From positions 103,239 to 135,238 of the forward strand of contig NJBF01000002.1 of the NCBI GenBank assembly GCA_003144275.1: a stretch of 32,000 nt of DNA. Reading direction: 5' to 3'. Numbering within the stretch: position 1 is the stretch's first letter; each line of letters starts with the position of its first letter. The notes under the pieces were generated by a model that did not search any database, had not been told where the DNA came from, and saw nothing but the letters and a program-made list of their open reading frames with translations. The translations under genes were made by a program, and so were the position numbers. Source of the stretch: Candidatus Heimdallarchaeota archaeon B3_Heim. GTDB lineage: Archaea > Asgardarchaeota > Heimdallarchaeia > Hodarchaeales > Hodarchaeaceae. Below, piece by piece: positions 1 through 32,000 of the stretch.

Positions 1-80
1 TGAATTGATAAAAATAATAGAGTTTTAAATAATAATGGAACGATTAATAATAGTATTCGATCTTTTTCTGCTGTGGACAT
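1..80 (-). CDS. Partial hypothetical protein with hydrophobic N-terminus (runs off window)
   Basis: Manual translation MSTAEKDRILLLIVPLLFKTLLFLSI...; ATG 7 nt after the stop of the RHH gene. Confidence 0.3.
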   Translation of the reverse strand, partial: MSTAEKDRILLLIVPLLFKTLLFLSI

Positions 81-87
81 ATTTAGA

Positions 88-243
88 TCAAGCCACAAGT
101 AATTTCTGCTCCCCTTTTTCAAAGATTTCAATCTGTTTTTCCAGTGCTTCCCGTATAAACCCCGACCAGTTCATAAACTGATAGTTTTGCATCTTTGCTA
201 GCAGTTCCTCAGACACTCGTGTTGAGACCTGTCGATTCATCAT
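88..243 (-). CDS. Ribbon-helix-helix (CopG/VapB-like) DNA-binding protein, 51 aa (not in ORF track)
   Basis: Manual translation MMNRQVSTRVSEELLAKMQNYQFMNWSGFIREALEKQIEIFEKGEQKLLVA; beta-strand VSTRV, helix, and NWSxFIREAL typical of archaeal RHH proteins. Confidence 0.72.
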   Translation of the reverse strand: MMNRQVSTRVSEELLAKMQNYQFMNWSGFIREALEKQIEIFEKGEQKLLVA

Positions 244-291
244 TCACACGTCTGAGAGGTTCAGATCTAGTCTGCTATAAATGTGTATCGT

Positions 292-348
292 TTACCAGCT
301 TTTACAGGCATCATCATTTATTTTATGGTAAGAAATGTCATTTACCAG
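292..348. promoter_or_regulatory. Divergent promoter region with TTTACCAG repeats (possible RHH operator)
   Basis: TTTACCAG at 292-299 and 341-348, TTTACAGG at 301-308, inverted TGGTAA at 326-331, between the RHH gene and the large + strand operon. Confidence 0.3.
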
Positions 349-429
349 TAAAAACTCCCAGAATAACGACTATGGTTTAAAAAGACTCGTTCTCTATGCC
401 CTGTGTCTATCTAAAGAATTTTCCATGAA

Positions 430-1956
430 ATGGAAGTCAAAAGAATGGGTCTATTAAAGAAATTTCGGGAATTCTCCGCGAAAACCAACTTTTCTCGGAC
501 GAATTTTCCCAAAGTCAAGAAGGCATTTGCCTTCCTACTGTTCTTGGTTTTTGCAGTCCAAATCGTAGCCTTTGGCTCTTTTTTTACGCTTAATCTGACA
601 ACAAACCAAGCATTTGCTGTAAAATACGAGGAAACTGATATTCAGCAGTTCCTCGATAGTGACATACGTAACGTAACCGTGATTCTTGCTGATGCGAGCG
701 CGGTTGGTAGTGGTGCTAGGATAAGTAGTCCAATGACACTAACCCTCGACCGAATTGCCATACGGGCGTCTACGCTGCCGTACCACCCGAAAGCATTTCC
801 TACCTCATCCAGAATGTTACACAATATCTTCCCTACCTCCGAGTCCATTGCTCGTTTCGCGACTCTTCGGTCCTCCCTTGGAGGGGGTGGCGCATCATTT
901 CAGTCAATTGAAAGTATTAAAAGTATTGATGCCGTAAATGCGTTACTCAGTCTTGCGGAAGATACAAACGCTACTTCAGAATCAGTTGGCGAAAACACCG
1001 TTAGTGATGAGAAATTTGCGGTAGAAGACCTTAAAGCTGAGACCGAATACAATATTAATACTACTGCAGTGGTGACGGATCTAACCAGCCAAATCGGCTA
1101 TCTTGAAAATCAATCGGTTGAATCCGCATATCAAGACTATGCGAGTTTCCTCTATTCGAATGATAGTGTCGATGCGATTGCAGGGTCTGAAGCGGATGAA
1201 GAAAAAAATCATGATCTCTTGATTTCAGGATTTGACAACACAGAAGACGCGGTTTTAAGTATTTTGAAGTCGAATATCGCTGCTGATTATTCCACGGCTT
1301 CAAATATCTTGACAGCCGATGACGTAACGGTTGTGGATTATGCGGTCCATCATGCCAATATGACGAATTATCTTTCGTCCGCCCTCGTAGAAAAAGTGCG
1401 TGACGCCGTGACAGACTATGAAGACAGTCTTGAAGCGAATATCGCAGCCACAATTTTCGGTTTTAAAATCTACACTGCCAAAGCGGCTACCACTGCAGGG
1501 ATTCTTGCGGGTTTTCGCTCTGCCGTGGGTCGAGTGATTAGCTTTGGTCAAGCGGTAGTCAGTACTCCTCTGCGAGAGGTCAAAAAAATCGGTGGGAGTA
1601 TTAAACGCACCGTCACATCATACGCATCTAAGGTTGGTGAAGCTGGATCCAGCGCACTCAACATTGGAAAAGGGTTTCTAACGTCCGCTCTTTCGAAGCT
1701 GGGTTCAATTAGTAAGTCAATTGGCGATAAAGTGGGCAGTTTCGCTCAAAACGTTAAGGTGGGCGTCACTGGTGCTGTCAAAGGAGTCAAAGGCTTTGTA
1801 TCCAAAAGTTTCAATGCTGTCCTAGGCTCTGTAAAAAGCCTGTTCAGTTTCATTCCGATGCTAATTCTGCTGATGGTAGGTGGAGTAGGCGCGGTGCTAG
1901 TTGTAATATTCCTTATGAACCGTAAACGTGCCCCTCCTGAGGTAATGCCCTACTAG
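430..1956 (+). CDS. Putative envelope/spike-like membrane protein, 508 aa (signal peptide, acidic ectodomain, 11-mer amphipathic repeats, C-terminal TM)
   Basis: Hydrophobic N-terminal segment ending in AFA|VK; D/E-rich helical middle; G/S/A/K/V repeats with SKVG/SKLG/DKVG spaced 22 and 11 residues; C-terminal TM then RKRAPPEVMPY. Alternative start at 445. Confidence 0.6.
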   Translation: MEVKRMGLLKKFREFSAKTNFSRTNFPKVKKAFAFLLFLVFAVQIVAFGSFFTLNLTTNQAFAVKYEETDIQQFLDSDIRNVTVILADASAVGSGARISSPMTLTLDRIAIRASTLPYHPKAFPTSSRMLHNIFPTSESIARFATLRSSLGGGGASFQSIESIKSIDAVNALLSLAEDTNATSESVGENTVSDEKFAVEDLKAETEYNINTTAVVTDLTSQIGYLENQSVESAYQDYASFLYSNDSVDAIAGSEADEEKNHDLLISGFDNTEDAVLSILKSNIAADYSTASNILTADDVTVVDYAVHHANMTNYLSSALVEKVRDAVTDYEDSLEANIAATIFGFKIYTAKAATTAGILAGFRSAVGRVISFGQAVVSTPLREVKKIGGSIKRTVTSYASKVGEAGSSALNIGKGFLTSALSKLGSISKSIGDKVGSFAQNVKVGVTGAVKGVKGFVSKSFNAVLGSVKSLFSFIPMLILLMVGGVGAVLVVIFLMNRKRAPPEVMPY

Positions 1957-1983
1957 CTTCAGATCCTGGAGATGTGAAAAAAA

Positions 1984-2886
1984 ATGCAAAATACTACACT
2001 CCGAAAAAGAAGAAGTCTGACAGTTTTTCCTGTCGTTTTTCTCTTTTTTCTCTCGGTTCTGGTGCCTGTGCTCGCGTCCCCCTATACTGCGGAAATCACC
2101 ACGCTCACCCCCACTATTGATACCTCGACCTCTTCAACCTATGAAAAAACCATTGGCGTGAAGCTGATCTGGCGGATCAATTACGATAAAAGCCTCGAGA
2201 ATTTTTCCACTATTTACAGCTATGTTTACTGCAAAGTGTCAGGCAAAAGCCCTATTTTAGCGGCGAGTCAAGTGACGGAAGGTGGATCTACTTATTGGTA
2301 TACCAATTATACCTCGATTACCGAGACCCTGACATTAAATATCGATGAAGACTCGGTGGCTGGGCAAGATCTTTCTTCCGATGTGAAGATTGCGATCTAT
2401 GCCGAACTCTACAATAATTCGATATCCGCGGCTAATAAGCTAACTTCCAAGACCGCATCGATTTCCTATGGCAGTTTAGTGGGAGAAGAAGCCGCTGAGA
2501 CCGCTGACAGGGGTCTCTGGGATTATGCGCTTTTAATCCTCATGGGTCTCGGCGCATTCGTAGTGCTCGTGTTTATCATCCTGGCTGGACAGCGGTATGT
2601 CATACCATGGCTAGGCTTAAGTTCCCCTCCCCGTAATACGTTAGATTATGGGGATCGAACAAAATGGGCTGAGCGGTATGGCCCTCGTGACAAAGAAGTT
2701 CTACAGGGTAAAAAGAAAGCTGGACAGTTCAAAGACATCGTTGATCCAGGACGCTCTCGGCGTATAGACCAGAGACAAACGCATCTTCACGGGAGAAAAC
2801 CAGGGCAACTGCGACGATCACCTTCGAATCCCCGCAAAAAGATTCCTGACGCGGACCGACGTCCTCCGAAAGGGAAAAAGTGGTAA
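1984..2886 (+). CDS. Type I membrane protein, 300 aa (signal peptide, S/T-rich beta ectodomain, TM, basic cytoplasmic tail)
   Basis: Signal VLA|SP; beta-strand pattern suggesting an Ig-like fold; TM LLILMGLGAFVVLVFIILAG; tail begins YVIPWLGLSSPPR and is K/R/P-rich. Confidence 0.65.
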   Translation: MQNTTLRKRRSLTVFPVVFLFFLSVLVPVLASPYTAEITTLTPTIDTSTSSTYEKTIGVKLIWRINYDKSLENFSTIYSYVYCKVSGKSPILAASQVTEGGSTYWYTNYTSITETLTLNIDEDSVAGQDLSSDVKIAIYAELYNNSISAANKLTSKTASISYGSLVGEEAAETADRGLWDYALLILMGLGAFVVLVFIILAGQRYVIPWLGLSSPPRNTLDYGDRTKWAERYGPRDKEVLQGKKKAGQFKDIVDPGRSRRIDQRQTHLHGRKPGQLRRSPSNPRKKIPDADRRPPKGKKW

Positions 2887-2889
2887 TTA

Positions 2890-2925
2890 TCTCCCTTTTT
2901 TCTTTTTCCCTCTTTATTTCCCATT
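2890..2925 (+). terminator. Pyrimidine/oligo-T tract, possible archaeal terminator
   Basis: TCTCCCTTTTTTCTTTTTCCCTCTTTATTTCCC immediately after stop 2886. Confidence 0.35.
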
Positions 2926-2945
2926 ATTGGAGGTCTGTCTAAGCC

Positions 2946-3377
2946 ATGTTTGAGTCTTTCAAAGAAAAAGTGCTTTCTGTTCCCAGAGGTGCTATGCTAG
3001 TGCCTAAACGCTTGTATAAGACCCTCATTACCTCAAAAGGAATTCTGACTACCGAGCGCGGCAAAGTGAACATTCACAAGAAAGAAGCGTTTTTTACACG
3101 CGAAGAAATCCTCAAAATGGAATCTAGAGCTCAAAGATTCCATGAACGAATTCAATCCGATCAAGTGGGTCTTCCTATTACTTTTGAAGAATTTGAACGC
3201 CTAGAAAGACGATCTGAATGGGATGAACTGCGGACCAAAAAAAAGAGTGGGACCCGGGTCACTCTCTTAGCCACGGGATCCGAAGTGAAACGAGGTCTGA
3301 AACGGTCTGGTGTGATTCCTGGCTCCCGAAGGAAATCATTGAAACCTCCTCCTACTCAACTCAAACTGACTGACTGA
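2946..3377 (+). CDS. Basic hypothetical protein, no TM; N-terminus MFESFKEKVLSVPR resembles array leader
   Basis: GGAGG upstream; K/R-rich; leader similarity is weak. Confidence 0.7.
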   Translation: MFESFKEKVLSVPRGAMLVPKRLYKTLITSKGILTTERGKVNIHKKEAFFTREEILKMESRAQRFHERIQSDQVGLPITFEEFERLERRSEWDELRTKKKSGTRVTLLATGSEVKRGLKRSGVIPGSRRKSLKPPPTQLKLTD

Positions 3378-3454
3378 ATTCTCTCTTACTGATCTGAGCT
3401 GTGGTCTCAAATCAAAGAAAAGAGACTAAATTTCACGAGAATGGATGCTGAATA

Positions 3455-4093
3455 ATGGTCGAGAACACAACTATCATTTTAGTATTAGCGATAGGAGGTC
3501 TTGTTCTCTTATATTTTCTTCTCTATATCCCTTTCACGCGAAAAGTCGCCTGGAAAAGTGTGGTCATTCCTGCTACGACCTTGAAAAACATGCGAAATAA
3601 ACGGAAACAGCGGGCAGAGGTGGCGTATGTCTTCGATTTCAATCACCAACAAAACCGAGCTGAACGCATTCGCTTTCGCAGAGGCACTCGCGATTTTGTC
3701 ATTCCCCGTGCTAATTGGGATGACGAAGTGATTTTTCATACGCATAATAAAGTCAGCAACCCTGTAGAGAATGTTCTGCGGGAACGACCTTCGGGAGGCG
3801 ATCTTGTCCAACTCATCAGTTCGCCTCGCCTCCAAGATGGGCTGATTACCCCCTCAGGGCGGCTTCTCATCTATGAAGAAACCTCCCATACGGATCCTCG
3901 GAAAGTCAAACGGCTCGATCAAAAAGAGGTCGAGATTCAAAAACGGGTATTTCGGAAAGAAGTTACTCCCACAAAAGCGAGGGAAGTGAATAAACGTTTT
4001 TTGAGCGAAGTGAAGAAAGCGGGGATTCGAGTGCGTGAAGTCTCCCCGAATCAGGCATTGAAATTGAGAACAGAGGTACGAGAACATGGTTGA
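3455..4093 (+). CDS. N-terminally membrane-anchored basic protein (array member)
   Basis: Single N-terminal TM IILVLAIGGLVLLYFLLYIPF then K/R-rich soluble domain; overlaps next gene. Confidence 0.75.
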   Translation: MVENTTIILVLAIGGLVLLYFLLYIPFTRKVAWKSVVIPATTLKNMRNKRKQRAEVAYVFDFNHQQNRAERIRFRRGTRDFVIPRANWDDEVIFHTHNKVSNPVENVLRERPSGGDLVQLISSPRLQDGLITPSGRLLIYEETSHTDPRKVKRLDQKEVEIQKRVFRKEVTPTKAREVNKRFLSEVKKAGIRVREVSPNQALKLRTEVREHG

Positions 4094-5666
4094 CTCATTA
4101 CTCGTTATTGGTGGATTATCAGGAGGAGTCATCCTAGGACTAGTTTTGCTCTGGCTGTTAGGGAAACCAGTTTTTTCCTTACCGCTACTCGCGGCTCCTC
4201 GGTGGACAAAAAAACACCTTTACGTCATCGCTCAGCAACATAATATCAAGAATCGGTCCAAGATGTCTCGAGACGCGTTGTTACGAAAAACTCGAGGATT
4301 AAGACCCCGCTATCCCCCAACAAAAATCCCTTCACGAGTTCAGAAATTATCAGTTAAACCCCAAATCCGACCAAAACGTCGCCCAAAACAACGGGGTTTT
4401 CACAAGGGAATGGATCTTCATACCTGGGTAGTGGAGAGAAATAGACACTTGAAGGAAATTGAGAAAATTAAAGAGCCTCAAAAACGGATTCAAGCGGTGA
4501 ATAAGCTTCAAAAAAATGCGGACAAATATAGTCAATCCTCCTGGATGACGCCTGACAATCCGTATGCTAGAGTCCGTAGAGATGCTAAACGAGAGATCCA
4601 ACAGCATAAGATTGAGGTAAAACAACGAGCTAGAATAACTACTATTAAGACGGAAAAAGACCCTGAACAGATTCTCAAATTCACTGATGAAGAATATAAA
4701 ATCTGGTTGAATGCTCTGTCGGCTAAAGACCGTGAACACTATCCTCATTCCCATCATGCTTACATGAATAATTATTATCTGTATGAAAATCCCAAGAAAA
4801 TCAAATATCGGTTCATGGATACAGGTCTTTCGGCCAAAGAAGCGGACTATCAGGTTTTCTTAACAGGAAAAGAGGAATGGGAGCGACAAAGATATCCTAA
4901 ACGTGTAATTGAATATGAAAAAAATCTGCGCTTATATAAAGATGGGCGGATCGCCAGGTATCGCCCCAAGGATAAACAACCTCGGGCCAGTGATATGAGC
5001 ACAGCCACCCCTGACAAACGAATCGACGCCATAGTTGAAGGAAAAGCCATTCGGGGAGCTACGCGAGAAGAACGACGCATTGCTCATGATATTCGGAAAG
5101 CAGGGGAAACAGGCGCTAAATTTGGTACGGGAGGATTTTTGAGTAAACGGCAGAGTCAAATTACAAAACTCACGGCTGAAGAACGTAAGCTTGTCAAACG
5201 AGGGATGACTCCGATTCAAGCGAGACGATTCACCGAAAGAATCCAAAGTGCGGGGGCGGATCTTCAAACCATAGACTTACGTTCGTTAGATATCGAGTCT
5301 CAGGAGGGAATGGAAGGCTATATGGAAACACTCGCGTCAGATCAGTGGGAGGCAGCATTTGGAGGGGTGTATGGTCCCCAAAAACGTTTCAAAATTCTTC
5401 CTGCCAAGTTTGCACCTAAAGTTGTATTTCAAAACCTCGGGTGTGGGAAAGGCTCAATCATGGCCGTAGTTGAAGATCAGGGCGATTATTCACAACAACT
5501 GATAACCAAGGCGACCTACCAAGTAAAAGAAGCGGAGGCGGAAAACTTGGGCGATGGGACTATCATGGTTAAAGGAAAAACCAAAGGCAATCAGGAATTT
5601 AACCATTTTGTGCAAACGACTGACAGTTTAGAGGGAATCAAGAAAAAAGTAAGGAAAACAAAGTAA
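4086..5666 (+). CDS. Membrane-anchored multidomain basic protein with Rho_N/HeH-like module, 526 aa
   Basis: N-terminal TM, then LPLLAAPR, then WTKKHLYVIAQQHNIKNRSKMSRDALL matching the Rho N-terminal-like pattern (TKxELYxIAxxxxIxGRSKMSKxEL); remainder unrecognised. Confidence 0.7.
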   Translation: MVDSLLVIGGLSGGVILGLVLLWLLGKPVFSLPLLAAPRWTKKHLYVIAQQHNIKNRSKMSRDALLRKTRGLRPRYPPTKIPSRVQKLSVKPQIRPKRRPKQRGFHKGMDLHTWVVERNRHLKEIEKIKEPQKRIQAVNKLQKNADKYSQSSWMTPDNPYARVRRDAKREIQQHKIEVKQRARITTIKTEKDPEQILKFTDEEYKIWLNALSAKDREHYPHSHHAYMNNYYLYENPKKIKYRFMDTGLSAKEADYQVFLTGKEEWERQRYPKRVIEYEKNLRLYKDGRIARYRPKDKQPRASDMSTATPDKRIDAIVEGKAIRGATREERRIAHDIRKAGETGAKFGTGGFLSKRQSQITKLTAEERKLVKRGMTPIQARRFTERIQSAGADLQTIDLRSLDIESQEGMEGYMETLASDQWEAAFGGVYGPQKRFKILPAKFAPKVVFQNLGCGKGSIMAVVEDQGDYSQQLITKATYQVKEAEAENLGDGTIMVKGKTKGNQEFNHFVQTTDSLEGIKKKVRKTK

Positions 5667-5676
5667 AAGAAGGTGA

Positions 5677-6150
5677 ATGAAAATATCTAGCTATTCAGAG
5701 GTAATATTAGTATTTGCGATTTTTGGTGTGGGTTTTCTAGCACTTGTCCTTCTGTGGAAATTGAAGAATCCTCATCAATCAATTTTATACTTGCCCGGAG
5801 TTCCGCGCATTTTTGCGCCCAGGTTTCATTATGACGTTTCAAATTTAACTCGTGAGGAATTAGAGTCTCGATTTCGTCAGGAGACAGGGCTGACGGGCGT
5901 TTATGCTGATAAAGAAAAACGCCGGCGATTATCGAGAATTTATATCCAGCGTGAGAGAGAGGCGCGTCTCGGGAGACGGACTCAACAATTTCAACCAAAC
6001 CAGACCTCTGTCGAAAGAATGGGTCTTCCTAAAGTGGATAACGAGACTATGGAAATGTCCAGGATTAATATCACGTGGAAACAAAAAGCAGCAGCGCCTC
6101 GTGTTCTCCACAAATTGTCCAGAATACAAAGAAGAAAGGAGTTGAAATGA
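5677..6150 (+). CDS. N-terminally membrane-anchored basic protein (array member)
   Basis: TM followed by LLWKLKNPHQSILYLPGVPRIFAPR; GGTGA upstream. Confidence 0.75.
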   Translation: MKISSYSEVILVFAIFGVGFLALVLLWKLKNPHQSILYLPGVPRIFAPRFHYDVSNLTREELESRFRQETGLTGVYADKEKRRRLSRIYIQREREARLGRRTQQFQPNQTSVERMGLPKVDNETMEMSRINITWKQKAAAPRVLHKLSRIQRRKELK

Positions 6151-6151
6151 A

Positions 6152-6628
6152 ATGGTTGGTGCAGTAGAACTAACAATTATTGTGGGCTTAGGGTTAGCTG
6201 GTCTCGCGGCATTACTTCTTTTATGGAAGTTACAACATCCGCAGAGTAAGATGATGATTCAGATTCCAGGGCTTCCTGTCATGCTTGCCCCGAGTAGATC
6301 GGAACGTTTCAAACGCTTTGCAGGAAGTACGGCTAGACATGGTTATGGGACAGTCCAGGAGGTTCGCAAAACAGATGAATATCGCCGTCTTCTGAACGTG
6401 AGTTCATCCAAGGCAGCGGAAGGCTCCTCACGCGTCATTCTAGAAGAATTTCATCAATCCCCTCGAAAGGACCAGGTTCGGATGAAACGCATGGTGTATT
6501 TAGCGTCTCAATCCGCCGCTAAAGGGTCTAGGAGTGAGCGGTTTTCCCCCGACACGCGTACTAAACTCGCGGATATCGCGACCGTTTATCAGGAAACCCA
6601 TCGAGAAATGCGGGTCAAACCCAAATAA
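6152..6628 (+). CDS. N-terminally membrane-anchored basic protein (array member; leader paralogous to 5677)
   Basis: TM followed by LLWKLQHPQSKMMIQIPGLPVMLAPSR; C-terminal part unrelated to 5677. Confidence 0.75.
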   Translation: MVGAVELTIIVGLGLAGLAALLLLWKLQHPQSKMMIQIPGLPVMLAPSRSERFKRFAGSTARHGYGTVQEVRKTDEYRRLLNVSSSKAAEGSSRVILEEFHQSPRKDQVRMKRMVYLASQSAAKGSRSERFSPDTRTKLADIATVYQETHREMRVKPK

Positions 6629-6665
6629 AAAGGAAAACATGAATAATAGGAGTTGATAATTAATT

Positions 6666-7133
6666 ATGGTAGAGGTTAAGGATTTAGTTATCATAGCTGG
6701 CTTAGCCATTGCTGGTATAGCCCTGTTTTATCTCGTTCAGTGGTATATAACTTATCGCAAGTTCAAACAAGGGTTCGATATTGGCATGACTATCGCTCAA
6801 GACGAGCGAACACAGACTGGCTTACGATCAGTTTCTGATCGTTTCAAACACTTCACCGCCAAAAATAATCCCCTTCGTGCTTCTCGGCAACGGTTGATTC
6901 AAGCCCCTCGTGTTCTGATCGATAATTTAACGAGAACAGAGCAAAGAAAATTGAGAAAGGAAACCCGAGAATTCGTAAAACGTACTGATCCTAACTGGCA
7001 AAATTACTCGACTTTAGGAAAGCAAAGGGCAATAACGGCAGAGGCTAATAGAAGATTAAACCCCCGACATATTTCTGCTCAATTTGAATACGATCTCAAA
7101 AGAGAATATGACTTGATCAATAGAAATAAATGA
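6666..7133 (+). CDS. N-terminally membrane-anchored basic protein (array member)
   Basis: TM LVIIAGLAIAGIALFYLVQW; internal LIQAPR; R/K-rich. Confidence 0.75.
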   Translation: MVEVKDLVIIAGLAIAGIALFYLVQWYITYRKFKQGFDIGMTIAQDERTQTGLRSVSDRFKHFTAKNNPLRASRQRLIQAPRVLIDNLTRTEQRKLRKETREFVKRTDPNWQNYSTLGKQRAITAEANRRLNPRHISAQFEYDLKREYDLINRNK

Positions 7134-7142
7134 GCCGGGGGC

Positions 7143-7376
7143 ATGATTCCTATCCCTGATCTGTGGAGGGAAATGAAAGATCAGGGTTATACCCGATCAG
7201 AATTTGAGCGAGAATTATTCCGTTTGGAGAACGAACGGACAATTGACATACAAACTGCGTCTCAACCACGCTTTATATCTGACTCTGATCGAAATCTAGG
7301 CATCCCTCATCAAAGACGAGGGCATTTGAATTATGTTCTCTTCCGATACAATCCCAAAAAACCAATGAGGCGATAA
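7143..7376 (+). CDS. Small winged-helix-like protein
   Basis: IPIPDLWREM..TRSEFERELFRLENERTIDIQ has helix-helix-strand spacing of wHTH modules; no TM. Confidence 0.5.
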   Translation: MIPIPDLWREMKDQGYTRSEFERELFRLENERTIDIQTASQPRFISDSDRNLGIPHQRRGHLNYVLFRYNPKKPMRR

Positions 7377-7388
7377 TCCGAAGGTGAT

Positions 7389-8537
7389 TTGATGTTCGAC
7401 CGAATCAAGACTTTTCTACCAACGATATTTGTCGCACCCAAAGTAAGGAAAATAACCAGCCGCCAGAAACCATTATCTGACTTTTTCCGCCGTTCTTCTG
7501 ATCAAAGAAATCCTGTGACTCGAACCCTTCAGAAAATCCGAAATGATCTAACTAAGGAAGATCAGAAAGAAGTAGTTATTCCCCAAAGAATTAAAGCTGA
7601 TTCATTATTAAAACAAGCTAAACAGATTAAACTAAAATCAGATGAACGATACTATGTTTTTTATGAAAATGACTATACTCATCGCCCTCAAATGACTGAT
7701 AAAATAGCTCGATTACCAGATAAAATTAATGAGTCGAAATATCGATTTAATTTGAGATGGAAAGGAAAGAAAGAACCTGCTTTAGTTATTATTGCCGCTT
7801 CCAATGCGTCTGAAGCGAGGCGAAAACTCGCGGATCGCGGAAAAATTGATGTCCTTCTTACAGATACCGAATATAAAGATCGTAGAGAGATTAGAAAATT
7901 CGGGTTAAAATCTTATTATGAAGATGGGCAGTTTATTGGGTGGAGAGGCAAGATTAATCCGAAAATCTGGCAAGAAGTAACCAAATTTGGCCAGTTAACA
8001 CAAGGTTCCGAATATTCAGCTGAAGAAAGTGCCGAATCTTGGCGGGGCAGAAGATCGAAGAAAGCCCAAATAAAGCGTGACCAAGCGACCAAGGCAACAC
8101 AGCGATCTAAAGCGCATTGGGATGAAGCGACAAAGCTAGGAAAACAAATTCCTCTTGGTCAACCTATTTTAGTCGGTCATCATTCTGAAAAAAGACATCG
8201 GAGACATATCGAAAGAATTGATAGCCATGGCTTTAAAGGACTAGAAGAACACAGAAAAGCTGAGCGTTTAACAAGACAGGCTGAAAACTTAGAATACATG
8301 GCGAGACAGAAAAAAGGGATAGCTGCACAACAACATGAAGCTCATAGAGATACAATTCGACGACGTGTTAAACAAGGGAATACTCGAATATTCTTTCATG
8401 GAGCTGCTTATGGTGAGGGAACGGTGACTAAAGTATTCAAAAAATCTGCGAGAGTTAAATTTGATAAATCTGGCTTAGAAACCACAATTGATATGAATTT
8501 ATTACAACCCGTGAATGGTTCAAAAATAAAGAATTAA
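7389..8537 (+). CDS. DUF3560-containing protein with C-terminal SH3/Tudor-like barrel
   Basis: IPLGQPILVGHHSEKRHRRHIERI is the DUF3560 signature; C-terminal HGAAYGEGTVTKVFKKSARVKFD; N-terminus MFDRIKTFLPTIFVAPK has the array motif without TM; AGGTGA upstream. Confidence 0.75.
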   Translation: MMFDRIKTFLPTIFVAPKVRKITSRQKPLSDFFRRSSDQRNPVTRTLQKIRNDLTKEDQKEVVIPQRIKADSLLKQAKQIKLKSDERYYVFYENDYTHRPQMTDKIARLPDKINESKYRFNLRWKGKKEPALVIIAASNASEARRKLADRGKIDVLLTDTEYKDRREIRKFGLKSYYEDGQFIGWRGKINPKIWQEVTKFGQLTQGSEYSAEESAESWRGRRSKKAQIKRDQATKATQRSKAHWDEATKLGKQIPLGQPILVGHHSEKRHRRHIERIDSHGFKGLEEHRKAERLTRQAENLEYMARQKKGIAAQQHEAHRDTIRRRVKQGNTRIFFHGAAYGEGTVTKVFKKSARVKFDKSGLETTIDMNLLQPVNGSKIKN

Positions 8538-8570
8538 AGTAACCGTATCAAAATCTCCGAGGTAAGCGAA

Positions 8571-9464
8571 ATGGACACCTGGACCATCATCCTATTGCTA
8601 ATGTTCAGTTTATTGATTATTCTTCTTTTACTATTATTTTTCTCTAATCCGAATACTACCAGTATTTTGGGGATCCCTTTTCAGTTATTTGAAGCCCCTC
8701 GAAAGGTAGCAATCGGGGCGGTTAGACGCATTCGAAAGCGCAATTATATCGGCACAGGGGAATATTCAGAGGCGTTTTTAGTTGATGATATGGTTGTTAA
8801 ACGGAACCGAGAAAGGTCTTATTATAATCCCCGTCTCTATAAGAGAAGAGAATTTCTCAAAAAGTCCAAGGAGGAGATGAGTGGTGAATACAATCTCTAT
8901 ACACAATTAAAAAGTAAAAATTACACGCTGTTGCCTGAATGGATGCACCAATATCAGGGCACTAATGCTCGGTATTACTTGATCCGTGAACCCGCGAAAA
9001 TTCCTCTTCAGGAGGGCCAAGAAAAAAAATGGTTCCCTCAATGGCGAAAAAATGCTGTTTCACAAAAAGCATACAATAAATTCTCCCTAGAATTGTTTCA
9101 GATTGCTAGGGATCATGGACATTTTGAAGATCGACTTCAGCCTGGATTGCGAGAAGATGGCTCATTATTCCTGTATGATTTAGGTCATTTTAAAGTGCGA
9201 GAGACCCTTGGCCATGATCCTGAAGAGAGGGAATGGAAACGCCTGGAAAGCTACTATACAACAATGAATCGTCTAGATGGGTTGAGTGAACAAATCGAGC
9301 TTCCCTATACGATTCCTGACTTTGTCATCAATGATCATATTGGTTATTATAAAAGGGAAATCAGAGAACGAAAAGCCAAGGGCTATCCTAAAGGGATGCT
9401 TGAATATCACCAAAACGAACTTCAGAGATGGGAGCGAGTGAAACAGACGAAAGAAATAAGTTGA
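8571..9464 (+). CDS. Membrane-anchored protein-kinase-like protein
   Basis: N-terminal TM + SILGIPFQLFEAPRK; Gly loop YIGTGEYSEAF, VVK lysine, E in MSGEYNLY, then HFEDRLQP and LYDLGHF (DFG-like). Confidence 0.55.
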   Translation: MDTWTIILLLMFSLLIILLLLLFFSNPNTTSILGIPFQLFEAPRKVAIGAVRRIRKRNYIGTGEYSEAFLVDDMVVKRNRERSYYNPRLYKRREFLKKSKEEMSGEYNLYTQLKSKNYTLLPEWMHQYQGTNARYYLIREPAKIPLQEGQEKKWFPQWRKNAVSQKAYNKFSLELFQIARDHGHFEDRLQPGLREDGSLFLYDLGHFKVRETLGHDPEEREWKRLESYYTTMNRLDGLSEQIELPYTIPDFVINDHIGYYKREIRERKAKGYPKGMLEYHQNELQRWERVKQTKEIS

Positions 9465-9469
9465 TTAGT

Positions 9470-9529
9470 ATGCTTGACAAATTGAAGGCACTGATACCGC
9501 CCATTCCTTTTTTTAAAGTCTCTGTCTGA
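9470..9529 (+). pseudogene. Truncated array-leader remnant MLDKLKALIPPIPFFKVSV*
   Basis: ATG 5 nt after the kinase-gene stop; resembles the 7389 N-terminus (MFDRIKTFLPTIF); short protein-like frames continue to about 9791. Confidence 0.35.
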
Positions 9530-9863
9530 AAGCCGGTGAAGAACTCTCTCTGGACGCTTTTATTGAATATTGTAAGCAGCTCTTTGCTGATTAGCTTTTG
9601 AAATGAGTATGTATTACATAAACTAAAAAAATCTTGATCTCCCCTCTAATCTTTTTTCGAGCTAGCTTTACTTGGTAAATATCTGGGTATTTCGTCAAAA
9701 TCCACTTTTACGACGTTTTTATCAAAACTTAACGAAAGGGACGGTAGAGCAGGTTAGGAATTATGTAAAAGAGCTAGCGAATACGATTTAATTTTCCCCT
9801 GTTCTTTCCGAATCCTCTTATATCTCCTTTTACTCAGACATAATCTTACAATCTTAATCCTTG

Positions 9864-9891
9864 AATACAAGTTACAATAGGAACTTGTATT
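9864..9891. repeat. Perfect 10-bp inverted repeat with 8-bp spacer (28 bp)
   Basis: AATACAAGTT-ACAATAGG-AACTTGTATT, followed by a T-run. Confidence 0.85.
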
Positions 9892-9979
9892 TTTTTGTCT
9901 TCATTAATTATAAATATTTGGAGAACATAAAACTACCATACTTCATTAATGCCATGAGATGAGAATTGGAGGCGAATGG

Positions 9980-10183
9980 ATGTTATCTTATGAAGAATTC
10001 AAGTTAAGAGTGGAAACCCAGCTAAAGAAGAATCCCGATGGACTGACTTGGTCTGAAATCAAAGAGAATGAAAACCTTCCTCAGAAGTATCCAAACAATA
10101 TTTGGGTTAGAAAGTTAGAAGAAGACATTAAACTTAAAAGGGAAAGAGTACGAGGGAGAATGATTTGGAAGTTGGGTGAATGA
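9980..10183 (+). CDS. Small winged-helix DNA-binding protein
   Basis: LKKNPDGLTWSEIKE...wing RGRMIWKL; GGAGG 8 nt upstream of ATG 9980. Confidence 0.55.
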   Translation: MLSYEEFKLRVETQLKKNPDGLTWSEIKENENLPQKYPNNIWVRKLEEDIKLKRERVRGRMIWKLGE

Positions 10184-10232
10184 TTAAATTTTTCTTTCTA
10201 TTTTAGATATACTGATAAAGGATGTTGAATTT

Positions 10233-11042
10233 GTGTCAATGATAATTGAAGACTTAACAATTTTAGGCCGAGCTGCACCTGATTTAATGAAAAGTAAAAT
10301 GGTTAAAACATTTTGTGTTGCAGGATATTCTCCATCTAGGGGTTTCATTAGAGTGTATCCTACGTCTATTGATTGCCCTATGAAATTTTGGAACGTTGTT
10401 AGGGTTCCATTAGAGCGAAATCTTCAAGATAGTAGGTTTGAAAGCTGGAAAATTCAAGGTTCAAAATCCGAATGGGATAATCTTGATAGTAAAATCGAAG
10501 AAATTGGTACATATCCCAAAAAAGAAAGACGACAACTTGTTTTCAATCTTGTTGATGGTTGCCGTAATGATATTAACGATGCCCATAGGAGTTTGGGAAT
10601 TATTAAGCCCACAAAAATTAAGGGTTACTTTCAGGAACGAGAAAAAATATCAGAAAGCGAACAAAAAACTCTTTTAGACTTTTTAGATATTCCAAAACCT
10701 AAAAATCATTGGATTAAAACAAAAGCTGAATATCAATTCATACCTTATATTAAATATACTTGTTCTGACTGTAAATCCAAGCAAGGGTATCATAATCAAC
10801 AATTGCTTTCTATTGAAGCTTACGAATGGATGCGGAAACACCCTGATAATCTTGATCAACTTTGGGAGAATTTTCGAATCAATGATAAAGATTACGATGC
10901 ATATTTATTCATTGGTAATCAAGCTCGTCGTCGAAACGCGTTTATGGTAATTAGTATTTTGAGATTCAAAAAATCTAATTATTCATTGTCACGGACAAGA
11001 CCATTAATCCCTTGGAAAAAAGTAGAAAAACCCAAATCATAG
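10233..11042 (+). CDS. OB-fold-like protein of a family I associate with DUF488 loci (CxAG...IRxYP...DxRxES), with Cys/His cluster
   Basis: TFCVAGYS..GFIRVYP, VRVPLERNLQDSRFESWKI, SLGIIKP, YTCSDCKSKQGYH. Confidence 0.55.
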   Translation: MSMIIEDLTILGRAAPDLMKSKMVKTFCVAGYSPSRGFIRVYPTSIDCPMKFWNVVRVPLERNLQDSRFESWKIQGSKSEWDNLDSKIEEIGTYPKKERRQLVFNLVDGCRNDINDAHRSLGIIKPTKIKGYFQEREKISESEQKTLLDFLDIPKPKNHWIKTKAEYQFIPYIKYTCSDCKSKQGYHNQQLLSIEAYEWMRKHPDNLDQLWENFRINDKDYDAYLFIGNQARRRNAFMVISILRFKKSNYSLSRTRPLIPWKKVEKPKS

Positions 11043-11176
11043 TTGTAAAAAGGATCTTCAGACGGTCTTTAAAGAAGATGGATTGGCAAATTGTGAGTCG
11101 TCGCCAAACAAAAGCTCTAGATGATTTTTTAAATAATTCTAAACGAGAAATTAGAAGAGGAAGTGTGGTATCAGGA

Positions 11177-12250
11177 ATGAGAATTAAAATTACAAATATA
11201 GTTATACCGTGGTATGCACCACGTGAAGAAGTTGATAAGGAATTTCTTGGTGAATTAGCTGTAAGTATGGATAAGGATGGGCAATGGGATGATATAATCC
11301 TTCGTCATAATGAAGCTGGGGAATATGAACTCATCTCAGGTTTTCAAAGGCTTAATGCTGCGAAATCTTTGAAGTGGGAAGAAATTAATGCTAAAGTTCT
11401 CGATATAACAGAGAATGATGCAGCAGTTATGGCGTTAGAAAGTAATATTCTTCGTAGAGGATTAAAAGAGATTGAAGAAGGGAAAGCAATTCAGAAAATG
11501 ATTGACAAATATGGATATACACATAAACAGGTTGCAGAGAGATTAAGAAAAAGCCAAAACTGGATTAGTAATAGACTATCTTTGGCAATGGATATAACAG
11601 ACTTAGTAAAAAAGGCTATGATTGATCAAAAACTATCTGTTACTCAAGCCATTGAAATTGGAAAACTTTCAAAAAAAGACCAAGATAAATTTTTGGCCAT
11701 TGTTCTTAAGAAAGTTGAAGAAAACGATGGGAGGCCAATTTCTGTAGAAGAAACTAGAATTCTCCGTAAGCGTTTTACAAATGATACTATTTTTACAATT
11801 GGTTATAGTGGATGGGACATTGATGATTTTTTAAACACACTTAAAGATAATAAGATAGGTGTTTTAGTTGATATTAGAGAAAGTACAAAGTCCCAACGAA
11901 AACCTGAATTTAGTGGACGATTATTAGAAAAAAGAGTTAAGGAACTTGGTATAAAATACTTCGGTAGACCACAACTAGGGGTTCCTTGGGATATCCGTGC
12001 GGCAGTTTTTGAAAATGGCTTATCGTCTAATTGTTTTAAAGAATGGTACATTTGGCACGTTACAAAAAGAGACGAGAAAAACAAAGCATTTGAAACAGCC
12101 AGAGAATTAAAAGATGTTGGAGCTCCCGCTTTCATGTGTATGGAACGTTATCCAAAACCGAGCGGAAAACAGGAACATTACTGTCACCGTGACTTTTTAG
12201 CTGAATTGATACTAAAGGAACAAATCTTTGAGAAACGAATCGATTTATGA
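11177..12250 (+). CDS. ParB/Srx N-terminal + HTH + DUF488 fusion protein
   Basis: ParB core (ELAVSMDKDGQWDDIILR..YELISGFQRLNAAKSL..ALESNILRRGL), HTH (YTHKQVAERLRKSQNWISNRL), DUF488 (IFTIGYSG..FLNTLK..LVDIRE..RKPEFS..LG..FMCME..CHR). The ORF track start at 11012 is probably too early. Confidence 0.85.
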   Translation: MRIKITNIVIPWYAPREEVDKEFLGELAVSMDKDGQWDDIILRHNEAGEYELISGFQRLNAAKSLKWEEINAKVLDITENDAAVMALESNILRRGLKEIEEGKAIQKMIDKYGYTHKQVAERLRKSQNWISNRLSLAMDITDLVKKAMIDQKLSVTQAIEIGKLSKKDQDKFLAIVLKKVEENDGRPISVEETRILRKRFTNDTIFTIGYSGWDIDDFLNTLKDNKIGVLVDIRESTKSQRKPEFSGRLLEKRVKELGIKYFGRPQLGVPWDIRAAVFENGLSSNCFKEWYIWHVTKRDEKNKAFETARELKDVGAPAFMCMERYPKPSGKQEHYCHRDFLAELILKEQIFEKRIDL

Positions 12251-12294
12251 AATACATAATTCAATTTTGTTAATTGAAAGATTTTCCTTACAAA

Positions 12295-12543
12295 TCATCT
12301 CTCCCTTTTTTTTAATAACTCAATCATTATCTCAATCTGTTCTTTAAATTCTTCTAGCATTTCTGAACTTAACATTTCTTCTGATTTCCTTAAACGTATA
12401 TCCATTAGTCTCTCATAGCATCTAAAAATTAAAAAAAAATCATATATTGAATTCCATATCCCCTTTTTAATAAAATACCGATCGTTGTAATTTATTAGTT
12501 TTCTTAGAGTGTTTAATGGAAGATCAGGATCACTATCAATCAT
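12295..12543 (-). CDS. Hypothetical protein
   Basis: Open frame with ATG at 12543; no recognisable motif. Confidence 0.4.
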   Translation of the reverse strand: MIDSDPDLPLNTLRKLINYNDRYFIKKGIWNSIYDFFLIFRCYERLMDIRLRKSEEMLSSEMLEEFKEQIEIMIELLKKRER

Positions 12544-12585
12544 TTTTAATTTCTTTCTTGTAGTAGATCTAAGCAAGTTTTCTTA

Positions 12586-12634
12586 CCTCATCAAATGTGT
12601 TGAGGCATTAATTACCTCATCGATTGTGTTGAGG
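12586..12634. promoter_or_regulatory. Tandem palindromic sites CCTCA-N10-TGAGG x2 (putative operators)
   Basis: CCTCATCAAATGTGTTGAGG (12586-12605) and CCTCATCGATTGTGTTGAGG (12615-12634), 18/20 identical, in a divergent intergenic region. Confidence 0.55.
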
Positions 12635-12767
12635 TAATACTAAAAAAACGTTATGGTATCAATTTTCAAATTTTGAATAAAAAATATTCAACTTCATTAT
12701 TCAGTTCTTCTTATAAAAGAAAGGATCTTAAAATTGAATAGAGGAATAAAGGATTTGAGGGTTTTTC

Positions 12768-13367
12768 ATGGGATTAGATCTCTTTTTTTATCCTGAAGAG
12801 TTTGAAGGGCCATTTGTAGTTCTTGGTAAAGGCGAAACAAGATATGATAAGAGATTTCATCAATTCATTTCCTGTATGATAGTTTTAGATAGTAATCTGA
12901 ACTTAGTGAGATTATTTCCTATTGATATGGAGCGCTTTTCAACTTTTAAGGAATTTGATTTTGTTAAAGTAAGAATTGAAAAAAGGAACTACGAAAGCCA
13001 TAGACCAGAGACAAGAAAAATTTATCCTTCTACAATTAGATATTCCAAAGAAACGTTTCATTTCACTCTTCCCTTTGAAACAGGAGAAGTTCTACATGAT
13101 GGTAATTGGAAGAAGATGCACCGTTCTGTTGCCTTGATAAATCCACGAGAATTAAGAATAAGACAAAAATGGAATGAATATACTCGAATACAATACTTCT
13201 GTGATTTTGAGGGATGCAATGGGCATACAAACAAACTAGATGCATATACTTTTGAACAAGTGGCCGCTTTAGAAAGAGAAAATACAGCTATTGGTTTTGT
13301 TTTAGGTACACATGCAGGATATCCTCATAGATGGTTATTAGTCTCTGCAATACGAGCAGAAAACTAG
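12768..13367 (+). CDS. Divergent paralog of the 10233 OB-fold-like protein
   Basis: Collinear motifs VLGK/ILGR, VRLFP/IRVYP, HRPETRKI/SRFESWKI, SVALINP/SLGIIKP, YFCDFEGCNGH/YTCSDC..GYH, FVLGTH..WLLVS/LFIGNQ..FMVIS. Confidence 0.6.
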   Translation: MGLDLFFYPEEFEGPFVVLGKGETRYDKRFHQFISCMIVLDSNLNLVRLFPIDMERFSTFKEFDFVKVRIEKRNYESHRPETRKIYPSTIRYSKETFHFTLPFETGEVLHDGNWKKMHRSVALINPRELRIRQKWNEYTRIQYFCDFEGCNGHTNKLDAYTFEQVAALERENTAIGFVLGTHAGYPHRWLLVSAIRAEN

Positions 13368-13694
13368 CATAACCATATAAAAGATTCCTAGAAAAATTCT
13401 GGACCTAAAGTATAACATTCTTCTCAAAATTTTTAAATTATAAAAACTCTCCTTCTTCCTCTCCAATACTTCTTCGAATCCCTTTCCCATTATTCCAAGA
13501 GGGGGGAGGGAGGGAAGTTGATCCTGTAAAAATTGAATGAAATTCAAAAGAAACCTGTGACCAACTTCCACATAATGACGTTTTTCCTCTTATATAAACA
13601 CCTCAATAAAATTATAATGGAATAACCACTCTTTCCTATGGAAAATTATTTATAGGGCAATTTTCGTTCTAGCTGTTAGAACGGAAGCGATTTC

Positions 13695-13823
13695 ATGAGT
13701 GGAAGTGCAAAACTCGCTTATCTCGAACATCTTAGACAGGAAGAAAAGCTTCGGAAGCGAGAAGCCTATTGGGAAAAAATTTTTGCTCAAGCTCCCCCTC
13801 CAGCTAAGAAATCGAAATCCTAA
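13695..13823 (+). CDS. Small helical protein, 42 aa (not in ORF track)
   Basis: Manual translation MSGSAKLAYLEHLRQEEKLRKREAYWEKIFAQAPPPAKKSKS; more protein-like than the overlapping track ORFs. Confidence 0.45.
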   Translation: MSGSAKLAYLEHLRQEEKLRKREAYWEKIFAQAPPPAKKSKS

Positions 13824-13863
13824 TCTTCCCTTTCTTATTCTGAAAAAATCCAAGGAGTTTATT

Positions 13864-14355
13864 TTAGGGTTCAGTAGCAAATGGATCAATATAGGAGAGA
13901 ATATTATCTCTTTTCAGGGAATAATCCTCAAGAAGCTGCATAATCGTGATACTCTGAACACCTCCAAAATGAAGAAGGAATCTATGTTGTAAAAAGCGTC
14001 TTCGCGCCTCGCTAAATCCTTGAGGAGATATTAAAAAAGCGTATCGTGTATTAAATACCTCTGCATACATTTTAATTTGATAAATATCTGCAATTTTCAA
14101 TTCTTTATTTTTTACCTCAACAACGACTAAACGCTTATCTATAAAGCCGCTTTCTGATGGAACAAGCACATATCCCATAAGATCAGGTTTTTTATCCTCT
14201 GTCTCCAAAATGAACACTGAATGATCATCTAAGATCTTTTTAATCGAATCCTCAATTTTTTTGGAAGTAATCTCTAGAAAACATTTACCTATATTATTAA
14301 ATTTCTCCTCTAAAGCTTTCTTAATCGGCTCATAAAGTGCTTCTTCTTTTATCAT
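13864..14355 (-). CDS. PD-(D/E)XK restriction-endonuclease-like protein
   Basis: EEALYEPI..KPDLMG..VVEVK..IYQIKMY..YAFLIS: PD..ExK plus QxxxY motif. Confidence 0.7.
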   Translation of the reverse strand: MIKEEALYEPIKKALEEKFNNIGKCFLEITSKKIEDSIKKILDDHSVFILETEDKKPDLMGYVLVPSESGFIDKRLVVVEVKNKELKIADIYQIKMYAEVFNTRYAFLISPQGFSEARRRFLQHRFLLHFGGVQSITIMQLLEDYSLKRDNILSYIDPFATEP

Positions 14356-14382
14356 TTTTTTTTTCCTCTTAAGAGTCCTCTT

Positions 14383-14844
14383 TTAAAAATCATATTTCAC
14401 AAAATCAAATTCAGCAAAATTACGTTTAACTAATTTATTCAATTCGTTTCCAAAAGCATTAATGTCTTCTATTGGATTTATTAATTCTCCTCTTCTTATT
14501 AACTCCCAGATTGCTTGAGCAACATCATTCATTCGATTAATAATTGCAATTGATGGAGCCGTTAGATGAATACCTCTTGCAGAAAGATCGCCAAAATCAT
14601 CTCGAATAGGAATGAAAATACCTCCTTTTGTTGGAGGAATCTGTCGATTTGCAAATACAATACCTGGAAGATCTATTATAATTCTTCCAGAGACTTCGGC
14701 AATGATTTCGTCAATATCAGGGATATGAGAATAGAAAATATTCACCTTATCAGGTGGTCCAAAAATACCCAAAGTGAAGGTCTTTGCTATTTTCTTTCCT
14801 TTTGTTTTTAAAACAGTAATTGGATATTGTGTCCTATTAACCAT
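14383..14844 (-). CDS. Hypothetical protein
   Basis: 153-aa ORF co-oriented with neighbours; no motif recognised. Confidence 0.65.
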   Translation of the reverse strand: MVNRTQYPITVLKTKGKKIAKTFTLGIFGPPDKVNIFYSHIPDIDEIIAEVSGRIIIDLPGIVFANRQIPPTKGGIFIPIRDDFGDLSARGIHLTAPSIAIINRMNDVAQAIWELIRRGELINPIEDINAFGNELNKLVKRNFAEFDFVKYDF

Positions 14845-14855
14845 AATTAATCACT

Positions 14856-17846
14856 TTAAACAATCGATCTTTTCCTTGAGTATCCTCGTCTGATTCGCCA
14901 GATAATTATTGTCGAAATCAGACCTGATAAGATGAAAAATCTGTGTAAAGGGGTTTCAAAGCTTGTTGTGGTGCTAATTGTAGTTTTTGAAGTCGTGGAT
15001 GTCGTAGTGGAAGTGGTTGTCGCAGAAAATACCTCCACAGCGAACGCTTGATCATTAATAGCTATGTATTGAATATTCCCAGCATTATCAATGGTTACAG
15101 GAATGAAATAATAAGTTCCTAATGAAGAAGTATCCAAGCTAAAATCATAGATTCCATCAGAATCTTGATCAAGAACCTCGGTTATTTGAATATCTCCTTC
15201 ATTGAAAACCCAGAGTAGTAGAACTTTATAAATTCCAGTTGTAATCTCGTTTGCAATTGAAGGATCCTCAATATCAACAACAAAAGCCAGATCATCATTC
15301 TGTAGAATTTGACTTGGAATAGTATCCAACAAACTCATGGTGGGAGCAGTAATATCTCCAGTATCAATCGTTAATTCAAGATAACCAGAAGCACTGACTT
15401 TTCTCCCCGAATATGATTCTGCAAAAAGTGTAACATCAATTCGAGAAGTTCCCCCAGGATAATTCAATGGCACTTCCACAATAAATCCGTCTCCACTTGA
15501 GATTTGATCTCCTAAATCACCATAAAAACTACTTGCATTATAAAAGATCAATTGAGATGTTGTATTTGCTGATCCAGTAATACTGAACCCAGTATTATCA
15601 ACTTGAACATTGATATGCAGGAAGAAAACTTCTCCTGGATCAGGAATGCCATCACCATTGCCATAAAGAAAATCATCGATTGAATAGCTAAGTATTGTGA
15701 TTTCTGGAGGAAGTAATTCCACTATATCCATAGTAATATTGACTGTTTGATACACATCGTGACCATTTGAATCAGTGCATACGATATGAAGTGTAAAAAC
15801 AGCAGTTTGGTTTCTCGCTGTAACAGGAATATGAATTCGAGCTCTTGTAGAGGTTCCACTACCTAAAACAGCAAGGTCTCCAATGACAATGTGAGGATTT
15901 GTGATATTTAAATCAGGATTATCGCTAGTGACAAAACCTGATACTGTATATGCCTCTCCTTCACCTGTATTTTGAATAGAAAATTCGAGCTCTACAGTTT
16001 CTCCTGCTTCAAAGAGACCATCCAAATCACTATCGTATCCTGCTGCAGAAAGAAGATTGAAACTCGGTTTTGGAGCAAAAACGGGAATAGCAAAGTAAAG
16101 TAGATCAACATACGCATACGTTGCATCCTCATAGTAGACATAAAAATACAAGTAAACCAATCCGTCATCGTGGATTGACATCGTTGAGAGATTAACAAAT
16201 CCAAGAACCTCTGAGGATCCGATATTGACATTTGAAATATTCGTCTGATCACTTACCAGTATTGCTGTATTGACAGTATCAGTATCCAATGCTCCTGCTA
16301 CAAGAATTTGAGCGTTCAGGATATCAGCGGAACCTCTATTTGTAACATTGAAATACAGGCCAAGCTCCTCTCCCGACTTCCAGTAATCATCTGGAATATC
16401 CGATAAAACGTTACTAACTTCGAGATAAGTATCACCTGAATGGACTACTCGGAAATATAGCTCATAGAGACTTGTCCAAATAGAACCATTGACCGAGAAA
16501 TAGTCAAAGGTTACATTAACAAGGATAAAATTACCTGAATAATCACTTGGAATAGTAAATTGGAAATTTGTTTGAAGCTCATAATTACCTTGGTTTTTCA
16601 AAAGCAGTGGGATAGAATCTTCACCTGAAACTGATACATTCATCGAATCAGCGGTTGAATTAATGCTAAGTGCTGATCCATCCCCTAAGTTTGTTGTTAA
16701 GACCGAAAAGCTTACTATATCACTTGGTTCCAATATGCCGTCATCATCACCATTTTGATCGGAATAATTATAGGCGACCCCATAAACGAAAGGTAAATCG
16801 TCAGAAGGCAAAACATTGGTAGCTAGCGTTAAAACATCGCTATTTTCAGGTTGTAGATGATTCGTTAACACAGGGAAAGAGAAAATTGGAAAATGAAAAG
16901 GTAGATTGAATATTGGTAGTCCAATAGTGATATCCAGGTAAAAAACTAAACTTAGAATAAATTCCATGTCAAAATCAAACAAATCGGTTGTGACATAATC
17001 CTGGAAAAAGAACTCAGGGACTTCCACTGAGAAAGCCTGAATAGATCCCTCTTTCTTCCAATCCAAAAAATTGTTTGATAGTGAGACCCCAAAATCATCC
17101 GAGCTTACAGAGGCAGAAAAATCTGTATCAATTTTCGGACCGACAGAGACTCCGAGATTCAATAAAGGAATTACTGTGGGAAAGGATACGCCTACTTTAC
17201 CCAAAACTGCTTGTCCATTCATAGGAGTATCAAAGCTCCAATTTTTATCAAAAGGAAGACTTCCAATACCTGGACCAATGACAGGCCCAATGCCAAAAAT
17301 TTGTGCCTTGAAAAAATAATCAAAGTCAAAGTCGATAGAAAAACCCATGCGTGCAGGATAATTGTCATCAACGATTGCCTGAGTAATAATTTGTGTTCGA
17401 TCATTTGCAGTCATTGAATTATTTCGATAAGTCGCAAGAACCACAGGCATACTGGCAAAAACGGTTGTTGTAACAGTTTGATTCAAATTATACTGAATAA
17501 TCCCCGAAGTGTCCTCTTGATGTGATTGGGACTGATAGATTTTGTTGTAAGTAAAATTCAGGAGCCAATAGTCTACAGTATCATAGAGAATACTAGATTG
17601 TGCTGATTTAATACTATTTAGAGGTGAGACAGATAATTCATTTGTCCCAGAGATTTCTTCTAACGCTGTATGGACTGTTTGAGTATAATTTTCCTTTTCA
17701 TTCATTTTACTCGGATTATATTTGTTTATTAATTGAGTTTCTTCAGTTTTGGAAGAAATTGGAGGTCTAATCATCATTGATACAAATACTGCCGAAAATA
17801 ACAATACACATAATGGTAATCCATAAACAATTGATTCTTTTTTCAT
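14856..17846 (-). CDS. Large secreted cell-surface glycoprotein with CARDB/Ig-like repeats and Thr-linker + C-terminal TM anchor
   Basis: N-terminal signal; repeats DDDGILEPSDIV..TNLG, DYWKSGEEL..TNRG, DLDGLFEAGETV..QNTG, GNGDGIPDPGEV; many NxS/T sequons; TTTSTTTSTTS..FETP..TM..RIRR. ATG 17846 is the likely start. Confidence 0.8.
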   Translation of the reverse strand: MKKESIVYGLPLCVLLFSAVFVSMMIRPPISSKTEETQLINKYNPSKMNEKENYTQTVHTALEEISGTNELSVSPLNSIKSAQSSILYDTVDYWLLNFTYNKIYQSQSHQEDTSGIIQYNLNQTVTTTVFASMPVVLATYRNNSMTANDRTQIITQAIVDDNYPARMGFSIDFDFDYFFKAQIFGIGPVIGPGIGSLPFDKNWSFDTPMNGQAVLGKVGVSFPTVIPLLNLGVSVGPKIDTDFSASVSSDDFGVSLSNNFLDWKKEGSIQAFSVEVPEFFFQDYVTTDLFDFDMEFILSLVFYLDITIGLPIFNLPFHFPIFSFPVLTNHLQPENSDVLTLATNVLPSDDLPFVYGVAYNYSDQNGDDDGILEPSDIVSFSVLTTNLGDGSALSINSTADSMNVSVSGEDSIPLLLKNQGNYELQTNFQFTIPSDYSGNFILVNVTFDYFSVNGSIWTSLYELYFRVVHSGDTYLEVSNVLSDIPDDYWKSGEELGLYFNVTNRGSADILNAQILVAGALDTDTVNTAILVSDQTNISNVNIGSSEVLGFVNLSTMSIHDDGLVYLYFYVYYEDATYAYVDLLYFAIPVFAPKPSFNLLSAAGYDSDLDGLFEAGETVELEFSIQNTGEGEAYTVSGFVTSDNPDLNITNPHIVIGDLAVLGSGTSTRARIHIPVTARNQTAVFTLHIVCTDSNGHDVYQTVNITMDIVELLPPEITILSYSIDDFLYGNGDGIPDPGEVFFLHINVQVDNTGFSITGSANTTSQLIFYNASSFYGDLGDQISSGDGFIVEVPLNYPGGTSRIDVTLFAESYSGRKVSASGYLELTIDTGDITAPTMSLLDTIPSQILQNDDLAFVVDIEDPSIANEITTGIYKVLLLWVFNEGDIQITEVLDQDSDGIYDFSLDTSSLGTYYFIPVTIDNAGNIQYIAINDQAFAVEVFSATTTSTTTSTTSKTTISTTTSFETPLHRFFILSGLISTIIIWRIRRGYSRKRSIV

Positions 17847-18117
17847 TTTTTGCTCATTCCCAACTAAAATCCTCAAAAACAAGTGATTTCACGGATCTCA
17901 TTGGAAATTAATAAATCTATGGGAGTTTCCGAAAAGCAAAAACAAATTATAACTTGTAACAAAGAAGTGGAAACACTATGCTTGCACATGCTTTTTCAGG
18001 AGCATAATGACTGTAGAGACAAGACTCACTTTCGAGTATCTCTCTCATTCTGTGTTGAACTCATATACCGCTTGAATGTAGGTTTGTCTGGTAATTAAGA
18101 GTTGAGAGGCGAGAAAC

Positions 18118-18387
18118 ATGGCCATTATTCTGGAAAAGAGTCACTATAAATATATGAGCAAGAAAAGTATCCGGGAGCATTTCGTTAAACGCTTGAATGA
18201 AACTTATACTGAGTTCACACTTATACAAGAGTTATACTATAGCAAATACAACCAGAGACTTTTCAGATCTGATGAGAAAAAGATTCTCAGGAAAATGTTA
18301 TTGGAAATTCGCCGGTTACGGGCAACCATAGAGCTTAATGATCAAAATGCGTCTTTGCGTCGGATGGTTCCGAGGGAAAAAGTATGA
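18118..18387 (+). CDS. Hypothetical helical protein
   Basis: GAGAGG upstream; ATGA overlap with next gene. Confidence 0.6.
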   Translation: MAIILEKSHYKYMSKKSIREHFVKRLNETYTEFTLIQELYYSKYNQRLFRSDEKKILRKMLLEIRRLRATIELNDQNASLRRMVPREKV

Positions 18388-18767
18388 ATTCTACGCATTC
18401 TAAAAGAAACGCGAAGATACTTAGCTTAAGTAGTTCCAAAGACATGCTTGAATGTGATCATTGTGAATATGTCGCTCATTGTGATTTAAAAGGACCGCAG
18501 GATTCCGTTTGTCCTCATTCTTCTAGTTTTGACCAGAATGAGAATCATTTCCAAGAAACAGATTTTACAGACCGTCGTTATAAAGAAATTAAACTAATTA
18601 AATTACCCTCCAAAGCAGAAGAAATTACTTTGAAAATGACTGCAGGAGAAATCAACATCCTGGAATATGCAGCCTATCAATTAGAGATTTCTTTGGAAAG
18701 ATATCTTGAAGTTACATTTAGACTAGAAGTAGAAAGAGTTCAGAGAAAATATGGTATTAAATTATAA
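18384..18767 (+). CDS. Cys-rich N-terminus + C-terminal RHH-like domain
   Basis: CDHC..HC..CPH; ITLKMTAGEINILEYAAYQLEISLERYL fits RHH strand-helix-helix pattern. Confidence 0.5.
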   Translation: MNSTHSKRNAKILSLSSSKDMLECDHCEYVAHCDLKGPQDSVCPHSSSFDQNENHFQETDFTDRRYKEIKLIKLPSKAEEITLKMTAGEINILEYAAYQLEISLERYLEVTFRLEVERVQRKYGIKL

Positions 18768-18777
18768 CGGAATGTGA

Positions 18778-19563
18778 TTAGACATGAATTGTTGTTGATC
18801 CATTTTGATTTAATTCCCAAATTTTTTTTCCAAAACGCTCACGAATATATGTCTCGTCTTTCCCACCTCTTAAAGAAACCTTTTGAACATTAAAACGTGT
18901 TTTTGGGGTTGGATTCCCTGAACTAGTTAACCGTAATAGATTTACACCAGTTCTTCTGGCAAAAGCTCTTTGTTCTGGTGAATAGTTTGTGTTTCCTTGG
19001 AAATATGCAGCAAAAAATAGCTTATCAATAAATGATGGGTAGCCAAAGATTTGTCTGATTTTTCTGTAAAAAGACTTATTATCAACCTTTGCCTCAATAG
19101 CCCAAAATTCATATTTAGATTGATTTTTTCTTCTTTCTAGTAGACCTACACCAAGGATATCTATCTCAATTCCTTCTTTTTCTCCTGGATATCTAAAATT
19201 TATCTTTGAAAGTAATCTTAAATCACGAAACGGAGGTTTCTTATGTTTCATTTCAGACTTTAACCAAGTTTTCAATGAAGATAATAACCAATCTTCTTGT
19301 ACAATACCTTCTAATTTTCCTCTATAGAACTTAAATATTCTTTTTTCAATATTATCTAATTTAACTTGTTTATTTTTTAAACTCATTTCTCGGAGAAAAT
19401 CTTCAAGTTCAGTCATTGTATAATTAGATCGTGTCATTTCCTTTTTTAAAATTGGGAAGATTCTTGGCAAATCTTTTCTTAAATCATCCTTTTTTAATTC
19501 AAATTCCCTCTTTAGATTATGAAGTAATTCCTTATAACTTTTTACCATCACAGGATCCTTCAA
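18778..19563 (-). CDS. PD-(D/E)XK nuclease-like protein with N-terminal coiled region
   Basis: EDWL..IEIDILGVG..WAIEAK..IDKLFFAAY..GVNLLRL. Confidence 0.65.
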   Translation of the reverse strand: MKDPVMVKSYKELLHNLKREFELKKDDLRKDLPRIFPILKKEMTRSNYTMTELEDFLREMSLKNKQVKLDNIEKRIFKFYRGKLEGIVQEDWLLSSLKTWLKSEMKHKKPPFRDLRLLSKINFRYPGEKEGIEIDILGVGLLERRKNQSKYEFWAIEAKVDNKSFYRKIRQIFGYPSFIDKLFFAAYFQGNTNYSPEQRAFARRTGVNLLRLTSSGNPTPKTRFNVQKVSLRGGKDETYIRERFGKKIWELNQNGSTTIHV

Positions 19564-19590
19564 AACTCTCAGATCGTCTTCTAATTAAAC

Positions 19591-19818
19591 TCATTTTTTA
19601 CTCTTCTCCCCTTCTCTTCTAGCTTTTATTTTCTCTAAATGATGTTGTTCCTCTAATTTAATTAGATTAATTGTTGCTATATGTACAAATTTTGCTTTAT
19701 TTCGGTCATAAGCATCAGAAATTTCAGGAAACTCTTCAAATAATCTATCTAAACGTTTTTGCATTGATTTCGGAAGATTTGGCCTGTAATATTCAACTTT
19801 CTCTGTAGTTTTTTGCAT
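19591..19818 (-). CDS. Putative RHH/CopG-like repressor
   Basis: YYRPNLPKSMQKRLDRL..NKAKFVHIAT; transcribed divergently from the early operon. Confidence 0.5.
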   Translation of the reverse strand: MQKTTEKVEYYRPNLPKSMQKRLDRLFEEFPEISDAYDRNKAKFVHIATINLIKLEEQHHLEKIKARREGEKSKK

Positions 19819-19856
19819 GTAAAACGCTTTTGAAGTAGAACTATTAATTAATAATT

Positions 19857-19923
19857 TGTCTAATATCTGTCATATATTCGAGGTTAGTTTTATATATGTC
19901 TAATAACAGGCATATATTAGACA
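19857..19923. promoter_or_regulatory. Twin operators TGTCTAATA-N9-TATTAGACA in divergent promoter
   Basis: Perfect 9-9-9 palindrome at 19897-19923; degenerate copy TGTCTAATA-N9-TATTCGAGG at 19857-19883; TATA-like TTTATATA between them. Confidence 0.65.
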
Positions 19924-19940
19924 GTTATTAGGTGTCTTTA

Positions 19941-20081
19941 ATGAGTGATGTTAAGGAAATTATTTTTAAAACACGAATTAACGAATCCCGACGCATAAAA
20001 ATTCCCCCTTCATCAGACTTTTTCGAAACAGGGGAGGCAGTGCGTGTTACAGTCGAAAAACTAGCGGAGGCGGAGGCCTAA
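19941..20081 (+). CDS. AbrB/SpoVT-like swapped-hairpin regulator, 46 aa (not in ORF track)
   Basis: Manual translation MSDVKEIIFKTRINESRRIKIPPSSDFFETGEAVRVTVEKLAEAEA; RIxIP...GxxVxV pattern; TAATG overlap with next gene. Confidence 0.65.
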   Translation: MSDVKEIIFKTRINESRRIKIPPSSDFFETGEAVRVTVEKLAEAEA

Positions 20082-20473
20082 TGCCTCTTCGTACCGTTTT
20101 TGGTTTAGAGGGCAACCCTCTGGAGATTATACAATTCGAGGGGTTTGAATGTAATTGCTCTTTTTGTCAGGACTCAATTACTGAGGGGGTGGTAATCAGA
20201 TATAACGAGCAGCAGAAGATAATATTATGTTTACCCTGTTTTGATTTTCTTCAGGAGGGTTTTGATTCAATCAGAGTCGGGCAGAGTCAGCCCCATTCAA
20301 TCAAGGAAGTCGAAGCAACCACCGATCTCTCCCAGGACGAATTTCTAAACAAAGTCGTCCAAGACCCCCAAGCTCGGAATTTTTTGCTCCGACGCATGAA
20401 ATTCCAAAATAATGTGACTCCTGATCCTGAGCTCGAAAAACGCATTCACTTTTTGGAGGCAGGTCCTCAATGA
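20081..20473 (+). CDS. Zn-finger-containing hypothetical protein
   Basis: CSFC...CLPC; translationally coupled on both sides. Confidence 0.7.
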   Translation: MPLRTVFGLEGNPLEIIQFEGFECNCSFCQDSITEGVVIRYNEQQKIILCLPCFDFLQEGFDSIRVGQSQPHSIKEVEATTDLSQDEFLNKVVQDPQARNFLLRRMKFQNNVTPDPELEKRIHFLEAGPQ

Positions 20474-20775
20474 CGGTTTCTTCTGAAAGTAGAGACAAGA
20501 TTCCCGACTGGCGGACTTACTCTGATGAGGAAAAAGCTCAGCTGCAAAAAGAAGCATTAGACATTCTCAACAACTATGAGCTTCCTACCCCTAACGCAGA
20601 CGATTCTATTCGACGGTTTAATCTTCCCAAGGGCTTTCAAATCCGTTGGAGAAAATGTGGAAAATCCTGTAGATGTCAGAACGGGGAGCTGCATGGTCCG
20701 TATTTGTATAAAGTAACCTATGACAAACAAACCAAAACCCAGCATTGGCTTTACATTGGGAGGTATGAGCCGTGA
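20470..20775 (+). CDS. DUF6788-like protein (CGKxCxC..HGPY motif), common in archaeal viruses/plasmids
   Basis: RWRKCGKSCRCQNGELHGPYLY...WLYIG. Confidence 0.7.
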   Translation: MTVSSESRDKIPDWRTYSDEEKAQLQKEALDILNNYELPTPNADDSIRRFNLPKGFQIRWRKCGKSCRCQNGELHGPYLYKVTYDKQTKTQHWLYIGRYEP

Positions 20776-21008
20776 GCCGTTGGAATCATCCCAAAAACAA
20801 AAAGAAACCAGAACAGAGCATTTCGGAGACCGAACGCATTATTTTCGAGGATAAAGTTCCGCTCTCAAAGCAGAAGCAGGAAATATCCCCCAAACAAGCC
20901 TCTCTCTCGATTCAACAAGCCACTAAACTGTTGAATTATCACGGATCCATTCATCTGAGAAACTTGACACCCAACTTGACAAACTTGACACGAAAGGAGC
21001 GAAAATGA
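20772..21008 (+). CDS. Hypothetical protein
   Basis: GTGA/ATGA overlaps; 3' end carries AACTTGACA repeats. Confidence 0.55.
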   Translation: MSRWNHPKNKKKPEQSISETERIIFEDKVPLSKQKQEISPKQASLSIQQATKLLNYHGSIHLRNLTPNLTNLTRKERK

Positions 21009-21213
21009 TCATGCCGAGATTAACATTTGAAGCACGAATGATCATAAGTAATAACCAAAATCTCTCATTAAGAAAACTTCAACATCTCTTGGTAGAAAAG
21101 ACAGATATTAAGTATTCTCCTCAAGGGATTGCTAATTACAAGAAGACTCTTCCGACTTTGTCTAACTTGACAGTGTCCAAAAAAGTTGACACTCCACTCG
21201 AGAAACTTGACAC
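20961..21213. repeat. Six AA(C/G)TTGACA(C) direct repeats (iteron-like)
   Basis: Copies start at 20961, 20973, 20982, 21164, 21183, 21204. Confidence 0.75.
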
Positions 21214-21469
21214 TGGAACTCCCAAAGCTCAAAAGAAGAAAACCAACGGAGAGAGCAAGAAAATCCCCCCTAAGGATAATTCTAAGTTAATCATGGATTA
21301 TAGCCGCGTGGTTAATTGTATCCATGTTAATATCAACCCAGTCCAACGTGAAACATTAATGGATATTTGTGGGGGCTACAAAGTCGCTCGTGTGCGAAAA
21401 TATCTTAGTGACACCTTGCTCATTGCACTAGGAATAGCACCAAAAACCAATTTGACGGAGGAACAGTAA
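21005..21469 (+). CDS. HTH-like DNA-binding protein
   Basis: LSLRKLQHLLVEKTDIKYSPQGIANY resembles helix-turn-helix; AGGAG upstream. Confidence 0.5.
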   Translation: MIMPRLTFEARMIISNNQNLSLRKLQHLLVEKTDIKYSPQGIANYKKTLPTLSNLTVSKKVDTPLEKLDTGTPKAQKKKTNGESKKIPPKDNSKLIMDYSRVVNCIHVNINPVQRETLMDICGGYKVARVRKYLSDTLLIALGIAPKTNLTEEQ

Positions 21470-21741
21470 TGCAAATGTTCAAAGTGAAAAGGAAATTACA
21501 AAGAATACGATGGAGTATTTATGGTCCTATTTATCGGAAAATAATCCTTCCAATTAAATTAAAACGATATGGAAAAGAATGTAAGCAATGTAAAAGAAAA
21601 TACATCCCTCCACCGTATAAAACTCGTTTTTCATGTGCGACCATTGATTATTGTGCTGGGTGTGCTTACGATATGGATTCTCAGGTGATGTCAGAAGAAG
21701 AGCAGTGGGGATATGGAGAAGACTGGGAGGATGACTATTGA
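21469..21741 (+). CDS. Zn-ribbon protein with acidic tail
   Basis: CKQC...CAGC; C-terminal EEEQWGYGEDWEDDY. Confidence 0.65.
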   Translation: MQMFKVKRKLQRIRWSIYGPIYRKIILPIKLKRYGKECKQCKRKYIPPPYKTRFSCATIDYCAGCAYDMDSQVMSEEEQWGYGEDWEDDY

Positions 21742-22181
21742 TGCCTCTCTTACGATTCACTAAATTAATTCCATTGGTAAGAAATCACACAAAAACTCAG
21801 ACCATGAGAATTCCCCGAAAGGTTCCTAAAAACTGGAAAACCAAAGAAAAAGTCTGGGATGTTGGAGACGTTCTTCATGTATATGTTCTGGAAAAATTAG
21901 GGGAAGGAAAGATCACTTCTATTACAAAGAAGAAATTACGAGATATCACTTTAGAAGATGCTCAGAAAGACGGGTTCCCGTCAATAGAAGAGTGTCAGAA
22001 ATGTCTTATACAAATGCATAAGTGTGATCTGGACCAAGAATTTGAAATTGTTAATTATGATCCGTTCTGGTCTAAACAAACAGTAATGACTGAAACGGAG
22101 ATAGCGGGTCTTGTTTTTTCAGGTTGGGGAGGTGGATTGGGGGATAGACTACAAAACACCGATACGGAGGTAGAATCTTGA
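21738..22181 (+). CDS. ASCH (PUA-like) domain protein
   Basis: KTQTMR..WDVGDVLHVY..KITSITKKKLRDITLEDAQKDGF. Confidence 0.8.
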   Translation: MMPLLRFTKLIPLVRNHTKTQTMRIPRKVPKNWKTKEKVWDVGDVLHVYVLEKLGEGKITSITKKKLRDITLEDAQKDGFPSIEECQKCLIQMHKCDLDQEFEIVNYDPFWSKQTVMTETEIAGLVFSGWGGGLGDRLQNTDTEVES

Positions 22182-22672
22182 CTATAGGCACGAAAGATCT
22201 TGTCGGCTTTCCTAGTTATAAAATCACAAAAGATGGGAAAATTTGGAGTAAAAGCCGCCGAAAATGGATAAAACCCTTTGAAAATCTACTTAAACATAGA
22301 CCAAACAATCAGCCTTACTTACGAATAGCGCTCATTGATAAAAACAAAAAAAGAAGAAAGGTTATGGTTCATCGGTTAGTAGCAGAAACCTTTCTACCAA
22401 ATCCAGATAAAAAACCTTTTGTGAATCACATTAACGGAAACAAACAAGATAATAATACTAAAAACTTGGAATGGACAACAAACAAGGAAAACAGTATCCA
22501 TGCCAGTAAAAACAATCTTCTAAATAGGAAAATTTCAAACGAAGATGTAAAAAAGATTCGTTTATTGAGAGAAAGATTCGGGTTCACCCATAAAAACATA
22601 GCGAATTGTTTTCCAATAAAACGCCGAATGGTAGGGAGAATTTTAGCAAAAGAAAGGAGGCAATATATTTGA
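22178..22672 (+). CDS. HNH homing endonuclease (NUMOD4-like N-terminus, HNH_3, C-terminal HTH)
   Basis: VHRLVAETFLPNPDKKPFVNHINGNKQDNNTKNLEW..EN. Confidence 0.9.
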   Translation: MTIGTKDLVGFPSYKITKDGKIWSKSRRKWIKPFENLLKHRPNNQPYLRIALIDKNKKRRKVMVHRLVAETFLPNPDKKPFVNHINGNKQDNNTKNLEWTTNKENSIHASKNNLLNRKISNEDVKKIRLLRERFGFTHKNIANCFPIKRRMVGRILAKERRQYI

Positions 22673-23430
22673 CTCGTGGAGTTTATGAATGGGCTAACTG
22701 CAGTATCAATTTTCAGTCAGGTTGCAAGGCTGGCTGCGAATATTGCTATGCTCGACTGATAGCTGATCGAACAGGGTGGAAAAAATGGGATGACTGGACT
22801 AATCCCGTTATCAGAACCAAAGATGTTGTGAAGAACTATAGAAAGCGAAACGGAAGGATTATGTTTCCCTCTTCTCATAATATTGATTCTGGTAACATTG
22901 TATCGGCAATTACTATCTTGAAAAAACTCACTCGTGCACATAATGAAGTCTTGGTAGTGTTAAAACCCACTGCGTCAATAATTAGACAAATAATCAAATC
23001 TTTAGGTGATTATATCCGTTTTGTTGAGTTTCGTTTCACTATTACTACTTTCTCGGATTTAATTCGTGGCCCCCTAGAACCCTATGCCTCAAGTATACCC
23101 GAAAGAATGTTTGCCATCAAAGAAGCACGTCTACACATGTCTCCTAATCGTGTTTCGGTATCAATCGAACCGTTTCTTGATCATGATCCAACAAAATTAA
23201 TCCATTATTTAATTCGTAACGGAATCCACGATTACAATATTTGGCTTGGACCCATGAATCATCGGAATCAACTCAAACAAAGATCACCAGTTATTCGTGA
23301 TTTTCATACTGGTTTGGAACTTGCGTATGGTTCTGACAATTTACGGAAGATTCACGGGAAATTAAACGCCCTGGGGTTGAGGATTAACTACAAAGACGGA
23401 TTTTTGAAACAAATGGAGGCTGGAAATTGA
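22669..23430 (+). CDS. Radical SAM protein (SPL-like / phage Gp37-Gp68-like)
   Basis: GCKAGCEYCYAR (CxxxCxxC); VSIEP; TTG start at 22669 with AGGAGG upstream is more likely than 22606. Confidence 0.8.
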   Translation: MTRGVYEWANCSINFQSGCKAGCEYCYARLIADRTGWKKWDDWTNPVIRTKDVVKNYRKRNGRIMFPSSHNIDSGNIVSAITILKKLTRAHNEVLVVLKPTASIIRQIIKSLGDYIRFVEFRFTITTFSDLIRGPLEPYASSIPERMFAIKEARLHMSPNRVSVSIEPFLDHDPTKLIHYLIRNGIHDYNIWLGPMNHRNQLKQRSPVIRDFHTGLELAYGSDNLRKIHGKLNALGLRINYKDGFLKQMEAGN

Positions 23431-23858
23431 CGGGTCATGGCAAAATATATGAGAAAATTGAAGGAGCAGACAGAATGACGAAAGCAAAAAACGAGATCAA
23501 ATCTATTGAGATAAAATATAGCAATGGCGAAGACTACATTGGCTTTCCCTCTCAGGGTGATATAGTTGGAATAGTTGAGAACTTATTGAATTATTTAGAC
23601 ACTGGTCATATTTCAACAATTCATTTTGAAACAGCGGGGAGGTTAATCACGGCACAAAATCAATCTAAGAAGTGTCCTGGATGTGGAGGAAATAATACCA
23701 GAAAGAAACGGATTGCTTGTCAGAATGATCTTGAAAATACTGAAGATTACTGTGATGATTGTGAGATGTTTTTCTTTATCATAAGGCAAAAACTGGATGA
23801 AACTGAATTTGTTGAACCAGATAACTCACCAAATCAATCTTCTCCGACATGCGAATGA
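23427..23858 (+). CDS. Zn-ribbon-containing hypothetical protein
   Basis: CPGC...CDDC; alternative ATG at 23475. Confidence 0.6.
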   Translation: MTGHGKIYEKIEGADRMTKAKNEIKSIEIKYSNGEDYIGFPSQGDIVGIVENLLNYLDTGHISTIHFETAGRLITAQNQSKKCPGCGGNNTRKKRIACQNDLENTEDYCDDCEMFFFIIRQKLDETEFVEPDNSPNQSSPTCE

Positions 23859-23867
23859 GGACGAACG

Positions 23868-24128
23868 ATGTTAATTCAAATTTCAAGAGAAGAAGAAAAG
23901 AAATTACGGCATGAATTAGAATTTCTGAAATCTTATCGTGACGATATTGATCATATTTTGAAATATTTTGGAACTCTACACGGTCAATGCGGGATCCAGG
24001 TTAATGTCAGTGAAGAATTCAGATCGGACTTAAATAAAATAAAAATGGCTATAATTAAAGAAATTGGAAGACGGAGAGAGAATTATCGTTTATTGGGAAT
24101 TCAAAGTAGATTCCCTAGAGATTTGTGA
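23868..24128 (+). CDS. Hypothetical helical protein
   Basis: GAGG upstream; in operon. Confidence 0.6.
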   Translation: MLIQISREEEKKLRHELEFLKSYRDDIDHILKYFGTLHGQCGIQVNVSEEFRSDLNKIKMAIIKEIGRRRENYRLLGIQSRFPRDL

Positions 24129-24155
24129 ATCTAACCAAGACTAGGAGGAAGTCAA

Positions 24156-24392
24156 ATGATGCTTTTTGAATGTTTAGAATGTAATGGCACTGGAGAAGTC
24201 TTCAATCCTGCTTTTGAGCAATGTATCAACGAAGGATCTGAATATGAAGGGAGATGTCAAGGCTGTCCATATTCTTACGATTGTAATAAAGGGGAATTGA
24301 TCTATTGTGATAATTGCAATGGGGAAGGACGATTAAGTCTTGATCCGAAGAAGTGGAAACCAATTTTTGTTGTTATAGAGGAGGAAAACTGA
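24156..24392 (+). CDS. DnaJ-type CxxCxGxG zinc-finger protein
   Basis: CLECNGTG and CDNCNGEG plus central CQGC..C. Confidence 0.7.
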   Translation: MMLFECLECNGTGEVFNPAFEQCINEGSEYEGRCQGCPYSYDCNKGELIYCDNCNGEGRLSLDPKKWKPIFVVIEEEN

Positions 24393-24574
24393 TGAAATTT
24401 ATCAATGCTCGGGCATATCAGAATGGCGACCTACATGGCTTAGAAGTTTTATATGATGATAAAGAAGGTAGACATGAAATTAAGACTGAAGGTGAGACTC
24501 CTAAGGAAATTTTACTTGATTTGCTGAATATGGTAGTGAAACTAGCACAAAACCAGATTAAGGAGGAAGAATAA
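24392..24574 (+). CDS. Small hypothetical protein
   Basis: TGATG overlap and GAGGAGG upstream support ATG 24392. Confidence 0.6.
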   Translation: MKFINARAYQNGDLHGLEVLYDDKEGRHEIKTEGETPKEILLDLLNMVVKLAQNQIKEEE

Positions 24575-24577
24575 TCA

Positions 24578-25357
24578 ATGGCTTATAGAACGGATACGGA
24601 AATTTATTCTCAAGACTTTTATCAATATTACGATAGAAAAGCACTCTATCGTCCTTATCTTCAATTTAATGGTTCCTTCATGTATGAAAAATCACGATTA
24701 AGCACTCTTCATAATCAAATTATGAAACAAGACCTCTCCAATTATTCTTTTCTTCTTAGTCATATTGGTTTCTCTTTTACTGAATTTTTCCCCCGTAATC
24801 ATATTGATTTTATTGTGCAATCCATCATTCATTCTTCTATTAATCTTAGAGGAAAAAATGCAAAGCACCTTATCCCTTTAATCATCACTGCTTTAACCCT
24901 TATTTTTACTCATGAAGATAAATATCTCCCTGATCAAGTAATCAAAGACTTAGATCAACACTTCCCACACGTAGATATTTCAAAAACAAATTATGTTTCA
25001 TCATTACGACTTATTCAACAATGTCTTCCTTCCTTTTATCAAAAATATCCTCTAAATCGAAAACAAGAATTCCTGAATTGTATGAAATATTGTCTTACTC
25101 TTCTAAAGAAAAATGGAGAAACTAAACAAGAAATCGTCAATTTACATACCCATAGTCTTGCTCTTACAAAACAATTCTTTCACACTAAAAAATTCAAACA
25201 TCTAAAACCACATTCTTATGAAAGTGTAGCCCAAGCCATTATTTCACTAGCAACAAATACCCGTAAATGTCCCTTTCCCTTTTCCCGTAAAAAATATGTT
25301 ATTTTTTCTTGCCATAAAAGCCAACTCAAAAAATTACTATTTCCTACAAGGAGCTGA
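24578..25357 (+). CDS. All-helical protein, possibly a divergent TFB-like (cyclin-fold) protein lacking the Zn ribbon
   Basis: RLSTLHNQI, LRGKNAKHLIPLII and KHLKPHSYESVAQAIISLA fall at spacings like TFB RLxxLH, LRGRSxxxVxAA and GKxPxGxAAAAxY. Confidence 0.35.
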   Translation: MAYRTDTEIYSQDFYQYYDRKALYRPYLQFNGSFMYEKSRLSTLHNQIMKQDLSNYSFLLSHIGFSFTEFFPRNHIDFIVQSIIHSSINLRGKNAKHLIPLIITALTLIFTHEDKYLPDQVIKDLDQHFPHVDISKTNYVSSLRLIQQCLPSFYQKYPLNRKQEFLNCMKYCLTLLKKNGETKQEIVNLHTHSLALTKQFFHTKKFKHLKPHSYESVAQAIISLATNTRKCPFPFSRKKYVIFSCHKSQLKKLLFPTRS

Positions 25358-25361
25358 CTAA

Positions 25362-26129
25362 ATGCAAACCACCATACCCAAAATCCAACAAAAAAGCTTT
25401 GATTACTGGGATTTTAACAATGAAATAGATCTAATGATCTGTGACATCCCCTTTGGCATTAGCTTTACAGGAAAACCTTCAAACTACAATCGAAGAAGTA
25501 ATTTAGTGGTGGATGGATATGTTGAATGGAATAGAAATGAAATTCCTTACTATCTTGAATTATTATTCACCTCAGCAGAACAATATCTTAAAAAGACAGG
25601 TTCATTACTTATTTTTGCTGGTTGGCAAATTAGCAACCTTATTGCAAAAAAATATCTTGACATTCAAAATAATCTTTCCTTAACCCATCAGGGAAAACTC
25701 TATTGGAATTATAATTTCTCCCCTCATTGCACAAAAAGACCCAACACTAATTGCTATGAAATCTTTTGGTTTACCAGGTCTAAGAATTGGTTTTACAATA
25801 ATAGATGTTCATTAGATCATTGTCAAAATGGAGAAGCTAATCTTTCAGTTTTAGATAATCACATATCCGTTTTAACTATTAAAAAAGAGTATCTGAAAGG
25901 AATTCCCAAATATCCCACTCGTTTCCCTTCTTTACTAGTTAAAATTATCATTGAACATTTTTCTGACAAAAATTCAACTATTCTCGATCCGTTATGTGGG
26001 TCGGGAATTATTGGTGCTATTTGCGATCTTTACTATCCTGATCGCATTGTCTATCTCGGAGATCTGAATCCTCACTCTCCCATTGTCTTTACTGAATTAC
26101 TCAAATTTTATTCTAACGGAGCTGATTAA
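25362..26129 (+). CDS. DNA amino-methyltransferase (N4-C/N6-A, beta class)
   Basis: Motif IV DIPF near N-terminus, YPTRFPSLLV..II, motif I ILDPLCGSG near C-terminus. Confidence 0.85.
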   Translation: MQTTIPKIQQKSFDYWDFNNEIDLMICDIPFGISFTGKPSNYNRRSNLVVDGYVEWNRNEIPYYLELLFTSAEQYLKKTGSLLIFAGWQISNLIAKKYLDIQNNLSLTHQGKLYWNYNFSPHCTKRPNTNCYEIFWFTRSKNWFYNNRCSLDHCQNGEANLSVLDNHISVLTIKKEYLKGIPKYPTRFPSLLVKIIIEHFSDKNSTILDPLCGSGIIGAICDLYYPDRIVYLGDLNPHSPIVFTELLKFYSNGAD

Positions 26130-26133
26130 TCAA

Positions 26134-26832
26134 ATGAGAACCACCCATAAAGCAGAATGTTCGGTTTGTAAAATAGCCATCGAAGAATTAGCGGTATTAA
26201 TCAAAATAAAAGATAAATTTGTGGTTTTATGTAAAACTCATTCACCAATCTCTTTTCCTAAAACACTCGATAGACATCTTACCATTAAACCAACACTAGA
26301 ATATGTAGAAGCTAATTGTTACAAATGGACATTCGATGCGAAAAAAGTCAAACGCTTTGTCATGAAAAATTGTCGAGGAAAAATCCTCAATCTCTTTGCA
26401 GGAAAAAATCGTTTATCTATCCATGAAACACGAGTAGACAGTTCTAATGAATTTTCTCCTGATTACCACATGAAAGCTGAAAAATTCATTAAAAAAGCAC
26501 AACAAAAAAACTGGAAATACGATACCATTATTTATGATCCCCCCTGGAATGAACGCAAAAGCAAAGAATTTTACAACGGACACTACATAGGCAAATTCAC
26601 CAAATTAAAAGATGATATTGTTTCTTTACTCACGAATACAGGAATCATCATTTCTGCGGGTTATACCATTACTAATTTTGGTGAATCTAGAGGGTTGGAA
26701 TTAGAAAAAATACTGAATGTTAACCCCAAGGGAGAAATTCGTCCTTATTTCATATCAATTGAACAAAAACAACCCTCTCTTGATTCCTTTATTCATCAAA
26801 CCAAGAACAGGAGGAAAACTGATGGAATTTGA
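26134..26832 (+). CDS. Small adenine DNA methyltransferase-like protein with N-terminal Zn finger
   Basis: CSVC..CKTH; motif I ILNLFAG precedes motif IV YDTIIYDPPWN; ATG 26134 likely. Confidence 0.75.
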   Translation: MRTTHKAECSVCKIAIEELAVLIKIKDKFVVLCKTHSPISFPKTLDRHLTIKPTLEYVEANCYKWTFDAKKVKRFVMKNCRGKILNLFAGKNRLSIHETRVDSSNEFSPDYHMKAEKFIKKAQQKNWKYDTIIYDPPWNERKSKEFYNGHYIGKFTKLKDDIVSLLTNTGIIISAGYTITNFGESRGLELEKILNVNPKGEIRPYFISIEQKQPSLDSFIHQTKNRRKTDGI

Positions 26833-26992
26833 GTTACACTTGAAAATTTCTTCTTATGAAAGAGCGAGATTAGAACAGATTTTGAAAGATTATTTACGAT
26901 TAAAGAAGCCCGAATTTGAAAAGGCGCGTCTAACGGACGATAAGAATCAAATGTTGTTTGCAGAGGAATTTTTGCAAGAAATCAATATATGA
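26822..26992 (+). CDS. Small hypothetical protein
   Basis: GGAGG upstream of ATG 26822. Confidence 0.55.
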   Translation: MEFELHLKISSYERARLEQILKDYLRLKKPEFEKARLTDDKNQMLFAEEFLQEINI

Positions 26993-27022
26993 ATCACACT
27001 AAGAACAGGAGGATAATCAACA

Positions 27023-27223
27023 ATGAGTGAAAGAACGATTAGATTTTCTGAAATCGGTATTATTGCTGCTATAAGTTCCTTATTAGGGGTTTTTATCGGA
27101 AGTCGCACAGGAGGCACATATGTTTTTGAAATCGGGAAAAATTTACTGATTTGTGCCTTAACAGCATTAATACTGGGTTCTTTTTTGTATTCTATAGATA
27201 TTTTAATGAAAAATAAAAAATGA
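27023..27223 (+). CDS. Small two-TM membrane protein
   Basis: Two hydrophobic segments, basic C-terminus; GGAGG upstream. Confidence 0.65.
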   Translation: MSERTIRFSEIGIIAAISSLLGVFIGSRTGGTYVFEIGKNLLICALTALILGSFLYSIDILMKNKK

Positions 27224-27313
27224 CACCTATTCTGGGGTGAAAATAGTTGATTTTAAAGAAGAAACCGAGGAAACGAATCATTTCACTAAATAATTTCATC
27301 GAGGTGAGCACGG

Positions 27314-27904
27314 GTGAGTAATTTCAGCGGTGGATTTGGCGAATCGGTTCGTCAGTCTGCGTTCTCTGCTTCTGTTGATTTTCCAAGAGGGTATATGCGG
27401 AAATATTGGAGTTTAAAGAGGGAGACTTTGACGGTTAGATGTTTATCAACAGAAGCTCACGAGACAGATCGAAACAAATTCAGAAATGAAATTCGAGCAT
27501 TCTTGTATAAAACTCCTGACGACCTCTTAGATGTCATTTCTGATGTATATCGCGAATATTCGACAGTTAGAGAATTAATTCGGGTAAAAGTAGATCAGGA
27601 AAAACTATTAACCGAAGAGGAAAAGAAGGACCTCAACCTGAATTCTCAGATTAGTGTCCAGGTTCGAGCGTATGAGAAAGAATTATTCTATCTGAAATGC
27701 TTATCATTGAATTTAGCTCTGGGGTCTCCGCAAAATTCAATCAAACCCCAATTAGTTTTGAGAGCTTTAGCTCGGTTATCTTTGAATGGAGAGAGAGACG
27801 CTGTTTTCACAGCTCCCGAATTTCTTTTCGCACTTCTTGGATTCCATGAATGCGAAAGACCTGTTTACGAGAAGGACGTTTTCAAAAAAGACCGTAAGAG
27901 GTGA
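27314..27904 (+). CDS. Hypothetical protein
   Basis: GAGGTGA upstream of GTG; no motif recognised. Confidence 0.7.
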   Translation: MSNFSGGFGESVRQSAFSASVDFPRGYMRKYWSLKRETLTVRCLSTEAHETDRNKFRNEIRAFLYKTPDDLLDVISDVYREYSTVRELIRVKVDQEKLLTEEEKKDLNLNSQISVQVRAYEKELFYLKCLSLNLALGSPQNSIKPQLVLRALARLSLNGERDAVFTAPEFLFALLGFHECERPVYEKDVFKKDRKR

Positions 27905-27908
27905 TTAC

Positions 27909-28034
27909 ATGGCTATTGCAGAAGAAAAGTTACGAAAAAACCCTGATGTATCCAAGAAATTAGAGGGTCAATTAGAAGAGAATATTTCCTTGTTAAAACT
28001 GGTTAAGGAGATTATTACCACTGAGTCAGATTAA
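27909..28034 (+). CDS. Small helical protein directly upstream of the integrase
   Basis: GAGGTGA upstream of ATG 27909; MAIAEEKLRKNPDVSKKLEGQLEENISLLKLVKEIITTESD. Confidence 0.5.
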   Translation: MAIAEEKLRKNPDVSKKLEGQLEENISLLKLVKEIITTESD

Positions 28035-29025
28035 ACAATTTGACGAAGGGGTCCTCCTCATCGAGAATTATCTTGAAGAAGGAAATTACTCAGAAACCAG
28101 TCGTTACCAACGACGTTATTTATTAAAGCGATTATTCCGAGCAGAAGGATTTTCTTTAAATAAAAGTCCTTTAGAGCTGAAGAATATCATTTTCAATGAA
28201 TTTCCTTACAGAAGGGGAGGTTCCTTCAATTTCATGCACACCATATTCAAGACCTTCTTTGATTATTGTATTACAAATGCCCTTTATCTTGATAGTAACC
28301 CTCTTGAGCTGCTCAAACGACGAAAGGGATCCAAAACTCTTCCCAATCCATTCACAGCTTCCCAAGTCGAAATTATTATGAGAAAATGTCCTCCTTCTCA
28401 TCGATTTATGCACGAACTCCTGTTAAACACAGGGATTCGACTTGATGAACTCTGTCATTTGAAGTTTACAGATTTTGATTCTGAGAGAAAGATCCTTCAC
28501 GTTCGGAACCGTTCTTCTGGAGGAGGAGCTAAAGGAGATAAAGCAAGAGATATTCCCGTAACTGATCTGCTCTTAAAAAAATATCAAACTTTTCTGGTTG
28601 ATTATCGCTTAAAAGCGAAAACTAAATCTGACATTGTCTTTATTAGTCGAAAGAATAGACCTATAGTCCCCCGTTCTGTGCAATCTCGAATGTTTGCTCT
28701 CAGAGACAAATTAAGCTTTCGCATTCATGCTCACAGATATAGAACGACTTTCGCTACGAATCTTCACAAAGACGGTGTTTCCATTTTCACCATTGCGCTC
28801 TTAATGGGTCACGAAGATATTTCGACTACTCAAAACTATATTCTTGTAACGCTAGATGAACAAAGAAGAGCTATTTCCCAAGGAACCCCACTGGGAAAAC
28901 AAGAGCTTGCAGTTACTAAGATTGAACAGCTGAACCGAGAGAAACAGGATCTTGTCGCTCTCGTAGATAATCTCATTCAACAAAATGAGACCTTATTACA
29001 ACGAATCAGGAGTCTTAACATTTGA
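28021..29025 (+). CDS. Tyrosine recombinase/integrase (XerC/D-like), probable CTG start
   Basis: TGIR (R), GAKG (K), HAHRYR (HxxR), LMGH, TTQNY (Y). The frame is open from 27997 and encodes ENYLEEGNYSETSRYQRRYLLKRLF upstream of the first ATG (28234); AAGGAG at 28005-28010 precedes CTG 28021. Confidence 0.9.
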   Translation: MSQIKQFDEGVLLIENYLEEGNYSETSRYQRRYLLKRLFRAEGFSLNKSPLELKNIIFNEFPYRRGGSFNFMHTIFKTFFDYCITNALYLDSNPLELLKRRKGSKTLPNPFTASQVEIIMRKCPPSHRFMHELLLNTGIRLDELCHLKFTDFDSERKILHVRNRSSGGGAKGDKARDIPVTDLLLKKYQTFLVDYRLKAKTKSDIVFISRKNRPIVPRSVQSRMFALRDKLSFRIHAHRYRTTFATNLHKDGVSIFTIALLMGHEDISTTQNYILVTLDEQRRAISQGTPLGKQELAVTKIEQLNREKQDLVALVDNLIQQNETLLQRIRSLNI

Positions 29026-29145
29026 AAGTTACACAAATTCCGTATTATAGAATTGAGCTTATAAATCGAGACTCGTATTGTCTACATATTGTGGTGTTTT
29101 ATATTCAGTGGATTCCTTTCTCTCTTGTAATAAACGGTGATTCAC

Positions 29146-29445
29146 ATGTCCAATAATCAACTTCTTCATGTAATCGGTAAACCTAAAATTGGATCGTCTG
29201 ATCATAGGCATACTTTATCGCAATCTAAACCCTCTATTGTTCATGAATTAGATCTCCAAGTTTTAAGTATTCTTGAACAGCAAGGGCCTCTTACTAGAGG
29301 AAAGCTTGTGTCTTTAACAGGAATTGCTCGCTCCACTCTCTATGACAGCCTTCTTCGTTTAATGCTTAAAGGATATGTGGCTAGTTATTCTGAGGATCGT
29401 CGTCATAGGGGTCGACCTAAAGTCTTTTATAGAGCTTTGAATTAG
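29146..29445 (+). CDS. Winged-helix transcription regulator (TrmB/MarR-like), probably host
   Basis: ILEQQGPLTRGKLVSLTGIARSTLYDSLLRLMLKGYV..GRPKVFY; GGTGA upstream of ATG 29146. Confidence 0.8.
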   Translation: MSNNQLLHVIGKPKIGSSDHRHTLSQSKPSIVHELDLQVLSILEQQGPLTRGKLVSLTGIARSTLYDSLLRLMLKGYVASYSEDRRHRGRPKVFYRALN

Positions 29446-29538
29446 GTGTAAAGTTTTCAAGTCATAATCCCCTCTCATCCCCCCTCTCCAAATAAAATTT
29501 AAAAGAGATTCATTCTTTCTTTTGAGGGACGTATATTT

Positions 29539-29964
29539 ATGTCTCAGTTGATTGATGTAAAATTCATAAAGCTAGGTTTTCTTATTGGGGGAATTTATGA
29601 TTTACTCCTTGGATTTGGAGTAATCTTTTTTTCAGATTTATTGATTTCAATTTTTGGGATTGTAAAACCTGATAATATGATATTCGTTTACATTAGTGGA
29701 TTGTTTCTACTTCTTGTTGGTTATTTTCTATTGTACGCATGTTTTCACGATGTTACCAACTATTTATTCATTGGATTCGGGTCTAGTATCGTTCGATTTG
29801 CTTTTGCATTAATCGTCATTCTTCTTTGGATTACTGAGGGAGTTGAATTGTCTTATGTCCTAATTGCCTGTACGGATACGGTTACTGGCTTGTTTATTTT
29901 TCTTCCGATTATTTTCAATAATGGTCTTACTAGGAAAGAATTATGGATTAAACCTTCGTCTTAA
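29539..29964 (+). CDS. Four-TM membrane protein
   Basis: Four hydrophobic segments. Confidence 0.75.
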   Translation: MSQLIDVKFIKLGFLIGGIYDLLLGFGVIFFSDLLISIFGIVKPDNMIFVYISGLFLLLVGYFLLYACFHDVTNYLFIGFGSSIVRFAFALIVILLWITEGVELSYVLIACTDTVTGLFIFLPIIFNNGLTRKELWIKPSS

Positions 29965-30001
29965 GAAGAAATTAGAAAAAATATGAGATTTGGTTTGCAT
30001 C

Positions 30002-30532
30002 ATGAGTGTTTCAACATATCAGGTAATATCTCCAGGGCGAAAACGCGGAAAGAGAGCAATTATCAAGACTGCGTTATTTATCCTTGGCCGATCTATGCAA
30101 TCTGCATCCCGATTTGATAAGAAAATACAACAGGAACTCGAAAGTTGGCCAGAGAATTTTACAATCGTTTACAAAGCGTTTCCTAAAGGACCGATGATGA
30201 CTCTTTGTAAAAATAATAATAAGCTCAAGCGGTGTAAACCAGGTGAGGAGGATCCTGATATGATAATTTATCTTAAAAATCTCGAATATGCTTTTTTACT
30301 GATGACTTCAAGAAGAAGCTCTGTTGAAGCATTTTTAGAACATGGAGCGTTTCTCAAAGGAGATCTATCTATTGCTCTATCCTTAATTCGCATTTTAAAT
30401 CGTGTATAAGTCTATTTATATCCTAGAATTCTTGCAAAACGAGTAGTTAAACGGCTACCTAAAATAGACATGCGTTTGAGATATTTTGGAAGGCTTAAAA
30501 TCTTTCTTTTAGGGATTCCTTTTGGAATTTAA
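30002..30532 (+). pseudogene. SCP2-like hypothetical protein interrupted by in-frame TAA at 30407-30409
   Basis: DPDMIIYLKNLEYAF..AFLEHGAFLKGDL resembles SCP2-like folds; the frame continues 40 codons past TAA (VYLYPRILAKRVVKRLP...GIPFGI*) up to the ADH RBS. Confidence 0.55.
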
Positions 30533-30550
30533 CTTAATGAGGTGTATTAA

Positions 30551-31732
30551 ATGATTCCTTCGTATTTTGAATTTTATAATCCAGTTAAAATCATGGCTGG
30601 GAAGAACGCTCTGGACAATTTACCTTTTGAATTAATGCAATTACAAGCTAAGAAACCATTAGTCATCACTGATCAAGGTATCTTGAAAGCAGGCATATTA
30701 AAATCTGTTAAAAAGGCCTTTAGTGAAACCGACATTACTTTTTCATTGTTTGATCGTGTTCCTCAAGATTCTTCCGATAAAATTGTCAAAGAGCTTGCGA
30801 ACATATATCGTGAAACTAAATCGGATTCCTTAATTGCTTTAGGAGGAGGATCCGTTATTGATACCGCCAAAGCTGTCAATATCTTAATTACACATGAATC
30901 AGATAATCTTCTCGATTTTGTTGGTAGTGATATTATTAACCTACCTCTAAAACCATTAATTATTATTCCTACTACAAGTGGAACTGGTTCTGAGGCCACT
31001 GGTGTCGCTGTCATTAAAAATTCTATTAATAATATTAAAATGGGTTTCTCAAGCCAACATATTATTCCTGATGTGGCACTTCTTGATCCTCGAATGACCT
31101 TGACCCTCCCTCCTTTACTGACTGCTGCTACAGGCATGGATGCCTTAACCCATGCCATGGAGTCTTCTTATTGCTCACAGAGAAACCCTGTCACAACAGC
31201 TTTTGCTTTTTCAGCGATAAAAATGATCAGTGAGCATTTAGTTCAAGTTATAAAACAGCCTAAGGATTCAGATGCACGTTTTGCTTTGTCTACTGCTGCT
31301 TTTTTAGCAGGTGTTAGGTTATCTAACTCTCTTGCTGGGATGGTTCATTCGTTGGGTCATGCGACAGGGGGAGTATGCGGGTTACCGCATGGAATTGCTA
31401 TGAATATTTTTCTTCCCCATGGGTTAAAGTACAATCTTGCCAAAGCTGGTGATCTTATTGGTGAGTTGTTACTCCCTCTTGCTGGATCCGAGTTTTTTAC
31501 TCAAGTACCTAAAGTAGATAGACCAGTAGCTACTATTAAGTATATTGAGTCTCTACGAGATAATCTGTATGATTTAGTTAATCTCCCTCGATCATTAAAA
31601 GAAGCTAATGTACCTAAAAGTGAATTTGAAACCATTGCGCAATATGCAATAAATGATGGCTCGATTGCTTTCAATCCTGAAGAAGTGGATTATGAAGATG
31701 CATTGCATGTACTGAATGAAGCTTATAACTGA
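30551..31732 (+). CDS. Iron-containing (group III) alcohol dehydrogenase
   Basis: GGGSVID, IPTTSGTGSE, DALTHAMES, HSLGH..PHG metal ligands; GAGGTG RBS. Confidence 0.92.
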   Translation: MIPSYFEFYNPVKIMAGKNALDNLPFELMQLQAKKPLVITDQGILKAGILKSVKKAFSETDITFSLFDRVPQDSSDKIVKELANIYRETKSDSLIALGGGSVIDTAKAVNILITHESDNLLDFVGSDIINLPLKPLIIIPTTSGTGSEATGVAVIKNSINNIKMGFSSQHIIPDVALLDPRMTLTLPPLLTAATGMDALTHAMESSYCSQRNPVTTAFAFSAIKMISEHLVQVIKQPKDSDARFALSTAAFLAGVRLSNSLAGMVHSLGHATGGVCGLPHGIAMNIFLPHGLKYNLAKAGDLIGELLLPLAGSEFFTQVPKVDRPVATIKYIESLRDNLYDLVNLPRSLKEANVPKSEFETIAQYAINDGSIAFNPEEVDYEDALHVLNEAYN

Positions 31733-31887
31733 ATAATTTTCTCGTTTTTTCCCAGAACTTAGGAGATTATATATGAATTGAAATATAGGTTCATGGTGTA
31801 CCATGATGCCCCCAACAAATCCTCCAGGCGGTATAAATTAAAATTACTTCTCTAAAGAATATTTCCTCTCCTCTTCCCACTTTTTTT

Positions 31888-32000
31888 TTAATAATTCTTA
31901 CAACGCGTAACCTCCATTGAAGGAACTACCTTGGTTAGGGCAGTAAGTAAATCTGAAAGTGTACTACCGAATTTTTGATCATAATCCAGCCAATCAACAA
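31888..32000 (-). CDS. 3' end of a convergent gene (partial)
   Basis: Open frame ..VDWLDYDQKFGSTLSDLLTALTKVVPSMEVTRCKNY* running from the window edge. Confidence 0.35.
   Translation of the reverse strand, partial: VDWLDYDQKFGSTLSDLLTALTKVVPSMEVTRCKNY

Follow-up and report, generated by a model that had tools for sequence, protein, structure and literature searches.

A putative outward-facing membrane glycoprotein with a long hendecad amphipathic stem, encoded by a rare mobile element of Asgard archaea

Background

What does a gene without annotated relatives encode in the genome of an Asgard archaeon, and does its product serve the cell or a mobile element lodged in its chromosome? The gene lies at positions 430..1956 of the plus strand (stop codon included) in the window analyzed here, a stretch of 32,000 nucleotides from contig NJBF01000002.1 of Candidatus Heimdallarchaeota archaeon B3_Heim. 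A sequence-only reading of this DNA had proposed the product as a candidate new membrane fusogen or envelope protein carrying 11-residue amphipathic repeats. We examined the layout of the protein, its family, its predicted structure and its genomic neighborhood, and we weighed the fusogen proposal against other explanations.

Protein layout

The list of open reading frames gives a protein of 508 amino acids, predicted to be a type-I membrane glycoprotein; in the public annotation the gene begins at M6, for a product of 503 amino acids. V29 was also considered as a start and was rejected because its codon is GTC. The arrangement described in the sequence-only reading, with a signal, an acidic ectodomain, repeats, a C-terminal transmembrane (TM) helix and a short tail, was borne out along the 508-residue frame. 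Residues 1-31 are basic (+8) and are followed by a predicted signal peptide or signal anchor (residues 32-63; 523..618, plus strand), whose hydrophobic core at residues 32-57 reaches a Kyte-Doolittle peak of 2.42. Cleavage is predicted after A63 (AFA/VK, residues 61-65), a plausible signal-peptidase site given the conserved small residue in that column; an alternative candidate of the form [AG]-x-G/S, where the hydrophobic core ends, is just as well conserved. In the relatives, the N-terminus opens with an n-region that is short and basic, continues with some 20 hydrophobic residues and then small residues, and leads into the conserved acidic start of the ectodomain.

The ectodomain (residues 64-335; 619..1434, plus strand) is acidic, with a net charge of -28, is predicted to be of alpha/beta type and bears conserved sequons at N81, N180, N210, N244 and N310. 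Six N-x-S/T sequons fall within residues 65-335 and two more, N20 and N55, in the signal region; the protein contains no cysteine. A hinge follows (residues 336-370; 1435..1539, plus strand), made up of a conserved IFGxK hairpin, a variable linker that often contains proline across the family, and a first amphipathic helix (contains AGILAGF); G344 of the hinge is invariant. The G/A-rich segment IAATIFGFKIYTAKA...AGILAGF occupies residues 338-362. Residues 336-370 were considered as a TM helix and rejected, being neither sufficiently hydrophobic nor conserved. Hydrophobic moment, autocorrelation and residue register define the next region, a membrane-proximal stem of hendecad amphipathic repeats (residues 371-472; 1540..1845, plus strand). 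The C-terminal TM helix (residues 473-496; 1846..1917, plus strand) was placed by its Kyte-Doolittle peak of 2.96 and by the family alignment, in which it often begins with a [FYI][IL]P motif. The tail NRKRAPPEVMPY (residues 497-508; 1918..1953, plus strand) is predicted, from the basic residues after the TM helix, to be cytoplasmic or internal to a particle.

Family, conservation and topology

Judged by sequence comparison, the protein founds a rare, unannotated family. It comprises two close relatives and 18 representatives among 1.84 billion clusters, all metagenome-derived. Its distribution is sporadic: none of 399 further genomes from the phylum, 21 of them congeneric, contains a member. 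Searching a word index with the family alignment brought in no further relatives. Pattern scans of IMG/VR (with two short peptide patterns), GTDB species genomes and JGI metagenomes gave no confirmed relative, and tblastn against 50,697 phage and archaeal-virus records gave no match. Nothing significant was found in Pfam, NCBIfam or PHROGs, and a profile search of PDB sequences was equally without a match. Among the archaeosortase/exosortase sorting signals (PGF-CTERM and kin), no NCBIfam model reached its cut-off in the family; the best match, to LPxTATN in one relative, scored 14.9 bits, where 32 are needed.

The gene is under purifying selection, with omega values of 0.10-0.16 against the two relatives of about 62% identity, at saturated dS. 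Among these close relatives the ectodomain is 69-70% identical and the stem 52-57%; receptor binders that evolve fast do not usually conserve the ectodomain more than the stem. Conservation is highest in the tail, with 11-12 of its 12 residues identical among close relatives despite the saturated synonymous sites. Across the family the tails reach 12-40 residues past the TM helix, 10 of 18 end in PY, and several have AP or a proline-rich stretch just past the TM helix.

The topology was assessed over the 18 family members, whose mutual identity is only about 25-30%. The sequon columns N81, N180, N210, N244 and N305-310 are kept in 16-18 of the 18. Clusters of K and R directly follow the C-terminal TM helix in nearly all members, and no hydrophobic TM segment is conserved between ectodomain and stem. 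Because the sequons stand in conserved columns, and stem and tail are conserved as well, a type-I topology with ectodomain and stem facing outward is supported. The sequence-only reading would have been abandoned had the repeats been cytoplasmic; since the stem lies on the same side as the ectodomain, they are predicted to be outside.

The amphipathic stem

Residues 371-472 consist of 16% S, 14% G, 13% V and 12% K, with a net charge of +12. The earlier claim of 11-residue repeats marked by SKVG, SKLG and DKVG at spacings of 22 and 11 was correct, these motifs beginning at residues 400, 422 and 433, and the periodicity behind them is real and kept across the family. The hydrophobic moment of the 102-residue stem peaks at 98-99 degrees, or 3.67 residues per turn, a value reached by none of 2000 shuffled sequences (z about 6.5-6.9). 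Autocorrelation of hydrophobicity is maximal at lag 11 (z 3.9) and high again at lag 22 (z 2.6). In the resulting hendecad register, V, I, L, F and A occupy positions a/d/e/h on one face, with S, G and K opposite, and this canonical register persists for about 90 residues. All 18 family members have an amphipathic moment at 96-101 degrees (z 2.6-9.4); their stems range in net charge from -7 to +20 and contain 1-6 prolines, 14-19% Gly and a high proportion of Ser.

The stem thus has the 3-11 periodicity of amphipathic-helix repeat proteins. Its polar face is rich in Ser, Gly and Lys with few acidic residues and its hydrophobic face is rich in Val, a composition that suits 11-residue helices on lipid surfaces over soluble coiled coils. 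The 11-mers of alpha-synuclein, apolipoproteins, perilipins and LEA proteins are similar in that the hendecad runs over many turns, with Lys at the flanks and on the polar side, small Gly/Ser/Thr residues and a Val-rich apolar face. Those proteins, however, are soluble, cytosolic or secreted, and bind reversibly, whereas the repeats described here are tethered between an ectodomain and a TM helix. Neither the C-terminal part (residues 330-508) nor the whole protein matched any Pfam family up to E 10, the apolipoprotein, synuclein, perilipin and LEA families included. The stem of the flavivirus E protein could serve as a model by analogy: its amphipathic helices connect the ectodomain to the TM anchor and rest flat against the outer leaflet of the viral envelope. 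It is about 50 residues long, against 100-130 in the present family, and belongs to a beta-rich, disulfide-bonded ectodomain, unlike the cysteine-free protein studied here; no homology between the two was detected.

Hendecad periodicity also marks straight or right-handed coiled-coil stalks, so that the periodicity falls short of proving a stem that lies flat on lipid. Tetrabrachion and other stalks on archaeal surfaces contain right-handed hendecad coiled coils, and the repeat region might likewise form the stalk of an oligomeric spike, holding the ectodomain off the membrane. The long a/d/e/h register would fit such a stalk. The abundance of Gly and Ser, the scarcity of acidic residues on the polar face and the prolines found in the region throughout the family argue against it, as does the low confidence of the structure prediction there (24-31, see below), and we regard a stalk as highly unlikely.

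Weak matches in the same part of the protein raise another alternative, that of a pore-forming, lytic or tape-measure-like protein whose amphipathic, Gly-rich helices would take part in release or in the ejection of DNA. Residues 250-476 match PHROG tail tape-measure families with E values of 1e-3 to 2e-3, and some relatives match SseC and PSM-beta with E above 0.2. These matches are compositional and far below significance, the module contains no tail genes by Pfam or PHROGs, and conserved sequons together with a 270-residue ectodomain are foreign to holins and tape measures. Such a function is scarcely credible.

Comparison with fusogens

Structure prediction was one of the tests suggested for the fusogen proposal. 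The AlphaFold2 monomer had a mean pLDDT of 31.9 with 3 sequences and 48.8 with 18; parts of the ectodomain core, predicted as mixed alpha/beta, reached 70-80, and the stem 24-31. With this poor model (mean pLDDT 48.8), Foldseek against PDB and BFVD, a wide VIA-align search and an ESM Atlas shape search returned only single-helix or noise matches, and no fusogen fold was among them. An Atlas feature search likewise gave no usable match.

The sequence-only reading had likened the protein to the spikes of pleolipoviruses (HRPV-1 VP4; HRPV-2 and HRPV-6 VP5), and in layout the two are alike. Those spikes are about 500-570 residues long and have an N-terminal signal of about 30 residues, an outward ectodomain (N-glycosylated in HRPV-1) and a Gly-rich link to a single C-terminal TM helix (PMC6381117); this type-I topology is shared by the protein described here. 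Their genes, too, lie beside those of other small membrane proteins and of an ATPase, on archaeal elements that are small and can integrate. At the level of sequence no relationship was found: when the 18-sequence family profile was aligned with HRPV-6 VP5 and HRPV-1 VP4 by hhalign, the probability was 0.1% (E 0.55-0.64). The V-shaped two-domain fold of VP5 was not matched by the ectodomain in the Foldseek PDB or VIA-align searches with the poor model (mean pLDDT 48.8). The last 102 residues before the anchors of VP4 and VP5 show no coherent moment (z 1.2 and -1.4, against 6.9 for the stem). VP5 has a hydrophobic mature N-terminus (PMC6381117) and nearly no tail, whereas the present family has a conserved tail of 12-30 residues and an acidic predicted N-terminus (here VKYEETDIQQF, with E/D-x-D conserved across the family). 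The hosts differ as well, a haloarchaeon in the one case and an Asgard archaeon in the other.

These comparisons bear on the possibility of a true fusogen, in which the ectodomain would rearrange once bound, a hydrophobic segment insert into the target membrane, and the stem zip back so that the bilayers merge, whether between virus and cell or, as has been proposed for archaeal Fsx1, between cells with transfer of the element. Outward topology, the layout, size and signal shared with the fusion-mediating VP4/VP5, and a membrane-proximal amphipathic region reminiscent of the stem or MPER in viral fusogens are all in keeping with it, and membrane-anchored internal proteins would require fusion to enter a new cytoplasm. 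The particular elements proposed for fusion did not hold up. AGILAGF, put forward as a fusion peptide, is not conserved, with STDFSLSRF in its place in the close relative P0003 and a charged amphipathic sequence in distant relatives; the suggested cleavage motif TAKA/A is kept only in the three closest sequences, and the positions homologous to the two motifs are charged or proline-containing elsewhere. The predicted mature N-terminus is acidic. The heptad repeats that build the trimeric coiled coil or six-helix bundle of class I fusogens give no signal, the long helical region peaking at lag 11 and 98-99 degrees rather than lag 7 and 102.9 degrees. Class II fusogens and fusexins (HAP2, EFF-1, Fsx1) have disulfide-rich, beta-rich ectodomains of three domains with fusion loops; the protein described here lacks cysteine, its ectodomain is predicted as mixed alpha/beta, and no match to their fold was found with the poor model. 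A role in fusion is thus unsupported for its specifics, and we consider a true fusogen rather unlikely. Of the initial envelope or fusogen reading, what stands is an envelope-type, outward-facing type-I membrane glycoprotein, indicated by the sequons, the basic residues after the TM helix and the gene module described next.

Genomic neighborhood

The gene belongs to a recurrent module. Upstream of it, a divergently transcribed 51-residue gene (88..243, minus strand) has homologs upstream of the family gene in loci L002, L004 and L023. It is likely, if weakly supported, to encode a ribbon-helix-helix regulator: its positional counterpart in L007 has a weak RHH_12 mark, and the copy in the window has no Pfam match. 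Directly 3' to the family gene is a second predicted type-I membrane protein of 300 residues (1984..2886, plus strand), assigned by its topology, with a signal, a Ser/Thr-rich ectodomain, a TM helix at 182-200 and a basic tail of 100 residues; homologs occupy this position in L002, L004, L006, L009, L020, L023, L024 and L025. The third member (3455..4093, plus strand) encodes a protein of 212 residues with an N-terminal membrane anchor and no Pfam family, with homologs in the same position in L002, L004, L006, L020, L023, L024 and L025. This triad of the family protein, the second type-I membrane protein and an anchored protein of about 215 residues recurs in all eight loci that have a downstream flank.

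In loci with an upstream flank, the family gene is preceded by genes for a P-loop ATPase of about 620 residues, a multi-TM protein of about 500 residues and giant acidic type-I surface proteins. The element encodes two such giant proteins, of 1711 and 1781 residues, the latter with 56 sequons. The ATPase has a putative nuclease end; family assignment was attempted for the 622-residue protein and none was reached, and an Atlas lead (score 0.80) points weakly to a Zot-like protein. Downstream, in the window and in the closest relatives, are genes for very basic proteins with N-terminal membrane anchors. One of these, in a sister element, contains a fusellovirus VP2 domain (E 7e-10); fusellovirus VP2 is a DNA-binding protein of the virion. 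L006 carries a STIV_B116-like gene. In L024 the family gene is present as tandem paralogs of 38% identity, and the element ends at a tyrosine integrase adjoining host genes; an integrase was also found in L008. Local G+C, at 0.44-0.455, exceeds that of the flanks (about 0.30-0.38). Across 67 kb no direct repeat of 19 bp or longer resembling an att site was found, a crude CRISPR scan of the metagenome-assembled genome turned up only an LRR gene, and a literature search on '8xMP' yielded no explanation. Among the genes of the element, none was recognized as coding for a capsid, a portal or another hallmark protein of virions.

Wyrdviruses and NMV3 are small, spindle-shaped elements associated with Asgard archaea, whose morphogenetic module comprises a large adhesin, conserved genes of unknown function and a TM-less P-loop ATPase likened to pI/Zot of filamentous phages (10.1101/2021.07.29.453957; 10.64898/2026.08.12.739948). 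The weak Zot-like lead of the 622-residue ATPase would be a point of similarity; unlike wyrdviruses and NMV3, the element described here has no recognized major capsid protein of the His1/SSV type. The descriptions of Asgard-associated viruses that we examined include tailed, icosahedral, spindle-shaped and rod-shaped or filamentous forms, and none that is enveloped.

A proposed surface glycoprotein of a membrane-bearing element

The best reading of these data is that the gene belongs to an undescribed, rare mobile element of Asgard archaea. We put at about 0.5 the probability that its product serves as the principal surface glycoprotein of an integrated element, predicted from its genes, that bears a membrane and is virus-like or forms vesicles. 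The Sec pathway would insert the protein by way of its N-terminal signal, leaving the ectodomain (residues 64-335) outside, where it would be N-glycosylated at the conserved sequons and would probably contact the target cell, with whatever part in entry that may imply. The hendecad stem of about 100 residues may lie flat in the outer leaflet beside the C-terminal anchor, where it would stabilize or impose outward curvature and keep the ectodomain near the bilayer. The conserved tail (AP...PY) would face the cytoplasm or, if the protein is incorporated into particles, their interior, and could link the protein to the ATPase module and to the basic proteins with membrane anchors, which probably bind DNA.

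An identical architecture would also suit a protein that remains on the surface of the host cell. Such a protein, encoded by the element with no particle released, might act in adhesion or mating-pair contact for DNA transfer, or in superinfection exclusion. The giant surface proteins, the multi-TM protein and the ATPase with its putative nuclease end could equally belong to a machinery for contact-dependent DNA transfer, and a host-surface role agrees with the lack of a recognized capsid gene and with the integrated state of the elements (integrases in L008 and L024). However, Pfam and PHROGs searches revealed no VirB4, TraG, relaxase or Ced/Ted-type component, and the anchored basic proteins, one with a VP2 domain, are easier to reconcile with packaging into a membrane particle than with a channel. 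The tandem duplication in L024 is typical of receptor-binding proteins, yet is compatible with both readings. We regard a host-surface role as a possible if somewhat unlikely alternative.

Under the preferred reading, the conservation of this surface protein, its predicted glycosylation and its very long stem for lipid surfaces indicate a membrane-bearing element of Asgard archaea that has yet to be described. If particles exist, the protein offers a handle for finding them by antibody, mass spectrometry of small-particle fractions or cryo-ET and a test case for proteins that bend or merge archaeal membranes. By itself the stem would be a small, readily tested model for tethered 11-mers that act on curvature. 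No RNA sequencing run sharing words with the gene was listed; one small marine-sediment DNA run (2011) shares 13% of them.

A bolder form of this reading, which we judge decidedly unlikely, would make the protein the envelope protein of an enveloped virus-like particle that forms by membrane budding, the first from Hodarchaeales-type Asgard archaea. The stem would then drive curvature or fusion, and the invariant AP...PY tail would serve as a signal for assembly, or one resembling a late domain, that couples the envelope to the anchored nucleoproteins and perhaps to host membrane remodeling. A search of the genome for WW domains gave no match, with the controls equally silent; the genome contains an ESCRT-I Vps28.

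Surface protein encoded at 430-1956

We put at roughly even odds (probability about 0.5) the reading that the target gene at 430-1956 encodes the surface glycoprotein of a membrane-bearing particle, made by an element of virus or plasmid-vesicle type. This reading best fits the combined features: the ectodomain faces outward and is probably glycosylated, the hendecad stem of 100 residues is tethered, the inward tail is constrained, and the gene has a fixed place beside those for membrane proteins, basic proteins that probably bind DNA, and an ATPase, on an integrated element of sporadic occurrence. The ectodomain would make contact with a cell, the stem would lie in the outer leaflet, and the tail would dock onto internal partners. 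The main alternative, that the protein stays on the host cell surface and serves contact-dependent transfer or exclusion, appears unlikely. An earlier sequence-only reading had proposed a novel fusogen or envelope protein; the evidence for an envelope protein is consistent, though indirect.

The ORF, on the plus strand, encodes 508 aa, and the public gene call begins at M6, giving 503 aa. V29 was ruled out as an alternative start, since its codon is GTC, and there is therefore no nearer start codon. The layout was confirmed as first described. A basic N-terminus (residues 1-31, charge +8) is followed by a hydrophobic segment (residues ~32-57) and the sequence AFA|VK, an acidic stretch with six N-x-S/T sequons (residues 65-335, net -28), a G/A-rich hinge (336-370), the Ser/Gly/Val/Lys-rich stem (371-472, net +12), a strong TM helix (473-496) and the tail NRKRAPPEVMPY (window 1918-1953). 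Two further sequons fall in the signal region, and the protein contains neither Cys nor Trp.

Family and distribution

HMMER, run exhaustively over 1.84 billion cluster representatives, identified 18 proteins, 17 of them with E <= 1e-10, most of which are 450-545 aa long and can be aligned end to end. None of the 18 has a Pfam domain or name, and there was no significant match in Pfam, NCBIfam, PHROGs or PDB sequence profiles. Two relatives in public assemblies have ~62% identity to the target; omega against both is 0.10-0.16, with synonymous change saturated. No member was found in the 399 other genomes of the phylum that were searched, including 21 of the same genus; the only matches there were weak and fell in the low-complexity stem. 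Phage and archaeal-virus records likewise yielded no member, and neither did IMG/VR, the GTDB species genomes or JGI metagenomes when scanned by pattern. The SMC protein of the host of L008, another locus bearing a family member, is nearest to that of the window's own genus (39-41% identity, versus about 28-31% for the other families of the phylum); thus, at least one other carrier is a related archaeon. The family is new and unannotated, and of a kind already known: type-I surface glycoproteins encoded by archaeal mobile elements. Its distinctive conserved features are the very long tethered hendecad stem and the constrained AP...PY tail.

Conservation of the signal, ectodomain, hinge and tail

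In the 14 of 18 members with a complete N-terminus, a short basic start leads into ~20 hydrophobic residues, then into a polar stretch whose last residues are small; a conserved acidic E/D-x-D motif directly follows. Cleavage of this predicted signal is plausible, and two candidate sites are conserved to the same degree. Despite a family identity of merely 25-30%, the sequon columns N81, N180, N210, N244 and N305-310 (reference numbering) are each filled in 16-18 of the 18 sequences; for a sixth column, N286, the count is 12. There is strong indirect evidence from the alignment that residues 81-310 are outside and probably N-glycosylated.

The hinge carries the motif IFGxK, in which G344 is invariant, followed by a variable linker, often with Pro, and an amphipathic helix. 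Its AGILAGF segment had been proposed as a fusion peptide, and TAKA|A as a cleavage site. Neither proposal is supported: a relative with 62% identity has STDFSLSRF in place of AGILAGF, distant members carry D, E or K there, and TAKA|A is limited to the three closest sequences. The AGILAGF-containing segment was also rejected as a TM helix, being too polar and too variable; thus, the stem is placed on the ectodomain's side of the membrane. K/R clusters immediately after the TM helix are as expected of the cytoplasmic side. Constraint is strongest in the tail, where 11-12 of 12 residues are identical in close relatives. The tail ends in PY in 10 of the 18 members (e.g. MPY, RPY, QPY), and in several the residues right behind the TM helix include AP or are Pro-rich.

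The amphipathic stem

Over the whole 102-residue stretch the hydrophobic moment peaks at 98-99 degrees, equivalent to 11 residues per 3 turns, a peak that none of 2000 shuffles reached (z 6.5-6.9), and autocorrelation of hydrophobicity is maximal at lag 11 (z 3.9) and again at lag 22. The 11-residue amphipathic repeat of the earlier reading, with SKVG, SKLG and DKVG starting at residues 400, 422 and 433, is thus above chance. In rows of 11, V, I, L, F and A occupy four registers spaced 3-1-3-4 (a/d/e/h), and the opposite face consists of S, G, K and T, almost without acidic residues. All 18 members have a coherent moment (96-101 degrees, z 2.6-9.4) while stem net charge ranges from -7 to +20; selection acts on amphipathicity rather than on charge. 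Because its Gly/Ser/Lys polar and Val-rich apolar faces are closer to those of lipid-surface 11-mer helices than to soluble coiled coils, we infer that the stem sits in the outer leaflet, where such a wedge would favour outward curvature. A structural variant of the particle-glycoprotein reading, in which the repeats form a coiled-coil stalk, we consider improbable.

A true fusogen would find its analogy in pleolipovirus VP5, a type-I spike that is monomeric, is joined to the membrane through a Gly-rich segment and mediates fusion (PMC6381117). However, the family has no sequence relation to VP4/VP5, the pre-anchor regions of VP4/VP5 lack the amphipathic signal of the target's stem, and none of the specific fusogen features first proposed is conserved. 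The fusogen claim is not supported, and we regard such a function as doubtful.

The mean AlphaFold2 pLDDT rose from 31.9 with 3 sequences to 48.8 with 18, with values of 70-80 in parts of a mixed alpha/beta ectodomain and 24-31 in the stem. Foldseek (PDB, BFVD), exhaustive VIA-align and an Atlas shape search found no match to the ectodomain, with a model of too low quality for this to count against any fold. A pore-forming or tape-measure protein is very improbable, the matches behind this idea being compositional only.

The upstream half and sister elements

In the sister elements L006, L020 and L024, the family gene is directly preceded by homologues of genes that in the window's genome lie 9-15 kb upstream of the target: a giant surface protein, a multi-TM protein of ~460-520 aa, a ~175-aa protein and a P-loop ATPase of ~620 aa. 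The conserved upstream half of the element (G000:C80:79895-94554 on the window's contig, or L010:11895 to L005:6555) is 9-23 kb upstream of the window and encodes giant proteins of 1711 and 1781 aa, a 522-aa multi-TM protein, a 175-aa protein and a 622-aa P-loop ATPase. Both giant proteins are acidic type-I surface proteins, the larger with 56 sequons and a basic tail. The ATPase carries an HTH and may end in a PD-(D/E)XK region, and an Atlas lead suggests a likeness to Zot-like viral ATPases. ATPase and family gene are adjacent in the sister elements, whereas here they are split by an inserted block of ~8.6 kb (G000:C80:94600-103100; L005:6600-15100) of mostly minus-strand accessory genes, including an AAA_21 ATPase and a rhomboid-like gene, together with a plus-strand PIN_8 gene. 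The gene immediately before the giant proteins (L010:11581-11898; G000:C80:79581-79898) encodes 105 aa with two hydrophobic helices and a weak, sub-threshold match to Pfam 8xMP, and its product may be a capsid-like or membrane structural protein; a faint 8xMP match also occurs near the family gene in L008.

Wyrdviruses and NMV3 share only a general logic with the window's element (adhesin, unknown conserved genes, TM-less pI/Zot-like ATPase); no spindle-type capsid protein was recognised in the window's element. The Asgard-associated viruses described in four papers are tailed, icosahedral, spindle-shaped or rod-shaped/filamentous, with no enveloped form among them (10.1101/2021.07.29.453957, PMC13700489, 10.64898/2026.02.13.705702, 10.64898/2026.08.12.739948).

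One integrated element, L024, carries tandem family paralogues (L024:8537-11473; 473 and 490 aa, 38% identity) and ends in a tyrosine integrase (L024:14400-15497) beside host genes; an integrase is adjacent also in L008. The element of family member P0005 has a STIV_B116-like gene (L006:19858-20235), STIV_B116 being a DNA-binding family of crenarchaeal viruses. The window's genome encodes the ESCRT-I protein Vps28, consistent with its placement among the Asgard archaea (Hodarchaeales-like).

The downstream module

The target keeps a constant place in a conserved module. A second type-I membrane protein is encoded after the family gene in eight loci: the window, L002, L004, L006, L020, L023, L024 and L025. 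Its window copy (1984-2886) combines a signal and a Ser/Thr-rich ectodomain with a TM helix and 100 aa of basic tail; next comes an N-terminally anchored protein of ~215 aa (window 3455-4093). Very basic N-anchored proteins follow in the window and in L002 and L004, its closest relatives, and parts of them also occur in L006, L020 and L023. These have a juxtamembrane AP[R/K] motif, found after the N-terminal anchors at window 4086-9464, and the target's tail, which faces the same side, has a similar AP motif. The basic anchored protein at L002:5978-7042 has a fusellovirus VP2 domain (PF25632, E 7e-10, above the Pfam cut-off) and parts homologous to window 4086-5666, 6666-7133 and 7143-7376. 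Fusellovirus VP2 is a family of virion DNA-binding proteins. G+C in the 9.4-kb block is 0.44-0.455, versus about 0.30-0.38 in its flanks.

Downstream of the block, the region at 10233-29025, which may be one composite island or several elements, is lower in G+C and contains a ParB-DUF488 fusion (11012-12250), a 1008-aa ORF on the minus strand (14856-17882), an HNH endonuclease, a radical-SAM-like protein, an N6/N4 DNA methylase (25362-26129) and a tyrosine integrase (28234-29025), after which comes a host-like Fe-alcohol dehydrogenase (30551-31732).

Follow-up and report, generated by a model that had tools for sequence, protein, structure and literature searches.

A-P-[K/R], a possible processing or sorting motif in an undescribed virus-like or vesicle-forming element of Asgard archaea

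The DNA analysed here (the window, 32,000 nucleotides) belongs to an Asgard archaeal genome and carries, at about positions 80-9510, a 9.4-kb block whose limits are given by tblastx similarity to two relatives, L003 and L004: this similarity starts at about 78-94 of the window and stops at about 9510. The block is rare, being present in 2 of 400 genomes of the phylum, and its relatives, four near and about seven distant, all come from metagenome assemblies. Its GC content is 0.44, compared to 0.30-0.37 around it, its neighbours differ from relative to relative, and the same island also encodes a ParB-DUF488 protein, methylases, an HNH protein and an integrase. Searches that included Pfam and PHROG detected no capsid, portal, packaging or other hallmark gene. 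All open reading frames (ORFs) listed in an earlier note on this DNA are present where it placed them, and the block comprises the following features:

88-243, reverse strand: small divergent ORF of 51 aa, ribbon-helix-helix-like by eye (sequence pattern), at the left edge of the conserved block
430-1956, forward strand: type I membrane protein 430, with a signal peptide, acidic ectodomain, G/A/S/K amphipathic repeats, C-terminal transmembrane (TM) segment and short tail
1984-2886, forward strand: second type I membrane protein, 1984, with a signal peptide, a TM segment at residues 182-200 and a basic cytoplasmic tail that opens with LGLSSPPR-NTLDYGD
2946-3377, forward strand: basic 143-aa protein 2946, with a short leader that has no TM helix and closes with LVPKR (in orthologues, APKR)
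3455-4093, forward strand: membrane-anchored Tox-JAB-2/DUF4329-like metalloenzyme 3455, candidate processing protease
4086-5666, forward strand: 526-aa precursor-like protein 4086, with a TM leader, LLAAPR (DNA 4194-4202), a HeH/Rho_N-like motif, a long basic helical region, KFAPK (DNA 5412-5420) and an 80-aa C-domain
5677-6150, forward strand: 5677, with a TM leader, NPHQS..LPGVPRIFAPR (DNA 5815-5823), basic module A and a second site, AAAPR (DNA 6094-6102), close to the C-terminus
6152-6628, forward strand: 6152, with a TM leader, IPGLPVMLAPSR (DNA 6287-6295) and basic module B
6666-7133, forward strand: 6666, with a TM leader, a 55-aa spacer, LIQAPR (DNA 6903-6911) and a basic helical module
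7143-7376, forward strand: 77-aa module 7143, which in relatives is the C-terminus of one larger gene
7389-8537, forward strand: DUF3560 protein 7389, with a short amphipathic leader, MMFDRIKTFLPTIFVAPK (DNA 7434-7442)
8571-9464, forward strand: 8571, with a TM leader, NPNTTSILGIPFQLFEAPRK (DNA 8694-8702) and a kinase-like domain, at the right end of the block

A Kyte-Doolittle scan finds a single N-terminal TM helix in the six proteins for which the earlier note had described one (3455, 4086, 5677, 6152, 6666 and 8571) and a signal peptide plus a C-terminal TM segment in 430 (TM segments at residues 33-51 and 477-495) and 1984. The 430 protein has orthologues with 61-63% identity in L003 and L004, and its distant homologues sit ahead of the 3455 family in L007 and L010; no informative match to it was found in Pfam, PHROG or Atlas. 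The array proteins are basic (pI 9.4-10.8, K+R 16-23%) and probably bind DNA. In 26 of 28 leaders, the net charge is -2 to 0 on the N-side of the helix and +2 to +6 on the C-side, which indicates N-out/C-in anchors, so that the cargo is predicted to stay in the cytoplasm and the motif to lie on the cytoplasmic side, as the earlier note expected. A second type of leader lacks a TM helix, is amphipathic (muH 0.51 in 2946) and likewise ends in AP[K/R]. Sec and class III signal peptides possess a positive n-region before the hydrophobic core and are cleaved just after the core (Sec) or before it (class III). Both were rejected as explanations of the leaders given the N-flanks of -2 to 0, the basic residues behind the helix and the location of the motif 15-21 residues past it.

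This motif, [FLIM]-x-A-P-[R/K/S], follows the TM helix at that distance in 4086, 5677, 6152 and 8571 and has weaker copies elsewhere in the array; A-P-[R/K/S] also stands at residue 16 of 7389 and recurs internally at residue 80 of 6666, residue 443 of 4086 and residue 140 of 5677. The array contains AP[RK] seven times, compared with 1.24 after shuffling of residues (0 of 2000 shuffles reach seven), and the enrichment is similar in three related loci. Genome-wide, P..AP[RK] follows the TM helix in 3 of 339 N-terminal-TM ORFs of at least 100 aa, all three in the array (Fisher P = 3e-6), and the 5-mer [FLIM].AP[KR] is 35-fold enriched over the ORFs of the genome (5 observed, 0.14 expected; Poisson P = 4e-7). 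The shared anchor and juxtamembrane motif that had been read from these genes are thus borne out for four leaders, against both shuffles and the N-terminal-TM ORFs of the genome. The copy reported just behind the TM segment of 1984 is likewise kept in its family, including distant relatives (LKAPSR-DTLDYGD in L004, LYAPKR-DTLVYQDG in L013 and LKAPAK in L009); the weak copy VLSVPR reported in 2946 has to be replaced by LVPKR at residues 17-21, which is the conserved one (AMMAPKR or AIMAPKR in orthologues).

Each of the seven AP[RK] copies in the window either closes a leader or falls on a boundary where relatives show fusion or fission, and the conserved domains are free of them. Next to 3455 homologues of 25-37% identity, the motif is still found (PFFAPKR, LYAPKR, IPAPK, EAVPR), and degenerate forms are found in the 5677 orthologues (FSSR, LSAK), in 1984 (SSPPR) and in distant arrays (NAVR, SAPPS, QAPE). 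Codon choice at A, P and R/K is free to vary, which shows that the peptide, rather than a DNA repeat, is under selection. A longer stretch, NP..S.L.[LI]PG.P...AP, is conserved in the 5677, 6152 and 8571 families. The AF2 models have low confidence (pLDDT 64.7 and 50), so that the placement of the motif in linkers is suggestive only.

Comparison of the relatives reveals fusion, fission and swapping of modules, with 4 of 6 breakpoints at the AP-x motif or within 10 residues of it. The modules of 5677 and 6152 form a single gene in L003_5613 and L004_4246, the C-terminal half of which corresponds to residues 33-158 of 6152, and there LDAPSRS follows module A rather than a TM helix; L005_3856 is another split form with its own TM helix, like 6152. 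Module B thus keeps APSRS in both settings, behind a TM leader as well as behind module A. The C-domain of 4086 is missing from the orthologue P0002 and present in the polyprotein P0003, where it is preceded by HAPQ. In P0003, a VP2-like module and this C-domain are inserted exactly at the IQ/AP junction of 6666, and three motif copies (APR 15, APQ 112, APH 198) stand one ahead of each module; in the window, the modules of P0003 are separate genes or pieces of other genes. The VP2-like module of L004, the only relative with such a match, hits fusellovirus VP2 (PF25632) above the cut-off (E 7.3e-10), and the L004 polyprotein that contains it has three modules in common with the window, which itself lacks VP2. 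The two breakpoints off the motif are the 6666|7143 fission, where the modules joined in L003_6439 and P0003 are separated at a point without an AP motif, and a swap about 35 residues past the APK in the 7389 leader: 7389 and L003_7840 are alike over the first approximately 50 residues and have unrelated bodies. L004 retains the 7389 leader (its gene call was truncated), and L005_963 and L005_2896 share a leader in front of different bodies. The swapping of cargo behind constant leaders that the earlier note had anticipated in related elements is therefore found, with the leader plus motif as the portable unit. Its description of the proteins as unrelated past the motif is partly right, but an alignment of 77 aa with 30% identity links 5677 to 6152, and a weak one of 141 aa links 6152 to 6666.

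Among the cargo domains that the earlier note had recognized, DUF3560 (PF12083) in 7389 is secure (77.3 bits vs a cut-off of 27.2, E 1.4e-21). The Rho_N-like domain of 4086 yields matches in this protein and two orthologues, but these are sub-threshold (14-19 vs 24.9 bits, E 0.0015-0.04); a protein of a distant array, L014_2524, matches SAP (27.2 bits vs a cut-off of 23.9). A kinase-like fold of 8571, for which no Pfam match was found, is suggested by Atlas structure matches to RIO1/Kdo/APH/Pkinase clusters (TM 0.51-0.61), as judged from a predicted model of pLDDT 0.66.

In 3455, the residues E55, H95, H97, S113 and D116 are invariant among 10 homologues (25-86% identity) and appear to form a conserved catalytic set. 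The set of E, H[ST]H (H95-T-H97), S and D fits the Tox-JAB-2 pattern of Zhang et al. (2012; PMC3482391), with an HxH-to-S spacer of 15-22 residues rather than 7. Pfam DUF4329 is matched by 2 of 10 family members (best E 2.4e-7), and the window's own 3455 has no Pfam match. Foldseek searches of AFDB with a model of pLDDT 64.7 retrieve JAB and DUF4329 proteins and the C-termini of phage head-morphogenesis proteins (MuF/SPP1 gp7-like), with E of 2.5e-4 to 1e-2 and TM of 0.3-0.4; in PDB, Pyrococcus furiosus (P. furiosus) JAMM1 ranks third (E 0.67). Judging by the flank charges, the catalytic domain would lie on the cytoplasmic side of the membrane, as do the motifs.

We propose that the block serves a rare mobile element of Asgard archaea as a morphogenesis-like module, and we tentatively favor, as a possibility that falls somewhat short of probable, the view that the motif is the point at which precursors, anchored to the membrane on its cytoplasmic face, are cleaved, with 3455 as the candidate protease. 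The basic proteins (HeH/SAP-like, VP2-like and DUF3560 modules, a kinase-like enzyme and several orphans) would be made as precursors held on this face either by a TM helix of N-out/C-in orientation or by a short amphipathic helix at the N-terminus. The sequence [F/L/I/M]-x-A-P-[K/R], which closes every anchor and divides the modules of the longer proteins, would be the proteolytic processing site, and cutting would release the mature modules beside the type I membrane proteins 430 and 1984. The likeliest cutter would be the co-conserved, membrane-anchored and cytoplasm-facing 3455, and we infer that the products would end up in a particle or vesicle.

Cleavage accounts better than a single address for copies that lie between polyprotein modules and at fusion or fission points, in particular the three in P0003, where a single address would not need three. 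The enrichment and specificity of the motif, the confinement of all seven copies to leader ends or module boundaries, the closure of two unrelated anchor types by the same motif and the retention of APSRS by module B in either context point in the same direction, as do the peptide-level selection, the recurrence of the motif beside divergent 3455 homologues, the invariant residues, DUF4329/JAB matches and predicted membrane face of 3455, and the likeness to core maturation sites of adenovirus and vaccinia and to targeting peptides of T4 and phiKZ. Against cleavage count the degeneracy of the motif, the 2 of 6 breakpoints off it, the weak AF2 models and the proline at the putative scissile bond, which is unusual for JAMM enzymes. 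A further objection comes from Zhang et al. (2012; PMC3482391), who argue that the ubiquitin-tail tunnel is missing from Tox-JAB-2 domains and that these might act as nucleases instead of peptidases. Nor did the searches, Pfam and PHROG among them, detect a capsid, portal or packaging gene that would mark the element as a virus.

The earlier note's own reading, that the juxtamembrane proline-rich stretch ending in A-P-[K/R] is an uncleaved address or docking motif, we regard as rather unlikely but worth serious consideration. Binding of this stretch by one shared partner (1984 or 430 through its cytoplasmic tail, 3455, or a host factor) would gather the anchored proteins at a site of budding or vesicle formation. 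The conserved stretch in the 5677, 6152 and 8571 families exceeds a typical protease site, the distance from motif to membrane is fixed, the motif is also found in the 1984 tail, and the leaders are portable between cargos. However, an address leaves unexplained the extra inter-module copies far from any anchor and the closure of TM-less leaders by the same motif.

It is unlikely that the motif is no specific signal at all, the leaders being paralogues spread by duplication and recombination within one element family, A-P-[K/R] a structural helix stop or hinge kept by descent, and the shuffling a matter of recombination between similar leaders. The weak similarity of 5677, 6152 and 6666 beyond the motif, the alike 4086-type leaders within one element (L005_963 and L005_2896), an 18-nt DNA similarity between two motif sites and the small size and close relatedness of the family all speak for such an origin. 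Nevertheless, anchors of two unrelated types end in the motif, which also occurs internally, codons differ at nearly all copies, and the motif stays beside distant 3455 homologues while the surrounding residues and spacer lengths change.

More doubtful still is the notion that the block is not a particle module but belongs to an integrated plasmid-like element and handles DNA at the membrane, in segregation, DNA transfer or defence; the HeH/SAP, DUF3560 and kinase-like proteins would then work at the host membrane, whether the motif is cut or bound being a separate question. The lack of a detected capsid gene, the ParB-DUF488 protein, methylases, HNH protein and integrase of the same island and the known occurrence of DUF3560 in plasmids and phages are all compatible with it, but the block stands out by its GC content, its neighbours are not the same from one relative to the next, L004 carries a module of a virion DNA-binding family, and the fold of 3455 is like that of C-terminal domains of phage head-morphogenesis proteins. 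Retroviral P(T/S)AP recruits the ESCRT-I UEV protein, and A-P is the key dipeptide of PTAP; mimicry of such a late domain, with 3455 as an AMSH-like deubiquitinase, is highly improbable, given that, despite an Asgard-like host (actin match of 441 bits) with a Cys-less E2-variant protein containing a coiled coil, P[TS]AP and PPxY are absent from the array proteins of four elements, YPx(n)L is matched only within the kinase-like domain and by one small ORF, A is preceded by a variable residue and, at position -2, by a hydrophobic one rather than Pro, and the UEV match is under the Pfam cut-off (24 vs 27 bits).

With respect to known systems, polymorphic toxins, including MuF phage toxins, similarly combine a constant N-terminal part with C-terminal modules exchanged by recombination, and Tox-JAB-2/DUF4329 is part of their repertoire (Zhang et al., 2012; PMC3482391). 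In contrast, the array cargos are DNA-binding-like and are apparently kept cytoplasmic by their anchors. The polymorphic toxin frame that the earlier note had adopted therefore holds for the variable C-terminal modules behind a conserved N-terminus and was otherwise rejected: no secretion or trafficking domain and no recognized toxin or immunity domain was detected (Pfam, PHROGs), there are no spare cassettes, and the contiguous array genes have no immunity-like small ORFs between them. Fuselloviruses encode VP2 (PF25632), a basic virion protein that binds DNA and that unrelated viruses of archaea and bacteria also possess (PMC9608457). The VP2-like module of the L004 polyprotein recalls these viruses, whereas in the window no protein matches any Fusello family and no VP1/VP3-type capsid protein was detected, which does not suggest a Fuselloviridae-like spindle virus. 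Retroviral Gag offers a functional analogy only, being a membrane-anchored precursor that has a basic nucleic-acid-binding module and is cleaved at conserved inter-module sites; unlike Gag, to which there is no homology, the array has several separate precursors and anchors that are not lipid modifications.

The internal proteins of T4 and the inner-body proteins of phiKZ bear N-terminal capsid-targeting peptides that are removed by a prohead protease at L/I-x-E or S/A/G-x-E. As in the array, short N-terminal peptides ending in a short consensus site are common to otherwise unrelated, often basic proteins; the same phage site also cuts larger precursors, and the cargo is delivered with the DNA. 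The array leaders differ in being membrane anchors (TM or amphipathic helix) that end in phi-x-A-P-[K/R], in the absence of a capsid or prohead protease gene from the array and in that their cleavage is putative. Core maturation in adenoviruses (AVP, M/L/I-x-G-G/x) and poxviruses (vaccinia I7L, A-G/x) relies on deubiquitinase-like proteases. These are Ulp1-like cysteine proteases of viruses with eukaryotic hosts, in contrast to the JAB-type candidate metalloenzyme of the array, and there is no sequence relationship; nonetheless, they act on core proteins that are basic and bind DNA and on polyproteins, and their sites, in which the new N-terminus follows a hydrophobic residue, any residue and two small residues, have a form like that of the array motif.

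A block at window positions ~80-9510 differs from its surroundings in GC content (0.38-0.47 vs. 0.30-0.37) and comprises, besides a small divergent ORF, eleven genes that all run in one direction, between 430 and 9464 (genes are designated by their start in the window). Its similarity to the near-relative loci L003 and L004 begins at ~80 and ends at ~9510, with flanking sequences that are not alike, which indicates that the block moves as a unit; a search for flanking direct or inverted repeats (att sites, termini) yielded none that was convincing. The divergent ORF is a likely regulator of the array. The block lies within an integrated island, which also encodes a ParB-DUF488 fusion, an HNH protein, two DNA methylases and a tyrosine integrase. 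The features that frame this organization are:

88-243, minus strand: ORF of 51 aa, its N-terminus ribbon-helix-helix-like; it points away from the operon and is kept at the left block edge in L003 and L004
28234-29025: tyrosine integrase, in the island
30551: Fe-alcohol dehydrogenase, a host gene, after the island

PHROGs and Pfam searches with the large neighboring ORFs detected no capsid, portal or terminase. The island's strongest connection with known families of viral proteins is a 269-aa protein (10233-11042) that matches phrog_25907, a family of unknown function (E 2.1e-38). A second GC-rich patch lies at 20001-21000 (GC 0.445). The region 8.5-0.5 kb upstream of the window (L002:12000-20000) is low in GC and chiefly encoded on the minus strand; it includes an OLD/AbiEii-like AAA_21 ATPase, a plus-strand PIN_8 protein and a multi-TM ORF of 282 aa that weakly matches Rhomboid (E 0.002), and still further upstream are large unannotated plus-strand ORFs of 571, 1781, 522, 175 and 622 aa. 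The host genome (3.9 Mb, 94% complete; the window is on a 135-kb contig) encodes full-length actin (441 bits) and an E2-variant protein that lacks Cys and carries a coiled coil, which points to an Asgard archaeon.

The proteins of the array are basic (pI 9.4-10.8), and a hydropathy scan identified a single N-terminal TM helix in 3455, 4086, 5677, 6152, 6666 and 8571, and a signal peptide together with a C-terminal TM helix in 430 and 1984. An A-P-[R/K/S] motif follows the helix by 15-21 residues in 4086, 5677, 6152 and 8571, is located at residue 16 in 7389, and recurs internally in 6666 (residue 80), 4086 (residue 443) and 5677 (residue 140). Over all copies, the residue two positions ahead of the Ala is mostly F, L, I or M, so that the motif can be written phi-x-A-P-[K/R]. 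The array contains seven AP[RK] copies vs. 1.24 expected from residue shuffles (at least seven in 0 of 2000), with a similar excess in three related loci, and the stricter [FLIM].AP[KR] occurs five times where 0.14 would be expected, a 35-fold enrichment (P = 4e-7). Genome-wide, P..AP[RK] past an N-terminal TM helix occurs in only three of the 339 such ORFs, all three in the array (Fisher P = 3e-6). The observation of the earlier note that TM leaders here share an AP motif is confirmed and extended. The motif copies use all four Ala, all four Pro, five Arg and both Lys codons, which implies conservation of the peptide rather than a DNA repeat. The pattern of the array sequences excludes a canonical ESCRT late domain. 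A search with the leader alone (residues 1-60 of 5677) against a set of 5.8 billion proteins retrieved only 5677 itself.

A second type of anchor is a leader of 17-25 residues without a TM helix, of the form M-[FL]-x-x-[FLI]-K and ending in AP[K/R] or a variant, which is present in 2946, 7389, L003_7840, the L004 polyprotein P0003, L004_7046, L003_9599 and L014_2524. The helical hydrophobic moments of these leaders (0.47-0.60) each exceed the mean of their own shuffles, a weak test given that the sequences are related, and would fit an in-plane membrane helix. As for the TM leaders, the N-terminal flank carries a net charge of -2 to 0, and, in 26 of the 28 leaders examined at eight loci, the 20 residues past the helix amount to +2 to +6; under the positive-inside rule, this charge distribution places the N-terminus outside and the cargo in the cytoplasm. 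Judged from their sequences, the TM leaders are not secretion signals, and both Sec and class III signal peptides were rejected as contradicted by the charges. The motif copy carried by the 1984 tail is predicted to lie on this cytoplasmic side, as is the 3455 catalytic domain.

The best conserved gene of the array is 3455, with 56-86% identity across the near relatives; E55, H95, H97, S113 and D116 are retained in 10 homologues at identities down to 25%. Two of ten family members match Pfam DUF4329 (E 2.4e-7), a domain that has been equated with Tox-JAB-2, for which the signature E, H[ST]H, S, D is listed (Zhang et al., PMC3482391); the same authors caution that toxin-type JAB domains may be nucleases (Zhang et al., PMC3482391). 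The AF2 model of 3455 (pLDDT 64.7) matches JAB-domain and DUF4329 proteins in AFDB and, in the same range (E-values 2.5e-4 to 1e-2), the C-terminal domains of two kinds of phage protein, head-morphogenesis (SPP1 gp7/MuF-like) and portal proteins. A Foldseek search of PDB with this model yielded nothing at E <= 0.001, P. furiosus JAMM1 ranking third without significance, and a family profile search of solved structures yielded nothing meaningful. One protein from the distant-homologue profile search, P0013 (2549 aa), has 10 separate stretches that match the 3455 profile over residues 105-137 and would thus repeat the LRERPS..D...SPR..D..ITPSG segment.

With respect to the remaining array proteins, DUF3560 in 7389 is a solid match, and 8571 has a kinase-like fold in its predicted structure. 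The Rho_N match following the 4086 leader is sub-threshold yet repeated in three orthologues, and a SAP domain is present in distant array members, in one case above the Pfam cut-off. This first post-leader module of 4086 (window 4194-4300) appears HeH/Rho_N/SAP-like. This architecture, a HeH DNA binder tethered by a TM helix, is that of the eukaryotic inner-nuclear-membrane LEM/HeH proteins and is met here in an Asgard mobile element. Orthologues of 430 begin ~28 residues later (window 430-520), so that translation of this gene probably starts downstream of the ATG at 430; an Atlas search with this protein gave no usable match.

The block is rare. A search of IMG/VR for close relatives of 4086 and 430 gave none, 4086 was not found in 40 related genomes, and pattern scans for the 3455 family in GTDB genome contigs and JGI metagenome contigs gave no confirmed match. 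The family was matched in just 2 of 400 genomes of the phylum, namely B3_Heim and a distant form without a TM helix. The near relatives, L003, L004 (with L006) and L005, come from Logan contigs in the 5.8-billion-protein set, and one 2011 marine-sediment DNA run contains short contigs 90-97% similar over parts of the block; no RNA run is listed among the sequencing runs that carry it. A profile search of 1.84 billion representatives added seven distant 3455 homologues, and the order in L007, L009, L010 and L013-L015 is 430-like, 1984-like and 3455-like genes, then small N-terminal-TM proteins. Two genes of the near relatives are absent from the window: one for a ~210-aa signal-peptide protein within the array (L003:7198-7821, L004:5316-5954) and one for a short-leader protein past the kinase-like gene (L003:9599-9985, L004:9501-9941). 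A distant relative from a different Asgard family (L018, G079:C21, 116-5014) encodes, in order, an integrase, a 428-aa protein with G/A/S/K repeats and a C-terminal TM helix as in 430, a multi-TM ORF of 120 aa (motifs EExxxK and HxxxN) that appears CPBP-protease-like by eye, and a basic protein of 316 aa that has no TM helix and terminates in a Tox-JAB-2-like domain.

Comparison of the near relatives reveals shuffling of modules. In L003 and L004, 5677 and 6152 form a single gene whose join reads APQ, eleven residues, LDAPSRS; in the window and L005 the second half (the 6152 module) has its own TM leader and still starts with APSRS or a variant thereof. P0002, which is the 4086 orthologue in L003, stops a few residues ahead of KFAPK and lacks the 80-residue C-domain, which in L004 is located inside P0003. 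The parts of this polyprotein are, in order:

Part 1: short leader with a GAPR end
Part 2: VP2-like module (PF25632, E 7.3e-10)
Part 3: HAPQ, then the C-domain of 4086
Part 4: IQAAPH, then the body of 6666
Part 5: the 7143 module

Compared with 6666, the two extra modules of this polyprotein interrupt the sequence precisely at the IQ-AP junction; the AF2 model of P0003 (pLDDT 50) is too weak to place the motifs in linkers. Moreover, L003_7840 and 7389 have their first ~50 residues in common, the body of the former being unrelated and devoid of DUF3560, and L005_963 and L005_2896 share a leader and then diverge. In L004, a DUF3560 gene that seemed to lack its leader and a kinase-like gene that seemed truncated proved to be short gene calls, the full ORFs retaining their leaders. 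Four of the six breakpoints coincide with a motif copy or are at most 10 residues away; the other two are the 6666/7143 fission and the swap of the 7389 leader.

The best account of these data, which we advance tentatively, is that the motif would be a processing site, because it ends two kinds of anchor and precedes each module in the polyprotein, remains attached to its module when genes fuse or split, and is kept at the peptide level next to a metalloenzyme that is likewise conserved and is predicted to face the same side of the membrane. The earlier note read it instead as an uncleaved address for a budding virion or vesicle; the sharing of leaders by differing bodies supports this proposal in part, the formation of particles or vesicles is only hinted at, and we consider such an address viable, if less probable than a processing site. 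A purely structural, inherited feature is likewise viable, at a slightly lower probability. A virion context is hinted at by three features only: a module resembling VP2, the resemblance of the 3455 fold to head proteins, and the pair of type I membrane proteins. Extending the processing-site reading, one could speculate, with considerable doubt, that the block would serve the assembly and maturation of enveloped Asgard viruses of an undescribed lineage, or of plasmids that Asgard archaea transfer in vesicles; DNA-binding core proteins and an enzyme would then be made as membrane-anchored precursors under two envelope glycoproteins, and a membrane-anchored JAB metalloprotease would free the precursors at phi-x-A-P-[K/R] sites.

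Knowledge of Asgard mobile elements is scant, and no more than a few virus families have been put forward for Asgard archaea (10.1101/2021.07.29.453957; 10.64898/2026.02.13.705702). The block described here is without annotated relatives yet has a clear, testable logic of anchor, junction motif, exchangeable basic module and adjoining conserved enzyme. Should the motif prove to be cleaved, it would define a new protease for viral or plasmid maturation together with its substrate code, a membrane-anchored Tox-JAB-2 domain would gain a peptidase role, and the 430-1984-3455 triad with its leaders would become a signature for metagenome searches. Furthermore, membrane-tethered HeH/SAP-like DNA binders are of interest in an Asgard element; eukaryotic inner-nuclear-membrane proteins share the architecture.

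The form of the motif is presumably akin to that of the sites at which adenovirus and poxvirus core proteins mature, and also to that of the propeptide sites in head proteins of T4 and phiKZ. The system, carried by a rare Asgard element that lacks annotated relatives, is a variant of known leader-plus-cargo or precursor-processing schemes.
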